DNA from: a virus
Taxonomy: Duplodnaviria; Caudoviricetes
Length of the DNA stretch: 59,814 bases
Reading direction: 5' to 3' (one strand)
IMG/VR virus record: IMGVR_UViG_3300032304_000176
Span: 1-59,814 of that record
The notes under the pieces: generated by a model
What the model saw: only the letters and a program-made list of their open reading frames with translations
Databases searched by the model: none
Told to the model about the DNA's origin: nothing
Program-made: the position numbers and the translations under genes
In this document: positions 1 to 59,814 of the stretch, one piece after another
How the letters are laid out: the number at the start of each line of letters is the position of its first letter
Position numbering within the stretch: the stretch's first letter is position 1

Positions 1-141
1 CAAATCCAAAGTCAACTGACATCCATTTTCGCAGTGCTGTTCGTGACAGGGTGGTTCTTATGGCTGATGATACTTCTAAGGACGAGCGTGACGTACCGTG
101 GTCTTTACTCATCGCCGTCATCGCTTTGTGTTTTGTGCTAG
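1..141 (+). CDS. partial membrane protein (C-terminal end)
   Basis: Frame 1 is open from the window edge to TAG at 139-141 and has a hydrophobic stretch (IFAVLFVTGWFLWLMILL). It overlaps the next ORF. Confidence 0.5.
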   Translation, partial: QIQSQLTSIFAVLFVTGWFLWLMILLRTSVTYRGLYSSPSSLCVLC

Positions 142-260
142 TGATTGCGCTCCCCGTCATGGGGGTCATGTACATGGATATGAATAATGCAACAGTAGCG
201 GCAATGGAAGAAATACGCAAAATGCGTGAACTACGCGCAAAAATATTATTGGGGGAATAA
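60..260 (+). CDS. small single-TM membrane protein
   Basis: ORF 51..260, likely ATG at 60. TM segment WSLLIAVIALCFVLVIALPVMGVM. Stop overlaps the next start (TAATG). Confidence 0.65.
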   Translation: MADDTSKDERDVPWSLLIAVIALCFVLVIALPVMGVMYMDMNNATVAAMEEIRKMRELRAKILLGE

Positions 261-679
261 TGGGTGCGGTAGATAGGTATAAAAAATGGTCTGAAGATAA
301 CCCAAAAACCAAACTTGCCGCTGATCTAACGCCCGGTATTGGTGCTGCTACTTCTGTTGGAGATTCCGCTGTTGCGTTTAATGAAGGTAGGCATGGAGAT
401 GCCGCATTAGAACTTCTTGGTGTTGTACCCGGAGTTAAAGCATTACCTATGATAAATAAAGCATCTCGTGCGGCTCAAAAAATTAATAAAGCAAGGCAAG
501 CTGCTACAACAGCAGACAAAACAAGTGACACATTGCAGTATGTCGAAGGACGTAAGTCGGAGGATGATAAACCAGATTGGGCTACAGGCGGTATGAAAAA
601 AGGTGGCAAAGTACGTACAGCCTCACAACGTGCGGATGGTATAGCCCAGCGGGGCAAAACAAAAGGAAGGATTAAATAA
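260..679 (+). CDS. hypothetical protein with C-terminal MKKGG / ADGIAQRGKTKG motifs
   Basis: 139-aa ORF coupled to both neighbours. C-terminal motifs are shared with 50820..51179. Confidence 0.75.
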   Translation: MGAVDRYKKWSEDNPKTKLAADLTPGIGAATSVGDSAVAFNEGRHGDAALELLGVVPGVKALPMINKASRAAQKINKARQAATTADKTSDTLQYVEGRKSEDDKPDWATGGMKKGGKVRTASQRADGIAQRGKTKGRIK

Positions 680-1194
680 TGCTGACACTACTTTCAACAC
701 TTGTTAGTTTTTTGATGGGTGGCTTGCCCAAGATATTAGATTTATTTCAAGACAAGTCTGATAAGTCGCACGAACTTGCTCTTGCTAGGATGCAAACTGA
801 ACGGGAACTACAACTAGCCGCCGCAGGATACGTTGCCCAACAACAGATTGAAGCTATCAAGCTTGATGAGATAAAGACGCAGACAGCTTCTGCGGAGAAA
901 GTCTCGTTAATCGACGCACAATCTGCGGAGATGAGTGCCATATATGCCCACGACACAAGTCTTAATGAAGGTACATCCCAGTGGATGAAAGACTTCCGCG
1001 CTTCGGTGCGTCCTGTAATTACTTACGGATTCTTTTTTCTACTGGTAGGCATTGACGGCGTGTTGGCGTACAAAGGCTTGACTAGCGGCGTGGAATTTAA
1101 TGCGTTGGCTGACCAGCTATGGGATAACGAGACTCAAGCATTGTTTGCAAGCATCATAGCGTTCCATTTCGGCGGTAGGGCGTTTGGAAAATGA
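679..1194 (+). CDS. putative holin (3-TM type)
   Basis: N-terminal hydrophobic helix, a coiled coil, then RASVRPVITY plus two TM segments ending FHFGGR. Directly upstream of the lysozyme. Confidence 0.65.
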   Translation: MLTLLSTLVSFLMGGLPKILDLFQDKSDKSHELALARMQTERELQLAAAGYVAQQQIEAIKLDEIKTQTASAEKVSLIDAQSAEMSAIYAHDTSLNEGTSQWMKDFRASVRPVITYGFFFLLVGIDGVLAYKGLTSGVEFNALADQLWDNETQALFASIIAFHFGGRAFGK

Positions 1195-1670
1195 TAAGCC
1201 TCAAGGCTTTAAAGATGATCTCTCATCACGAGGGAGTAAGGAATAAACCTTACCGGTGCCCAGCTAGGCTGTGGACGGTTGGCGTGGGGCATGTGATTGA
1301 CCCTAACCACGCAAGAGTACCGTTTGAACAGCGCAGTTATCTGGAAATTCCGGATGGCTGGAACCGCACATTTACAATGGAAGAAGTAGATGCCATACTT
1401 GCAAAAGACCTTGAGAGGTTTGAACGTGGAGTTCTTAAATATTGTCCTACTGCTGGCTCTAATCAAGGCTGGCTGGACAGTCTAGTCAGTTTTAGCTTCA
1501 ACGTGGGTTTGGGTACATTGCAACGCAGCACACTGCGACAAAAGCATAACCGGGGCGACTACCAAGGCGCAGCCGACGAATTTTTAAAATATTGTAAAGC
1601 TGGTGGTAAAGTCCTAAGAGGTCTTGAGAACCGCCGCAAAGACGAACGTTCAATCTATTTAGGGAACTAA
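1191..1670 (+). CDS. endolysin, GH24 phage lysozyme
   Basis: HEG-x7-C-x5-TVGVGH catalytic region, SFSFNVG and C-terminal GLENRRKDE. Confidence 0.92.
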   Translation: MISLKALKMISHHEGVRNKPYRCPARLWTVGVGHVIDPNHARVPFEQRSYLEIPDGWNRTFTMEEVDAILAKDLERFERGVLKYCPTAGSNQGWLDSLVSFSFNVGLGTLQRSTLRQKHNRGDYQGAADEFLKYCKAGGKVLRGLENRRKDERSIYLGN

Positions 1671-1671
1671 C

Positions 1672-2652
1672 ATGGCAAGTACCTACTCACCCGACCTACG
1701 AATAGAACTGATTGCCAACGGCGAGAAGTCAGGGACGTGGGGCACCATCACCAATTTAAACCTCGGCACCATCATTGAAGATGCGATTGCGGGGGCGGCT
1801 ACAGTTACAACTTCTTCTGCTGCGCAAGCCTTGACGGTATTTAACGGCGCACAAGACCAAGCTCGGTGCTCAACCCTCGTATTAAACACGGTGGCTGGAT
1901 CAAACTACAACGTCTACGTGCCACCAGTTCCCAAGCTCTACGTTGTTAGAAACACCAGCGCAACCTACACCTGCACACTCTACGCAAGTACAGTATCAGG
2001 CAACACCACAGCGGCGGGTTCAGGTATTACGGTGCCGGTTTCAACCTCCATGATAGTGCGTTGCGACGGTACCAACATTGTTGACCAGACTAACTACATC
2101 AGTGGCGCGTTGGGTGTGGGCGGAAACTTTTCGGTGGCTGGAACGGCAACAGGCGTGACCCCAGCAGGGGGAGACAATAGCACTAAGTTTGCTACAACCG
2201 CGTTTGTTCAGAGTATTGCGGGTACGTCGTTTCCATCAGGCGGCATCATTATGTGGAACGGCTCGGTAGGTTCAATTCCTGCTGGCTGGGTTTTGTGCAA
2301 TGGCTCAAGCGGCACCCCAGATTTGCGCTCTAGATTTGTAGTAGGCGCAGGGTCTACGTACGCTGTCGGTGCGACAGGCGGTTCGGCGGATGCAACTCTT
2401 GTAAGCCACGACCACACATTCAGCGGGACTACGGGCAGTGTTGGAGATCACAACCACTCAATGCCGGGTAGTTCTACTGGCTCGGGAGGAAGTGGGGCAT
2501 TTGAGAATAGAAACCCATCCGGAACCAAACAAACAGGCGATGCTGGAGGCCACGACCACAGTTTTTCTGGCACCACATCTTCTCAAGGTTCGTCAGGTAC
2601 AAACGCAAACTTACCTCCGTACTACGCGCTTTGCTACATCATGAAACTATAA
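1672..2652 (+). CDS. tail fibre / collar-domain structural protein
   Basis: NSTKFATTAFV, then PSGGIIMWNG..IPAGWVLCNG..TPDLRSRFVVGAG (tail-collar-like), HxH repeats and a NLPPYYALCYIMK end. Confidence 0.75.
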   Translation: MASTYSPDLRIELIANGEKSGTWGTITNLNLGTIIEDAIAGAATVTTSSAAQALTVFNGAQDQARCSTLVLNTVAGSNYNVYVPPVPKLYVVRNTSATYTCTLYASTVSGNTTAAGSGITVPVSTSMIVRCDGTNIVDQTNYISGALGVGGNFSVAGTATGVTPAGGDNSTKFATTAFVQSIAGTSFPSGGIIMWNGSVGSIPAGWVLCNGSSGTPDLRSRFVVGAGSTYAVGATGGSADATLVSHDHTFSGTTGSVGDHNHSMPGSSTGSGGSGAFENRNPSGTKQTGDAGGHDHSFSGTTSSQGSSGTNANLPPYYALCYIMKL

Positions 2653-2662
2653 GGAGCAGTAA

Positions 2663-4804
2663 ATGCCCTTGCAGAAATTACAGTTTCGCCCCGGAGTTAA
2701 CCGCGAAGGTACGACGCTTGCCAATGAAGGTGGTTGGTTTGAGTGCGACAAGGTGCGGTTTCGTTCTGGCTACCCTGAAAAAATTGGTGGCTGGGCTGCA
2801 ATTACTTACAGTACCTTTTTGGGCACGTGCCGATCATTGTGGAATTGGGTCACGCTAAAGGGCTACAACTTACTTGGCGTTGGCACACATCTAAAGTTCT
2901 ATGTAGAAAACGGCGGTACCTACTACGACATCACGCCTATTGGAGCAACAACCAACCCAATGGGTAACAACCCATTTGCTACAGCCTATTCAACGCTTAA
3001 CGGTGCTATTACTGCCACTGCCACAACAATTACGCTAACCAGCACTTCAACGTTCCCAACAATTGGTGGGCGTATAAAAATTGATTCAGAAGAAATGATC
3101 TATGCCGCCGTATCGGGCAGCACATTAACAGGTTTAACTCGTGGCGTTAACGGCACTACAGCGGCTACACATAGTACTGGGGCGGCAGTTGGCTGCGCTA
3201 CGTTAATTGTTACTGATGCTTCTCACGTGGTTGAGAATAATAGCTTTGTGGACTATAGCAACGTAACTACATTTAATGTGTTTACTTCCACAATAATGAA
3301 CACCAATGCGTCTACGCATGTACCAAGTTTCCAAATGCAGTACCTGTCTGGCACAACGTACGTAATCACCGTAACAGACCTAAGCACAGGGCAGTACGTA
3401 TACTCTACAGCAGCTACTACAGGCGGCGGCGCATCGGTTAAAGCTGAGTATGAGCTTGATGCGGGTTTAGAGATTTACTCTTTGGGTACAGGTTGGGGCG
3501 CAGGGCCTTGGTCACGCGGCACATGGGGTTCAGGCTACACCGGAGCGTCTACGGGCATTGGCTTGCAGTTACGTTTATGGAGCCAAGCTAACTTTGGTGA
3601 GATTCTTTTGTTCTCGCCTCGTGGTGGAGCTATTTACTACTGGGCACCGGGTGCTGCTGGTACGCCTGACTTTGCTACACGCGGCGCACTTGTTACGGGT
3701 TCTGAAGTTCCAGTACAAACTAATCAGGTTATGGTCTCGGATGCTACGCGTATTTGTATAGCGTTTGGCGCTACGTCGTATTCGTTTGATTCCCCTGCCA
3801 GTACGTTTGACCCGATGTTAATTCGTTGGTCGGTACAAGAAGATTACACCGATTGGTTGCCAGCAGTTACAAACCAAGCAGGTAGCTATAGGTTGTCGCA
3901 CGGCTCATTCATTGTTGGGGCGCTCCAGACTCGTCAAGAGATTTTGGTGTGGACAGATTCTACGATCTATTCTATGCAGTATCTGGGGCCTCCTTACGTT
4001 TGGGGCTTTAACTTACTGTCGGATAACATCTCCCTCATTTCGCCTAACGCTATGGCAACTGCCAACGGCGTTACTTACTGGATGGGTACAGATAAGTTCT
4101 ACATTTATTCAGGTCGTGTCGAGACGCTGCCATGTTCGCTGCGTCAGTATGTGTTTGACGATATTAATAGAGATCAATCGTTCCAATGCTTTGCTGGCAC
4201 AAACGAAGGCTATAGCGAAGTGTGGTGGTTTTATTGCTCAAAAGACTCCGATGCTGTTGGCCGGTATGTAATCTTTAACTACCTTGACCGCGTTTGGTAT
4301 TACGGCACGATGGATCGTTCTGCTTGGTTAGATAGCCCGTTACGTGAATTCCCACAGGCGGCTACGTTGAATAATCTTATTGTGTTTCACGAAGCAGCGG
4401 TTGATGACGGCACTACTAACCCACCTGCACCTATTGAGTCGTTTATTCAGTCGTCTGACTTTGATATTGGTGACGGGCACAACTACGGGTTTGTATGGCA
4501 GATCGTGCCAGATATTACATTTGACGGGTCAGATACAGCGTCGCCCGGCTTCCCATCGGTTAACTTCACGGTGCGCCCACGGCAAAATCCCGGTGCTAAC
4601 TATGGTATAGCGGACAACCCAGTGGTGGCATCAACGGTATCTTACGCGTCGCGTAATACATACAACGTACAACAATTTACCCAGTTAGTGAACACTCGCA
4701 TACGCGGCAGACAGATGGCGTTTAAGATTCAGTGCGATACGTTAGGCACTCAGTGGCAGTTAGGTACACCGCGAATTAATGTTAGACCTGACGGGAGACG
4801 CTAA
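2663..4804 (+). CDS. tail nozzle / packaged-DNA stabilization protein (P22 gp10 / T7 gp12-like)
   Basis: 713 aa, beta-rich with W/Y-rich blades, in the typical position before the ejection genes. Confidence 0.65.
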   Translation: MPLQKLQFRPGVNREGTTLANEGGWFECDKVRFRSGYPEKIGGWAAITYSTFLGTCRSLWNWVTLKGYNLLGVGTHLKFYVENGGTYYDITPIGATTNPMGNNPFATAYSTLNGAITATATTITLTSTSTFPTIGGRIKIDSEEMIYAAVSGSTLTGLTRGVNGTTAATHSTGAAVGCATLIVTDASHVVENNSFVDYSNVTTFNVFTSTIMNTNASTHVPSFQMQYLSGTTYVITVTDLSTGQYVYSTAATTGGGASVKAEYELDAGLEIYSLGTGWGAGPWSRGTWGSGYTGASTGIGLQLRLWSQANFGEILLFSPRGGAIYYWAPGAAGTPDFATRGALVTGSEVPVQTNQVMVSDATRICIAFGATSYSFDSPASTFDPMLIRWSVQEDYTDWLPAVTNQAGSYRLSHGSFIVGALQTRQEILVWTDSTIYSMQYLGPPYVWGFNLLSDNISLISPNAMATANGVTYWMGTDKFYIYSGRVETLPCSLRQYVFDDINRDQSFQCFAGTNEGYSEVWWFYCSKDSDAVGRYVIFNYLDRVWYYGTMDRSAWLDSPLREFPQAATLNNLIVFHEAAVDDGTTNPPAPIESFIQSSDFDIGDGHNYGFVWQIVPDITFDGSDTASPGFPSVNFTVRPRQNPGANYGIADNPVVASTVSYASRNTYNVQQFTQLVNTRIRGRQMAFKIQCDTLGTQWQLGTPRINVRPDGRR

Positions 4805-5133
4805 TGTCTACGGGTACAACCAAATTTCCTACGTTGCCGCTGGCTCCAATTCAGTACGACCAGAAGTATCAGGATCAGCTAAACACTATTTTGCGTCTGT
4901 ATTTCTCGCAACTAGACAACCCCGGCCCCAGTGCAGGTTCCACACGGCGCGTACTAAGCCCCATAAGTGGTATAGAAGAAGTTATCTCTGGGTACAACTT
5001 TAGCGAACTTAATGCGGTTACTGGAGCACGTCGTATAAGTTTGCCAACACAAGCTGACTTAGCCGCAGGTAGACTGCGTACTGGAGATTTGTACTACGAC
5101 ACCACAACATATATCTTAAAGATATCACCATGA
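4804..5133 (+). CDS. virion-associated hypothetical protein
   Basis: Translationally coupled ORF in the tail operon. Confidence 0.6.
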   Translation: MSTGTTKFPTLPLAPIQYDQKYQDQLNTILRLYFSQLDNPGPSAGSTRRVLSPISGIEEVISGYNFSELNAVTGARRISLPTQADLAAGRLRTGDLYYDTTTYILKISP

Positions 5134-5507
5134 CCCCCGAAGATCGTGCCCTGATTATGGTGTATGAGTCTGTAAAGCATCGCTTAACAATTGGGCTGAC
5201 TGAGTATCTAGAGGCAGTAAAAGATTGGACTGTTATACCCCTGACCGAATCAGGGCGCGTTATAGGTGGTGTGTTAGTAAAAGATAACGAGATTCATGTA
5301 GGATATGGGGTTAAGCCAATTGGGTGTATTCGGGCGTATATTCGGGCCATACTCGGCGGTGTAATAGATAAATACGGCTACGCCGTAACTCAAGTACGTG
5401 AAGAAAACCAAGCTGGACTACGGTTCTGCGAAAGGTTAGGATTTGTCAAATTAAGCGCACAAAACGGTACAATACTGCTACGTTGCGACAGGAGTAATTA
5501 CGCATGA
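5130..5507 (+). CDS. GNAT-fold acetyltransferase-like protein
   Basis: VREENQAGLRFCERLGF matches the GNAT C-terminal motif. Confidence 0.7.
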   Translation: MTPEDRALIMVYESVKHRLTIGLTEYLEAVKDWTVIPLTESGRVIGGVLVKDNEIHVGYGVKPIGCIRAYIRAILGGVIDKYGYAVTQVREENQAGLRFCERLGFVKLSAQNGTILLRCDRSNYA

Positions 5508-7456
5508 GAATACCAAATAAATTCAATGGTTATAGCCGTGATGGCATTCGTCTATACAACGACCCAGCTACGGCGGCTGCTATTGCGGCGGCGGGTACTA
5601 GTACTGGCACTATGGCGGGTACAACTTTGTTAGCAAGTGGGGCTGCTGCGGGAACTACCGCAACTATTGCTAGTAATATGGCACTTGCCAGTGGCATGAA
5701 TCTTGGGTCTAATCTCTACAACGCTGGCAGTGGCCTTAATAGTTTACTGAATAACGGAGTAGATCAAGCTGCGCTCCTTCCGGGCCAAATTGCCGCAACA
5801 ACTCCACCGGTTCCTACTGGGATAGCGTCTGGGTTTAATCCTGATCCTAGCAGTGCTGCTGAAAGGTATTTAGCGGGTTTACAAACTCCTACGCCACCAG
5901 CCTTTACGCCGGGTCAAGCGACGATGAACACTAACATATTAGGTTCCCCTGCGTTAAACCCTACGGCACAAATTACACCAACGGTTAATGCTGCTCCAGC
6001 GATGCGCAACGCTGCGGAAGTGTATGAGGCAGCGCGGCCTGTTTACCCACAAGGTATTGAAAGCTTAGCGCAAGGTCGTGGGTTTCCTTCGGTAGAAAGC
6101 ATAACTGCGGCTCCTGCTCCTGTTTCTGCTGCAACTGCTCCTGTTACTGAAGTGATAGCTGATCGAGCTACTAGTCCACTTCTTGAGCCTATTATTTCTG
6201 AACCCGGCACTTCTCCTGTAAAGTTAATTGAAAACCCCGTAGAAGGAAATGTTGTTACGATGGGCAGCAATCCAGCCGTTAAACCCGGCATGACGGGTAA
6301 TGCATACGACGATGCAAAAACATTATTTGGTAAACCTAATTGGCAGAACATAAAAGACTTTGCTTCTGAGCATCCTTATTTAACAGCAGGAGCTGGGTTA
6401 GCTGCATATCAACTACTAAAGCCTAAAGCTCCTGTAGAGAAAAAAGCCCCGGCACAAATTCGCCCATATACAAATACACGTACAGTTAGCCCAACGGCTA
6501 GTTACTACACTCCATACAGCGGCGCATCTACTGCCGAACGTAACTACTTTACTGGTGGGTTGCAAGCACTTCCTATATATGAAGCAGCAGAAGGTGGCTT
6601 AACAAGTCTGGCAGTAGGTGGCCCAATTGAAACCATGTCGGCTATGAACGCTGTTGGTGAGAACTTAAACTACCCGCAATCGCAATACCAGACCGACATT
6701 TATAGCAACCCCAACGTGCAACGTCCACAAATAACGAACATGATTGCGCCGTCAGGCGATGTGCCGGTTGACCAATACACAGGCGAGCAGAAGTTTGCTG
6801 ATGGTGGAGACACAGGCGGATACAAGTATTCTTACGATCCGAAGACACAGCAATTTACGCAATTGTCGGCACCGCAGCTAGCATCTGATATGTCCGACAC
6901 AGTAATAAATGGTTTAAACAGCACAAGTTACGGCAAACAAACCACACCAGTTGTAGCACCAAAACCGTTCACACCTGTAACTACAGGCGGTATAACTACG
7001 CCAGCAGTGCAATCAATGCCAGCCCCTATGCAGCAAGCCGCAGCGCCCATAGATATTCCAGCGTACCAAACTCCTGAGCAGCAATTAGGATTGGGCGGGT
7101 TTTACGACTACATGAACCAGCAACTAGGCGGTATGCGTGGGTATCAAGGTTTCGCAGAGGGTGGGCTTTCACATTTAGGAGGGTACTCAGATGGTGGACG
7201 ATTGCTCCGTGGGCCGGGTGATGGTGTCAGTGATTCTATCCCTGCTTCTATTGGTGACCGTCAGCCCGCTCGTCTTGCTGATGGCGAATTCGTTGTACCC
7301 GCCCGGATTGTGTCAGAAATTGGCAATGGCTCCACCGAAGCTGGTGCTCGTAAGTTGTATGCGATGATGGAACGTATACAGAACGCCCGTAAAAAGTCTG
7401 TAGGTAAAGGTAAAGTAGCTGTTAATAGTAAAGCAGATAAATACCTACCCGCATGA
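5504..7456 (+). CDS. internal virion / ejection protein with xxxGG motifs and C-terminal GPGDGVSDSIPA domain
   Basis: 650 aa, A/P/T/G-rich low complexity, with C-terminal RGPGDGVSDSIPA...LADGEFVVPA. Confidence 0.65.
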   Translation: MRIPNKFNGYSRDGIRLYNDPATAAAIAAAGTSTGTMAGTTLLASGAAAGTTATIASNMALASGMNLGSNLYNAGSGLNSLLNNGVDQAALLPGQIAATTPPVPTGIASGFNPDPSSAAERYLAGLQTPTPPAFTPGQATMNTNILGSPALNPTAQITPTVNAAPAMRNAAEVYEAARPVYPQGIESLAQGRGFPSVESITAAPAPVSAATAPVTEVIADRATSPLLEPIISEPGTSPVKLIENPVEGNVVTMGSNPAVKPGMTGNAYDDAKTLFGKPNWQNIKDFASEHPYLTAGAGLAAYQLLKPKAPVEKKAPAQIRPYTNTRTVSPTASYYTPYSGASTAERNYFTGGLQALPIYEAAEGGLTSLAVGGPIETMSAMNAVGENLNYPQSQYQTDIYSNPNVQRPQITNMIAPSGDVPVDQYTGEQKFADGGDTGGYKYSYDPKTQQFTQLSAPQLASDMSDTVINGLNSTSYGKQTTPVVAPKPFTPVTTGGITTPAVQSMPAPMQQAAAPIDIPAYQTPEQQLGLGGFYDYMNQQLGGMRGYQGFAEGGLSHLGGYSDGGRLLRGPGDGVSDSIPASIGDRQPARLADGEFVVPARIVSEIGNGSTEAGARKLYAMMERIQNARKKSVGKGKVAVNSKADKYLPA

Positions 7457-7884
7457 TTGAAGTCTCTATGGTTCCTACTCAGCATATAGATACGTGCTGG
7501 GAGCAGATAAAACCCTACATGGAGAAAGCCGCGAAGTACACGTATGGTAGATTTACGGCAGATGATATATACGATTCTATAGTAGAGCATGACTACCACC
7601 TGTGGGTAGCGTTTGATGAAGAAATAATATTGGGTGCCGTGGTTACGCAGTTCATGGTGTATCCCAAACGAAGAACACTTAGCATGACTTTTTGTGGGGG
7701 TACTCATCTACATGAGTGGAAAGGCCCGATGCTTGCATTACTACAAAGGTTTGCTGCGGATATGAATTGCGACGGGATTGAGGCTACGGCACGTAAAGGC
7801 TGGGCTAAAATTTTTAAATCTGATGGATATAAAGAACGCTGGGTAACTTTTGAGTTGCCAGTAAAAGGAGCAGAAAATGGGTAA
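7453..7884 (+). CDS. GNAT-like protein (phage ejection-module type)
   Basis: GAVVTQF..YP...LSMTFCGG...GIEATARKGWAKIF pattern, located between ejection genes. Confidence 0.55.
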   Translation: MIEVSMVPTQHIDTCWEQIKPYMEKAAKYTYGRFTADDIYDSIVEHDYHLWVAFDEEIILGAVVTQFMVYPKRRTLSMTFCGGTHLHEWKGPMLALLQRFAADMNCDGIEATARKGWAKIFKSDGYKERWVTFELPVKGAENG

Positions 7885-8839
7885 AGGCGGCGGCGGAGGC
7901 CAACAACCTACTAGTCAAAGTGTAACGCAGAGCAACATTCCTGAATACGCGAGGCCGTATGCTGAGCGCATGCTGGGTAAAGCAGAAGCGTTAACAGAGA
8001 CTCCATACCAAGCATATGGCGGTGAGCGCATTGCTGGGTTTAATAACCTACAGAATCGAGCATTCCAAGAAGCTGCTAATCTTGGGCCATCGCAGCAGTT
8101 AGGTATTGGTACACAGTTAGCCGGTATGTCTGGTCTTGGCTCGTTGCAAGCAGGGCAGAACTACCAGAACATGGCAACTAATCCGTACGCTATGCAGTCG
8201 TACATGTCGCCGTATATACAAAATGCGTTAGCCCCTCAGATGCAGGAAGCAGCGCGTCAGTCAGATATTCAAGGACAGCAAAACGCTGGGCAAGCAGCTA
8301 GAGCGGGTGCCTTTGGTGGGTCACGGTTTGGTCTACAAGAAGCGGAACGCCAACGCAATCTGGCTACTATGCAGAATTCGATTTACGGTACAGGGATGCA
8401 GAATGCGTTCCAGAACGCCCAGCAAGCGCAGCAGTTTGGCGCAACATTAGGTTTGCAAGGTATGGGACAAGGTCTGCAAGCTGCTAATACGTTGGGGCAG
8501 TTAGGTCAGACTCAGTTTGGTCAGCAACAAGCGGCTATGCAAGCTCGTGCAGCGGCAGGTCAACAACAGCAAGATTTGGAACAACAGAAGTTGGGTCAGC
8601 AGTACCAAGACTTTCTTACTCAGCGTGGCTACCCACAGCAGCAGTTGTCGTACATGTCGGATATGCTTCGTGGACTTCCGCTTTCTGGGCAAACGCAACA
8701 ACAATACACGGCACCTGCTTCTATGCTGGCAACCGCTGGTGGTCTAGGCGCTATGTATCTCGGCGCACAAAGAGCGTTCGGTAAAAAAGAAGGTGGGTTA
8801 ATGGGCATGGCTCTAGATAACATGGTGAATGGTAAATAA
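7877..8839 (+). CDS. DNA ejection / pilot protein
   Basis: MGKGGGGG start, Q/A/G-rich helical body, GAFGGSR motif and a hydrophobic C-terminal segment. Confidence 0.7.
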   Translation: MGKGGGGGQQPTSQSVTQSNIPEYARPYAERMLGKAEALTETPYQAYGGERIAGFNNLQNRAFQEAANLGPSQQLGIGTQLAGMSGLGSLQAGQNYQNMATNPYAMQSYMSPYIQNALAPQMQEAARQSDIQGQQNAGQAARAGAFGGSRFGLQEAERQRNLATMQNSIYGTGMQNAFQNAQQAQQFGATLGLQGMGQGLQAANTLGQLGQTQFGQQQAAMQARAAAGQQQQDLEQQKLGQQYQDFLTQRGYPQQQLSYMSDMLRGLPLSGQTQQQYTAPASMLATAGGLGAMYLGAQRAFGKKEGGLMGMALDNMVNGK

Positions 8840-8841
8840 TC

Positions 8842-10593
8842 ATGATAGACGACATCAATGAAATTAGAGCACTTGCTACTAAGTACAGCGTACAGCAGCT
8901 TAGAAATTTAGCTGATTTAAAACTTCTTGACCCTATTAAAGCGGTCATGGCTGGCAATATGATTAATCATATTCAAAAGCAAAACGCAAAACCGCCGTCT
9001 ACTTCCGTTGCACAAGATTTGTTAGGTATACAGCAGCAAATGCCTATGCAAGGCCAGCAACAGCCGCAAATGCCTCCGCAGGAAATGCCACAACAAGCTC
9101 CACCGCAAATGGCGCAAGCCCCTGCGGGTATAGAAGGTCTCCCTGCCGGTGATGTAGGTAACTACGCTGGTGGTGGCATTGTTGCATTTGATGATGGTGG
9201 GCGCGTGCCGGGATATGCTGGGGCCGACGGTAGTGTGACTACTTCATCCCCTGTTGGGCGTGGTTTATCTAGATTTTTTGGTGGTAGAACTTATAGCCCA
9301 GACGTAACACAACAATTAAAAGCGCTTGATGAACAGTACCAAGCTTTAGCAGCTAGGGATCGTCAACTTAACGGTATGTTTGGGTTTCAACAACAAACTC
9401 CTGCGCAACAAGCAGAAGCCGCTAAAGTTAAACAGCAAATGCAAGAGGTTTTTCAACAATCACAGTCACTTAAAAATACCCGGGCTGATCCTGCGGCGGC
9501 TCCAGCAGTAGACCAATCAGCCGCAGAAACTGCGCGGCTACAAAGACAAGATACTATATTAAACCCAATTGGTGGAGATAACATCCCACCAGCACCCCTT
9601 CCGCCTCCAAGGCGAGATGCTCCACCCCCTACGCTTACTAGTGGCAAACCAATAACACCACCCACACTTGGTGAGTTTGCACCCATAAAAATTGCTGGTG
9701 CTGATCGTCCACCTGCGGCAACAGTGAGTGATCTTAGAACTATTAAAAAAACGCGGGAAGAGCAAGAAGAAGCGGAGGGCTTTAATAAGAATTTAACAGC
9801 GGAGCAGATTAAGCGAATAGAAGACAAACAAAAAAAGTTAGAAGACTTTGAAAGCCGTGCTGGTGGTGAAGCTTTGTTTAATTTTGGTCTTGGGTTACTT
9901 GGCGCTAAAGAAGGAGAAGAAGCCCAAAGAGCGGGAGAATCAGGAAAAGCTTCTCTTGAAAAATACACAGCAGCGCGTAAAGATTTACGTTTAGAAAAAG
10001 AAAAACTTGACGAACGCGCTGAAGCTTTGCGTCTTGCCGAAAACCAAGCTAGGAAAACTAATAGCGCCGCTGACATTGCTGAGCTTAAGAGACAGCAAGA
10101 TAAATTTGACGCACAAAAAATGGAGTTCTATAAATCTGAAAATGATTTATTAAAAACTGGGGCACAAGTAGGTGCACAAGTGCGGAACACGGATGTCCAA
10201 GCAGCAACAAGTATGTACACCGCACAGCTTTCTGCGCAGACTCAAAGAGATGTTGCTAGACTAAGTGCGGAAACTCAACGGTGGGTAGCTAGTCGTCCAC
10301 CAGCAGAAATATTAGCTATTGAAGAAGTTGCTAGACGTACTGGCAAACCATTTGAACAAGCTATGAAAGATTTTTATGGGGCACGTGCCGGTGCGCGTAA
10401 TATGTACACCCGTGAAGAAGCTATGAGAGACGCTCGTAAGAATTTGGAAGCCCAAGCTATCGTAAACCCAACAGAAGCGCAGATGCAAGCTGAAATAAAC
10501 AAACTCATGCGTATTCACGGTGGCGATAGTGGTGGCGGTGGGACTCTTCAGCAAGGGGCTAACGGTAGTTTTAATTACGTACCTAGACAGTAA
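8842..10593 (+). CDS. internal virion / ejection protein
   Basis: 583 aa with Q/P-rich and coiled-coil regions and YAGGG/FDDGG motifs. Confidence 0.6.
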   Translation: MIDDINEIRALATKYSVQQLRNLADLKLLDPIKAVMAGNMINHIQKQNAKPPSTSVAQDLLGIQQQMPMQGQQQPQMPPQEMPQQAPPQMAQAPAGIEGLPAGDVGNYAGGGIVAFDDGGRVPGYAGADGSVTTSSPVGRGLSRFFGGRTYSPDVTQQLKALDEQYQALAARDRQLNGMFGFQQQTPAQQAEAAKVKQQMQEVFQQSQSLKNTRADPAAAPAVDQSAAETARLQRQDTILNPIGGDNIPPAPLPPPRRDAPPPTLTSGKPITPPTLGEFAPIKIAGADRPPAATVSDLRTIKKTREEQEEAEGFNKNLTAEQIKRIEDKQKKLEDFESRAGGEALFNFGLGLLGAKEGEEAQRAGESGKASLEKYTAARKDLRLEKEKLDERAEALRLAENQARKTNSAADIAELKRQQDKFDAQKMEFYKSENDLLKTGAQVGAQVRNTDVQAATSMYTAQLSAQTQRDVARLSAETQRWVASRPPAEILAIEEVARRTGKPFEQAMKDFYGARAGARNMYTREEAMRDARKNLEAQAIVNPTEAQMQAEINKLMRIHGGDSGGGGTLQQGANGSFNYVPRQ

Positions 10594-10601
10594 GGATAAG
10601 C

Positions 10602-13600
10602 ATGCCTAGCGTAAATGTGCCCGGCGTTGGGGTTGTTAATTTTCCTGACACTATGTCACAGCAAGATATTATTGCTGCAATTGAAAGGGACATCCTTCCG
10701 CAAGTCCAAGAAAAGCCAAAGCCTAAAACCGGGTTCTTTGCCAACATAGGCGCGGGTATTGAAAGCGCAAAAGGCGATATTGGTTCTATTGGCGCAGCTT
10801 TAGGGGTTTCCGGCGCAGAAGAATACTCTAGGAAGCAACAGCAACTTGCTAGTGAAAAAGCCACGATCCCAGAGTTCTCCGATATAGCTGGTGTTAAAGA
10901 CGCTTACAATTATGCTGCTGGGTTAGCTGGTAGATCATTGCCGTACATGGTAGCGCCTATAGCTGCGGCAGTTTCGGCTCCTGCTGGTATTGCTGCCGCC
11001 GCCGCTGGTACCGCTGCTGGAGCTATTCAATTTTTTGGCACTGACTTAACTCGTCAATTACAAGAAGGTAAAACCGCCGAAACTTTAGATATTGCTAGTG
11101 CCGCCGCAGCAGCACCGTTTCAAGCTGCGTTAGATACAGTTGGTTTCCGTTACATACCCGGACTACGCAAAATATTTGGTCAAGCTGGCGTTAAGATGAG
11201 CGACGATGCTCTTCGTGACGTTATGAAAACTCGCATGACCGAAAACCTTGCGGGTAAGGTAGTCAACTATGGCACTAAGGCAGTTCAAACAGCCGGTGTA
11301 GAAGGTTTTACTGAAGCCGGACAACAAGTCTTAGAACGTGCGCAAGCTGGACTTAGCATCACTGACCCAGAGGCACGGAAAGAATACTTTGATAGTTTTA
11401 TTGGTGGCGCTGTTCTTGGTGGTGGCCTTTCTGTGCCCGGTACTGCAATAGAACGTTCAAGCCAACAAGGCCAGTATGAACAGTTACTGCGCAAAGATGC
11501 TGCCGCTGCGGCTGCTGCAAAACAACCTGTTACAGAAACAACAGAAGAAGCGACAGGGTTTAAACCTCTTTCTGCACTCCCAGACACTTACGGGGAAGCT
11601 GTGCAGGAGGTGGAGCGCCTAAAGCAAGAGACGCAAACTGCGGAAATAAAAGCTCGCATTGCTGAGCTAGAAGCTTATAAGCAACGCCTACTGACCGAAG
11701 ATATTGAAGGGTTACGCCGCGACCCTTATGCAAGACCTAAGTCGCTTGAAGACCAGATTAAAAACCAATCGGCGGTGCAGGGCGAGTTCCGTGAAACAAC
11801 TGCTAATTTAAAAGATTACTTTACCCCAGAGCCACAAAAAGATATTCCAGTTGTATATCCCGATGGTAAAAAAGGCGTAATTACGCCAGAACAACAACGC
11901 GCAAGCCGTGAAGGCCAAGCAGAAGAAGTTCCAAAAGAAGCGCCTACGGTGTTGGATGCCACTACGCTTGATGCAACAGGGCTACCTAAACAATCCGGTA
12001 TATACAAACAACTTCTAGGTAAAGACTTAACTGACCTTGAGGGTCTTGATGCAGTAATGCAGATTGTTGAACGCGCCAAGACTAACAACAGCTTGAGCAC
12101 CGCAACTAAACAGGCGTTGGACTCTCTTGCTACAAATGCGTTTAATATATACGGCAAGCAAGCTGAGATGTTTGGCCCACGTGGTGGAGTGCTTGAGCCT
12201 ATAAAGCCTGAAAAAGTAACTGCGGTTCAGCAAAAGATTGATGAGGTTATTAAAGGTAAAGACCTTACTGATCCTGCACAAGTTGAAGAGATTCGTGCGA
12301 TCCTTACCGACTATGCTAACGCGCCAACTCGTAGTGCGGAAGCTATTGCTGAACTTACCAAGTTTTTAGATACCCTTCCGTCTTCAACCCCGGAGGCTAC
12401 TGATGTCCTTAAACCTACAGAATCTATCGGCGCAACAAGTGAGTCTAGCCCTCCAGTGGTTGACGAACGTGGAGAAGCAGCCCCCCAAGGAATTACAGCA
12501 TCTGACACTAACGGATTGGACAGTACTGGAGCGGCTGTTGAACAACCTAATGTTGGAGAAGCAGCACAGCCAACTGCATTAACGGAAGCTCCTATTGCGC
12601 CAACTACACCGGCTAGGACAATCCCACCAATCGCGCCACCACCCGTACCAAATGCGCCAATTGCGCCAAATGCACCAGCTCGAACAATTGAACCAACCAC
12701 ACCTACTGGTACACCAAATGCACCTACTGCGCCAAATGTACCAGCTCGAACAATTGAACCCACTACACCCACCGGTACGCCAAATGCGCCTACTGCGCCA
12801 AACGTACCACCAGCTACACAAAATGCTGGCGTACCTGCACTAGTAGAACCGCCTCCTCAAGGCAGGGTAAGTCGTAATGACGCTATAACTCAATTAATGG
12901 CTAGTGGCCTTAAGCGTTCGGATGCTACAAAATTTGTAAACGACGTGGCGGATACTTACGATGGCACTGTTGCGCTTGAAGATTTAAGTAATGTTATTGA
13001 AGGTGATGTACGGGAGGTGCCGGAAGCAGGTGCTGTTGCTAAAGGCCAAACGCAAGGTAAAGGACGCGCTAGGGCGGCTGCTCTTGAAGACTCAAGTAAT
13101 GTTATTGAAGGTCAGGTTCGCGTTATTGATGAAGGCACAATCGCCCCTGCTGTTTTACAACTCTCATCTCCTGAGCAACAGAAACTTGCTGAGCATTACG
13201 GGGAGCCAGTAAACAGTCCAGCGTTCCTTGAAAAACTTCGCAAAGATATTTCCGACTTTGCTACTAAAGGCGCACAAGCAGTTGATAAGGCTATTCGCAA
13301 CATTATCCGCAAGCTTAACGCTGCGGTGCTGGCTGCTGCCGTTATCATGAACCCGAACTATATGAGTGCGCCGGTTCCAGTAGCGATCCCAAAAACGGTT
13401 ACTACGATTGAGCAAGTAAAAGCAACTGTTCCATCAAAGGTATTTGAGTCGTTGTCTCCTGCTGGACGGGAAGCGTTCTCCATTATTTTCCCTTCTATTC
13501 AAGCTGACTTAAAAGCTAAGAACAAACTATTCTTGTTGGTTGATAAGCCAAACGCCCGTCTGGCGGTGTTTACTCCAGATGGCGAACCAATATTGGATAA

Positions 13601-16600
13601 GAAAGTTTTGCTGGGTCTTCAAGTAAAAGACTTTTATGTAGGCAATACTGAAAACCCAATTAACCGCATTACTCCGGCAGGTGGGTATATCGTTAAGCTG
13701 CGTGATGCGGCGCGAGGGATTACTGAAGAGGGTGGCAACGAAGCAAAAACGGCTGGTGGGTACGATTTTGGTAAAGTATTTGTGCTGGACAAAGCCGCGC
13801 CTGATGGCTCCTATTCCGTTACACTGTTCCATTCCGTATGGACAAAAGAAAAAGATGCCAAACAGCGACTCGCTGCGTTAAAGAAAGAAGGCGCAGAGGA
13901 TTCACGGTATTCGTTTGGTTGCGTCAACGTTGATAAAGACTCGTACAAATACCTGTTGGATGAGTACGGTCAGCAGATGAACGGTGCAACGATGTTTATT
14001 GTACCGGATACCCCCGGCGCTCTGATGGACTTCATCAACGGTAAAGCTGTTACCAAAGGTGATCTAAGAAGAATGGCTATCCAACCAAAAGTTGAGAAAG
14101 TCACCAAGACCGTACCCGGCACTCCTTCTACAACGCCAGAACGTGCCCAACAGGTAGCTGCGCGTAAAGAAGAAGGTTTAACAGAACCAGAACGTCGTAT
14201 AAAAGGGTTGTACAGACAAGGCGAAGCACCTGCTCCGGGCGAAGGCATGAACCAAGCCCAAGTGCAAACCATCGTAGACACTATGTCTAAAAATTGGGAG
14301 AACGCCCCCAAGATTAATGTTGTTCAGGATATTCAAGAACTCCCACAAGCTATTTACCAACAAATGGTAAAAGACGATGCGCTTGATGCGCCGGGTGTAT
14401 ACGATCCTAATACTAAAATTGTGCACTTAATTTCGGACAATATTAAAAACCCGAAAGAGGCTATGCTTACTCTAGCCCACGAAGCATTGGGTCACTATGG
14501 GTTGCAGTCTATTTTAGGACACACCTATAACAAAGTAATGGACGATATCTATGCAGGTAACGCTAAAGTACGTGAACTTGCGGATGTAAAAATTAAAAAA
14601 GGATTAGACCAGCGCACCGCTGTAGAAGAAGTCTTAGCTGAAATGGCTGAGAAAGATGTAAGTAATAGTGCCGTGCAGCGAGTAATAAACGCCATTAGGC
14701 AGTGGCTCCGAAAAATGGGAGTTCCATTTGGTACCGTATCAGACACCGAGATTCGTGCGCTACTAGCTAACGCTAATAGGTTTGTGCATGGCGGTAAATT
14801 CCGTGCCGGTGAAGAAGCCTTTGGCAACAAGCCACTATACAAAGAAGGCGCGTTCCAAAAATGGTTTGGTAATTCGGTTGTGCGTAATGAAAACGGCACA
14901 CCTAAAGTTATGTACCACGGTACGTCACAAGATATTCATGAGTTCCGTCCTAAGCAAGCTGGTGCAATATTTGTAACTGATAACCCTAATTTTGCTCATT
15001 CCTTTGCAGAGATGTCTGAAGGGTACATGATGGCTCACGCCAAGCAAAATATGTCCGAAGCAGAGTTGAATGATATACGGGCACGGGCACAAAAAATTGC
15101 GGATAAAGAAGGTACGTCTTTTGCAGATGAGCTTTTCACGTTGCTTAAAGAGTCGTTGCCATCCAATGCCAATATCATGCCGGTCTATGTTAGTGCGCAG
15201 AACCCGTTTGACTTTTCAAATCCAGAACATTTAGCGGCAATACGTGAACATATAGACGAAGCGGTTAAAGGCAAATTAACTGTTAATAAACGCCCACAAG
15301 AAACTTTATACACAGCGAATCGAATTAGCCAAGGTAGTTGGGACACAATAGAATCCAAAGAAGTTCAAGCTGCTATTAAAGCGGCTGGTTTTGATGGGTT
15401 TTACGTCATGGAAGGCGGTAGGAAAAACCTTGCCGTCTACGAACCTACACAAATTAAATCCATATTCAACAAGGGTACCTACGATCCTGCCGACAAGCGC
15501 ATTTTGTACCGCAGTCGGGAAGAAGAATTAACCCCAGCAGGTGAAGAAGCCGCTGCGCTGAACAACCGCATGAAGGGTGCAGGTAACCCTAATCCAACCG
15601 ACCCTGATACTGTACTGAAGAAGCTATTAGGCGTTGTGCAACCACGTGAAGGTGAGCCGTCGCTTGGCACTAAGTTTAGGCATGCGGTTGTAGACGCTAG
15701 TGCCCCGGCTACTGAAAAAATGCAAGCTAAGTTCAACAATACCCTCGTTGATTCGCTGGGAGAAGTTCGCGGCGATTTAGCACAGATTCAAGCACAAGAC
15801 ACCGCCGCATTTGCCGAAGGTGTAATGGAGCATGGCGGCATCCGTATAGGTAAAGATAATCTTGTTGAAATAGTTGACCGCAACGCAACTATGGGTAAGG
15901 TGTTCGACATCATGACCAAGCTAGGCGACCGTCTAGGCTCGCTTAAGACTGCAATGCAGTTAGGCCACAACGCGTTTATTGCGCAACGTGCTAAAGAGCT
16001 TAACGCACACAACGCTAAGATTGCTCAAGACATTGTCGCAGCAGAAGCTAAAGGCAACAAGAAAGCTGTTGCAAAACTAAGAGACCAACTAATTACCCAT
16101 TATGTAACAGATGAAGAGATAGTTGCCGCTGACGAGGCTATGCAAAAGTTCCCTGAATTAAAGGAAGCTTTCAAAACGTTTACTGAATACAAGAATGGTT
16201 TAATAGACTTCTTGGTGCAGACCGGACGCATCAGCGAAGCCAAAGCTACTGATTGGAAAGAGGCAGCGGGTTACGTGCCTTGGACACGCGTTGAAGAAGT
16301 AGTCAATATATTTGATGAAAGCCCCGCTTCGTTTAAAGGTGGTGTAGGCAACATCTCTAAAGAACGTATCTTAGACCGAGAGGGTAGTCAGAAAGAGATT
16401 GCTAACGTGTTTGACAACATGATTGGTCTGACTAGCTGGGCGGTTAAAACGGGTATGAATACGTATGCTTCGCGCCGTATGGCAGAAAGCTTGCCTGATG
16501 CGTTTGAATTAAAAACAGATGATGCTATTGCCTACGCACAGAAATTTAACAAAGACAGATTAGTTTTTACTTACAAAGACGGCGAGCGTACTGCGTACCT

Positions 16601-18200
16601 ACTGGGCAGTCCGTTAGATAAGAGCGCGTTTGCTTCCAACATTGTCACGCTAGGCCCGATACTAAAAGCGTTTAGCTTTGCCCAAAGCACCTTGCGTAGC
16701 TTTATTACCCACATGCCAGCGTTTGCGCTTAGCCAGTTAATTCAGGACGGTACCTACCGTGCCATGCTGTTGTCAGGCGTTAAGCACCCGTTTAGTCTGC
16801 CAGCTAAGGTAGCTAAGAACTTCATACACGCTATGGCAGGTGAAGGTATTCCGTTAGAGCTTGCTAGGATCGGTGTGTCTGGTGTGTATGACGGCATGCC
16901 ACAACAAGCTGTAGAACGTGCACGTGTTAAGTACGGCCTAGAAGAACGTAATGGGTTTAAGAAAGCTTGGGATAAGCTAGAGAAGTTTTCACTAGCCGCC
17001 GACTTAGCGGTACGTGCTGCTATCTATGAGCAAACTATCAACGAAACTAAATCCGCTGAGATGCCGGAAGGTGATCGTAGGCTGGCTCTGTATCGCGCTA
17101 AGGAATATATTAACTTTAAACGTGCTGGTGATAGCACGGTCATTGGTACGCTACGCCACATGGTGCCGTTCTTAAATGCGTATATACAAGGTATGGACAT
17201 CTTGGTTCGCACCATGCAGGGCAAAGGCATTTCGTTAGAAGACAAGCGCACAGCGCAAAAACTCTTCTTAGCAACTGGTCTCAAATTAGCCGCTATGTCT
17301 ACGCTCTACGCCATGCTGGTAGGGGATGATGACGATTACAAAGGGATGGAAGACTACGAACGCGATAAGAACTACATCATTCCGGGTACTGGGTTAAAGC
17401 TTCCTGTTGCCCCCGAGGTTGGGTTTATGTTCAAGGTTATCCCTGAACGTATCGTGCGCTACGTAGTTAGCCAAGGCACAGAGCGTCCACAGGATGCAAC
17501 GGCGTTCTACAAAGGGTTTAGAGATGCGTTCGTTTCTGCATATAGCGGCACTAACTTAACCCCGCAGTTGGTTAAACCAGCGGTGGAAGTTTTAACTAAC
17601 TACTCGTTCTTTACTGGCAACCCAATTGTTGGCGCAGGTATGAAGAACCTTGACCCTTCGATGCAGTTTACTGAAGGCACGTCTGAGTTAGCCAAGCTGT
17701 TTGGTATGGTAGGCATTTCACCATTAAAGGCTGATTATTTGATTCGTGGCTACACCGGCATGATGGGTGCTTTTGTATTAGACGCAACTGACGCGGTAGC
17801 TAACCCAGACCGTATGGGCAAGCCTGTATCTAAACTGCCGCAGCTAAGCACGTTTATGTATGACACCACAGGACGTGGGTACAAGTCAGAGTTCTATGCT
17901 TTCCGTGAAGCCGTTGATCAGGTAGTAGACACCGTGAACATGTTTAAGCGTGAAGGACGTACGGAAGAATTGCGCAACTACATGACTGAAGAAAACATGA
18001 AGCTGTACGCCATGAAGGGGGTGGTCAACAAAATTGAAACTCAACTATCCATCTTGCGTAGATACAGAAGCATCATTGCTAATGACCCGCAAATGCCAGC
18101 GGATTTGAAGCGTGAGAAAACGGATGAGATTTTAAAGCAGGAAAAAGAACTTCTCTTGGCGCGGAATATACCTAAGCTGCGTAATATGGCTGGGCTATAA
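10602..18200 (+). CDS. large polyvalent (ejected) protein: L,D-transpeptidase-like, zincin metallopeptidase, ADP-ribosyltransferase-like and LPD38-like regions
   Basis: 2532 aa. LVDK..TPAG..FHS..SFGCVNV (YkuD-like); AHEALGHYGL..EEVLAE (HExxxH); MYHGT..IFVTDN..ANIMPVY..GFDG (ART-PolyVal-like); C-terminal YINFKRAG..VPFLNAYIQG. Confidence 0.8.
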   Translation: MPSVNVPGVGVVNFPDTMSQQDIIAAIERDILPQVQEKPKPKTGFFANIGAGIESAKGDIGSIGAALGVSGAEEYSRKQQQLASEKATIPEFSDIAGVKDAYNYAAGLAGRSLPYMVAPIAAAVSAPAGIAAAAAGTAAGAIQFFGTDLTRQLQEGKTAETLDIASAAAAAPFQAALDTVGFRYIPGLRKIFGQAGVKMSDDALRDVMKTRMTENLAGKVVNYGTKAVQTAGVEGFTEAGQQVLERAQAGLSITDPEARKEYFDSFIGGAVLGGGLSVPGTAIERSSQQGQYEQLLRKDAAAAAAAKQPVTETTEEATGFKPLSALPDTYGEAVQEVERLKQETQTAEIKARIAELEAYKQRLLTEDIEGLRRDPYARPKSLEDQIKNQSAVQGEFRETTANLKDYFTPEPQKDIPVVYPDGKKGVITPEQQRASREGQAEEVPKEAPTVLDATTLDATGLPKQSGIYKQLLGKDLTDLEGLDAVMQIVERAKTNNSLSTATKQALDSLATNAFNIYGKQAEMFGPRGGVLEPIKPEKVTAVQQKIDEVIKGKDLTDPAQVEEIRAILTDYANAPTRSAEAIAELTKFLDTLPSSTPEATDVLKPTESIGATSESSPPVVDERGEAAPQGITASDTNGLDSTGAAVEQPNVGEAAQPTALTEAPIAPTTPARTIPPIAPPPVPNAPIAPNAPARTIEPTTPTGTPNAPTAPNVPARTIEPTTPTGTPNAPTAPNVPPATQNAGVPALVEPPPQGRVSRNDAITQLMASGLKRSDATKFVNDVADTYDGTVALEDLSNVIEGDVREVPEAGAVAKGQTQGKGRARAAALEDSSNVIEGQVRVIDEGTIAPAVLQLSSPEQQKLAEHYGEPVNSPAFLEKLRKDISDFATKGAQAVDKAIRNIIRKLNAAVLAAAVIMNPNYMSAPVPVAIPKTVTTIEQVKATVPSKVFESLSPAGREAFSIIFPSIQADLKAKNKLFLLVDKPNARLAVFTPDGEPILDKKVLLGLQVKDFYVGNTENPINRITPAGGYIVKLRDAARGITEEGGNEAKTAGGYDFGKVFVLDKAAPDGSYSVTLFHSVWTKEKDAKQRLAALKKEGAEDSRYSFGCVNVDKDSYKYLLDEYGQQMNGATMFIVPDTPGALMDFINGKAVTKGDLRRMAIQPKVEKVTKTVPGTPSTTPERAQQVAARKEEGLTEPERRIKGLYRQGEAPAPGEGMNQAQVQTIVDTMSKNWENAPKINVVQDIQELPQAIYQQMVKDDALDAPGVYDPNTKIVHLISDNIKNPKEAMLTLAHEALGHYGLQSILGHTYNKVMDDIYAGNAKVRELADVKIKKGLDQRTAVEEVLAEMAEKDVSNSAVQRVINAIRQWLRKMGVPFGTVSDTEIRALLANANRFVHGGKFRAGEEAFGNKPLYKEGAFQKWFGNSVVRNENGTPKVMYHGTSQDIHEFRPKQAGAIFVTDNPNFAHSFAEMSEGYMMAHAKQNMSEAELNDIRARAQKIADKEGTSFADELFTLLKESLPSNANIMPVYVSAQNPFDFSNPEHLAAIREHIDEAVKGKLTVNKRPQETLYTANRISQGSWDTIESKEVQAAIKAAGFDGFYVMEGGRKNLAVYEPTQIKSIFNKGTYDPADKRILYRSREEELTPAGEEAAALNNRMKGAGNPNPTDPDTVLKKLLGVVQPREGEPSLGTKFRHAVVDASAPATEKMQAKFNNTLVDSLGEVRGDLAQIQAQDTAAFAEGVMEHGGIRIGKDNLVEIVDRNATMGKVFDIMTKLGDRLGSLKTAMQLGHNAFIAQRAKELNAHNAKIAQDIVAAEAKGNKKAVAKLRDQLITHYVTDEEIVAADEAMQKFPELKEAFKTFTEYKNGLIDFLVQTGRISEAKATDWKEAAGYVPWTRVEEVVNIFDESPASFKGGVGNISKERILDREGSQKEIANVFDNMIGLTSWAVKTGMNTYASRRMAESLPDAFELKTDDAIAYAQKFNKDRLVFTYKDGERTAYLLGSPLDKSAFASNIVTLGPILKAFSFAQSTLRSFITHMPAFALSQLIQDGTYRAMLLSGVKHPFSLPAKVAKNFIHAMAGEGIPLELARIGVSGVYDGMPQQAVERARVKYGLEERNGFKKAWDKLEKFSLAADLAVRAAIYEQTINETKSAEMPEGDRRLALYRAKEYINFKRAGDSTVIGTLRHMVPFLNAYIQGMDILVRTMQGKGISLEDKRTAQKLFLATGLKLAAMSTLYAMLVGDDDDYKGMEDYERDKNYIIPGTGLKLPVAPEVGFMFKVIPERIVRYVVSQGTERPQDATAFYKGFRDAFVSAYSGTNLTPQLVKPAVEVLTNYSFFTGNPIVGAGMKNLDPSMQFTEGTSELAKLFGMVGISPLKADYLIRGYTGMMGAFVLDATDAVANPDRMGKPVSKLPQLSTFMYDTTGRGYKSEFYAFREAVDQVVDTVNMFKREGRTEELRNYMTEENMKLYAMKGVVNKIETQLSILRRYRSIIANDPQMPADLKREKTDEILKQEKELLLARNIPKLRNMAGL
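12662..12809 (+). repeat. 66-bp in-frame tandem repeat (about 2.2 copies) encoding a Pro/Thr linker
   Basis: Units start at 12662, 12728 and 12794 (partial) and encode APN(A/V)PARTIEPTTPTGTPNAPT. Confidence 0.9.
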
Positions 18201-18223
18201 AAAACCCCCGCACGGGGCGGGGG
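18199..18223 (-). terminator. intrinsic terminator at the convergence of the two arms
   Basis: Minus strand CCCCCGC-CCCGT-GCGGGGG followed by TTTTTT. Confidence 0.8.
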
Positions 18224-18269
18224 AAACCTCAGTACCTTGGAGAAGTGAGGAGAATCGAGTGGGACTATA

Positions 18270-18470
18270 TCATACGATTCTCCAAACGCGCAAGCCATAC
18301 TTTCCTCGCTCTACAACTGCTTTACATACAACGTTCATGCGTAAGCGGGCGGCTTCTTTCCGAATATAGTCTTCTACTTCCCCCCTATCCAAGCACGGAA
18401 TAAAGAAAGAAGTATCCGGCTTAAACTTCTCCCACTCGATGTGGATCGATAGGTTCAAAAGGTGGAGCAT
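18270..18470 (-). CDS. small hypothetical protein
   Basis: W..F.P..SFFIPC...GLRVWRI pattern; last gene of the replication operon. Confidence 0.65.
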   Translation of the reverse strand: MLHLLNLSIHIEWEKFKPDTSFFIPCLDRGEVEDYIRKEAARLRMNVVCKAVVERGKYGLRVWRIV

Positions 18471-21297
18471 TTAAAAGCGCCTCTTTGTTCTCAATAAAAC
18501 TGCTTATCTTGTTGGTATCGAAGCATAGGCACATTACGTTCAATGCCACATCCGACGATGTACCTGCAAACATGCGCTTACGCTTTTGTTCTACGAATGC
18601 CTTAGACTGCTTGTACGGCTCTAACACAGCATCAAAGTTCATCTGTTGCTTGGTGCAATACTCCCTGAACGACCGTGACGCAATGTACAGCATGCCGGTA
18701 TCTGGCTCGTAACGCATTATCAAGGCACCGCGTGGTTCGCGTACAGGCCCCAACCCAATCAATGTGCGCTTGTCTACGTTACCGTTAATGATTAGCATGC
18801 CCTCTCTATACTGCTGACAGAACGTACCCACGAAATCATCTGCGCTAAACAATGAATCCTTGTTCTTGCGGCGGTTCTCTTTAATCATGCCAATCGCAAA
18901 ATCAAACACCGGCTGGATAGGTATGTCGTGCAGTCCAAGGTTCTTAGAAATAATGCCGCCCATGATAGCGATAGCTAAGCCAGCAGACCAATAGCGTTCG
19001 TTGCCTGTAATGTTAGCCGTGCGGTCAATACGTTCCATCAGCTTGTCTAGTGCGTCTATCACCTCTGGTAAGTGCGTCATAACATATTGTAGATACGGGA
19101 TAGCCGCTACACCGTAGTTGCTGCTTAACTTACCGAAGTGCCGCTTCGCTTGGATAGCATCCATGCTCGTGTCGTTAACTAAGTCTACCTCCAGTATGCG
19201 CAGCAGTTCCGGTTCAGGGAATCCCTTAATGGTAAGCAGAATGTCGCGTATAGCTTTGTTGGACGATGTTACCGCAGGTAGTTTCCAAGTTGTGTTATTG
19301 ATTCGCTCTACGTTTGCTTTGCCCGACATCCTACCTTTGCCAACACCCGACGTAATGTCGTACACCGTATCGGACATCAACTCAGCCTTCATGTTAGTCA
19401 ACTCATCAATCGTTGCCGTGATGTTCTGCAATACGCCAAACCTATGCAGCCTAAAGTTGTGCGTGTCCTTGTAGGTCATCATCAGGGCTTCTGGGTTGCC
19501 GTAGATGCTGTTGATTGCGTGTAGCAACGTTGACTTACCTGTACCACCATTCGGGCTAATCAAGTTCAATAGGAAGCCATTAAGAAAGCCACCACCTACA
19601 AACTTCAATAGCGGCCCACCAAACCCCATGAATAACGCGAACGCTCGCATCTCTAAGCCGGGCTTAGCATAGTGGTTAATAATGTTTTTCCATTCTTCCA
19701 AACTACCACGCGTACCGAACGCGGGTACTAGAGGCAACGTAGCGGTTGATGGTGGGCTGTATTCTGTAGAGTCGTGTTTAACTTCTTTGTCTCCAATAAT
19801 AAACGCGCTGTCATCCGACAACCATCCAAACTGCTTGCGTGATACTTCAGCTTTACCCATAGCTTGTAGTTCTTCAACCCATCTTGTTGTGTAGTGCATA
19901 AGCTTCTCCTGTTTTTTACCTAGCACAGCAACGCCGTACTCAGCGATCTTGCCTGTAAACTTCTCTTTAGATATGACTTCACGTAAAGGCATAATAAATT
20001 CACGAACACCATCCTTTGGTAAGTGCAACCGCATCATCACGCACTCACCGTCTTCCATGTCATACAAACGCTTCACCACGTAGAAGTCATAAGGGAATAG
20101 TAGTTCGTCTTTAGCGCCCTCTTCATCTTTGTTCGCCTTGCAATATATACCCCCTACGTTGCCACGAAAAAATGGAAAGGGAAACGCAGGTATTTGATAC
20201 GTACGAACTTCTTTTGTAACAGGCTCCAGAGCTTCTACTGTTTGTGGTGTGCCGTCCGGCTCAATGATCTCCCGCCCAATCTGAATAGGCGAAGTAATCT
20301 TTAGTGGGCAATCTCGGCATCCCGCTGGTGATAACTTTTTAAATGTCTCGCACGTATACGGCCCCTTAGTCTGAGCAGCTTTTCTAATTGTTGTACCCTT
20401 GTTGTAGTCAGGGTGCTTGTTAGAAATCTTGTGGATAGCTACTTCACCATCTACACATTGCTGCGCTATAGATAGCCCTGCTCGCCAGAGCGGCTCTTCT
20501 ACTTCTTCTTGATTCTCATAGATGTACTTAAGCTGCGCACAGCCTTCATCCTGCAACGACTTTATCAGTATCGTTTTAAACCGGGCCTGATAGTTCCCCA
20601 TCAACGCTAATGTCGTAGGGTCTATTGATCTTCTAAACGGCGGTTCACCTGCTATAAAAAGATCATCTGAAACTAACTTCTCACGTATGGCTTCAACGCT
20701 GACACGCGACCCTTGCATCAATATCTTAACGGGCTGCGGGTTCTCAATGTCTTTAAAGTTCAGTGTGTCCGGTATACGCAAGATACGCGCAACGTCAGCG
20801 GTTACTGCTGGGTCAGCATGCAGGTTCTGTGCAGTGCACAGTGCCTTAAACCCTTCAGCCATCGACTTCCATTCCGCTTTAGGTAGTGGTTGCTCCACCA
20901 CCCAGTACACGTGTACACCACGCCCAGAGTTAACCACGACCGTAGGCTTAGGTAGCCCAGTAGTCTTAACGAATGCTTTGAGCGCAGCGATTCCCTCGCT
21001 TTGATCAGCATACGGTTTACCTATCCCACAATCCAGATCAAGAAAGAACGAATTTAGCTGGTCAGCATTGGCGTTGGTACGCCCTGATTCGTCTGTAAAA
21101 GAAGCTAAAGCAAAGTATGCGTCAAACCCTCTGTGGGTAAGCGCGTCTGCATAACTGTCTATTTCTTCAACTGAGGGTACGAATATTTGTTTTGGTGTTT
21201 TGTCTTTCTTCAGTCCCATCACACAGTAGTTTCCTGTGGGAGGTAAAACTAGAGAAAGAAAGTCCGTCCTCGATAGCATAGCCGCCTCGTGATTCAC
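18421..21297 (-). CDS. primase-helicase (RepB/AEP-type primase plus DUF927-type helicase)
   Basis: FFLDLDCG, NSGRGVHVYW and ARILRIPDTLN primase motifs; Cys cluster CETF..CRDC; Walker A GGTGKST and Walker B TIDE. The start may be ATG 21279. Confidence 0.88.
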   Translation of the reverse strand: MNHEAAMLSRTDFLSLVLPPTGNYCVMGLKKDKTPKQIFVPSVEEIDSYADALTHRGFDAYFALASFTDESGRTNANADQLNSFFLDLDCGIGKPYADQSEGIAALKAFVKTTGLPKPTVVVNSGRGVHVYWVVEQPLPKAEWKSMAEGFKALCTAQNLHADPAVTADVARILRIPDTLNFKDIENPQPVKILMQGSRVSVEAIREKLVSDDLFIAGEPPFRRSIDPTTLALMGNYQARFKTILIKSLQDEGCAQLKYIYENQEEVEEPLWRAGLSIAQQCVDGEVAIHKISNKHPDYNKGTTIRKAAQTKGPYTCETFKKLSPAGCRDCPLKITSPIQIGREIIEPDGTPQTVEALEPVTKEVRTYQIPAFPFPFFRGNVGGIYCKANKDEEGAKDELLFPYDFYVVKRLYDMEDGECVMMRLHLPKDGVREFIMPLREVISKEKFTGKIAEYGVAVLGKKQEKLMHYTTRWVEELQAMGKAEVSRKQFGWLSDDSAFIIGDKEVKHDSTEYSPPSTATLPLVPAFGTRGSLEEWKNIINHYAKPGLEMRAFALFMGFGGPLLKFVGGGFLNGFLLNLISPNGGTGKSTLLHAINSIYGNPEALMMTYKDTHNFRLHRFGVLQNITATIDELTNMKAELMSDTVYDITSGVGKGRMSGKANVERINNTTWKLPAVTSSNKAIRDILLTIKGFPEPELLRILEVDLVNDTSMDAIQAKRHFGKLSSNYGVAAIPYLQYVMTHLPEVIDALDKLMERIDRTANITGNERYWSAGLAIAIMGGIISKNLGLHDIPIQPVFDFAIGMIKENRRKNKDSLFSADDFVGTFCQQYREGMLIINGNVDKRTLIGLGPVREPRGALIMRYEPDTGMLYIASRSFREYCTKQQMNFDAVLEPYKQSKAFVEQKRKRMFAGTSSDVALNVMCLCFDTNKISSFIENKEALLNAPPFEPIDPHRVGEV

Positions 21298-21371
21298 CGT
21301 CTTTTTAAAATAAGGTAGGCAGGGATAGTGACGGCGAACTACCCTTTTCGGGTGCGCTCCCTAGCCTCCTT
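21293..21371 (-). promoter_or_regulatory. structured 5' leader (branched hairpin plus pseudoknot) of the primase-helicase
   Basis: Outer stem 21312-21325/21358-21371 with two inner hairpins. Segment 21330-21338 is complementary to 21293-21301. Confidence 0.55.
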
Positions 21372-21383
21372 AACCCGTACGTA

Positions 21384-21626
21384 CTAAGACTTCCGCTTCA
21401 ACAAGTCCTTAACAACCTTTGCTACCGCTTCTTGGTGTGATGCAGGAACGTTTGTAACGCCCTTAAACCAATTGTAGATAGTGGCGCGGGTAACGCCAAA
21501 ATACTCCGCTACGTCAATAGCCGGTATATCTTTTTCTATGCAAAGGTTGCCAAGTACTACGCCTAGTTTTGATGTGTCAGCAGAATTTACAGTCTTAGCA
21601 AATCGAAATGAGTAGCCATTACTCAT
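21384..21626 (-). CDS. HTH (XRE-like) DNA-binding protein
   Basis: AIDVAEYFGVTRATIYNWFKG. Confidence 0.8.
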   Translation of the reverse strand: MSNGYSFRFAKTVNSADTSKLGVVLGNLCIEKDIPAIDVAEYFGVTRATIYNWFKGVTNVPASHQEAVAKVVKDLLKRKS

Positions 21627-22482
21627 TGTCCCACTCTTCTAAGATTTTACTTACATCCTTCTTAGCGGCAGGTGCTTCGTCTTTCTTGCTTGCGCGTTTA
21701 ACAGGCTCGGCTGCTACGGGAGCGGCTTCCTCTTCATCGGCTTCTTCTACTACTGTGTCCTTCACACCATCAACTTGAGCGACTGTCATAGTGATAGCGC
21801 GAGTTGCAGCATCGGTCTTACCTTGCTCAAGAGCTTGTTCAAACTCTTCAGTCTCCAGATAGCGAACGGCCTTGAATGTAATCTTAGGTGTAGCACTATC
21901 AGTATCGAAACGCATTTCAGTAACGACTGATGAAATAGGAATGCCTTTACCTGCAACCATTTTGGCGTATGTTGTCAGAGGCCATTTGCCACTAGCGCCG
22001 TCACCCCAGATAGATGTAGACGGTAGAGTCAACTGATAAACATCTCCATTGATATCGTTCTCTAACACGACAGCCAAACGCTGCGAGAAGCGACATGCAC
22101 GTGAATCACCTTGGCCTGAACCTTTGATGTTCTGTGGGCAGTCAGCGCACTTCTTCGCCTGTGGGTTCTTTGCTTTAGCATCAGGTATTTCACTATCAGC
22201 CGACCAGCAGTCAGGAGGAGTTACTACGCCTTTCTTATACGTCGTACCATAAAACGTACGTGACTTCTTCGGAGCAGCGGCAACGATCACAACATTCATT
22301 GTGCGGTCTTCGTTCTTTGCAACTTCTTTCCCGTTGACCATCATCTTCCACACGCCGCCCTCAATAGAGATACGCTTGGAATCACCACCACCGCCACCCA
22401 TAAGAGCTTTAGTTGTAGCATCAAGTTCCATAGCACGTAAGTGTGCTGGAAGGTTCTTACTTAGCAAAGTTATTTCACTCAT
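21619..22482 (-). CDS. putative single-stranded DNA-binding protein
   Basis: Cys cluster (PDCWS..CADCPQN..ACR), acidic/flexible tail ending LEEWDNE, located in the replication module. Confidence 0.6.
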   Translation of the reverse strand: MSEITLLSKNLPAHLRAMELDATTKALMGGGGGDSKRISIEGGVWKMMVNGKEVAKNEDRTMNVVIVAAAPKKSRTFYGTTYKKGVVTPPDCWSADSEIPDAKAKNPQAKKCADCPQNIKGSGQGDSRACRFSQRLAVVLENDINGDVYQLTLPSTSIWGDGASGKWPLTTYAKMVAGKGIPISSVVTEMRFDTDSATPKITFKAVRYLETEEFEQALEQGKTDAATRAITMTVAQVDGVKDTVVEEADEEEAAPVAAEPVKRASKKDEAPAAKKDVSKILEEWDNE

Positions 22483-22492
22483 TTACTTCTCC

Positions 22493-22903
22493 TTATTTAC
22501 GACGAACGACAACCGTGTAGCGGCTGTCAACATTAAGCCCCGGGGGATGCAAGTCGGGGTTATCTTCGAGGAACGTAGCCATACTAGTTTGCGCAATGCG
22601 CTTCTCCAGTAGATTCATAGCTCCGTATGCCTCGTGCTCTTTCACAAACTCATGAAACGAAAACCAATCATTCGTCCAGTACCGCTTCTTAACTGAACGG
22701 GTCAAAGTACCGTATGGGGTGCGTATACTATCAGCACCGATTAATTTGCATGCCTCAAGAAGTTCTTGCTCAATAGACTCTAGCGCCTCTTTAAGCTCGT
22801 TATCTTCTCGCTCATACTTGTCAGCCATTTCTTTACGTGCGTCACGTATCTTAATATACGTCTTCACCAACTTGTCAGTTGGTATTGCTTTTGTTTCTTC
22901 CAT
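22493..22903 (-). CDS. hypothetical replication-module protein
   Basis: N-terminal coiled coil then SIRTPYGT; own RBS (GGAG). Confidence 0.7.
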   Translation of the reverse strand: MEETKAIPTDKLVKTYIKIRDARKEMADKYEREDNELKEALESIEQELLEACKLIGADSIRTPYGTLTRSVKKRYWTNDWFSFHEFVKEHEAYGAMNLLEKRIAQTSMATFLEDNPDLHPPGLNVDSRYTVVVRRK

Positions 22904-22933
22904 TTTAATTTCTCCAAGTAGTACAACAACTTC

Positions 22934-22962
22934 ACTCTATACCTATAATTATACACTGTCAA
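22934..22962 (-). promoter_or_regulatory. sigma70-type promoter
   Basis: Minus strand TTGACA-17 nt-TAGAGT upstream of 22903. Confidence 0.6.
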
Positions 22963-24518
22963 TCTTCTTCTAATAAATTTTTATATAAATCTATAACGCG
23001 TGAATGAATATCAATCTTCGCTTCCAACATTGCGTACATACGCTTCTCTACAGGTGACCCTTGCAAGTGCACGATGGTGACGGGGTTGTGTTGCCCTGCG
23101 CGATGCGGACGGGCGTTACATTGTAGATACGTTTCTACCGACATCACAGGCGACCAGTAGACTACTACGTTTGCAGCAGTTAGCGTTACTCCATGCGATG
23201 CTGCTTGTGGTTGGATTATCAACACGCGTGGGTTTTCTTCTGTTTGGAATTTATTAAATATATCCGTGCGCTTCCCTGCTGATACTTCTCCGTTAATGAT
23301 TGCACAAGAGTAACCAGATTTTTTTAGCTCTTCGTTGATTATGTGGATGCTATGTGTGTAGGGCACGAACACAATAACCTTATGGCTTGCTTCATCAATA
23401 ACTTCTTTCAACGCTTCCATGCGGTTAGATGCATCAAATGCAATCGTCTCTCCACTATCCGAGTAGACCGCGCCACATGAAAGCTGTAGTAGTTTATTTA
23501 AGTTTGCCGCTGCGTTCACTGTCGTGATCTCTTCCCCTGCTGCTACTGCCACCATATGTTTGCGCAACATTTCGTAATACTTGTTTTGCTGTTGGGTAAG
23601 CGGAATCTGTCTTGTGACGTACGTTATGTCGGGTAGGTCTAAGCATTCCTTCTTGGTAAAACGTATTGCTGGTTGTAGTGCCTTATGCACCGTGTCTTCA
23701 GAGTTTGGTTTAGGAACCCACTTAAACGTTGTAATCTTCTGCATTACCATGTCGCGGAACGACCCGAAGAACTTAGGTACTCCCGATGGGTTCACTATGC
23801 GAGCTAAGCCATACGCATCTGTAGGTGACTGCGATGCAGGTGTACCTGTCAACATCCATACCCACGTGCTTGGTTTAATTACGGAGTTCAATATCTTCCA
23901 ACGTTTTGTAGAAACAGTTTTGTATGCGTTAGCTTCATCAATAACAACAAGGTCAAACTCTTCTTGCTCTACTGCGTCTCTAATGATGCCCAGCCCATCG
24001 TAGTTGCATATAACGAACTCAGCATCACTCTGCACAGCACTTATACGTTTGTCTCTTGAATGGCTATGGGCTACGGCACAGGTGCGATGTAGTGCGAATT
24101 TAAATAAATCGTTTTGCCACGCTGACTGCATGATGGATAGCGGACATAGAATAAGCACACGTTTAATTATCCCTAGCTTCATCAGGTAATCCGCTGCCCA
24201 TATAACGCTACCCGTCTTGCCTGTGCCTTGCTCGTTAAAGCAGAACGCTCGTCTATTAAGCGTCAGGAATGCAGCGGTTTCTTTTTGATGGTCAAACGGT
24301 TTGTACAATCCGGGCCAGTTGTAGTGCGCAACGATAGGGGACGGCACGTTTTTAATGCGAAGGTTCTTTAACACCTGCGCTTCTTCTAGCCCCCATTTGA
24401 CTAGCACTTCTCCAGAATCCAATATCTTGCTTTTAGGTATAACTTCTGTGATGCGTTTTGGCTCGCGTACTTTCAGTAGCAAAGCCTTATCTTCTATGAT
24501 TCTCAATTTTTTCCCCAA
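22959..24518 (-). CDS. SNF2-family helicase
   Basis: EQGTGKT, VIDEA, LTGTP, SHGVTLTAA and QCNARPHRAGQ motifs. The start may be TTG 24506. Confidence 0.9.
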   Translation of the reverse strand: MGKKLRIIEDKALLLKVREPKRITEVIPKSKILDSGEVLVKWGLEEAQVLKNLRIKNVPSPIVAHYNWPGLYKPFDHQKETAAFLTLNRRAFCFNEQGTGKTGSVIWAADYLMKLGIIKRVLILCPLSIMQSAWQNDLFKFALHRTCAVAHSHSRDKRISAVQSDAEFVICNYDGLGIIRDAVEQEEFDLVVIDEANAYKTVSTKRWKILNSVIKPSTWVWMLTGTPASQSPTDAYGLARIVNPSGVPKFFGSFRDMVMQKITTFKWVPKPNSEDTVHKALQPAIRFTKKECLDLPDITYVTRQIPLTQQQNKYYEMLRKHMVAVAAGEEITTVNAAANLNKLLQLSCGAVYSDSGETIAFDASNRMEALKEVIDEASHKVIVFVPYTHSIHIINEELKKSGYSCAIINGEVSAGKRTDIFNKFQTEENPRVLIIQPQAASHGVTLTAANVVVYWSPVMSVETYLQCNARPHRAGQHNPVTIVHLQGSPVEKRMYAMLEAKIDIHSRVIDLYKNLLEED

Positions 24519-24530
24519 GGCAAAACAGGC

Positions 24531-24763
24531 TAAAGTGATGTTTTCACTTTAACCAAAAGGTTGTTGGTACTCGCTACGTCTGTTTGCAACCAGCTTTTGC
24601 CCGATCACGCCACGCGATATGCGAAGCCAGCATCCGCTTTCCCAACACGGCTGACCACTGCACTTTCCCCGTCTTGCTACCACAGCGACCTAGTGTTCTG
24701 TGGCTTCCCGCTTCTGGGTTAGTCCGCTTTACGTTTTCACGTCCAGCAATGGTCATGCGTGTT
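24531..24763 (-). ncRNA. candidate structured RNA in the helicase leader
   Basis: Long-range stems 24644-24661/24746-24763 and 24562-24567/24642-24647 with a GAA/AGUA internal loop; hairpins at 24680-24703 and 24531-24551. Confidence 0.55.
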
Positions 24764-25073
24764 ACTTCTTCTTTTCGCGCTTACTTGTCTCCGAAATTAA
24801 TGCGCCAGAAGAACTGCGTTTAAACGAACGATTCTTTGATGCGCTTTCTACGCGCACACCGTTCTTGTTACTACCACCTTTCGACAACGCTTTTACGTGA
24901 GCAACATCTTTACCTTCACGCATATCAGCCTTGCCATTACCATTCTTATCTACACCCTTCTTGTCCAAACCACGGCGAGCACGTTGGCGTTCCATCCGGT
25001 CAGGATGTTCCTTACGCTTCTTTTCCATCTCGTATTCGTGCTTGTATGGTCTAGGACTTTTCGTATAGGGCAT
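24762..25073 (-). CDS. HNH-like basic protein
   Basis: KDVAHVKALSKGGSN...KNRS resembles a beta-beta-alpha-metal motif. Confidence 0.6.
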   Translation of the reverse strand: MPYTKSPRPYKHEYEMEKKRKEHPDRMERQRARRGLDKKGVDKNGNGKADMREGKDVAHVKALSKGGSNKNGVRVESASKNRSFKRSSSGALISETSKREKKK

Positions 25074-25087
25074 AGTAATTCCCCGCG

Positions 25088-25756
25088 TTATGCGTTTTTA
25101 CCGTTGTGTAGACAATCCAAAACAGGGCAATAGTTTTTGCAAGTAAAGTTTGGGTTTGGGTTCCACACATTGGTAATCATAGCAGTTTCTAATCTGTGTG
25201 TCGCTTGCAACCACGGTATCCACCCTTTTGTGTCTTCGACCGAATACTCTGCCTTAACAAACTCCTTAGACACCATAAACAACAGCCCCGCCTTGACCTT
25301 CTTAACCTCGGGGAAGTGTTTAAATAATGCTAACGAAAGTAACTGAAGCTGCCCAGTATCCGCGTACTTTGCGGACTTGCTTGTTTTATAATCAACAAGG
25401 TATGCTCTGTCCCCATTAATAATAATCAAGTCTGCAATGCCACGCCACCACGCTTCTTTATCATTAAACCCACACGGCTCAAACTCACGGGTCAACCCCA
25501 TCTCATACTCGCAATACTTAGTGCCTTCTATTGCTACCAGCTTATCCAACTGCTCCTGAATAAACCCGTACTTGGCTGGGATGGGGGTGCCGTCCCTCAC
25601 ATATTCTTCAGCGGCTAGGTGTACCGCAGTGCCGTATAACAAGTGCTCCTGCGGGGGTTCCACAACGTCCTTTACTATCTTCAGCCGATAGTATTTCTGG
25701 GGGCACTGCTTGAACAAATTGATACCGCTGTAAGACCATGTGTATTTAACAGTCAC
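25088..25756 (-). CDS. PD-(D/E)XK exonuclease (Cas4/RecB-like)
   Basis: WSYS..QCP, GTAVH, GIADL, VDYKT, QLQL and C-terminal CKNYCPVLDC. Confidence 0.88.
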   Translation of the reverse strand: MTVKYTWSYSGINLFKQCPQKYYRLKIVKDVVEPPQEHLLYGTAVHLAAEEYVRDGTPIPAKYGFIQEQLDKLVAIEGTKYCEYEMGLTREFEPCGFNDKEAWWRGIADLIIINGDRAYLVDYKTSKSAKYADTGQLQLLSLALFKHFPEVKKVKAGLLFMVSKEFVKAEYSVEDTKGWIPWLQATHRLETAMITNVWNPNPNFTCKNYCPVLDCLHNGKNA

Positions 25757-27569
25757 CGTAACTCTCCGCCATTCCTGATTCGCAGTTCAATGGTAAGCCC
25801 TCTGCCCATGCCGGAGTCCACCGCATACATGTTTCCACATACGCTCGTGCTTCTTCAGCTTCTTCCTTCTTGGCAATACAGGCCACGGCATCATGCACAG
25901 TAAGTACGACTTTGTATCGCTTACCGATCTTCAACATCTGTTCCGCTATGACGCACCTTGCTAAAGCCTGACAAAGATTTTCCACCACCTTCCCGCCGTA
26001 TATCTTAACCACCCCACGACGAGTCTTGTAGACGTACTGATCCCTACTGTCTTGCTTTATCTTAGCAAATCCATCATACCGTAAATGCAATCCGTTCGGT
26101 AGTATGAATCCGAAGTTAGTGGTATCTACCATGATAGCTCCCACCCTGCCCAGAGCATACGGCTTGTTCTCAAAGATACGGTCTAACGCCTTGCTCGAAG
26201 CCGACCATAACGCCGGAATAGCTGGGTACGTCTCGCGGTAAACCGAAACAATTCGTTGGGCTTCCCCAAGTGGTATTTCCGTACCGAACGTCTTGAGCTG
26301 ATCCTGAAACTTCTGTGCACCCATGCCATAGCCGGAACCAAGGATAGTAGTTTTTCCGACAAACCTCTCTTCTTTAGTAATGTCATTCTCCGCTTTGGAA
26401 TAAATGGCAGCGGCCATCTTTTTATAGACATCTTCCCCATTTGCAAACGCCTCCACTAAGTCATCTTGTTCAGCCAGCCACGCCAGAGTCCGCGCTTCGA
26501 TCTGTGCAGAGTCAGCATCAATAATCACGTAACCCTTGGGGGCACGTATCGCTTTCTTTAACTTACCCGCATTCTGTCCACGGCTTGGTAAGTTCTGTAG
26601 GTTGATCTTGTCATCCCCACCCCAACGCCCAGTATGTGCGGCGTAGTACTTCAACGGTACCGGCATGGCTCCACGTTTAGCTATATCAATGAACCGCTGC
26701 GTTCGCGTTTCTTCAAGCGTGGTTTTGTTCCCTAACCTAGCTGAGACCAGTGCTTGTACCCTTGGATCAGGGTGCTCTGCTAAAGCTTTAAACTCTTCGT
26801 CAGTCTTAGCAAACGCCCACGCTTCTTTACCCGTACGGGCGCTAGTCTTCTTAGGCGGGTCTACACCTAGCTGTTGCAGTAACGCAGCGAACTTATCATT
26901 CGACATCAAGTCATCTATATGAGCGGCAGCGGCTTCTAGCAACTTCTCCTTACGCTCCTTAACATCTTCTAGGTGCTGCTCCAACAACGGTAAATCCAAC
27001 TGAAGGATCGGTTCTACAAACATCTTTAGCGTAGTGTCTATAACCTTTAGTTCTGCTACAGGAAAGCTCTGCATAAAAATAGTAAACAACTCGTAGCATA
27101 GCTCTACGTCGTTCTTACAATACTCACCGTACCTAGCTAAGTCTTCTGGGCTAAAGTCTTTCCTACGCTTATCAAGCGCAGCGACTACTTCTTCACCCTT
27201 CTTGCCAATCGCATAGCGAGTAGCCAACACCGCAAGGCTACCTCCCGCGTCCACTCCATGAATAGCACGTGCCATCGATAGAGTATCCAACCAACCTTTC
27301 GGCGTAACCCCGAAAAGCCATGAGAGTATTGCCCCATCAAACGCGGTGTTGTGTGCGAGGACGAATGCTCCTTCCCAATCATATTTTTTAAAGTGCGCCT
27401 GTAACGCAGCGTGATCCCCGCTAAACCATTCGGTTTCATTTGTACCTTCCTTTATCCCTACGCCTATCACCTCAAAGTCTGGGTGACGCACGTACTCTTC
27501 GGTTGTATGTGTTTTGAATCCAAGTGTCTTACCGTAGTAAGTTTCAAAATCGACTGTGATTATTTTCAT
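25746..27569 (-). CDS. polA: DNA polymerase family A with 3'-5' exonuclease
   Basis: VDFETY and HNTAFD (exo); HTGRWGG..NLQN; motif A DSAQIEAR; motif B KTTILGSGYG; motif C TVHDA. Confidence 0.93.
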   Translation of the reverse strand: MKIITVDFETYYGKTLGFKTHTTEEYVRHPDFEVIGVGIKEGTNETEWFSGDHAALQAHFKKYDWEGAFVLAHNTAFDGAILSWLFGVTPKGWLDTLSMARAIHGVDAGGSLAVLATRYAIGKKGEEVVAALDKRRKDFSPEDLARYGEYCKNDVELCYELFTIFMQSFPVAELKVIDTTLKMFVEPILQLDLPLLEQHLEDVKERKEKLLEAAAAHIDDLMSNDKFAALLQQLGVDPPKKTSARTGKEAWAFAKTDEEFKALAEHPDPRVQALVSARLGNKTTLEETRTQRFIDIAKRGAMPVPLKYYAAHTGRWGGDDKINLQNLPSRGQNAGKLKKAIRAPKGYVIIDADSAQIEARTLAWLAEQDDLVEAFANGEDVYKKMAAAIYSKAENDITKEERFVGKTTILGSGYGMGAQKFQDQLKTFGTEIPLGEAQRIVSVYRETYPAIPALWSASSKALDRIFENKPYALGRVGAIMVDTTNFGFILPNGLHLRYDGFAKIKQDSRDQYVYKTRRGVVKIYGGKVVENLCQALARCVIAEQMLKIGKRYKVVLTVHDAVACIAKKEEAEEARAYVETCMRWTPAWAEGLPLNCESGMAESYGDC

Positions 27570-28072
27570 GGTGTTTGCTTTACTAAATCTTTTAGTGCGT
27601 TCTGCATTCTTCGCACAACTCCATCACGTTCTTTTTGTTGCTTCAATAAATCTTTGTGTAGTGCTACATGGTTTTGCAAATCTTTCTGCTGCTGTATTTG
27701 TTCGCCCACCATTGCGCGTAGTGCAGAGTTATCTACAGTCGAAAACTTAACCTGCCCACTACCACCCCCACCCGGCGGGTACGCAGTCTGCGCTGGAAAT
27801 AAATTCATCTGCTGCGGTGCCTTTTCATTAGAGCGCAACGGATTTAGTATCTCTATACATATATGTTCTTCTAGCTGCTTGCGGACTATAGCCCCTAACT
27901 TGCTCATGTACGCGACATTTTCTTCTTGAGTGAACACCCGTGGGGTCATCTGAGATTCAGCGACCATGATGTCCGTTATATCTGCCCACCTAGTATGCTT
28001 CCACGATCCGTCCTCTGCAAACTCCTCTGGTGCCTGATCCATTCTTTGTATGAGTGCCTCTATAGCGTTCAT
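27566..28072 (-). CDS. hypothetical protein
   Basis: Coupled ORF (ATGA overlaps) in the operon. Confidence 0.65.
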   Translation of the reverse strand: MNAIEALIQRMDQAPEEFAEDGSWKHTRWADITDIMVAESQMTPRVFTQEENVAYMSKLGAIVRKQLEEHICIEILNPLRSNEKAPQQMNLFPAQTAYPPGGGGSGQVKFSTVDNSALRAMVGEQIQQQKDLQNHVALHKDLLKQQKERDGVVRRMQNALKDLVKQTP

Positions 28073-28311
28073 GTTCGCCTCGATAATGAGTAGTAGTAAA
28101 TTGGTTTCTTTGCCCCGCGTTTAGGTAATACGTAATGCTTGTATACCTTCCTGTCTTTCGCCAACTCCTGTAAATATCTTCTGATGCTGCGTGGGCTTAA
28201 CTTCATACGCTTGCACAAGTCTGGCACTGACAACGCATAGCTCTTCTTCAGTATGTCCACCATATCCAGTTTGCGACTGTTTAGCGTGTTGACGTTCTTA
28301 GCCTTTGGCAT
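28069..28311 (-). CDS. winged-HTH protein
   Basis: LSVPDLCKRMKLSPRSIRRYLQEL plus wing ending YYYSL. Confidence 0.7.
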   Translation of the reverse strand: MPKAKNVNTLNSRKLDMVDILKKSYALSVPDLCKRMKLSPRSIRRYLQELAKDRKVYKHYVLPKRGAKKPIYYYSLSRRT

Positions 28312-28615
28312 ACCCTTGGTCTCTATCTATACGCGCCAGCACATCCTCAACATCGTCTATGTTGTCTTCATTAACGACAAGGGTATAGCCTCCTGTAGAA
28401 GCAATCTGAGATAGATTCCGTATCTGTAACGCTGTAGGATGGTTGTTCCCTGCCTTGCATTCGATAGCTAAGAACCTGCCGTGATAGCACACCAATATGT
28501 CTGGCACACCGGACACACCGTACCCATGAGTAGCAGGGGTAACCACATATGCCTTAACACCAGCTAATACTTTACGAACCTTATCCTTAACTTTCTTTTC
28601 AGGAGTGTTAGCCAT
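28298..28615 (-). CDS. VRR-NUC nuclease / Holliday junction resolvase
   Basis: PEKKVK, GVPDIL, AIECKA, PTALQ. Confidence 0.85.
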   Translation of the reverse strand: MANTPEKKVKDKVRKVLAGVKAYVVTPATHGYGVSGVPDILVCYHGRFLAIECKAGNNHPTALQIRNLSQIASTGGYTLVVNEDNIDDVEDVLARIDRDQGYAKG

Positions 28616-28616
28616 A

Positions 28617-28841
28617 TCAACCCTTTGTCATCTTACGAATCTCTTCGATGGACATACCCGTCTTGTCGTAGACAATTAAAATAAACTCAGCGGTGTACGG
28701 CTTAGCGCCATGCCGAATCTTACTTAACGTAGTGGGACTGACTCCAAGGAAGTCTGCCAACGCTTGGCTGTTCTCTAACCCAAACTTCTTTTTCAGATAC
28801 ACAAATAGTTTGGTTTCTGCTGTTGATAAATCTCTACTCAT
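28617..28841 (-). CDS. XRE-family HTH regulator
   Basis: SQALADFLGVSPTTLSKIRHG. Confidence 0.8.
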   Translation of the reverse strand: MSRDLSTAETKLFVYLKKKFGLENSQALADFLGVSPTTLSKIRHGAKPYTAEFILIVYDKTGMSIEEIRKMTKG

Positions 28842-28942
28842 TTTCTACTCCAAAAATAAAACGCAATCCCAACGCTTCCAATGGTTAGCCCAATCCCCAT
28901 CAGCAAGCCCCCTAGTACAGTAATAACTTCAAACGTTTCCAT
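28838..28942 (-). CDS. 34-aa single-TM peptide (not in the ORF track)
   Basis: METFEVITVLGGLLMGIGLTIGSVGIAFYFWSRK fills the gap exactly; TGA overlaps the ATG of the next gene. Confidence 0.65.
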   Translation of the reverse strand: METFEVITVLGGLLMGIGLTIGSVGIAFYFWSRK

Positions 28943-29204
28943 TTTTCACCTTCTTATGTACCTTCGTTATCCAAACGTGCGGTGAGCTGCACTTGCCTGT
29001 CTTGGGGTTGTACAGCGTTCCAGTAACCACATCCACAAAAAACTTTGTATCGCTTATGGTGCACTTAGCCATCTTGCGGGTCATTAATGAGTCAAGCATA
29101 GATACCATGATATCTACATCAAACGTTTCCAAATCTTTAATCTTAATGAGGTCGTTCTCAATAATGCACTCGTGCTCAGTTCTAATCTTCATTGGCTCGG
29201 TCAT
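28929..29204 (-). CDS. hypothetical protein
   Basis: ORF 28929..29327; likely start MTEPMK at 29204 after AGGAG. Confidence 0.6.
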   Translation of the reverse strand: MTEPMKIRTEHECIIENDLIKIKDLETFDVDIMVSMLDSLMTRKMAKCTISDTKFFVDVVTGTLYNPKTGKCSSPHVWITKVHKKVKNGNV

Positions 29205-29215
29205 AGTTCTTCTCC

Positions 29216-29503
29216 TTACGGTTGTGAGGATTCTGCTGCTTGGTTGTCCGAAATTTGTATACTCCTTTCGGACGTGGGGATTGTTAAATAGTTCATCAAC
29301 TCTGCATTTAGTTTTGCTTGTGCCCACTTAGTCGGGCCGGATAGTTGCATCAACGCTAAAGCAAACTGAACGAAGTTTTGTAGCTTCTCTAGCTCCTGCT
29401 CGTCCACCTCGCCCTTCTTAATACTTTCAATTACTTGGTGCACACCTATGCGGTTGCCGTTGATGACCGCTTCCCAATCGAAATCGACCTTCTTCTTAGG
29501 CAT
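29216..29503 (-). CDS. hypothetical protein
   Basis: Tiled minus-strand ORF. Confidence 0.6.
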   Translation of the reverse strand: MPKKKVDFDWEAVINGNRIGVHQVIESIKKGEVDEQELEKLQNFVQFALALMQLSGPTKWAQAKLNAELMNYLTIPTSERSIQISDNQAAESSQP

Positions 29504-29813
29504 TCTTTTCTTTCAGCTTGGCTTCGATAAGGTTTTGAATTAAGGCTTTTTGTCTTTTCCAATCCTCATCAGGGCTTATGTAGTAGTACCCCTCGCCGTG
29601 CTTCGCGACCATTTCTTTTTGAAACTCTTCATCTATGTCAAAAGAATGTTCATCAAACTGCTCCCATATGTCGCGCCAATCTTCGTCAGCCATTGAATAC
29701 GTCTTTACCGCTTGATCTGAAAACAACTTGTCACGCAGTTCATTACGCTGCGCTTCAATGCAAGCAGGTCTATTGCAGTAGTAACTGCAACTGTGTATGT
29801 CGTAGTCAGTCAT
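29496..29813 (-). CDS. hypothetical protein
   Basis: HSCSYYCNRPAC N-terminus and IEAKLKEKN C-terminus, both mosaic phage modules. Confidence 0.65.
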   Translation of the reverse strand: MTDYDIHSCSYYCNRPACIEAQRNELRDKLFSDQAVKTYSMADEDWRDIWEQFDEHSFDIDEEFQKEMVAKHGEGYYYISPDEDWKRQKALIQNLIEAKLKEKNA

Positions 29814-30040
29814 AACTTCTCCCCATTCTTCTCAGCTTCTTTGTTTAAGTTGCGTAATGACTCCTTTCGTACTTCCATCATTGCGTCTGCTACCTCGTAA
29901 GAATATTCAGCCGCCCCCGTTGGCTCCCATAAAACTGTACCCGCGTCATCTTTCTCAGCCAAAAGAACCTGCATAGCCTTAGCCGCAAAGTAATCACGCA
30001 ACTCCATACCTTCGCTTCTGTTATTTGGAAATGCTTTCAT
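29810..30040 (-). CDS. conserved small phage protein
   Basis: AFP..GMELRDYFAAKAMQ...YEVADAMM motif. Confidence 0.75.
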   Translation of the reverse strand: MKAFPNNRSEGMELRDYFAAKAMQVLLAEKDDAGTVLWEPTGAAEYSYEVADAMMEVRKESLRNLNKEAEKNGEKL

Positions 30041-30236
30041 CGTTCTTCTCCTTTGTTATATCTGCCCAAGACGAACCTTCAGGTATATCTTCTAACGAAT
30101 CAGTTTTTATCCAACGCGCTACGTAAGTAAGTCCTCCAACATCTTCAGATAAAACCGCGACTATGCCTAAAGATTTTGATGTCGCGTATCTTTTTATAAA
30201 CTCAAATACTTCATCCATCAAATTCTCCTCTGACAA
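30021..30236 (-). CDS. hypothetical protein
   Basis: Tiled minus-strand ORF. Confidence 0.5.
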   Translation of the reverse strand: MSEENLMDEVFEFIKRYATSKSLGIVAVLSEDVGGLTYVARWIKTDSLEDIPEGSSWADITKEKNDESISK

Positions 30237-30427
30237 ACAAATGCCTGATGATCAACACGAAACGCCCCTGCGTATTTGCAGTCACCGACCACTCTGCTCT
30301 CTGTTTGCACTTGACCTATGCTTAGCCCAACAAAGAACAGTATTACGGCGGCTAGTGACTTAGCCCATACAGCATTAATCCAAACAAATATTATTTTGTA
30401 GTTGAAGGTTTCAATACTCATAGTCAT
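30218..30427 (-). CDS. small membrane protein
   Basis: One TM helix followed by a DCKY...FVC Cys pair. Confidence 0.6.
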   Translation of the reverse strand: MTMSIETFNYKIIFVWINAVWAKSLAAVILFFVGLSIGQVQTESRVVGDCKYAGAFRVDHQAFVCQRRI

Positions 30428-30659
30428 TCCTTGGAATTTTTTTATCGGTTATGTAAGTACCCGACCAACTAAAACTAAACGGACGATGGTAGAAAACTCG
30501 GTTTATCAATGTAGGGTCATCATCCCTACCATCTTTATCAACCTTAAAAAAATACTGTGGCGCTAATCGTTTCACTAACTCAATAGTGTTATCGATCCTA
30601 CCTATCTCACCTGACTCAGCGGCGATGGAAATCATTTGTTGATACTCTTTTGGTAGCAT
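30411..30659 (-). CDS. hypothetical protein
   Basis: Tiled minus-strand ORF with RBS. Confidence 0.55.
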   Translation of the reverse strand: MLPKEYQQMISIAAESGEIGRIDNTIELVKRLAPQYFFKVDKDGRDDDPTLINRVFYHRPFSFSWSGTYITDKKIPRNDYEY

Positions 30660-30979
30660 TATCTTTCTCCTTTAAGTTCTGCTGCTGCTCTTAACGCGTC
30701 GTTTCTTGCTTTTGTTGCTAATGCCTTTGCGTGTTTTGCTGCTCTTGCTGCAAGTTCTTCATCAGTAACCCATTCTTTTGCCCCATGCCCTGCAACCCAC
30801 GACTGAAACATATGCCCGATCATCGGGTTAGTCCAATCAATGTCGCGCTTGACCGTTTCTTGAAACCAGTTGCTAAACTTTTCTTTTGATACAGTGAATG
30901 GAACCATCGCTGTTTCGCGCCGCTTCTTTACTTCTCTAGGACTAAGCGTGTCTGATTCGCTGACTGCTATGTTAGGCAT
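30659..30979 (-). CDS. hypothetical protein
   Basis: GGAG RBS, coupled to the next gene. Confidence 0.6.
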   Translation of the reverse strand: MPNIAVSESDTLSPREVKKRRETAMVPFTVSKEKFSNWFQETVKRDIDWTNPMIGHMFQSWVAGHGAKEWVTDEELAARAAKHAKALATKARNDALRAAAELKGER

Positions 30980-30997
30980 GATGATTCTCCAAGATGT

Positions 30998-31195
30998 TTA
31001 TGCACGTGCGAGTGCGTCAAATAATTTAGCGATGAACGTTTTGTTTTTGCTGCTATCCAACAAGAGGTCTTGTACAAACCTTTCTTCTGGCGTGAACTTT
31101 TCCCACTTGTGCTCAGGTATAAAAAGCTTACCAATCTCTGGCGGCTCTTCTTTAATAAACTTCCCGTCTCTTAACATAGTCCCCCCAATCGGCAT
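30998..31195 (-). CDS. hypothetical protein
   Basis: MLRDGKFIKEEPPEIG...TPEERFVQDLLL. Confidence 0.6.
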   Translation of the reverse strand: MPIGGTMLRDGKFIKEEPPEIGKLFIPEHKWEKFTPEERFVQDLLLDSSKNKTFIAKLFDALARA

Positions 31196-31493
31196 AGCCG
31201 TCGTCTTCCTCTATGAAATAACTAGGCACTCTTTCTTTGCGATCCTCATTGCTACGCCTAGCGTCTACCCTCTTCTTGTTAACTATCTTTGCTACTCTTG
31301 CCATAGGTTGTGCCACAGGTTTTGGTGGTGGAGGTGGAGGCGGTGTAGCCTCTGCAAGATCATCTAAGGTAGCTCGCACCTCTAATGTATGTATCAACTT
31401 CTTACACTCCATGCACTTACGCCTACGTTTAATAACATCCTTGACGGGCATGGTCTGCATGACTTTTGTCTCACCCCCGCAGTCGCAAATCAT
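31152..31493 (-). CDS. zinc-ribbon protein (NrdR N-terminus-like)
   Basis: CDCGG.TKV..T......RRRKCMEC.....TLE. Confidence 0.7.
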   Translation of the reverse strand: MICDCGGETKVMQTMPVKDVIKRRRKCMECKKLIHTLEVRATLDDLAEATPPPPPPPKPVAQPMARVAKIVNKKRVDARRSNEDRKERVPSYFIEEDDGYADWGDYVKRREVY

Positions 31494-31785
31494 CTTGCTC
31501 CTCCTTTATCTTTTCTAAGTCCTCTGCAAACATACGTACGTAGTACACCTCTGGATACGAACCCAACTTACGCCCTATACCTTTAACAGATAAACCTACT
31601 GGGGCGAGTACTAGTAACGCCAACTTTTCTCTAACCGCTTGCTCCGCTAATTCTCTTGAGTACGGGGGACGGAACAGCCACTCCGCTGCTCCCCCATATG
31701 TGTACACGCTTCCCTCATTGAGGGTCTTCTCTACCCGCACTGAAATAAAATACGCATCGCCTTCTTCCCCATCAGCAATATTCAT
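31471..31785 (-). CDS. hypothetical protein
   Basis: C-terminus resembles that of 31785..32630. Confidence 0.6.
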   Translation of the reverse strand: MNIADGEEGDAYFISVRVEKTLNEGSVYTYGGAAEWLFRPPYSRELAEQAVREKLALLVLAPVGLSVKGIGRKLGSYPEVYYVRMFAEDLEKIKEEQDDLRLRG

Positions 31786-32630
31786 TATACATTCCCTCCG
31801 GCAACACGTGCCGGCATATTTAATACCCAGAAAGTATTGGCATCTAGGCGTACACCTACCTCGGGAATACTCTCGTTATCCTTCAACATCTTTAGGAATG
31901 CCAACTTACCTCGTATATCTTCTGGCAACGCATCAAAGTTTGGATAGACAGCGTTCGGTATATGCGGCGATAAGTCAGAGTTGTGCACATGAATGCCGTC
32001 CTTCCTGTAACTAACAAAAGCTTTACTCACTTTTGCGTTATAGCGGTACTGATGCTCTTCGTTGTAAGTAAGCGATTGCTCCATAACTTTTCTAAACTCC
32101 GGTGTAATTAACTGTACGCCCAATGCTTTCAAGTTTTGCATCTCTGCAATCACCGCCCTGTGCGCATGCCCAAGCTCACGTATTGGTTCCGCTACTTTCT
32201 CATGAAGCTCAGACTGCCATTCACGAAGATGTTGGTGTACAGCTTTAGCCTTACGCCCTGCAATCTCCGCAATAGAATAAGGCTTGACCATCTTCAACAT
32301 TAACTTCAGCGCGTTTGCCCCGTGCTTAGTCTCCTTACTAAACTTGTCGTTATAGTTCTTACGGCGTGGGGATACCTCTTCTCTACCCTTTACGCCGAAC
32401 ACATCACGCCCATCTTTACCGCATTTGAGAGTTATCCAGCCAGCCTCCTCATCTAAAAAGTTAGGGTCAAAAAACTTAATACCTAAGTGGTACATTTCTG
32501 CTGGGCTACCATCAGGAGGGCAGTACTCAACATAACGTCCTATCGGCCCCAATTCAAATGGGTACTTGCTCTTCAACAGGAACGCATTAACTAAAGGGCG
32601 TAGTGTTGGGTGTACTTGTTCGATATTCAT
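31785..32630 (-). CDS. hypothetical protein of the MoxR/vWA operon
   Basis: 281-aa ORF with GGAGG RBS. Confidence 0.7.
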   Translation of the reverse strand: MNIEQVHPTLRPLVNAFLLKSKYPFELGPIGRYVEYCPPDGSPAEMYHLGIKFFDPNFLDEEAGWITLKCGKDGRDVFGVKGREEVSPRRKNYNDKFSKETKHGANALKLMLKMVKPYSIAEIAGRKAKAVHQHLREWQSELHEKVAEPIRELGHAHRAVIAEMQNLKALGVQLITPEFRKVMEQSLTYNEEHQYRYNAKVSKAFVSYRKDGIHVHNSDLSPHIPNAVYPNFDALPEDIRGKLAFLKMLKDNESIPEVGVRLDANTFWVLNMPARVAGGNV

Positions 32631-32641
32631 AATGCCTCCAA

Positions 32642-33520
32642 TTAAAATGAGAACGTTTTAAGTATGCTGTCTACTTCCGACTTGAGCGTAGAGCGCACGT
32701 GGTCATCTTCGCGCAGGTCATCCGCAGTAACGCCGAACATAGCGCCCTCCAGTTTGCGTCTAGCTTGCTCCAAGCTTGGGTCATCCGTTACGTTAAGCTT
32801 AGTCAACAGACCACACAACTCGATAGCATTGTTCACCAACGAATCACGAAACACTTGTGCATACATCTCTGTGCCATCCTTCAATACGCGAGGTGTAGGT
32901 AAGTCAGCTAACTTAGTTGACATGTGAGTCAGGCACTCATGCAGACGTGTCCATATATCTTTCATCGCGTCATTCAAACGATTGTTCACATGCGTATCAG
33001 CTTGCGCTTGCAGTTCGGCGAGAGCCTCGTCCGTTGCTTGTATACGAAAGTCACCCGCCGTTGGTACAGGCATGAACACATAGTTGAAACGAAACTTACC
33101 CTTGATCGTACCCACATCTGGATAGTCATTGCGATTGAACAATGCACCCAACTGAAACGCAGCAGCAGTCACCAACGTAGGGTATTCCTTCTCAAGCTCA
33201 TCGACCGCCGTCCAGTAGTGCTGCTCGAATGTGGATAGCGTCTTCTTGTAGTCGAAGAAGTTCTTCATAGGTAACAGGCGTGAGCCACCATCTGACCAAG
33301 GCAACGTCTGCTCGTAGTGCCACACACGCGCAGCCGACACGATCTTCTGTACTGCATCAAGCTTGTCGCTACCTGCCAATAGATGTTTGTGGTAGTTGCC
33401 GCCCTTAGCCTTCGTACCCTTAGCGACATCGATCTCGCTCGATACGTTCTTGTCTAGCTTACGTGCAGTCCATGTGCTGATGTTTAAGTCAACGAGTATT
33501 GCTGAATTTTGAATAGCCAT
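32642..33520 (-). CDS. DUF3150-like helical protein
   Basis: LNISTWTARKLD, TLPWSD.G.RLLP, FRDSL; adjacent to vWA and AAA genes. Family name recalled, not searched. Confidence 0.6.
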   Translation of the reverse strand: MAIQNSAILVDLNISTWTARKLDKNVSSEIDVAKGTKAKGGNYHKHLLAGSDKLDAVQKIVSAARVWHYEQTLPWSDGGSRLLPMKNFFDYKKTLSTFEQHYWTAVDELEKEYPTLVTAAAFQLGALFNRNDYPDVGTIKGKFRFNYVFMPVPTAGDFRIQATDEALAELQAQADTHVNNRLNDAMKDIWTRLHECLTHMSTKLADLPTPRVLKDGTEMYAQVFRDSLVNNAIELCGLLTKLNVTDDPSLEQARRKLEGAMFGVTADDLREDDHVRSTLKSEVDSILKTFSF

Positions 33521-33535
33521 TTTGTTTCTCCAAGT

Positions 33536-33550
33536 TTAGGTACTACCTAA
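33536..33550. promoter_or_regulatory. 15-bp palindrome copy 1
   Basis: TTAGGTACTACCTAA next to the RBS of 33520. Confidence 0.85.
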
Positions 33551-33556
33551 TTATGT

Positions 33557-34762
33557 TTAGACTTCAATGTGTACTGACCGACCTACGTCCGACTTGATGC
33601 GCTTGTCAGTGATGCACCACAGGGTAGGTGCAGTCCAACCCTTACCCCATGAAGCCACCTCACCATCAGTCAACATCACGACAGCATCAGGGCGTATGTG
33701 TTTCTTCTGCATGTAGTTCACTACACACTGCGGGTCAGTCCCACCGCCACCCTCTGGGTGAGCCAAGGTCAACAACCCTGCGTATGAGTTCTCGTCATAC
33801 ACCTCATGCCCAGCTACATCGCAGTCCCAATACAGGACGTCCACAACCTCTGGACGCACAACCTCACACAAGTTATGCAGTGCCGCCATGAAGCTTGACA
33901 ACACATCGCCACCGAATATAGAACCTGATGTATCTATACCTACAACCAACCTACCTAGTCGCTCAGTGATCATGCTTGGGTAGATAATCTCCGACTCCAT
34001 GCGGCGGCGGTTGCGCTTACGGAATGACGGTGTATCTGACCCACTGCACAACGAAGTCACATGATCCTGCAACTCATCCTTCCAGTTGACTACGGGTGCA
34101 AGCATCTCTTCAAACGCTTGAGGTAACTTACCCCCGAGACGTTCTGCATACATCTTGCCCTGCCTTAACGCTTGATCGATTTCCTCTGCGAGCTGTCCTT
34201 GTTCCTCGTCCGAAAGGGTGCTCGCACCTTCCCAATCATGGTGATCGAGGCTTTCCTGTCCAGTACCCGCGCCGTCCGCGCCCTGCCCTGCTTGTCCATA
34301 ACCATGTTTCGGTTCATCTTTGTTCTCCTGTTCAAGTATGGCGAACACCTCGCCTGTGCTCATCCCTCTGAAACGTCTATCCAATAGCCCACACTCAGGC
34401 ATCTTGACCTCGCTACTAGTGAACCCTAAATCATTGATCATCAGGTTGTCCACGTAGTCAGCCGCCATGTTGGCAAGCTTGGGATTCTTCTCCCAGAGAT
34501 GTTTCCATACGACCATGTCACGCTTAGCCTTGTGGAACACCTCATGCAACTTAAGGAAGCGCACCTCTGGCTCAGGCAATGACGCAATGAACTCACCGTT
34601 ATAGAACTCGTCACGCCCGTTAGTTGCAGCAGTGGGAACCCTGTCGGTTATCTCAATCTTACCCATCGCCATAATCCCAGAGAGGGCACAGGCACGTGCG
34701 TCCCCCATCAACCATACTGTTGCGCGTGTTAGCTTTTGCGCTGCTGAAAATCTGTTGTCCAT
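33557..34762 (-). CDS. metallopeptidase plus vWA domain protein (DUF2201-like)
   Basis: TAATNG, HEVFH, NMAAD; MIDAS DTSGS, GGGTD and LTDG. Confidence 0.88.
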   Translation of the reverse strand: MDNRFSAAQKLTRATVWLMGDARACALSGIMAMGKIEITDRVPTAATNGRDEFYNGEFIASLPEPEVRFLKLHEVFHKAKRDMVVWKHLWEKNPKLANMAADYVDNLMINDLGFTSSEVKMPECGLLDRRFRGMSTGEVFAILEQENKDEPKHGYGQAGQGADGAGTGQESLDHHDWEGASTLSDEEQGQLAEEIDQALRQGKMYAERLGGKLPQAFEEMLAPVVNWKDELQDHVTSLCSGSDTPSFRKRNRRRMESEIIYPSMITERLGRLVVGIDTSGSIFGGDVLSSFMAALHNLCEVVRPEVVDVLYWDCDVAGHEVYDENSYAGLLTLAHPEGGGGTDPQCVVNYMQKKHIRPDAVVMLTDGEVASWGKGWTAPTLWCITDKRIKSDVGRSVHIEV

Positions 34763-34771
34763 ATATCCCCC

Positions 34772-35899
34772 TTAGAACATCCACTGATTGTCCATTGCCC
34801 ACTTGCGGAATGACTCAGACTTCACGCCCACGTCACGCTTAACATCATCGGCTGCGATAACACTACGCCCGAACATTGCTTGCCACTCATTGCCCATACG
34901 CTTTACATACTTAACGAACGGCTCAATAGTGTCCTTGTTCAAGTGCTGCACCAACTGCTGCACCATCACGCAATACGCCACAGCGTCACCTTCAACGGGC
35001 ATATCTGCACTATCTGGACTATTAATAACCGCTGCAACGGACGGCAACTTATCCTTGATCATTAAGAACGCAGAGAAGTCTCGAGCAAACGACTCACCCG
35101 CCGCACCTGACAACAAGCTCATAGTTAACTTGCTACCCAGCACATCGCGCTCTTTCAATACGTCATCACAGGCATGCACACTACGTGGGCAAACATACGA
35201 CTCCGCGCCCTTGGTTGGGTGATACGCATACGGGTTGTTCCAATCTTTGTCGTTCGGGCAATCACGATAGCTGTCCATACACTGCGGGTTACGCGCCACC
35301 CATGCAATCAACGCCGCATCGAAGTTGTTCTTCAACATAAACTCACCGAATGAACCCTTCTCCACCTCGCCTGTCACCGGATTGATGCCGGTCGGAGGTT
35401 TCTGAATCTCTAGGTACATCGCACGACTACGTGCATGTGCAGGTATAAAGTCACCCACGCCATCCGAGGTCAGGTTAGTTGTTGCGTACACAATAGAGTC
35501 AGGGTGCAGATGGCGGTTACCCATACGGCGGTCAAAGATTACGGTTAGCAGTACATTCAACGCCGCCTTGGTTGCCTTACCCAATTCATCTAGTTGCAGT
35601 AGCAGTGGCTCGGACACATCGAAGTCAAACATATCTAGGATCGCTTGACGCGCCACCTTCTCGCCGTTGGGCTTGTCTTCCAGATACGTAGCCCAGAAGT
35701 CACCCTGATCTAGCATGCGCGTACAATCCACGATGATGGCCTTGTGCTTAGGAAACTTTGAAGCCAGTGCCTTAATAGACCACGACTTACCGATGCCAGG
35801 CTCGCCCCTCGCAATGATGGTGCGCTTGTGACCCACTACTGATACTGCTGTTACTAGTTCGTCTAATGAGACGCGTCTTGCTGTGCTGACTTGTGCCAT
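34772..35899 (-). CDS. MoxR-like AAA+ ATPase
   Basis: GEPGIGKS, LDELGK, ATTN, ARSR and CPRS. Confidence 0.88.
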   Translation of the reverse strand: MAQVSTARRVSLDELVTAVSVVGHKRTIIARGEPGIGKSWSIKALASKFPKHKAIIVDCTRMLDQGDFWATYLEDKPNGEKVARQAILDMFDFDVSEPLLLQLDELGKATKAALNVLLTVIFDRRMGNRHLHPDSIVYATTNLTSDGVGDFIPAHARSRAMYLEIQKPPTGINPVTGEVEKGSFGEFMLKNNFDAALIAWVARNPQCMDSYRDCPNDKDWNNPYAYHPTKGAESYVCPRSVHACDDVLKERDVLGSKLTMSLLSGAAGESFARDFSAFLMIKDKLPSVAAVINSPDSADMPVEGDAVAYCVMVQQLVQHLNKDTIEPFVKYVKRMGNEWQAMFGRSVIAADDVKRDVGVKSESFRKWAMDNQWMF

Positions 35900-35914
35900 G
35901 ATTGTTCTCCAAGT

Positions 35915-35929
35915 TTAGGTAGTACTTAA
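35915..35929. promoter_or_regulatory. 15-bp palindrome copy 2 (one mismatch)
   Basis: TTAGGTAGTACTTAA next to the RBS of 35899. Confidence 0.8.
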
Positions 35930-35978
35930 GGTTTATAGTTACTCTGCAAAGTGTGGCTCAAACGCCACACCAGAACAT

Positions 35979-36007
35979 ATTATAGGATAAGACTTATACA
36001 GTGTCAA
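35979..36007 (-). promoter_or_regulatory. consensus sigma70 promoter
   Basis: Minus strand TTGACA-17 nt-TATAAT upstream of the AAA gene. Confidence 0.88.
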
Positions 36008-36012
36008 TCCCC

Positions 36013-36198
36013 CTATATAGATTTAAAGTAATCAATTGTTGCTTGGATTGTGTCCCAGTTGATGCCAACGGTTGAGTCGTGGAAGTCCTTCAGCAACTTT
36101 AATACCTTCCGCGCCTCATCATTCGTTAATGTGTCGTCAACCTCCTGCACATCTGTGAAGTGCCAAGAAATAGTTATCTCATCTGGTAATTGTTCCAT
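36013..36198 (-). CDS. small early protein
   Basis: Likely start MEQLPD at 36198; ISWHFTDV...LTNDEARKVL...GINWD. Confidence 0.65.
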   Translation of the reverse strand: MEQLPDEITISWHFTDVQEVDDTLTNDEARKVLKLLKDFHDSTVGINWDTIQATIDYFKSI

Positions 36199-36199
36199 C

Positions 36200-36367
36200 T
36201 CACACCCCCTTATAGTTAGTAAAGCTCTCACCTTGGTTGCACTCAGGACAGCAGGTTATTGTCCCGTCCGAACACCACGTGTCATTCACATGTGGCACAT
36301 CATCCCAATCAATAACAAGTTTGCAGTAGTCGCACTGGGCTAGGTTGCTATCGTCTATTGTGTTCAT
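36200..36367 (-). CDS. small zinc-finger protein
   Basis: Likely start 36367; CDYC...CPEC. Confidence 0.6.
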   Translation of the reverse strand: MNTIDDSNLAQCDYCKLVIDWDDVPHVNDTWCSDGTITCCPECNQGESFTNYKGV

Positions 36368-36672
36368 GGTTCCATCTCCATTTGTTGTTTCGCTATTGCA
36401 TCTGCGCAATTCTGACCATCGCCTTCGGTTCCAATGTCGTGTTCGCAAATTGAATAACATCTATTGCGCTCAAACTGGATAGCCTCGCGCCATACGCTGT
36501 AACAATCGGCAAGGGTTGTGTAATACTCCCCATACTTGCCTTTGCAAAATCCATCGTCCCCGTCCTCATCTGGATTCATAAACGCAATCACTGCTTCTTC
36601 GGGTATACCACCCAGACTTACCACTGCGTTTACAAACGCCTCTTGGAAACGGTTTTTATATGTATCGCTCAT
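36364..36672 (-). CDS. small early protein
   Basis: Likely start MSDTYK at 36672; ERNRC..IC......CADAI module. Confidence 0.6.
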   Translation of the reverse strand: MSDTYKNRFQEAFVNAVVSLGGIPEEAVIAFMNPDEDGDDGFCKGKYGEYYTTLADCYSVWREAIQFERNRCYSICEHDIGTEGDGQNCADAIAKQQMEMEP

Positions 36673-36673
36673 C

Positions 36674-37045
36674 TCACCACCCTCCATCGTCAATGTTGGC
36701 TGCATCAAACAGTGCAGGTAGCACACCTGCGGGGTCATAGCATGACCAACGGTTATATAAATGACTACCCTTGTAATCCCAGATAGCGCACACCTCACGC
36801 CCATTCACATTGAATGCCCAACTGTTAACAACTTTTAGTTCGTCATCGTCCACGTTGGGCGCGAACCCTAGCACCTCCATGATCTGGCGCTTTGTTATGT
36901 CCTTCAACCCACCTGTGCGATAGCTCCCGTTCAGGTTGTCAATCGGCGTGATTCTGATTGTTGGGATGTCAATTACTGCGCTCATAAGTTCCTCCAATAC
37001 GTTAGCGTATAGGTTATGCATTGCTTCGATTGATCTCATACTCAT
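36674..37045 (-). CDS. small early protein
   Basis: LGFAPN...KV..SW....AIWDYK pattern. Confidence 0.65.
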   Translation of the reverse strand: MSMRSIEAMHNLYANVLEELMSAVIDIPTIRITPIDNLNGSYRTGGLKDITKRQIMEVLGFAPNVDDDELKVVNSWAFNVNGREVCAIWDYKGSHLYNRWSCYDPAGVLPALFDAANIDDGGW

Positions 37046-37251
37046 TTCACACCTCCAATTTCTTTACCATCCGAATTGACCAGTACGTTGGCGTACTGTG
37101 CTTTGACGTTTATATCTACGTACCAATCATCGCTAAAGTTAGCATCGACTGAGTCAATCTCCAGACGTTCGCCGTCCACCCATACGTAAACTTCTTTATC
37201 CAAGTCATGGTTGTCACAAATTAATTGCTTTATTAGTTCGCGTACTTTCAT
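37042..37251 (-). CDS. small early protein
   Basis: MKVRELIKQL start with GGAGG RBS. Confidence 0.7.
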   Translation of the reverse strand: MKVRELIKQLICDNHDLDKEVYVWVDGERLEIDSVDANFSDDWYVDINVKAQYANVLVNSDGKEIGGVK

Positions 37252-37266
37252 TTCACACCTCCAAGT

Positions 37267-37307
37267 TTAGGTACTACCTAAGTTTTAAATAGGCGGGTTT
37301 CCCCGCC
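37267..37307 (-). promoter_or_regulatory. palindrome copy 3 plus GC hairpin
   Basis: TTAGGTACTACCTAA at 37267-37281; minus-strand GGCGGG-GAAA-CCCGCC at 37292-37307. Confidence 0.85.
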
Positions 37308-37313
37308 CTTTGT

Positions 37314-38054
37314 TTATGCTGCTACCGATGCAGCAAATCGATTCTTGAGTGAGCCATGCACAATGATAGTTACGCTTGCCTTTTTGCTATCAATGCCACC
37401 ACTGCATGCCATGCAGGTAGCGCATGTCAGACGCTTGTTAGCTTCCGCCGATGCAGGACAAATCATCTCGTGACCAAACTCTAGCCCGTCATTTGCACCA
37501 CGTACTCTAAACGTACGCCACCCGTCTAGTTTTGCCAGACGCATTTCTTTATGCGTGTCAGCCGATGCCATGCACCACTGTTTGACGTGATCCGCTTTGC
37601 CCGATGCCCATTGATGCGTGTAGCCAGTATGACCCGATGCACAGCGCGTTAGTTCTTCCCATACGAAAGCCGGAACCGCCGCCGGATCGCCATACGTACC
37701 GAGCCTGACCTTGCGTCCTAATACCGCAGTGGTTACGTTATACCCATCACTCAATTCATAAATCCCGCGCATTACGCCGTCCATCACTGACCTAGCGCCC
37801 TGACCTAGATTGACGTAGCACGAACCGCCTAGCCCACGCCGATGTTTGCAATCACCACACACAGATACATCATCTAGGTTGCGAGCGGATTCCACTGGGC
37901 TTAGACCATTGTCCGCCATGATGTACGTCTGCACCATGTCACCCGTCTTACTGTTTGCTGACTTGCCTGTTATTGCCACAACTACAATGGGCTTGCCATC
38001 TAGTAACGATGCACCACGATAAATGATGTAGCCCGAGGTTTTTTTGGTTGTCAT
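37314..38054 (-). CDS. Cys-rich protein, possibly Fe-S / radical-SAM-like
   Basis: NSKTG, CGDC-x8-CYV, VRLGTYGD, TGYTH and CPA-x8-CATCMAC. ATG 38054 follows GGAG. Confidence 0.6.
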   Translation of the reverse strand: MTTKKTSGYIIYRGASLLDGKPIVVVAITGKSANSKTGDMVQTYIMADNGLSPVESARNLDDVSVCGDCKHRRGLGGSCYVNLGQGARSVMDGVMRGIYELSDGYNVTTAVLGRKVRLGTYGDPAAVPAFVWEELTRCASGHTGYTHQWASGKADHVKQWCMASADTHKEMRLAKLDGWRTFRVRGANDGLEFGHEMICPASAEANKRLTCATCMACSGGIDSKKASVTIIVHGSLKNRFAASVAA

Positions 38055-38068
38055 GCTGTTCTCCAAGT

Positions 38069-38104
38069 TTAGGTACTACCTAATGTTAGGCGGGTTTCCC
38101 CGCC
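38069..38104 (-). promoter_or_regulatory. palindrome copy 4 plus identical GC hairpin
   Basis: Palindrome at 38069-38083; hairpin at 38089-38104 identical to 37292-37307. Confidence 0.85.
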
Positions 38105-38110
38105 ATTGGT

Positions 38111-38362
38111 TTAGTTGCGATACACGCCTAGTTCACCTGCATTGATCCACTCACTATGCAAATTGTATTTGCTTAACACTTCGTCAATTTTCGGATTGAC
38201 ACCGAAATCCCAATTAGATGGATACTCATATGAGTTCGCCCACTTGTAAGATTCTGGGTCTTCTGCACTGATCTGGAAACGACCGTCCATGTCATCACGT
38301 ACGTAGACCGGCACACCCATTTTTTGTAATGCGTTATATGCATTGCGGAATTCACGTTTCAT
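38111..38362 (-). CDS. small early protein
   Basis: 83-aa ORF with GGAGG RBS; C-terminal EWINAG. Confidence 0.75.
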   Translation of the reverse strand: MKREFRNAYNALQKMGVPVYVRDDMDGRFQISAEDPESYKWANSYEYPSNWDFGVNPKIDEVLSKYNLHSEWINAGELGVYRN

Positions 38363-38377
38363 TTAACACCTCCAAGT

Positions 38378-38392
38378 TTAGGTACTACCTAA
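38378..38392. promoter_or_regulatory. 15-bp palindrome copy 5
   Basis: TTAGGTACTACCTAA next to the RBS of 38362. Confidence 0.85.
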
Positions 38393-38424
38393 TGTTTTGC
38401 TACGATTTCTCAACAACAGACTGC

Positions 38425-38453
38425 ATTATGGCATAGTTCTTTCCGTTTGTCAA
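38425..38453 (-). promoter_or_regulatory. sigma70 promoter
   Basis: Minus strand TTGACA-17 nt-CATAAT with TGn extension. Confidence 0.75.
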
Positions 38454-38472
38454 GTACCCTTGTTGTGTATTA

Positions 38473-38824
38473 GGCAATTGTTCCTATTGTTCCGGTATTG
38501 TTCTGTGGGCGTGAAATGCAGAAAAGCGAGTAATGGCGCGGGTTTTGAGACCAGTTTTGCCCTTTGTTCCGTGTTCCGCCTATTTTGACGTGTTTGCGAA
38601 AAGAGCTAAGTAATCCGGCACACAGAAAAAACTCGTTTACACGTGTGCCCGAAAAAAGAAAAATATTCCTGATTACCCATTTTGACGGAACAAACGGAAC
38701 AATACAAAATCTTATATATAAATATAAATATAATCTAATATAATCAATAGGTTAGAACAGGAAACACGCCCGATTGCATTGTTCCGCTCGACGGAACATT
38801 ACTGAACAATGCTGAACAATTGCC
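38473..38824. other. putative replication origin
   Basis: Non-coding, about a dozen TGTTC/GAACA repeats in both orientations, an AT-rich tract near 38701-38748, bounded by the 11-bp inverted repeat GGCAATTGTTC/GAACAATTGCC. Confidence 0.6.
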
Positions 38825-38842
38825 GAAACAATAACATTAAGT

Positions 38843-38857
38843 TTAGGTAGTACCTAA
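38843..38857. promoter_or_regulatory. 15-bp palindrome copy 6
   Basis: TTAGGTAGTACCTAA, not next to an RBS. Confidence 0.8.
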
Positions 38858-39011
38858 GCTTTTCCTCTCCCACCACGCGACACCAGTTTCTGCCCTGCCT
38901 CGCCGCCGCCCCGTCTCTCTCACTCTCTCACACTATGTGCCGTTGCTGGGCTACTTCGTAGCCTTCCCGCCCACCCTCGTACTACAGACACCAGTTCCCA
39001 CGAAGTGGGCG

Positions 39012-39035
39012 AAAAAAAACCCCGCCGGAGCGGGG
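39012..39035 (-). terminator. intrinsic terminator
   Basis: Minus strand CCCCGC-TCCG-GCGGGG-T8 after 39052..39654. Confidence 0.85.
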
Positions 39036-39051
39036 CTTGATGTGGTGCTGA

Positions 39052-39654
39052 TTAGAACTGCTCGGCAGTGCCGTCGAATTCATCAAGTACGTCAACGATG
39101 TAAGCAGCAAGCGGAGCAAGTGATTCTGACTGTCGCATTTTTTCAACGAAAGCTCGCATTTGCTTTGCTGCCGTTTTTGCACTTGCTTTGCGCGGCAGCG
39201 CCAAGATAATTGTCGTCTCGTCATCCTTGGCAGGTTTAGTAACAACTATTGGTGCGGCAGGTTTTGCTTCAACTGCATCGCTGTCTTTTGGCGCATCCTG
39301 CTTTGTTGCTGCTTTCTTGGCCTTGGCCTTTGCTTTACTAGCATTCTCGTTATAATCTTTGCCGGTTTCAACTGCTTTACGAAAACAAGATAACGTGAAA
39401 GCTTTCGTGCTCGCACTTGGTTTTTTGCCGGTGAATCGCTCGACCAAGAAAGCTTGTGCGATTTTGCAAGTGCGTGCGTCGCCGACTGTGGCCTTTGCTG
39501 CGTGCAAGGCCTTGCAAGCTTCGTTTACTGCATCGCGCATAGTTGACATTGTGAGCGCACTGTTACCTGCTTTTTTGGCAAGTGCGATATGTTCTGGCTT
39601 GGCAACGATTGTGTTAACGACTGCGACTGCTTTGGCTTTTGACTTAGTTGTCAT
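39052..39654 (-). CDS. Ala/Lys-rich first early protein
   Basis: 200 aa with its own promoter, AGGAG RBS and terminator. Confidence 0.75.
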   Translation of the reverse strand: MTTKSKAKAVAVVNTIVAKPEHIALAKKAGNSALTMSTMRDAVNEACKALHAAKATVGDARTCKIAQAFLVERFTGKKPSASTKAFTLSCFRKAVETGKDYNENASKAKAKAKKAATKQDAPKDSDAVEAKPAAPIVVTKPAKDDETTIILALPRKASAKTAAKQMRAFVEKMRQSESLAPLAAYIVDVLDEFDGTAEQF

Positions 39655-39704
39655 TTTGATTCTCCTGATTAGGTTTAATTTAACTACTCTGTACTACAAG
39701 TAAC

Positions 39705-39733
39705 AAGATACAGGATTACTTGGCAAATGTCAA
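39705..39733 (-). promoter_or_regulatory. sigma70 promoter
   Basis: Minus strand TTGACA-17 nt-TATCTT. Confidence 0.7.
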
Positions 39734-39741
39734 CTATTATC

Positions 39742-39758
39742 TTTAGGTAGTACCTAAA
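39742..39758. promoter_or_regulatory. palindrome copy 7 (extended to 17 bp)
   Basis: TTTAGGTAGTACCTAAA just upstream of the -35 box. Confidence 0.85.
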
Positions 39759-39901
39759 CTTTCTGGCATGCCGCGACCCCACCCGTGGGGCACCCCCCGA
39801 ATGGCTATGAGTCTCCCCTCCCCCCGCTGCGCTGTGTTTTACACATTACGTCACCAACTCTTCACAACTACATACCAAAATAGCAACAAGCCCCCTCCCC
39901 C

Positions 39902-39929
39902 TTGCATTTTCTAAAATGCTATGTATACT
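39902..39929 (+). promoter_or_regulatory. candidate rightward promoter with an internal inverted repeat
   Basis: TTGCAT-16 nt-TATACT; GCATTTT-CT-AAAATGC overlaps the -35 box and spacer. Confidence 0.55.
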
Positions 39930-39993
39930 CCGCGCTAGGAAAAGGCCCCCCTTGTCTTTTCAAATCATATTGCCGTGGGGGGTATATATTTTT

Positions 39994-40066
39994 TTGCCGT
40001 CGGTGTGGTAGGACACGCAGCCCGACAAGGGAAGGTAAGTTGGTGCAAATCCAACACGGCAAACCA
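39994..40066 (+). ncRNA. tRNA-like element with defective anticodon arm
   Basis: 73 nt: acceptor TTGCCGT/ACGGCAA plus ACCA; D stem GTGT/ACAC; T arm GTTGG-TGCAAAT-CCAAC; anticodon stem pairs only 3 of 5. Confidence 0.6.
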
Positions 40067-40097
40067 ATCAGCAACGCTGAACAAATGACAATTTGCT

Positions 40098-40721
40098 ATG
40101 CCCCTAATCATCACACCTGAGATAGGCATCCCACTACCCTTTGACATTACGCCAGAGGAGGTAGAACAATTTCATGAACGCGCTAAGGCCGCAGTTGCCA
40201 CGCTACAAGAATTAATGGATGCAGGTGCCGAGATCGAGATCACACCAGAAGACAGCCGACAGGCTAGAGAACTTCTCGTTGCTGACAAACCATTCAAAGT
40301 AAGCAAGACAAGCCCCGGTGCAATACTTAAGTTAGAGTCGTTGCTAACAGAGTACGACCACGAGTTCTTGGGGGCAAACCGCCGCATTTCTAATTATGTA
40401 ACTAATCGTCTGCTAGAAGAGACGATGGATGAGGACGCTCGTGTGCGCTTGAAGGCGCTAGAGTTGCTGGGCAAACGCCGTGGGGTTAACTTATTCTCCG
40501 AGCAGATGGAGATCACAATACGCCAGAAGCCAACAGAAGATTTAGAAACAGAGTTAGCTACGCTGCTAGAGAAGTATATGGGCGATGCTGATGTAGTACA
40601 AAACGATCCACCTCCGATCATTGATTTAGATGCAGAACTTGGCGCTGAGCCACCCTTTGATGACTCCAGAGATACTACAGACACTGAAGACGAATCCGAA
40701 GCTACTAGCGACCCTGCCTGA
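40098..40721 (+). CDS. putative terminase small subunit
   Basis: Directly upstream of TerL; RLKALELLGK motif. Confidence 0.6.
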   Translation: MPLIITPEIGIPLPFDITPEEVEQFHERAKAAVATLQELMDAGAEIEITPEDSRQARELLVADKPFKVSKTSPGAILKLESLLTEYDHEFLGANRRISNYVTNRLLEETMDEDARVRLKALELLGKRRGVNLFSEQMEITIRQKPTEDLETELATLLEKYMGDADVVQNDPPPIIDLDAELGAEPPFDDSRDTTDTEDESEATSDPA

Positions 40722-42180
40722 AGAAGTTCAGATACGCGCACAGGAGTTGTTGGAAGAGCTAGATGCCCGTAAGGGGGCGGAGAGAGCACGTGCTCACTTC
40801 ATGGATTTTGTAAGACAGGTATGGCCTAACTTTATTAACGGGGCGCATCACATCAAGATGGCTCAAGCGTTCGAGAGGGTAGCTAATGGAACTTGCAAAC
40901 GTCTTATTATCAATATGCCACCTCGTCATACCAAGTCTGAGTTTGCTTCTTATCTCTTGCCAGCGTGGTTTTTAGGTAATTTTCCGCACAAAAAGGTCAT
41001 TCAAACGTCCCATACAGCCGAATTAGCGGTGGGTTTTGGTCGAAAAGTGCGAAATTTAGTCGATTTGGACGTGTATAAGAACATTTTTCCGTCAGTAGAA
41101 CTACAATCTGATAGTAAAGCAGCGGGTCGATGGAACACAAGTAAGGGTGGTGACTACTTTGCGATTGGTGTGGGGGGTGCTGTAACCGGAAAAGGTGCGG
41201 ATATCCTGATTATTGATGACCCGCATAGTGAACAAGAGGCTGCATTAGCTGAAATTAACCCAGAGATTTACGACAAAACGTATGAATGGTATACGTCAGG
41301 GCCGCGTCAGCGTCTGCAACCGGGTGGGGCTATCGTCATTGTTATGACGCGCTGGTCAAAGAAAGACTTGACCGGACAGGTACTGAAAGCTGCGGCTCAA
41401 CGTAGCGGGGAAGAGTGGGAAGTGATTGAATTTCCTGCGATATTGCCTAGTGGCAGACCCTTATGGCCTGAGTTTTGGAATATTAAAGAATTAACAGCCC
41501 TACGCACCGAGTTGCCTAACCAGAAATGGATGGCGCAGTACCAGCAGAACCCTACATCAGAGTCTGCGGCTATAGTAAAGCGTGAGTGGTGGCAGACATG
41601 GGAGCATGATGAGCCTCCGTTCTGTGAATTTGTGCTACAGAGTTGGGATACGGCGTTTGAAAAGACTACACGAGCTGACTATTCGGCGTGTACAACGTGG
41701 GGTGTCTTCTATCAGCCGGATGATGCGGGGATAACGCAAGCTAATATCATATTGTTGAACGCGTTTCGGGATAGGATGGAGTTTCCGACGCTAAAACGCA
41801 AGGCAGTTGAAGAATACAAGGAATGGGAGCCAGACTCGGTCATTATCGAGAAGAAAGCATCTGGTGCACCCCTAATATATGAGATGCGAGCGATGGGGAT
41901 ACCGGTACAAGACTTCACCCCGTCAAAAGGTAACGATAAGATTAGTAGATTGAACGCTGTTTCTGACATATTTGCTAGTAAACGTGTGTGGGTACCGAAC
42001 ACTCACTGGGCGGAAGAAGTGGTTGATGAGGTGGCATCCTTCCCCGGTGGGGATCATGATGACTATGTGGACTCCGTGTCTATGGCGATGATGCGCTTTA
42101 GAAGAGGCGGCTATATCAGGACAGTAAATGATGAGCCAGAAGACATCAGAGAGTTTAAGCGTAAGCGTGTGTATTACTAA
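40630..42180 (+). CDS. terL: terminase large subunit
   Basis: MPPRHTKSE, IIDDPH, VMTRW, QSWDTA, IEKKASG, HDDYVDS. The start may be 40660. Confidence 0.95.
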   Translation: MQNLALSHPLMTPEILQTLKTNPKLLATLPEEVQIRAQELLEELDARKGAERARAHFMDFVRQVWPNFINGAHHIKMAQAFERVANGTCKRLIINMPPRHTKSEFASYLLPAWFLGNFPHKKVIQTSHTAELAVGFGRKVRNLVDLDVYKNIFPSVELQSDSKAAGRWNTSKGGDYFAIGVGGAVTGKGADILIIDDPHSEQEAALAEINPEIYDKTYEWYTSGPRQRLQPGGAIVIVMTRWSKKDLTGQVLKAAAQRSGEEWEVIEFPAILPSGRPLWPEFWNIKELTALRTELPNQKWMAQYQQNPTSESAAIVKREWWQTWEHDEPPFCEFVLQSWDTAFEKTTRADYSACTTWGVFYQPDDAGITQANIILLNAFRDRMEFPTLKRKAVEEYKEWEPDSVIIEKKASGAPLIYEMRAMGIPVQDFTPSKGNDKISRLNAVSDIFASKRVWVPNTHWAEEVVDEVASFPGGDHDDYVDSVSMAMMRFRRGGYIRTVNDEPEDIREFKRKRVYY

Positions 42181-42189
42181 GGACTAATT

Positions 42190-44682
42190 ATGGCAATTGA
42201 TAAAGCACTAAACCAAGCCCCGATGGGCTTATCTAACATGAACGACCCGACGTTAGATGATGGGGCAATAGAGATTGAGATTGAAGACCCAGAAGCGGTT
42301 GACATACACGCGCCGGGATTTGATTTGCATATAGAGAAAGGCGAAGAGGAAGATGACTTTAGCGCCAATCTTGCAGAGGATATACCTGAAGATGTTCTAG
42401 CGATGATTGCTGGGGACTTAATAAGTGACTATGAAGAAGACATATCTAGTCGTAAAGATTGGATGCAGACGTACGTTGATGGCCTAGAACTATTAGGTAT
42501 GAAGCTTGAAGAACGTGCGGAACCTTGGGAAGGTGCTTGTGGTGTGTACCACCCGCTGTTAGCCGAGGCACTTGTTAAGTTCCAGAGCGAAACAATCATG
42601 GAGACGTTCCCTGCGGCTGGCCCAGTTAAGACACAGATCATTGGTAAAGAAACGCCAGCAAAGAAAGCATCCGCTGAGCGCGTACAAAATGATATGAACT
42701 ACCAGCTTACTGATGTGATGGTGGAGTACCGTGGTGAGCATGAGCGCATGCTGTGGGGCTTGGGTTTATCCGGTAATGCGTTTAAAAAGGTGTACTTTGA
42801 TCCGTCATTTGACCGTCAAGTAGCTGTATTTGTACCAGCGGAAGATGTGGTTGTGCCTTATGGCGCGTCTAATTTAGAGACCGCAGAGCGTGTAACACAC
42901 GTCATGCGCAAGACTGAGAACGAAATAAAACGACTACAAAATGCTGGGTTCTACAGAGATATTGATCTACCCGCGCCAAGTAATGTGCTTGATGAAGTTG
43001 AGAAAAAAATCGCAGAGAAGATGGGGTTCCGCGCAACATCGGACGACCGTTACAAGCTGTTAGAGATGCAAGTCTATTTGGACTTGGAAGGCTTTGAAGA
43101 TGTAGACGAGGACGATAACGAGACAGGTATAGCATTACCATACATTGTAACTATCGATAAAACTTCTCAAGAGGTTTTAGCTATCCGCCGCAACTACGAG
43201 CCAGACGACAAACTAAAACAAAAGCGCAATCACTTTGTGCATTACGGCTACATCCCCGGCTTTGGTTTCTATCACTTTGGTTTAATCCATTTGATTGGCG
43301 CTTATGCCAAGAGTGGCACATCGCTGCTTCGTCAGTTGGTTGATGCAGGTACGCTGTCTAACTTGCCGGGCGGTCTAAAGACTAAAGGCATGCGCACTAA
43401 GGGCGACGATACACCGATAGCTCCGGGTGAATGGCGTGACGTTGATGTAGCGTCAGGCACCATACGAGACAACATCCTCCCACTTCCATACAAAGAACCT
43501 AGCCAAGTATTAATGGCGTTGATGGACAAGATTGTGGATGAGGGTCGTCGCTTCGCTTCGGCTGCTGATTTGCAGATTAGTGATATGTCGGCTAACGCAC
43601 CGGTAGGTACGACGTTAGCTATGTTGGAGAGAACTCTTAAAGTGATGAGTGCCGTTCAGGCGCGTATTCACTACGCAATGAAGCAAGAGTTCCGCCTTCT
43701 TAAATCTATTATCGCTAACTATACCCCAGAGGACTACTCGTACGAGCCAGAAGAAGGTTCACGTCGCGCTAAAAAATCTGATTACGAGAACGTAGAAGTA
43801 ATTCCTGTATCAGACCCTAACGCTGCAACGATGGCGCAAAAGGTAGTGCAGTACCAAGCGGTTATACAAATGGCGCAAGCTAACCCACAGATTTATGATC
43901 AAGTGGAGCTTAACCGGCAAATGCTAGAGGTACTGGGTATTAAGAATATCGGTAAGTTGATACCTAGCGCCGAAGATCAGAAGCCAAAAGACCCAGTTCA
44001 AGAGAACATGGCAATACTAAACTTGAAGCCGGTCAAAGCGTTTATTTACCAAGACCATCAGTCACATATTCAAGTTCATATGTCGATGATGCAAGACCCT
44101 AAAGTGTTACAAGCGGTGGGCCAGAACCCACAAGCCCCTGTTATGCAAGCTGCGTTAATGGCACATATCAACGAGCACGTAGCGTTTGAGTACCGCAAAC
44201 AGATTGAAGAGCAGATGGGTATACCTCTGCCTAAGATGGACGAGGAACTTTCACCAGAGATTGAGATTCAAATTTCTCAGATGATGGCAATGGCAGCACA
44301 AAAACTGCTACAGAAAGACCAAGCGGAAATGGCGCAACAACAAGCGCAACAAGCGGCACAAGACCCGATTGTACAGATGCAACAGAAAGAGTTGGAAATC
44401 AAACAGGGTGAACTTGACCTTAAAAAGCAGAAACTTTCAGTGGATGCCGTTACTAAAGTTAAGCAAATTGAAGTTGAAAGAGAACGCATCGCCTCGCAAA
44501 AAGAGATTGCTGGCGCACAGTTGGGTGCTAAAACAGCCAAAGACAAAGCCGAATTGGACGCTAAACAGCGCCTAGAAGGTATTCGTATTGGTGCACAAAC
44601 TGCAAAAGAACGTGACCAAATGCAGTATCAACGTGAGCAAGCTAACAAACCACAACCAAATAAACCGACAAAAGGTGAATGA
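42190..44682 (+). CDS. portal protein
   Basis: 830 aa after TerL; P22-like, with a long Q-rich C-terminal coiled coil. Confidence 0.85.
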   Translation: MAIDKALNQAPMGLSNMNDPTLDDGAIEIEIEDPEAVDIHAPGFDLHIEKGEEEDDFSANLAEDIPEDVLAMIAGDLISDYEEDISSRKDWMQTYVDGLELLGMKLEERAEPWEGACGVYHPLLAEALVKFQSETIMETFPAAGPVKTQIIGKETPAKKASAERVQNDMNYQLTDVMVEYRGEHERMLWGLGLSGNAFKKVYFDPSFDRQVAVFVPAEDVVVPYGASNLETAERVTHVMRKTENEIKRLQNAGFYRDIDLPAPSNVLDEVEKKIAEKMGFRATSDDRYKLLEMQVYLDLEGFEDVDEDDNETGIALPYIVTIDKTSQEVLAIRRNYEPDDKLKQKRNHFVHYGYIPGFGFYHFGLIHLIGAYAKSGTSLLRQLVDAGTLSNLPGGLKTKGMRTKGDDTPIAPGEWRDVDVASGTIRDNILPLPYKEPSQVLMALMDKIVDEGRRFASAADLQISDMSANAPVGTTLAMLERTLKVMSAVQARIHYAMKQEFRLLKSIIANYTPEDYSYEPEEGSRRAKKSDYENVEVIPVSDPNAATMAQKVVQYQAVIQMAQANPQIYDQVELNRQMLEVLGIKNIGKLIPSAEDQKPKDPVQENMAILNLKPVKAFIYQDHQSHIQVHMSMMQDPKVLQAVGQNPQAPVMQAALMAHINEHVAFEYRKQIEEQMGIPLPKMDEELSPEIEIQISQMMAMAAQKLLQKDQAEMAQQQAQQAAQDPIVQMQQKELEIKQGELDLKKQKLSVDAVTKVKQIEVERERIASQKEIAGAQLGAKTAKDKAELDAKQRLEGIRIGAQTAKERDQMQYQREQANKPQPNKPTKGE

Positions 44683-44876
44683 TGGACAAAGTATTAGAGA
44701 TTATTAAGTCTCAAATAAACGACAAACAAGCGCAAGTGGCTATCGCCCTTAGCGGAGGGTCGGCAAAAGATTACGCAGAATATCGCGCAATGTGCGGTGA
44801 GATCAGGGGTCTCTCACTCGCAGAAGGTTACATACTTGATCTCGCAAACCAAATGGAGCGTAACGACGATGACTGA
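44679..44876 (+). CDS. small conserved head-module protein
   Basis: DYAEYRAMCGEIRGL; lies between portal and GroES. Confidence 0.7.
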   Translation: MMDKVLEIIKSQINDKQAQVAIALSGGSAKDYAEYRAMCGEIRGLSLAEGYILDLANQMERNDDD

Positions 44877-45261
44877 CATAGTAATCGCAACTGAGCATGG
44901 CGAAGTACCACAATCAGTAGAAGATAAAGCCAAACAACTACCTACACCTGTTGGGTACAAAATTTTGGTTGCCCTTCCTGAAGTTGACGACAAGTACGAA
45001 AGTGGCTTAGTCAAAGCAGGTACTACAGTGCACTACGAAGAAGTTCTTAGCACGGTATTTTTTGTCGTGGCATTAGGCCCCGATTGCTATACAGACAAGA
45101 CACGATATCCAACTGGCCCGTGGTGTAAGCCGGGGGATTTTGTTGTGCTTCGTTCTAATAGCGGTTCGCGTCTAAAGATTCACGGAAAAGAATTCCGCAT
45201 GATTAACGAAGACACAGTTGACGCTGTTGTCCAAGACCCACGTGGCATTAGCCGCGCATAA
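44869..45261 (+). CDS. groES: GroES-like co-chaperonin
   Basis: PVGYKILV..SGLV..VVALGP..KPGDFV..GKEFRMINEDTVDAVV. ATG 44869 follows GGAG. Confidence 0.85.
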   Translation: MTDIVIATEHGEVPQSVEDKAKQLPTPVGYKILVALPEVDDKYESGLVKAGTTVHYEEVLSTVFFVVALGPDCYTDKTRYPTGPWCKPGDFVVLRSNSGSRLKIHGKEFRMINEDTVDAVVQDPRGISRA

Positions 45262-45271
45262 GGAGAAGTAC

Positions 45272-46225
45272 ATGGAAAAAGTTGAATACGAATTTCCTGA
45301 CGAAAAGCAGGAAAAAGAGCAATTAGCAAAAGGGCAAGAAGAGCCTATTGAGTTCGAGATTGAAGACGATACCCCTCCTGAAGATAGGGGCAAAGAGCCT
45401 TTACCTAAAGAACTTGTACAAGAGCTTGAGCAAGACGAGCTAGAGGACTACTCCGAGAAAGTCAAAACCCGCCTAAAGCAGATGAAGAAGGTGTGGCATG
45501 ACGAGCGCCGTGAGAAAGAGCAAGCATTACGGGAGCAACGTGAAGCCTTAGCGTACGCTCAACGCATACAGGAGGAAAACAAATCTCTTAAGAGCAAGCT
45601 TACTGCTGGTGAAAAGAGCTACCTCGACACCTACAAAACTGCGGCAGAAATGGAGTTAGACAATGCCAAGCGGTCTTATAGGGAGGCTTATGATGCTGGG
45701 GACACCGACAAGCTTATAGATGCGCAGGAGAAGATTACTAATGCAAACTATAAGTTGCAAAAAGCCCGAGAGTATGTTCCCTCTTTACAAGAGCAGGAAT
45801 ATAGTGTAAAAGACAATAATGAAGTCCAAGTACCTCGCCCTGACCCACGGGCTGCTGCGTGGCAAGAGCGCAACACATGGTTCGGTAAGGATGAGGAAAT
45901 GACTAGCTTAGCACTTGGGCTACACCAAAAGCTAGTTAAGGAGTACGGCCCCAGCTACACGTCCACCGACGAGTACTGGACAAAAGTAGATGACACAATG
46001 CGTCGTCGCTTTCCGGATTACTTCCAAGATAGAACGTCTGAAGCGGGAAATAAACCTGCTGGACGTACAGAAAAATCGAGCACGGTCGTAGCTCCTGCGA
46101 CTCGTAGTACGGGTTCTAAAAAAATCCTGCTTAAGCAGTCGCAGTTGAGTATCGCCAAGAAGCTTGGGTTAACACCTGAGCAATATGTTCGTGAAATGAT
46201 GAAAATGGAGGCCACAAATGGCTGA
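45272..46225 (+). CDS. putative scaffolding protein
   Basis: Acidic N-terminus, long coiled coil, C-terminal AKKLGLTPEQY. ATG 45272 follows AAGGAG. Confidence 0.7.
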   Translation: MEKVEYEFPDEKQEKEQLAKGQEEPIEFEIEDDTPPEDRGKEPLPKELVQELEQDELEDYSEKVKTRLKQMKKVWHDERREKEQALREQREALAYAQRIQEENKSLKSKLTAGEKSYLDTYKTAAEMELDNAKRSYREAYDAGDTDKLIDAQEKITNANYKLQKAREYVPSLQEQEYSVKDNNEVQVPRPDPRAAAWQERNTWFGKDEEMTSLALGLHQKLVKEYGPSYTSTDEYWTKVDDTMRRRFPDYFQDRTSEAGNKPAGRTEKSSTVVAPATRSTGSKKILLKQSQLSIAKKLGLTPEQYVREMMKMEATNG

Positions 46226-46667
46226 AAACAAACTTACCCGTGAATTAGAAACTCGTGCCGTGCAGGAACGTCCAAAACAGTGGTCAGCCCCTGAGCTTTT
46301 GCCTGAACCCGACAAGCAACCCGGTTATGAGTACAGATGGATTCGTGTCTCAACGTTAAACAATGCCGATCCACGTAATATTTCCGCAAAACTGCGGGAA
46401 GGGTGGGAGCCTGTTGCGTTAACCGAACAACCAAAATTTCAACTGTTAGCTGATCCAAATAGTCGTTTTAAAGACAATATTGAAATCGGCGGGTTGTTGT
46501 TATGTAAGACCCCATCTGAGCTTGTGGAACAGCGTAATGCTTACTACCAGAAACAAGCAGATAACCAGATTGAGGCTGTGGACAATAACTTGATGCGCCA
46601 GAACGACCCTCGCATGCCTCTGTTTAATGAACGGAAGACTGAGGTTAGCTTTGGCAAAGGTAAGTAA
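46218..46667 (+). CDS. conserved head-module hypothetical protein
   Basis: YRWIR...KLREGWEPV...IGGLLLCK. Confidence 0.7.
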   Translation: MAENKLTRELETRAVQERPKQWSAPELLPEPDKQPGYEYRWIRVSTLNNADPRNISAKLREGWEPVALTEQPKFQLLADPNSRFKDNIEIGGLLLCKTPSELVEQRNAYYQKQADNQIEAVDNNLMRQNDPRMPLFNERKTEVSFGKGK

Positions 46668-46690
46668 TTCTTAACTTTTCGGAGTAATTT

Positions 46691-47512
46691 ATGGCATATC
46701 CTACTGTAGATAAACCCTACGGGTACAAGCCAGTAAATCTCATTGGTGGTCAGGTGTACGCCGGTTCGACACGCAATTTGCCGATCCAGTACAACTCGAC
46801 TAATGCAATTTACTTTGGCGACATGGTGTATTTAAACGCTGGTTACGTTGACCGTATTACGTATCCTTTGAACACTACTAATAAAACTATTGGTGTGTTT
46901 ATGGGCTGCTACTACACAAACCCAACGACTAAACAGCGTCAGTGGTCACAATATTATCCCGGTGGCGTAACTGCTGGTGATATCACTGCAATCGTTGCTG
47001 ATGATCCTGATGTCGTTATTCAGTGCGCTGTAGCCACTTCAGCTTCATCTGGTGTTATTGGTTCGGCATCGTCATTGCTGGTTGGTTCCAACATGGTTGG
47101 TACAACTACTGCTGGCTCTGCTTCGACCGGTAACGGTACAGGTGGTGTTGTTGCAGCTTCTGCTGCTGCCGCATCTACTGCTGGCTTCCGTGTTCTGGGC
47201 TTGGTTCCAGATACACAAATCAGCACATCGGCAACATACGTTTCTGGCACAGGTACAACTAGCTTGGTTGTGTCTGGTCTGACCGTCGGTCAGGTAATCC
47301 CTATCGGCACAGACGTATACAACTTGGTTAACGGTCAATTGCAGTTTACTGGTTCTGTAACCAGCGCAGCAACAACCGTTACTACGACCGGTAGTACAAC
47401 CTTGACTGTTGTGGCTTCGGCTGCGACTGTTGCTGGTACTGTCGCCTTGGTACAAACCCCTGAAGTTTTGGTGAAAATCAACTTCGGCGTACATAACTAC
47501 AACGTAGCATAA
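46691..47512 (+). CDS. capsid decoration / cement-like protein
   Basis: Beta-rich, T/A/G/V-rich, directly before the MCP. Confidence 0.6.
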   Translation: MAYPTVDKPYGYKPVNLIGGQVYAGSTRNLPIQYNSTNAIYFGDMVYLNAGYVDRITYPLNTTNKTIGVFMGCYYTNPTTKQRQWSQYYPGGVTAGDITAIVADDPDVVIQCAVATSASSGVIGSASSLLVGSNMVGTTTAGSASTGNGTGGVVAASAAAASTAGFRVLGLVPDTQISTSATYVSGTGTTSLVVSGLTVGQVIPIGTDVYNLVNGQLQFTGSVTSAATTVTTTGSTTLTVVASAATVAGTVALVQTPEVLVKINFGVHNYNVA

Positions 47513-47523
47513 GGAGCTAAATA

Positions 47524-48435
47524 ATGGCTATTTCACGCGCACAACTACTGAAAGAGCTGCTCCCCGGCCTGAACGCACTGTTCGGTTTGGAGTATGCTCG
47601 TTACGGCGAAGAACACAAAGAGATTTACGAAACTGAAACCTCTGAGCGTTCTTTTGAAGAAGAAACTAAACTTTCAGGTTTCACTGCTGCACCTGTCAAG
47701 AACGAAGGTAGTGCAATTCGTTACGACAATGCGCAAGAAGCTTGGACTGCTCGCTATAACCACGAAACTATCGCTCAGGGTTTCTCCCTGACTGAAGAGG
47801 CAATTGAAGATAACTTGTACGACTCTTTGTCGGCTCGTTATACAAAGGCTCTCGCCCGTTCGATGGCTTATACCAAGCAGGTTAAAGCTGCTGCGGTTCT
47901 GAACAACGGCTTCTCTGCCGCTTTCCCGGGCGGTGACGGTGTTGCTCTGTTCTCGACAGCACATCCTTTGATTAATGGTGGTGTTAACAGCAATACGCCA
48001 GCTACCGCTGCTGATTTGAACGAGACTTCTTTGGAATCTGCTGTTATTCAAATCGCTGCTTGGACTGACGAACGTGGTCTGTTGATCGCTGCTAAGCCTA
48101 AAAAGCTTATCGTTCCTCCTGCTCTGATGTTCGTTGCTACTCGTTTATTGGAAACCGAACTTCGCGTCGGCACTACTGATAACGATATCAACGCATTGAA
48201 GAACAATGGTTCGATTCCAGAAGGCTACACTGTGAACCACTTCTTGACCGACAACAACGGCTGGTATTTAACTACCGACGTTCCTAACGGCATGAAGCAC
48301 TTCATTCGTTCGCCTTTGGCTAACTCGATGGACGGTGATTTCGATACAGGTAACGTGCGCTACAAAGCGCGTGAGCGTTATTCGTTTGGTTTCTCTGATC
48401 CACTCGGCATGTTTGCGTCTCCCGGCGCGGCATAA
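47524..48435 (+). CDS. major capsid protein
   Basis: MAISRAQLLKELLPGLNALFG...PKKLIVPPAL...RYKARERYSFG; strong RBS; followed by a terminator. Confidence 0.9.
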   Translation: MAISRAQLLKELLPGLNALFGLEYARYGEEHKEIYETETSERSFEEETKLSGFTAAPVKNEGSAIRYDNAQEAWTARYNHETIAQGFSLTEEAIEDNLYDSLSARYTKALARSMAYTKQVKAAAVLNNGFSAAFPGGDGVALFSTAHPLINGGVNSNTPATAADLNETSLESAVIQIAAWTDERGLLIAAKPKKLIVPPALMFVATRLLETELRVGTTDNDINALKNNGSIPEGYTVNHFLTDNNGWYLTTDVPNGMKHFIRSPLANSMDGDFDTGNVRYKARERYSFGFSDPLGMFASPGAA

Positions 48436-48440
48436 AGAAA

Positions 48441-48463
48441 AGGGGGCTTCGGCCCCCTTTTTT
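48441..48463 (+). terminator. intrinsic terminator (bidirectional)
   Basis: AAA-GGGGGC-TTCG-GCCCCC-T7. Confidence 0.9.
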
Positions 48464-48489
48464 ACTGTACAGTAAATATTATCGTTTTT

Positions 48490-48711
48490 ATGCAAACAGA
48501 GGTGTTTATGAACGGATTTATTCAAAAACAAATTGAATCATCAGAGCGTCTATACAAAATGATGTTTGATGACCATCACGCACGTGTTGAAAAAATTGCA
48601 GAAACATACAGTCTAAGTGAAAGTTTGCAGAAAAAACTAAACGAACGTGATGCTGAAATAGCAATACTACGCCGCAAACTAGAGATTTACGAGGCTTTAG
48701 AGCGCATGTAA
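48490..48711 (+). CDS. small coiled-coil protein
   Basis: 73-aa ORF; the likely start is the second ATG (48508) after GAGGTG. Confidence 0.6.
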   Translation: MQTEVFMNGFIQKQIESSERLYKMMFDDHHARVEKIAETYSLSESLQKKLNERDAEIAILRRKLEIYEALERM

Positions 48712-48781
48712 GTTTGCCTTGGATTTGTAATATTCATGGTGTAGGATATATTTGGCGGCTAGTGAGGGCTGCTAATTACCT

Positions 48782-49102
48782 ATGGAGATTATCATGATTG
48801 CAACAATTACTTTTGCATTTGATTTGGACGATTTGCTTGATGCGTTGGACTTGGAGTTGATTGAAGACGAAGAATACGATTTTGAACTTGATTGCGACGA
48901 AGACGGCAATCTTTGGTTTTACGACGAAGAAACAGATACTGATTACTACTTTGACGAAGACTTAGATGATTGGGCCGAAGTTGACGTAGAAGGCACCGTT
49001 TGGTATTTGGACGAAGAAACAGATATCCTTTATTACTTCGATGACGAAGCTGATGATTGGGTTGAAGTTGATTCGGAAGATGAAGACGTAGCAGCTTGGT
49101 AA
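48782..49102 (+). CDS. hyperacidic aromatic-repeat protein
   Basis: About 45 D/E in 106 aa, no K, R or H, with an internal 29-aa duplication. Confidence 0.75.
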   Translation: MEIIMIATITFAFDLDDLLDALDLELIEDEEYDFELDCDEDGNLWFYDEETDTDYYFDEDLDDWAEVDVEGTVWYLDEETDILYYFDDEADDWVEVDSEDEDVAAW

Positions 49103-49103
49103 T

Positions 49104-49460
49104 TTAAGGGGCTTCGGCCCCTTTTTTCTTTTCTAGCCGTTCGTTGTGGTGGTGTATTCGGTGGCAATTACTACACAGAACCTTACACTTTTTGACTTCT
49201 TCCGCTGCCTGTTTGTAAGCTTTATTAGTTATTAGCTTATTAACTTTACGGTTATCTGGGTGCCGCTCTATGTGGTGGAAGTCCAAGATAGCGGGGTGGT
49301 TTTGTCCACACTGTACACACGCGAGTGTACTTTTAAATGCTTTCCATTTTTCTTTAGCTGTAGCTTTCTTTTCGCGATTCTCTTTTTGCCGCTTATCTTT
49401 ATTACGGGCGTAACTTGCTCGGTTTATAGCGTTTCGGTGTTCTTTGTCTTTAGCTGGCAT
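49104..49460 (-). CDS. HNH endonuclease
   Basis: CVQCG...LDFHH...KCKVLCSNCHRIHH; antisense to the late operon. Confidence 0.85.
   Translation of the reverse strand: MPAKDKEHRNAINRASYARNKDKRQKENREKKATAKEKWKAFKSTLACVQCGQNHPAILDFHHIERHPDNRKVNKLITNKAYKQAAEEVKKCKVLCSNCHRIHHHNERLEKKKGAEAP
49106..49128 (+). terminator. intrinsic terminator, near-copy of the MCP terminator
   Basis: AA-GGGGC-TTCG-GCCCC-T7. Confidence 0.85.
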
Positions 49461-49476
49461 AATGCATGGATTGTAC

Positions 49477-49504
49477 TTGCATTTTTTTACTACTGTGTTA
49501 TAAC
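49477..49504 (+). promoter_or_regulatory. candidate promoter
   Basis: TTGCAT-16 nt-TATAAC with TGn; same layout as 39902-39929. Confidence 0.55.
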
Positions 49505-49513
49505 ACTAACATT

Positions 49514-49582
49514 CCGGGACATACCGGTATGCCAAATAGCCCCGGCTAGTTACATGCAAATTGGCGTACTTAACTCGCATGT
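49514..49582 (+). ncRNA. candidate interlocked double-pseudoknot leader RNA
   Basis: CCGGG/CCCGG, GTATGCCAA/TTGGCGTAC and ACATGC/GCATGT interleaved, ending at the GAGGA RBS. Confidence 0.55.
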
Positions 49583-49596
49583 GAGGAAAATTTATT

Positions 49597-50100
49597 ATGG
49601 GTTTCGCTACTCACCTTGGCCCTTGGCTCTTGGGCACCGTTAAAAACACAACCGGCACTACTGCTGGCACAATCCGCAACATGGGCGCAACTATTGTTGC
49701 TCAGACTTATACAGCCCCTACTTCCGTAATTTTGGCAAGCCCCACAGCGCAACAGATGTTTGTGCTCCCTGCTGGCGCTAAGATCGTTCGTTTTGGCCTT
49801 GAAGTTAACGTAGCTTTAACCGGCGCGACTAACTGCGGCGTTACTATTGGTAGCAGCGGTACAGCTAACCTGTACATGGCTTCGGTTAACACCGGTACTT
49901 CGGCGGTTCAAACTTCTCCAGCTACCATCGCAGCAGCTACTTCAGGTCTTTACGACAACATCGGTACAACTGACGCAATTATCTTTGGTACGTTTACCGC
50001 AGCTACTGCTGATGCTACTGCTGGTACGATCACTGTTACTGTTGAGTACATCGTTCGTGGTTCAGACGGCGCTGCCAACCCTACTGTTTCGCAAAACTAA
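49597..50100 (+). CDS. virion structural protein (decoration-like)
   Basis: T/A/G-rich beta protein with LPAGAKI and a GTITVTVEY end. Confidence 0.65.
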   Translation: MGFATHLGPWLLGTVKNTTGTTAGTIRNMGATIVAQTYTAPTSVILASPTAQQMFVLPAGAKIVRFGLEVNVALTGATNCGVTIGSSGTANLYMASVNTGTSAVQTSPATIAAATSGLYDNIGTTDAIIFGTFTAATADATAGTITVTVEYIVRGSDGAANPTVSQN

Positions 50101-50113
50101 TTAGGGGGGCATC

Positions 50114-50398
50114 ATGGGGATGCAAACAGACGTAAAGAGTGCGCACCTAACCGCATCAGGAACAGCGTTTAATGGTAGAACACGCTTAAAAGGCGTGTCT
50201 TATCGAGGCAATGCTTCTGACGGTTACGTTAGATTTCGTGATGGTGGTTCTAGTGGCCCAATCCTTTGCGAACTTGATGTAGGTACTAGTGATTCGTTTA
50301 CTATTTATGTGTTGTTGCCCGGTGAGGGCATATTATTTCAAACCAGTCTATACGTAGAACTATCTAACGTAAGCGCAACGACGGTGTTTTATGGCTAA
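50114..50398 (+). CDS. small virion structural protein
   Basis: TDVKS...RLKG...PGEGILF...TVFYG. Confidence 0.65.
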   Translation: MGMQTDVKSAHLTASGTAFNGRTRLKGVSYRGNASDGYVRFRDGGSSGPILCELDVGTSDSFTIYVLLPGEGILFQTSLYVELSNVSATTVFYG

Positions 50399-50645
50399 GT
50401 CACCAGCATGGACAAGGAAAGAGGGCAAGAATCCAAAGGGTGGTCTAAACGCCAAAGGGCGAGCCTCCTACAACGCTGCGAATCCGGGGAAGCCGGGGTT
50501 GAAAGCCCCCCAGCCGGAGGGCGGCTCAAGGAAAAAGTCTTTCTGTTCCAGAATGGAAGGGATGAAAAAGAAGCTTACTTCCGCGAAGACCGCGAAAGAC
50601 CCGAACAGTCGTATTAACAAATCGCTACGTGCATGGAAGTGCTGA
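50391..50645 (+). CDS. small basic protein (DUF6321-like)
   Basis: AWTRKEGKNPKGGLN...SFCSRM...SLRAWKC. Family name recalled, not searched. Confidence 0.65.
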   Translation: MAKSPAWTRKEGKNPKGGLNAKGRASYNAANPGKPGLKAPQPEGGSRKKSFCSRMEGMKKKLTSAKTAKDPNSRINKSLRAWKC

Positions 50646-50646
50646 T

Positions 50647-50820
50647 ATGATTAATCCTCAAGAAGCCACTAAAACTGCTGTAGACGCTTTATCTGTTATG
50701 ACCGTTCTTGGTACTTTGATGGATGTGCTTCCAGCAATAGCGGCGTTGTTTACAATCATCTGGACAGGGATTCGTATATACGAAACTGAAACTGTTCAAA
50801 GATTTATTCACGGCAAATAA
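50647..50820 (+). CDS. small membrane protein (holin-like)
   Basis: Hydrophobic core LSVMTVLGTLMDVLPAIAALFTIIW. Confidence 0.6.
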   Translation: MINPQEATKTAVDALSVMTVLGTLMDVLPAIAALFTIIWTGIRIYETETVQRFIHGK

Positions 50821-51179
50821 TGCCTAGCACTAGCAAGAAGCAGCATAACTTAATGGAAGCGGTTGCCCACAATCCCGCTTTTGCTAAGAAGGTTGGTATT
50901 AAGCAGTCCGTGGGTAAGGAGTTCGCGTCTGCGGACAAAGGTAAATCTTTTAAACGAGGTGGTGAAATGGCAAAAGCAAATCCGTTCATGGAAATGATCG
51001 CTAAGAAAAAAGAAGCGGCTGGTAAGAAAGACAAGATGCCAATGAAAAAAGGCGGCACGGCTACTAAGAAGATGGCTTCAGGTGGTTTGGCTGCTGGTCA
51101 CAAGTCGGCTGACGGTATTGCTACTAAAGGCAAAACTAAGGCTAAGCAGATCACAATGAAAAAAGGCGGGTACTGCTAA
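50820..51179 (+). CDS. small basic protein with four xxxGG motifs
   Basis: FKRGG, MKKGG, MASGG, MKKGG and ADGIATKGKTK. Confidence 0.75.
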   Translation: MPSTSKKQHNLMEAVAHNPAFAKKVGIKQSVGKEFASADKGKSFKRGGEMAKANPFMEMIAKKKEAAGKKDKMPMKKGGTATKKMASGGLAAGHKSADGIATKGKTKAKQITMKKGGYC

Positions 51180-51454
51180 TGATGGCCTCGCGTGGAATGG
51201 GTGATATTGCCCCTTCTAAAATGCCCGGCGGGGAGAAGAAAGCCCGTCGGGACGACACCGATTTCACCCAATACAAAGAGGGTGGGAAGGTTAATGCTGC
51301 TGGTAACTACACTAAACCAAGCTTGCGCAAACGTATTGTTAGCCAAGTGAAAGCCGCAGCAACGCATGGCACAGGTGCAGGGCAGTGGTCAGCTCGCAAA
51401 GCGCAGTTGGTTGCTAAGAAGTATAAAGCCGCTGGTGGAGGTTACCGTGACTGA
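51179..51454 (+). CDS. small basic protein (DUF5872 N-half-like)
   Basis: YKEGG then NYTKPSLR...GQWSARKAQLVAKKYKAAGGGY. Confidence 0.65.
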   Translation: MMASRGMGDIAPSKMPGGEKKARRDDTDFTQYKEGGKVNAAGNYTKPSLRKRIVSQVKAAATHGTGAGQWSARKAQLVAKKYKAAGGGYRD

Positions 51455-51563
51455 ACACATAGAAGATTGCTTGGTTGACATAACGGGTGAATGCACTTGC
51501 GATGCTATGACGGACGAGCAGATAGACCTTGAGTTGTTGGAAAAAGAGGAAGCAAAAGATTGA
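51447..51563 (+). CDS. 38-aa acidic Cys-containing peptide
   Basis: GTG 51447 after GGAGG; fills the gap and overlaps both neighbours. Confidence 0.5.
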   Translation: MTEHIEDCLVDITGECTCDAMTDEQIDLELLEKEEAKD

Positions 51564-51793
51564 AAGCCCCGCAACAAAGCTTGAAAAGTTGGGGAGATCA
51601 GAAATGGCGAACCAAAAGCGGAAAGCCCTCGTCAAAGACAGGAGAGCGGTATCTCCCGGAAAAGGCAATCAAGGCATTAAGCCCAGCAGAGTATGCCGCC
51701 ACGACGAAGGCAAAGCGGGTAGGGAAGAAAGCAGGAAAGCAGTTTGTAGCGCAGCCTAAAGGCATTGCAAAGAAAACAGCGGGGTTTAGATAA
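51560..51793 (+). CDS. small basic protein (DUF5872 C-half-like)
   Basis: QQSLKSW..QKWRTK...ERYLPEKA...GKQFV. Confidence 0.65.
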   Translation: MKAPQQSLKSWGDQKWRTKSGKPSSKTGERYLPEKAIKALSPAEYAATTKAKRVGKKAGKQFVAQPKGIAKKTAGFR

Positions 51794-52536
51794 TGGCTGT
51801 AACCACAAGCACAACAGCGTTTAACCCGACAGTTAATGAACTGTTTGAGGAAGCGTTTGAGCGTTGCGGCTTGGAGTTGCGTTCTGGTTATGACTTTCGT
51901 ACAGCGCGTCGTAGCTTAAATTTTCTTATTACCGAATGGGCAAACCGTGGGCTAAACCTGTGGACTGTTGAACAAGGACAGATTCCATTAGTACAGGGAC
52001 AGTACATTTATGATTTACCTAATGATACCGTTGATCTTATTGAGCATGTTATACGCACTAGTCCCGGACAAGTTGGTAATCAGACAGATATAAACATTAG
52101 CCGGATTAGTGTATCTACCTATTCGACTATACCGAACAAATTAACGCAGGGCCGTCCGATCCAAGTGTGGGTTAACCGCAGATCAGGACAAACAAGCGAC
52201 GTAACAGGCGCTACACCCCAAGTGCCACAGATTAATGTATGGCCTTCACCTGATCAAGGCACTACTGGGTCACCGTATTATTATTTTGTGTACTGGCGCT
52301 TGCGCCGCATGACTGATACGGGTACTGGAACAAACGTAGAAGATATACCATTCCGCTTCCAAAATTGTATGGTTGCTGGGTTGGCGTATATGATTGCTAC
52401 TAAAAAGCTAGACGTGCCAATAGAAAGAATTGCTTTACTTAAAGCCCAATATGACGAGGCTTGGGACTTTGCTTCATCTGAGGATAGGGAAAAAGCGCCG
52501 GATAGATTTGTGCCGCGTACTACGTTCTATAGGTAA
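51793..52536 (+). CDS. head-tail adaptor / tail tubular protein A-like
   Basis: EEAFERCG...ARRSLN...WANRGLNLW...VWPSPD...DIPFRF. Confidence 0.65.
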   Translation: MAVTTSTTAFNPTVNELFEEAFERCGLELRSGYDFRTARRSLNFLITEWANRGLNLWTVEQGQIPLVQGQYIYDLPNDTVDLIEHVIRTSPGQVGNQTDINISRISVSTYSTIPNKLTQGRPIQVWVNRRSGQTSDVTGATPQVPQINVWPSPDQGTTGSPYYYFVYWRLRRMTDTGTGTNVEDIPFRFQNCMVAGLAYMIATKKLDVPIERIALLKAQYDEAWDFASSEDREKAPDRFVPRTTFYR

Positions 52537-52539
52537 TGT

Positions 52540-52962
52540 ATGGGAAGTAAATACGCCTCCGGTAAAAAGTCGATTTCGGAATGTGACCGTTGTGGCTTTC
52601 GGTACATGCTTAAAGAGTTGCGCAAGTTAACGATTAAGACCAAACAGGTCAGTATTAAAGTTTGCCCAACGTGTTGGGAACCGGATCAACCTCAGTTATC
52701 ATTAGGTCTATATCCTGTTAACGACCCGCAAGCTGTACGGGAACCAAGGCCAGACGTTAGCTACTACCAATCTGGGTATTCTGGGTTGCAAATAACTAAT
52801 ACGCCTAGCTCGTCTGAAGAGTCAAATGGTGACCCTAGCGGTGGTAGTAGGGTGTTTCAATGGGGATGGTACCCTGTTGGTGGTGCAAGTTCTAACGATG
52901 CGGGGTTAACGCCCAACTACCTGACATCGGCTGGCGTAGTGGGTATTGTAACTATTTCGTAG
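52540..52962 (+). CDS. Zn-binding hypothetical protein
   Basis: CDRCG...CPTCWEPDQPQ. Confidence 0.7.
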   Translation: MGSKYASGKKSISECDRCGFRYMLKELRKLTIKTKQVSIKVCPTCWEPDQPQLSLGLYPVNDPQAVREPRPDVSYYQSGYSGLQITNTPSSSEESNGDPSGGSRVFQWGWYPVGGASSNDAGLTPNYLTSAGVVGIVTIS

Positions 52963-52970
52963 GGGTAAAT

Positions 52971-53156
52971 ATGAAACACGATGACATGAAAGAAGACAAA
53001 CCGCTTATCAAGAAAATTGCTAAGCAAGAAGTCAAATCACATGAAAAGAAGATGCACGGTATGAAAAAAGGCGGCGTTACTGGCGAAGCTATGCGTAAGT
53101 ATGGTCGTAACCTAGCTCGTGCTATGAACCAGAAATCAACTGGTAGAGGTAAATAA
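52971..53156 (+). CDS. small basic protein with MKKGG
   Basis: 61-aa K-rich ORF. Confidence 0.7.
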   Translation: MKHDDMKEDKPLIKKIAKQEVKSHEKKMHGMKKGGVTGEAMRKYGRNLARAMNQKSTGRGK

Positions 53157-53413
53157 TGGCTAAGTTCTCGCAGAAAGTTAAAGGCAAAGAAGTAGGCCAA
53201 GCTGCTGTGTACGCCGCTCCTCATACTATGAAGGGTAAAGCTGTTAAAGGCGATCTACCTTATACCGCTGGCGCTAAAGTAATTAACGAGTCTAACCCTT
53301 CAGTCGGTGGTATTAGCAAAGGTAACTACAAAGAGACTAAGACTGACGGCATCAAAATTCGTGGTACCGGTGCAGCTACTAAAGGTTTGATGGCTCGTGG
53401 CCCAATGGCTTAA
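53156..53413 (+). CDS. small basic protein
   Basis: C-terminal IRGTGAATKGLMARGPMA. Confidence 0.7.
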   Translation: MAKFSQKVKGKEVGQAAVYAAPHTMKGKAVKGDLPYTAGAKVINESNPSVGGISKGNYKETKTDGIKIRGTGAATKGLMARGPMA

Positions 53414-53466
53414 GTTTACAATAGGCTAGGAATAAGTTTACAATAGGCTAGGAATAAGTTTACAAT
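53411..53466 (+). repeat. 22-bp perfect tandem repeat (2.5 copies)
   Basis: TAAGTTTACAATAGGCTAGGAA at 53411 and 53433, partial at 53455. Confidence 0.95.
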
Positions 53467-54388
53467 GAACTACGCAGAACTTTGGCAGACGATACAAGAC
53501 TACACCCAAAACTACGAGACTGATTTCGTAGCGAATATCCCTGTCTTTGTAACTCAGGCAGAAGAGCGTGTGTACAACACCGCCCAAATACCCCCACTGC
53601 GTAGAAACGTCACCGGTACTTCCCAACCTAACAGCCCCTACCTTAGCTGCCCTACCGACTTTTTGTCGGCGTTTTCAATGGCGGTAATTGACGCAAACGG
53701 TAACTACGAGTACCTGCTTAATAAAGATGTTAACTATCTACGTGCAGCGTACCCAAATCCTAACGTTACTGGCGCACCTGCTTACTATGCTTTGTTTGGC
53801 CCAGAGGTGTTAAACAGGGGAGCCACTAACGAATTAAGTTTCATACTAGCCCCAACACCCGACGCACGGTATGATATCGAGTTACATTATTACTACTACC
53901 CCGTATCAATTGTCCAAGGCATTATTCGTCTTTTGGGTAGTATTGTTGGTGGGTCAGGGTACACCAATGGCAGCTATTACCGTGTGCCGTTAACAGGTGG
54001 CACAGGTTCTGGCGCGTCAGCAGATATTATTGTCTCGGGCGGGTCTATTACAGCAGTTACCTTACGTAGCGGTGGTTCGTTTTATACCGTTGGAGATTCG
54101 TTAACTGCTAGTACAACAATTCTTGGCGCAGGTTCGGGTTTCTCAGTTCCTGTCCAAACGCTGATTAATGCGGATGGTTCTTCATGGCTAGGTGATAACT
54201 ACTCACCAGTACTTTTGTATGGCTCGTTGGTTGAAGCCTACATCTTTATGAAGGGCGAGCAGGACATGATGACGTATTACGAGACTAAGTTTAAAGAAGC
54301 TATTGGTCAGCTTAATCGTCTGGGCACTGGTCTCGAACGTGGTGACGCGTATCGTGATGGTCAAGCAAAAATTAAGGTTAATCCGTAA
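53465..54388 (+). CDS. head-tail adaptor-like structural protein with Gly-rich insertion
   Basis: QAEERVY..APTPD..LLYGSLVEAY frame interrupted by a GGSGY..GGTGSGASA segment. Confidence 0.65.
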   Translation: MNYAELWQTIQDYTQNYETDFVANIPVFVTQAEERVYNTAQIPPLRRNVTGTSQPNSPYLSCPTDFLSAFSMAVIDANGNYEYLLNKDVNYLRAAYPNPNVTGAPAYYALFGPEVLNRGATNELSFILAPTPDARYDIELHYYYYPVSIVQGIIRLLGSIVGGSGYTNGSYYRVPLTGGTGSGASADIIVSGGSITAVTLRSGGSFYTVGDSLTASTTILGAGSGFSVPVQTLINADGSSWLGDNYSPVLLYGSLVEAYIFMKGEQDMMTYYETKFKEAIGQLNRLGTGLERGDAYRDGQAKIKVNP

Positions 54389-54804
54389 TGGCTATCGAAC
54401 AGGGGTTAACCACAAGTTTCAAACAGCAGATGATTCAGGCTGGGCAGAACTTGGCAACGGACTCGTTAAAAATAGCGTTGTATACGGCGTTTTCATCTAT
54501 TGGCCCAGATACAACGGTGTACACAACAAGCAATGAGATTACAGGTACAGGATACACAGCCGGTGGCATAGCATTAACGGGAGTGACAATTGGCACTTCA
54601 TCGGACGGCGTGGTGTTTGTAGATTTTGCTAACGCGGTGTGGCCTAATTCGCAGCTCACCGCAAGAGGCGCTCTTATATATAATGTAACAAGAAGCAACG
54701 CGTCTGTAGCGGTATTAGATTTTGGCTCAGACAAAACGATGACCAACTTCACTATTACAATGCCGGTAAATGCGGCAACAACTGCACTAATTCGGTTCCC
54801 ATAG
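54388..54804 (+). CDS. tail-associated structural protein
   Basis: TSFK...KIALYT...NEITGTGYTAGG...VLDFG; paralog of 55018..55503. Confidence 0.7.
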   Translation: MAIEQGLTTSFKQQMIQAGQNLATDSLKIALYTAFSSIGPDTTVYTTSNEITGTGYTAGGIALTGVTIGTSSDGVVFVDFANAVWPNSQLTARGALIYNVTRSNASVAVLDFGSDKTMTNFTITMPVNAATTALIRFP

Positions 54805-54812
54805 GAGATTAC

Positions 54813-55004
54813 ATGCTAATTAGCACAACAAAAGGCGAAATGGATAGCTCCCTTCTGGAGAAAAAAGAAGGTGTAGTAGATACAGAAAATGAAACTACCA
54901 CTTGGGTAGAATATTGGTTGGACGGCGAACTTGTTCATCGTTCTGTTGACATGGTGTTGAAAAAGTACGATGTAAGCGGCGTGCCTGTTGCCGCATCTTT
55001 TTAA
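54813..55004 (+). CDS. small hypothetical protein
   Basis: AGGAG RBS; WVEYWLDGELVHRS. Confidence 0.7.
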   Translation: MLISTTKGEMDSSLLEKKEGVVDTENETTTWVEYWLDGELVHRSVDMVLKKYDVSGVPVAASF

Positions 55005-55017
55005 GTAGAGGACTAAA

Positions 55018-55503
55018 ATGGCAAATACTCAATCGATGTGCACATCGTTCATGGCTGAACTTATGACGGCAACGCACAATTTCGGCACCGCTCCTGTTCG
55101 CGCTGTTACAACAGCAGATACATTTAAAGCGGCGCTATATCTAACAACCGCTACCATCAATGCAGCGACCACGGCTTACACAGCTACAAACGAAGTAACC
55201 AGCGCAAACTACACGGCTGGTGGTGTAACTGTTACTAACGGAACGGCTCCTGCATCGGCAAACGCGTCGGCTACGGCGGGTACGGCTTATTGGACTCCAT
55301 CAGCAAGTATCGTTTACGGTTCTGCTGGTAGCCCTGTGACGTTCTCGTCGTTTGACTGCGTGTTAATTTATAACAGCACTCAATCAAATAAAGCAGTGAG
55401 CGCCCACACGTTTACTGCCCAGACGGTTACATCAGGTACATTTACTTTGACTATGCCTTCTAATACTACTTCGACTGCTCTCTTACGTTTGGCTACTACC
55501 TAA
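55018..55503 (+). CDS. tail-associated structural protein
   Basis: TSFM...FKAALY...NEVTSANYTAGG; paralog of 54388..54804. Confidence 0.7.
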   Translation: MANTQSMCTSFMAELMTATHNFGTAPVRAVTTADTFKAALYLTTATINAATTAYTATNEVTSANYTAGGVTVTNGTAPASANASATAGTAYWTPSASIVYGSAGSPVTFSSFDCVLIYNSTQSNKAVSAHTFTAQTVTSGTFTLTMPSNTTSTALLRLATT

Positions 55504-55509
55504 TAGACC

Positions 55510-56493
55510 ATGTACGGCTTTAACCCCTATTCAGCCGCTCCGTATAGCGCGTTAAGCGGCGGCGTTGTAATTGAGCTGACAGGGGTTTCTGCCAGTGGTC
55601 TTGTAGGTAATGAAACGCCAAACTTTGTCGCTGAGTTATCAGGGGTAAGTGCTACTGGCACGGTTGCTAATGTTGTAGCTGTTCTTGGAGTATCTCTTAC
55701 AGGGGTTTCGGCTTCTGGAAGTGCGGGTACAGTAGTAGCGTTCCCAGAAAGCTCTGCATCGTTGTTCCATAACGAAGCGTTTGGTTTTGCTGGCAATATT
55801 GTAGGCACAAGCGGCCCGAACTTACCTGCTACTGGGGTTCTTGCAACAGGTACGGTTGGTACGGTTACGACGTTGGCTGGCAGTATTGTCGCGCTTAACG
55901 GGGTTACTGCTTCTGGCAATGCGGGTAATGTAGCTACATCCACAACGCTTGGTATTACTGGGGTTAACGCGGTAGGAAATGTCGGCGATGTTACAGGCAC
56001 TAATGCATACTTCCAAACACTAACAGGTGTAGAAGCTGGTGGGTTTAGAGGCACGGTGTTACCTGCTATTGCGTCTGCTTTAAATGGCAACCAAGCCGAA
56101 GGCAGTGTCGGTATTGTTCTTTCGTTTACTGCGGGTGTTGGTGTTGTAGCATTTGGTAACTTAGGCACGATGTTGACGGAGTCAACTAACAACAACTCAG
56201 TAACAGGAGTTAGTGCGGTAGGAAACGTTGGTACAGTAACACCACTAGGTGGGGAAATAAAAGCCGCCACAGGCGTAGCAGCCGCAGGTACAGTTGGAAC
56301 CATCGCTCCGGGTTTTGCAGTTGCGCTTACTGGAGTACAAGCGGCGGCGGCAGTGGCTAGTGTTAACAAAGTAATTTCCGTAGCATTGGCAGGAGCAGCG
56401 GCTAGGGGTTCGGTAGGTGACTTGTACAATGTAGATTGGACGCCTATTAATACTTCTGAGCAAGGCGATTGGGTGTTAATTAATACGATTTAA
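55510..56493 (+). CDS. repeat-rich fibre protein
   Basis: Many degenerate (L)TGV-x-A-x-G-x-VG repeats. Confidence 0.7.
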   Translation: MYGFNPYSAAPYSALSGGVVIELTGVSASGLVGNETPNFVAELSGVSATGTVANVVAVLGVSLTGVSASGSAGTVVAFPESSASLFHNEAFGFAGNIVGTSGPNLPATGVLATGTVGTVTTLAGSIVALNGVTASGNAGNVATSTTLGITGVNAVGNVGDVTGTNAYFQTLTGVEAGGFRGTVLPAIASALNGNQAEGSVGIVLSFTAGVGVVAFGNLGTMLTESTNNNSVTGVSAVGNVGTVTPLGGEIKAATGVAAAGTVGTIAPGFAVALTGVQAAAAVASVNKVISVALAGAAARGSVGDLYNVDWTPINTSEQGDWVLINTI

Positions 56494-56503
56494 AGGTGCC
56501 ACT

Positions 56504-56851
56504 ATGGCGTTAGTTCAAGCAGATCGCGTAAAAGAAACAGCGTCAGCCCCCGGAACCGGAGCGGTTACGTTGTTGGGCGCAGCTACAGGATTCCAACCAT
56601 TTAGCGCAGTGTTGATAGTTAGCGATACGTGCTTCTACACCATAGCAGACCAAGGCGGGGTTAATTGGGAAGTTGGTATCGGCACATACTCAGGTGTAAA
56701 CACCCTGACAAGAACAACAGTTTTATCTTCTAGTAACTCTGGAAGCACAGTTAATTTTAATACCGGTACTCAGGACGTATTCATAACGTACCCTGCTGGA
56801 AAAGCAGTAACAAATCCGCAAGCAGAGTCCTATGCTTGGTTTTTTAGTTAA
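56504..56851 (+). CDS. tail fibre-associated protein
   Basis: MALVQADRVKET...WEVGIGTY...DVFITYPA. Confidence 0.7.
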   Translation: MALVQADRVKETASAPGTGAVTLLGAATGFQPFSAVLIVSDTCFYTIADQGGVNWEVGIGTYSGVNTLTRTTVLSSSNSGSTVNFNTGTQDVFITYPAGKAVTNPQAESYAWFFS

Positions 56852-56860
56852 GGGGCAAAC

Positions 56861-57826
56861 ATGCTTATCCTAGACTCAACATCGAAGTCCATTCAAGCGG
56901 TAATGAGTGGTACGCCTACTACAACTAACCCGGGGTTTGTTACTGCATATTCAGACAATACCGGCGCAACATTTACTGAAGGCGCATCTGATGGCGCGTT
57001 AAACGGCGCATCTACGGTTACTTTAGTAGCAGCCCCTGCGGCTTCTACCCGTCGTATTATCAAAAGCATCAACATAGAGAACTGCGATACAGCCGCCGTT
57101 ACTATAACGATCTACTACAACAACGCTAGTACGCTTCGTATTCTAACCAAAGTCACTTTGCAGGTTGGTGATACATGGACAACCGATGGTACGTTTGATA
57201 CTACAGGCGCGTTGAAGTCAACGGTTGGCACGGTTAATTTGGCTAACGTCTCTGGCGTTCTTCCTGTTGCTAACGGTGGTACAGGTCAGTCTACGTACAC
57301 AGCGGGTGATACAACTTATTACGCTTCAGGCACAACGCTTACCAAACTCTCAATCGGCTCCAACGGTTTCTTGTTGTCTTCTACGGGCAGTGCCCCGCAG
57401 TGGTCTAACCCGACAGGCATTACAGTTGGCACAGCAACTACAGCAACAAACGTCACAGGCGGCGCGGCAGGTTCTTTGGTGTATCAGTCAGGTACAAGTG
57501 CAACTACAACGCTAAATCTAGGTGTCACAAACTACGTTTTAACTGCTGGTGCATCGGCTCCTCAGTATGTAGCGCAAAGTACATTGGCAGTGGGTTCTGC
57601 TACTACAGCGGGTTCTGCAACAACGGCTACTACAGCAACTAATATTGCTGGCGGTGCAAACGGTTCGGTGCCTTATCAAACAGGCTCAGGTGCTACAACA
57701 TTTTTAGCAGCGGGTACAAACGGTAATGTTTTGACCTTAACGGGCGGTGTTCCTACGTGGGCGGCTGCGTCTGGTGGTATTTCAACAGGTAAAAGTATCG
57801 CTATGGCGATGATCTTCGGATTCTAA
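56861..57826 (+). CDS. tail fibre protein
   Basis: GVLPVANGGTG and three G..G.VLT..G..P.W/Y repeats; ends GKSIAMAMIFG. Confidence 0.75.
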   Translation: MLILDSTSKSIQAVMSGTPTTTNPGFVTAYSDNTGATFTEGASDGALNGASTVTLVAAPAASTRRIIKSINIENCDTAAVTITIYYNNASTLRILTKVTLQVGDTWTTDGTFDTTGALKSTVGTVNLANVSGVLPVANGGTGQSTYTAGDTTYYASGTTLTKLSIGSNGFLLSSTGSAPQWSNPTGITVGTATTATNVTGGAAGSLVYQSGTSATTTLNLGVTNYVLTAGASAPQYVAQSTLAVGSATTAGSATTATTATNIAGGANGSVPYQTGSGATTFLAAGTNGNVLTLTGGVPTWAAASGGISTGKSIAMAMIFGF

Positions 57827-57837
57827 GGAGTTATTAA

Positions 57838-58248
57838 ATGGCTAACCCTAATATTGTTAACGTAGTCAGCATTTACGGAAACGTCGGCTACGTTATCCCT
57901 TCGGCGGCAGCTACTGCCACGACATCTTGGACGTATGACGGCACGACTGCTCTTACTGGCTTAAAACCAGCGGTGGGTACAGTTAACCGTATTACGTCTA
58001 TAACAGCGTCGAATACGACATCTAGTGCTGTAACTGCAACGATTGCTATTGGTAACAATGGCACGTTCGGTTCAGCTACTGTGATTACGTATCCTGCGTA
58101 TCAGATTTCAGTGCCGCCAAATGCAACGCTGATCATCATCGACAAGACCAACTCGGTGTACATCACTGAGAATCAGTCTGTTGCTGCTTATTCTGGTACT
58201 GCGAGTGCGCTGACATTTACAGCGACGTTTGAACAGATCACCTCGTAA
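57838..58248 (+). CDS. tail fibre-associated protein
   Basis: MANPNIVNV...ISVPPNATL. Confidence 0.65.
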   Translation: MANPNIVNVVSIYGNVGYVIPSAAATATTSWTYDGTTALTGLKPAVGTVNRITSITASNTTSSAVTATIAIGNNGTFGSATVITYPAYQISVPPNATLIIIDKTNSVYITENQSVAAYSGTASALTFTATFEQITS

Positions 58249-58256
58249 GGTCTAAC

Positions 58257-59126
58257 ATGGGACTTCGTTATCCCGGTGGTTATGTCACGGCGACGTTTAA
58301 TCCGCTTGCCTTAACTTCGTCTGCTGCTAATCTTTTGCTTGTAGCAGGAGGTGGGGGTTCGGGCAAAGATGTTGGGGGAGGAGGCGGCGCTGGCGGCGCA
58401 ATTCTTACTTCTTTTGGTTTTGTAACTGGGACTACGTATAGCATTGCAATTGGTTCTGGTGGGGCTGGCGCAACCTCTGGCGTTGTTGCTAGTAGTGGAA
58501 CAAATTCTACTTTTACTGGTCTCACAGCTTTGGGCGGTGGCGGCGGTACGGGACTTAACGTAAGCGGGGCTACGTCTGGCGGTTCGGGTGGGGGTGCTGG
58601 CGGTTCAAGTTCGTCCGGCACAATTTATGCTGGCGGGGTTGGTACTGTAGGGCAGGGTAATAGCGGCGGCGCAGGAACTTATTACGGGTCAGATAATTTT
58701 CCGGCTGGTGGCGGCGGCGGCGCTGGCTCCTCTGGGGTTAGTGGCGTATCCAGCGTTTCTGCTAGTGGTAATGGCGGAAATGGTATTGCCACAATGATAA
58801 CCGGCTCACAAACGTATTTTGGTGGAGGTGGTGGAGGCGGCGGCTTTAGCCCCACAGGTTTAACAGCTGGCTCGGGCGGTCTTGGTGGTGGCGGCAATGG
58901 TAATGCAGTTTCTGCTGGGTCTGGTACGGCTGGCAGTGCAAACACGGGCGGGGGTGCTGGTGGCCCTGCTGGCGGTGGCCCTACTAACGGCTCTGCTGGC
59001 GGTTCAGGCGTAGCTATCGTTCGTAGTGGTAGAGCAGCAGCTTCCTTCACAGGCTCACCTACAATTACAATGGCTGGCAGTGACTTTGTATATACGTTCA
59101 CTGGCAACGGTTCAATAACATTCTGA
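58257..59126 (+). CDS. glycine-rich (polyglycine) tail / receptor-binding protein
   Basis: LVAGGGG..GGGGAGG..NTGGGAGG..GGSGVAIVR..YTFTGNGSITF. Confidence 0.8.
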   Translation: MGLRYPGGYVTATFNPLALTSSAANLLLVAGGGGSGKDVGGGGGAGGAILTSFGFVTGTTYSIAIGSGGAGATSGVVASSGTNSTFTGLTALGGGGGTGLNVSGATSGGSGGGAGGSSSSGTIYAGGVGTVGQGNSGGAGTYYGSDNFPAGGGGGAGSSGVSGVSSVSASGNGGNGIATMITGSQTYFGGGGGGGGFSPTGLTAGSGGLGGGGNGNAVSAGSGTAGSANTGGGAGGPAGGGPTNGSAGGSGVAIVRSGRAAASFTGSPTITMAGSDFVYTFTGNGSITF

Positions 59127-59133
59127 GGTTGAT

Positions 59134-59589
59134 ATGGCGCACTTTGCAAAGCTTGATGACAACAACGTGGTGCTAGAAGTCAACGCACTCAGCAACCATG
59201 AGCTAGTCACTAGCAAAGATACGGTAGATGAGAACGGCAACGTAGTCGTGTCTTTGGTTGAGTCTGAAGACAAGGGTATTGCATTCTTAACTGCGTGGTC
59301 AGGCGGCCATACTAACTGGAAGCAGACAAGCTACAACGCTACATTCCGTGGCAAGTTTGCAGGTATTGGCGACACGTATGACCCAGTAACTAATTTGTTT
59401 GTGGCTCCTGTAGTGGTGCAGCAAGAAGTTCCTGCTGGCTTGCCTACGATGGATTTGACCGTGTTGGAAACTCAACCAGAAGCCGCTATTACGTCACAAG
59501 CAGTGGTTGATTTAAGCTCAACTGACTTACCTGCATTTACTAGCAGCGATGTAGCTGCATTGACTTCAGAACAAATTACGGGGCTATAA
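59134..59589 (+). CDS. tail fibre-associated protein
   Basis: MAHFAKLD...WKQTSYN..FRGKFAGIG.TYD....F..P. Confidence 0.7.
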   Translation: MAHFAKLDDNNVVLEVNALSNHELVTSKDTVDENGNVVVSLVESEDKGIAFLTAWSGGHTNWKQTSYNATFRGKFAGIGDTYDPVTNLFVAPVVVQQEVPAGLPTMDLTVLETQPEAAITSQAVVDLSSTDLPAFTSSDVAALTSEQITGL

Positions 59590-59590
59590 A

Positions 59591-59814
59591 ATGCCACAAT
59601 ACCAAGGTGTATGGACGCTAGAGGCGCAAGCTCAAGCTCAGTCTAATCAGCAATGGGTAACTGACCCTAATTTCAAGAACACCACTCTGCTGTTACAAGC
59701 AGACGGTACAGGCAGCGGTTCGCAGAACAATACCTTCTTAGATAGCAGTACCAACAACTTCTTCATCACTAGAAACGGTAATACTACCCAAGGTTCGTTC
59801 TCGCCGTTTAGTCA
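59591..59814 (+). CDS. partial tail protein (probably the N-terminus of a lectin/LamG-type protein)
   Basis: Open to the window edge: MPQYQGVWTL...DPNFKNTTLLLQADG...NNTFLDSSTNNF.ITRNGNTTQGSFSPF. Confidence 0.65.
   Translation, partial: MPQYQGVWTLEAQAQAQSNQQWVTDPNFKNTTLLLQADGTGSGSQNNTFLDSSTNNFFITRNGNTTQGSFSPFS

Follow-up and report, generated by a model that had tools for sequence, protein, structure and literature searches.

The analysed window comprises the whole 59,814-nucleotide stretch of a caudoviral IMG/VR record (IMGVR_UViG_3300032304_000176) and carries a cassette of ejection proteins on the plus strand. The first protein of this cassette (5504..7456, 650 residues) consists of a long, variable N-terminal part rich in Ala, Gly, Pro and Thr, conserved middle blocks and an end module of tape-measure type; it matched no family in PHROGs (E≤0.001) or Pfam (E≤0.01), and the gene order around it recurs in a cyanophage (MinM2) and a Caulobacter phage (GB2A). 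A middle block (6545..6808, plus strand) that is conserved in 24 relatives contains the pentapeptides YFTGG, AAEGG, LAVGG and FADGG. The end module (residues 546-650; 7139..7453, plus strand; supported by a profile built from tape measures only and by alignment) is composed of FAEGG (7151-7165), YSDGG (7184-7198), GPGDG (7211-7225), SDSIPA, GEFV (7283-7294) and a terminal helix at about 7331-7396; the strings RGPGDGVSDSIPA and LADGEFVVPA, quoted in the original prediction, are located at nt 7208-7246 and 7274-7303, respectively.

The second ejection protein (7877..8839, plus strand, 320 residues) matched phrog_4287 'DNA ejection protein' (E=5.6e-15) and bears KKEGG close to its C-terminus (nt 8783-8797), while the third cassette protein (8842..10593, plus strand, 583 residues) contains YAGGG (nt 9163-9177) and FDDGG (9187-9201) in tandem, in a segment that is its best conserved one (67% versus 33-41% in the adjacent segments, 15 loci). 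The last member is a giant polyvalent virion protein of 2532 residues (10602..18200, plus strand) with LPD38 (PF18857, 2.2e-35) and ART-PolyVal (PF18760, 2.7e-17) domains. It also contains an HExxH string and faintly resembles YkuD in one stretch, with an E of 0.0041 that does not pass the Pfam threshold; no strict motif copy was present in its motif listing. The arrangement resembles the P22-type cassette (gene 14, then 7, 20 and 16) in its run of ejection proteins, in the small gene before each of the first two and in the phrog_4287 neighbour; in contrast to P22, it closes with the polyvalent protein, and the parallel is one of cassette layout. In P22, the host peptidase OpdA trims a 20-residue leader from gp7.

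The remaining motif copies are found in small basic proteins (pI range 9.9-10.8) encoded on the plus strand. Four copies (FKRGG, two of MKKGG, and MASGG; nt 50949-50963, 51042-51056, 51072-51086 and 51156-51170) occur in the protein at 50820..51179 (119 residues, pI 10.3), whose N-terminal 45 residues matched phrog_16759, phrog_22033 and phrog_25121, the latter two annotated as 'virion structural protein'. According to the AlphaFold model, its residues 1-40 form a small helical domain (pLDDT 71-85) and its motif-bearing tail, residues 41-119, is predicted to be disordered (pLDDT 45-60). YKEGG (nt 51272-51286) is contained in the protein at 51179..51454 (91 residues, pI 10.3; phrog_17747) and MKKGG (nt 53061-53075) in that at 52971..53156 (61 residues, pI 10.3), in which the residues past the motif resemble the latter half of the tape-measure module profile without reaching significance (E=0.14). 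WATGG and MKKGG (nt 578-607) occur in the protein at 260..679 (139 residues, pI 9.9), which lies directly upstream of 679..1194 (phrog_6637, function unknown) and the endolysin gene 1191..1670. T7 gp6.7, which according to the T7 record annotation is injected from the virion and ends in SAFGGKK, and T7 gp7.3 (QVAGG, GLAGG, ARAGG) are likewise small, basic and Gly-Gly-bearing; in the T7 motifs, no hydrophobic residue stands at position -3, and the likeness is one of analogy only.

All 16 pentapeptides of the original prediction were recovered in the genes named there, with YFTGG as an additional copy in 5504..7456. Its description of the seven bearers as otherwise unrelated needs correction for 260..679 and 50820..51179: the C-terminal 31 residues of the former are homologous to the motif segment of the latter (BLASTP, 45% identity, E=0.001). 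The frequency of the motif was compared with shuffled sequences, each of the 75 called proteins (18,390 residues) being shuffled by itself. The strict pattern [FYMW][AKSD]xGG was observed 14 times versus 4.19±2.00 in these composition-matched shuffles (0/2000 reached 14), the loose pattern [FYMW]xxGG 36 times versus 15.3±3.8 (0/2000 reached 36) and MKKGG four times versus 0.03. Shuffling within local windows of 15 and 30 residues, from which the 34%-Gly protein at 58257..59126 was left out, gave 4.1 and 4.0 strict matches (0/1000 each reached 14) and 0.02 copies of MKKGG. The GG dipeptide itself was not enriched in this test (140 versus 135), which indicates a non-random order of residues and not Gly content alone. 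Strict matches were more frequent in late proteins (13 in 12,323 residues) than in early ones (1 in 6,067; Fisher p=0.045); F, Y, M or W occupied position -3 at 26 of 97 late and 4 of 26 early GG sites (background 0.11). The p-values of all these comparisons are flattering, because the pattern was set after the sequence had been seen. The tendency of the motifs to separate low-complexity segments was also seen, around variable stretches of this kind.

Most copies are conserved in orthologs, and the substitutions preserve the pattern. All of 24 relatives of 5504..7456 have the glycines G364, G365, G372, G373, G553, G554, G564 and G565, and at least 90% of them retain F431. YKEGG of 51179..51454 is conserved in 77/77 orthologs, YAGGG and FDDGG of 8842..10593 in 30/30 and 24/30, and MKKGG of 260..679 in 36/40 (WATGG of the same protein in 5/29 only). 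Of 59 orthologs of 52971..53156, 58 retain the GG of MKKGG and 37 its hydrophobic residue at -3; the corresponding values for KKEGG of 7877..8839 are 58/69 and only 15/69. In the alignment of 50820..51179 with 68 distinct orthologs, FKRGG, MASGG and the terminal MK[KS]GG..C are conserved among the 45 rows listed of 69. Across 261 relatives, Y and F at -3 and A at -2 of the GG were strongly preferred (4.1-, 3.1- and 2.4-fold). The hydrophobic-x-x-Gly-Gly motif is thus real and conserved, and it recurs in several late proteins; its conservation, counted here as evidence, suggests that the copies are under selection.

As stated in the original prediction, FAxGG followed by GPGTxxSDSIxA and GE[FY]V occurs near the C-termini of many siphophage tape measures. 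The GB2A end module retrieved 194 phage records, mostly annotated as tape measures, and the module was located in five siphophage tape measures that were examined; the pentapeptide stands directly upstream of the GPG..GE[FY]V part in phi1026b, 9NA, lambda and LeBron, the last of which has two copies. A hidden Markov model made from five module segments of four siphophage tape measures, none of them from the 5504..7456 family, matched residues 564-613 of 5504..7456 (E=3.4e-7) as its sole significant match among the 75 window proteins, as well as the syntenic proteins of GB2A (3.4e-16) and MinM2 (1.1e-7), which shows the GPGDG module to be homologous to that of tape measures. PHROG tape-measure families gave weak matches (phrog_17300 at 7.1e-4); neither PF09718 nor TIGR01541, whose span includes the module in lambda and phi1026b, matched 5504..7456, and its hhalign comparison with lambda gpH alone was weak (E=0.015, probability 3%). 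Compared with the distal module of lambda-type tape measures (lambda gpH residues ~726-785, within NCBIfam TIGR01541 tape_meas_lam_C), the alignment revealed the same order of elements, i.e. [FYM]AxGG, G-x-G, GE[FY]V, I/Y-G and a short helix. In contrast to the lambda-type module, the window copy contains a doubled pentapeptide and an insert of 8 residues between SDSIPA and the GEFV part, and it ends the protein, whereas tape measures add 70-130 residues and a hub-binding coil. No tail-tube or tape-measure family was matched in the window, some late proteins having been scanned in one library only. Judged from this search, 5504..7456 is not a tape measure. The phage is probably short-tailed.

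Residues 561-620 of 5504..7456 are 87-98% identical across 79 loci that were chosen for likeness to the end module. In five near-complete relatives the module is 82-84% identical, compared with 80-97% for the capsid protein and 52-94% for the terminase, a level that fits a structural role in the virion; outside the module, 5504..7456 is hardly alignable among relatives. The proposal of a compact domain was not supported by structure prediction: AlphaFold (64 sequences) yielded a mean pLDDT of 59.7 (49-53 in the conserved core) with two helices only and no strands, and in the Atlas model, which covers the full length of 5504..7456, most of the protein is disordered (pLDDT 0.44), although such low-confidence predictions cannot separate folding on binding from failure of the model. 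The tape measures of lambda, JBD30 and Douge each carry the module; in the solved tails of these phages (lambda: PMC12617516), only the last 32-42 tape-measure residues were modelled, and the module is absent from the models.

In many relatives, as well as in 8842..10593 and 5504..7456, [FYM]AxGG occurs in tandem with a spacing of about 8 residues, which could reflect a structural repeat, i.e. [FYM]AxGGxxx as turn plus short strand of a Gly-rich solenoid or beta-roll-like element formed in an oligomer or with ions. The small proteins (by their basic pI) would then merely share K/G-rich DNA-binding tails. The residues favoured at -3 and -2 and the depositors' label 'calcium-binding protein' for the MinM2 homolog are in line with this idea, which is nevertheless unlikely: a solenoid would need more than the two to three consecutive units present, no Pfam repeat family was matched at E≤0.01, no strands are predicted by AlphaFold, and the period and consensus do not fit the RTX nonapeptide (GGxGxDxUx). 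A mere effect of composition, with pentapeptides expected in Gly-, Lys- and Met-rich late proteins and picked post hoc, is barely credible: about 15 of the 36 loose matches are expected randomly, no residue at -3 is significant by itself, and few orthologs retain WATGG or the hydrophobic position of KKEGG, but the excess over local shuffles, above all of MKKGG, and the pattern-preserving conservation in orthologs largely refute it. Highly improbable, too, is the view of the original prediction that the GPGDG module acts as compact reader domain or maturation protease for xxxGG-tagged internal cargo. Its strong conservation, its co-occurrence with motif-bearing proteins in one genome and the absence of a conventional prohead protease, none having been found in family searches of the window, would agree with such a role; however, the module has no predicted fold and no match to a peptidase, another family or a PDB sequence. 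Moreover, pentapeptide and GPG..GEFV part are contiguous and one to one in tape measures, as a single unit present once or twice per protein. Pentapeptide and 'GPGDG domain' are thus parts of one module and not signal plus reader.

Double-glycine signals are known from bacteriocin leaders with C39 peptidases and from the adenovirus protease consensus (M/L/I)XGG-X, which is used on basic core proteins within the capsid. The window motif shares with them the hydrophobic residue, the spacer and the Gly-Gly; its spacing deviates by one residue from the adenovirus consensus, and searches of the window revealed no JAB peptidase and no family of cysteine peptidases, C39 and adenain-like ones included. 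In a rival reading of some weight, albeit doubtful, a host or phage protease would cut the ejection and small basic proteins during assembly, as happens to tape measures, at the pentapeptides or immediately ahead of them. Candidate enzymes would be a host peptidase, the HExxH stretch of 10602..18200, which matches no peptidase family, and the putative DUF2201_N metallopeptidase at 33557..34762 (PF13203, 1.6e-17), which is encoded in the early, opposite-strand block. The position of motifs between variable low-complexity stretches is compatible with processing, and the processing of lambda gpH named in the original prediction is borne out by the literature: a cut within a Gly-rich stretch close to the C-terminus of lambda gpH yields gpH* and a gpHC of ~14 kDa (PMC12617516), and T5 pb2 is cut after R1127 (PMC10038345), the enzyme for both and the lambda site being not known according to PMC12617516. 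In the T5 sequence, R1127 directly precedes AEGG; the product masses of lambda are consistent with a cut near 710-720, i.e. 13-23 residues upstream of FATGG at 733, so that the module would head gpHC; and the hypothetical cut that the JBD30 authors place at residue 1066 coincides with the end of the module match (1009-1066). A link of the module to processing is therefore plausible. Against a processing signal, the T5 cut, the sole exactly mapped one in these sources, precedes AEGG and does not follow the GG, and the T5 segment has no significant resemblance to the module (domain E=1.4; nothing found there by hhalign). Cuts at several window copies (MKKGGYC, KKEGG) would trim next to nothing, as only 2-20 residues separate these from a C-terminus, and cleavage is not known from any phage of this group.

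The reading we prefer, to which we assign about an even chance, is that 5504..7456 is a tape-measure-like first ejection protein that ends in a single module, made up in this order of [FYM]-A-x-G-G (in many cases a pair at a spacing of about 8 residues), GPGxG-SDSIxA, GE[FY]V and a helix. The xxxGG copies of the adjacent ejection proteins and of the group of small, basic proteins encoded late would be related short linear motifs that dock cargo. The ejection context is supported by the phrog_4287 neighbour, the giant LPD38/ART-PolyVal protein and synteny. The motifs would reside in Gly-rich stretches, predicted to be disordered where modelled, that lack an intrinsic fold and take on order only once the particle is assembled, by contact with a partner, which is probably the portal or tail channel or else the other cassette proteins; such stretches may dock the cargo yet remain thin and flexible enough for threading out at infection. 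Both the docking and its partner are putative, which counts against this reading. So do the position of 260..679 next to the endolysin gene instead of structural genes, the putative virion location of all motif proteins and the K-rich context of MKKGG, which differs from that of FAxGG; the link of the small-protein motifs to the tape-measure module is weak.

Of the original prediction, the tape-measure module, the cuts and the lack of a prohead protease are supported, and the compact domain and its reader or protease function are not. Since the same module lies at the tape-measure cut joint in long-tailed phages, some copies here may be cut too. The end module has no name in Pfam, PHROGs (E≤0.001) or NCBIfam for the C-terminal ~100 residues of 5504..7456 and no resolved structure, and is nevertheless very widespread: it is located at the C-terminus of 10,042 representatives of 50%-identity clusters (150/150 of those listed end with it). 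The first DNA-ejection protein of this phage carries the conserved end piece that long-tailed phages have near the end of their tape measures.

The last approximately 100 residues (546–650) of the protein encoded by 5504..7456 (plus strand, 650 aa), the first gene of the ejection-protein cassette and one without family assignment, belong, judged on motif order and an independent profile, to the distal module family of tape-measure proteins. In this end module the pentapeptides FAEGG (550–554) and YSDGG (561–565) precede GPGDG (570–574), as in the tape measures of phages phi1026b, 9NA, LeBron and lambda. Each of these tape measures contained [FYM]AxGG (AGGG in the first LeBron copy) directly before GPGxG-SDSIxA-x-LSxGE[FY]V; since the pentapeptide was always contiguous with GPG..GE[FY]V in these proteins, the supposed tag is regarded as the first element of one module. 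A profile built exclusively from five tape-measure segments matched residues 564–613 of 5504..7456 (hmmsearch, E=3.4e-7) as the sole significant match among the 75 window proteins, and also recovered the corresponding proteins of Caulobacter phage GB2A (3.4e-16) and cyanophage MinM2 (1.1e-7). The module is located at residues 1220–1258 of 1354 in the phi1026b tape measure, 853–880 of 971 in that of 9NA and approximately 733–785 of 853 in lambda gpH, and is present twice in that of LeBron. In hhalign, profile A2 and lambda gpH gave the expected alignment, albeit a weak one (E=0.015, probability 3%). Among the curated models, neither NCBIfam at E<=0.1 (TIGR01541) nor PF09718 at E<=10 matched 5504..7456; in lambda gpH, PF09718 spans residues 627–701, outside the module. 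Among known elements, the distal module of lambda-type tape measures comes closest; NCBIfam TIGR01541 spans it but gives it no name. The end module itself had no match to a Pfam family, a PHROG family (E<=0.001), an NCBIfam family (E<=0.1) or a PDB sequence (nothing at E<=10 with the module alone), PDB tape-measure chains being matched only with the mixed profile A3, and no description of it was found in the open-access papers searched. In the LeBron tape measure, an HxH string of the kind typical of M23 peptidases directly precedes the second module copy; the two copies may bracket an enzymatic region.

The original prediction had placed FAxGG followed by GPG..GE[FY]V near the C-termini of siphophage tape measures, and this was borne out: the GB2A protein at the syntenic position has an end module that matched 194 phage records, most of them under tape-measure-annotated genes and including Mycobacterium (73), Burkholderia (28), Gordonia (19) and Salmonella phages (9). 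The end module of 5504..7456 was detected in 10,042 representatives of 50%-identity clusters (E<=0.001; 1,793 at E<=1e-30), and a word-based search was saturated, with 8000 of 8000 candidates matching and hence at least 8000 occurrences. Among the best 150 of the 10,042 representatives, the match reached the last or next-to-last residue in every case, the proteins being 121 to 1115 aa long. Phages that encode the end-module protein and have cultured hosts or isolates include cyanophages MinM2 and Pag-Yong1 and Caulobacter phages GB2A, RW and KcrB. Near clusters in the Protein Atlas consisted entirely of unnamed viral proteins, the nearest named cluster being crAss cargo protein 1 at a score (0.80) below the reliability range. 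Of 27 loci in bacterial genomes, 26 had MAG, uncultured or bin in their titles and one came from an assembly with a strain label; a clear prophage context was not found. Many relatives of 5504..7456 begin with another, well conserved N-terminal block of approximately 55 residues (MSLH..LA..Q..GRG.D..LVHM.P.EV.GLQ..A.AHGGSL..NP.TGLPEA) that is absent from the window protein; the N-terminal heads seem to be interchangeable on a constant C-terminal module.

Tail tape measures have a long coiled-coil body with N-terminal tape-measure or TMP_2 domains and are encoded next to tail-tube and frameshifted chaperone genes. As a whole, 5504..7456 does not qualify as one: its body is Ala/Gly/Pro-rich, variable and not a coiled coil, and it matched no tape-measure family. 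Tape measures end in 30–40 residues that form a trimeric, hub-anchored coil; for 5504..7456 a terminal helix (612–630) was predicted with moderate confidence. The surrounding genes, in a window estimated to be 95% complete (CheckV), include the late genes, all on the plus strand, for terminase (40630..42180), portal (42190..44682), an HK97-type capsid protein (47524..48435) and endolysin (1191..1670). Two plus-strand genes for SU10 adaptor domain proteins (51793..52536 and 53465..54388), followed by tail proteins, point to a short tail (Pfam). The window yielded no match to a tail-tube, sheath or tape-measure family, only part of its late proteins having been compared with both PHROGs and Pfam, and the phage is therefore read as short-tailed.

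Downstream of the tail genes, the cassette continues on the plus strand with 7877..8839 (phrog_4287 'DNA ejection protein', E=5.6e-15), 8842..10593 (583 aa, no family) and 10602..18200 (2532 aa, LPD38 and ART-PolyVal), and thus corresponds to a P22-type arrangement of consecutive ejection genes after the tail genes with at least one family match, here that of 7877..8839. The order of tail protein, end-module protein, ejection protein, 583-aa protein and giant protein is common to the window and MinM2, and that of GB2A is similar. The genes for the first and second ejection proteins both have a small overlapping gene ahead of them (5130..5507, 125 aa, and 7453..7884, 143 aa, respectively); neither product matched a Pfam family, and 7453..7884 matched phrog_7642 of unknown function. 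The giant protein 10602..18200 also contains Pro/Thr/Ala-rich near-repeats at approximately residues 640–720 and, around an SFGCVNV string, a stretch that weakly resembles the L,D-transpeptidase domain YkuD but falls short of the cut-off (E=0.0041). Other features of the late region are a GroES/Cpn10-like gene (44866..45261; phrog_3188, 1.5e-11; PF00166, 6.4e-06) between the portal and the scaffold-like 45272..46225, and an extremely acidic, Asp/Glu-rich protein of 106 aa with repeated W/Y-rich acidic units and no family (48782..49102), which may mimic DNA or serve as a scaffold-like piece.

The end module had been described as a compact domain, which the models do not support: AlphaFold with a 64-sequence alignment gave a mean pLDDT of 59.7, with 49–53 over the most conserved residues, and placed two helices and no strands in otherwise low-confidence coil. 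For the full-length protein, the Atlas model had a pLDDT of 0.44. A homotrimer prediction of residues 541–650 (three copies, with alignment), run without controls, scored 0.05 (mark 0.42), a value weighed neither for nor against any reading. The tape measures of lambda, JBD30 and Douge carry the module; in the solved tails of these phages, only the last 32, 33 and 42 tape-measure residues, respectively, are modelled (PMC12617516, PMC11445458, PMC13033339), and the module falls in the unmodelled part. The core (561–620) was 87–98% identical over 79 loci, all of which had been selected for likeness to the end module. In five near-complete relatives, conservation of the end module (82–84% identity) was on a par with that of the capsid protein (80–97%), with terminase at 52–94%; given this parity, the notion of exceptional conservation reflecting a universal host target was dropped. 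Over its N-terminal two thirds, in contrast, 5504..7456 was hardly alignable, a difference that fits an end module in contact with a conserved particle core. High conservation combined with the lack of a predicted fold would be as expected for a segment that folds only against its partner, and could also reflect a failure of the predictor. In the 713-aa virion protein encoded by 2663..4804 (plus strand), residues 1–40 were 84% identical over 58–59 related loci and the next 200 residues 23–36%; these first 40 residues are a possible docking face for the end module.

All 16 pentapeptides of the original prediction were found in place, and the strict motif [FYMW][AKSD]xGG, a pattern chosen post hoc after inspection of the sequence, occurred 14 times in the window versus 4.2±2.0 expected from per-protein shuffling (reached in 0 of 2000 shuffles). 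The corresponding values for the loose motif [FYMW]xxGG were 36 versus 15.3±3.8 (0/2000), so that approximately 15 of the 36 matches equal the chance expectation, and for MKKGG 4 versus 0.03. The excess also held against a Gly-matched background: local shuffles within 15- or 30-residue windows, which retain local composition and from which the 34%-Gly protein 58257..59126 was left out, yielded approximately 4.0 strict copies versus the 14 observed (0/1000), whereas GG alone was not enriched (140 versus 135). The omitted protein (289 aa; PF21722 Gly_rich_2, phrog_2295) contributes 42 of the window's GG pairs. Late genes were also favoured over early ones, holding all but one of the 14 strict copies (p=0.045); F, Y, M or W stood at position −3 of GG in 26 of 97 late and 4 of 26 early sites (background 0.11), no single residue at this position being significant alone.

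Most motif copies were retained in orthologs. In 24 relatives of 5504..7456 (43–68% identical overall) the GG pairs at 364–365, 372–373, 553–554 and 564–565 were invariant; YAGGG and FDDGG of 8842..10593 were kept in 30/30 and 24/30 orthologs, YKEGG of the small basic protein 51179..51454 in 77/77, and MKKGG and WATGG of the basic protein 260..679 in 36/40 and 5/29, respectively. Where residues were exchanged, position −3 remained Y, F or M and position −2 was mostly A or K. In the small basic protein 50820..51179, three or four copies and the terminal Cys were kept among the ortholog rows listed (45 of 69). MKKGG of the small basic protein 52971..53156 (GG in 58/59 orthologs, hydrophobic residue in 37/59) and KKEGG of 7877..8839 (58/69 and 15/69) are weaker cases, as is the above WATGG. 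In the stretches preceding the end module of 261 relatives, 896 strict copies were counted versus 67±8 on shuffling, a number that, owing to the kinship of these proteins, demonstrates conservation and not independent recurrence. The motifs are under selection, and an origin by pure chance is disfavoured as hardly credible. The seven motif-bearing proteins had been called otherwise unrelated; this did not hold for 260..679 and 50820..51179, which have in common a segment of 31 residues that surrounds the motif (E=0.001). The motif-bearing tail of 50820..51179 was modelled at pLDDT 45–60 and its small helical N-terminal domain at 71–85, and a BFVD structure search with this model retrieved only uncharacterised phage proteins. 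Some DUF6321 proteins in BFVD also possess this N-terminal domain; the nearby basic protein 50391..50645 (84 aa, Cys at its end) is a stand-alone DUF6321 domain (2e-19), which in eight PHROG families forms the C-terminus of much longer proteins. By analogy, the small basic proteins of the window (pI 9.9–10.8) recall T7 gp6.7 and gp7.3 with their Gly-Gly motifs.

Comparison with mapped or proposed cuts places the module at or near the maturation joint of tape measures. For lambda gpH, the structural report states that the cleavage site and enzyme remain unknown and that the product gpHC is retained in the tail, where its residues 818–849 bind gpI (PMC12617516). By computed mass, a cut near residues 710–720 fits, 13–23 residues before FATGG (733–737), and the module would consequently head gpHC. 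In JBD30, the authors place a hypothetical cut at residue 1066 (PMC11445458), precisely where the module match ends. The T5 pb2 cut was mapped after R1127 (PMC10038345), and AEGG follows immediately; the T5 segment is only loosely similar to the start of the module. The best alignment of the tape-measure-only profile to pb2 (1219 residues) lay at 1127–1138 but was not significant, and hhalign with A3 found nothing at the cleavage region, so T5 is counted as a resemblance only. That the xxxGG motifs are themselves processing sites is considered possible, though we give it only a minor share of the probability. The absence of a conventional prohead protease from the window, as had been supposed, was confirmed, and C39, adenain-like and JAB peptidases were not detected among 72 proteins compared with Pfam (23 at E<=0.01, 49 at E<=0.001). 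The only protease-like items were a HEALGH (HExxH) string in 10602..18200, without a peptidase family match, and the early-block minus-strand gene 33557..34762 (401 aa), a putative DUF2201_N (PF13203) metallopeptidase with a VWA-like domain. The latter belongs to a minus-strand trio (32642..35899) together with a weakly DUF3150-like gene and an AAA_5 (MoxR-like) ATPase of 375 aa. The proposal that the end module acts as reader or maturation protease for xxxGG tags is disfavoured and regarded as very improbable, as Pfam, PHROGs and NCBIfam gave no match of the module to a peptidase family, and no PDB sequence was matched.

The motifs might alternatively be units of a small Gly-rich structural repeat, for which tandem pairs approximately 8 residues apart in relatives would speak; we judge this rather unlikely. 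They do not conform to the RTX or beta-roll calcium-binding type, whose consensus consists of several tandem nonapeptides GGxGxDxUx in a row: the units have a period of approximately 8 with only 2–3 in a row, and no Pfam repeat was matched at E<=0.01. The reading we consider best, with about an even chance of being correct, is that 5504..7456 carries one tape-measure-type end module, of which pentapeptide and GPGDG part would form a single unit, and that the other xxxGG copies are related short linear motifs. These would reside in flexible segments of proteins leaving through the tail, where the motif stretches would act as docking elements that fold on assembly. A more far-reaching and doubtful extension is that [FYM]-A/K-x-G-G is the conserved recognition element of the tape-measure maturation machinery and has spread to a whole set of internal proteins in this large group of uncultured short-tailed phages; if true, proteins that exit via the tail would share, across phages, a 'double-glycine' code for maturation or loading, comparable to the GG-X code on the core proteins of adenovirus.

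Should proteomics prove the 'shared tag' true, it would imply a common handling step for capsid-internal proteins in phages without a prohead protease. The module itself is very widespread, the above number of cluster representatives referring to its podophage-type form alone; tape measures of phages of the lambda type and of mycobacteria, Burkholderia, Salmonella and Pseudomonas contain it as well. No domain entry is devoted to it, and it is missing from the solved-tail models. Its definition as a unit provides a concrete target for mutation in lambda or T5. Moreover, the module connects tape measures with the ejection proteins of phages that have short tails, a connection relevant to the question of how a channel through the cell envelope is built in either kind of phage.
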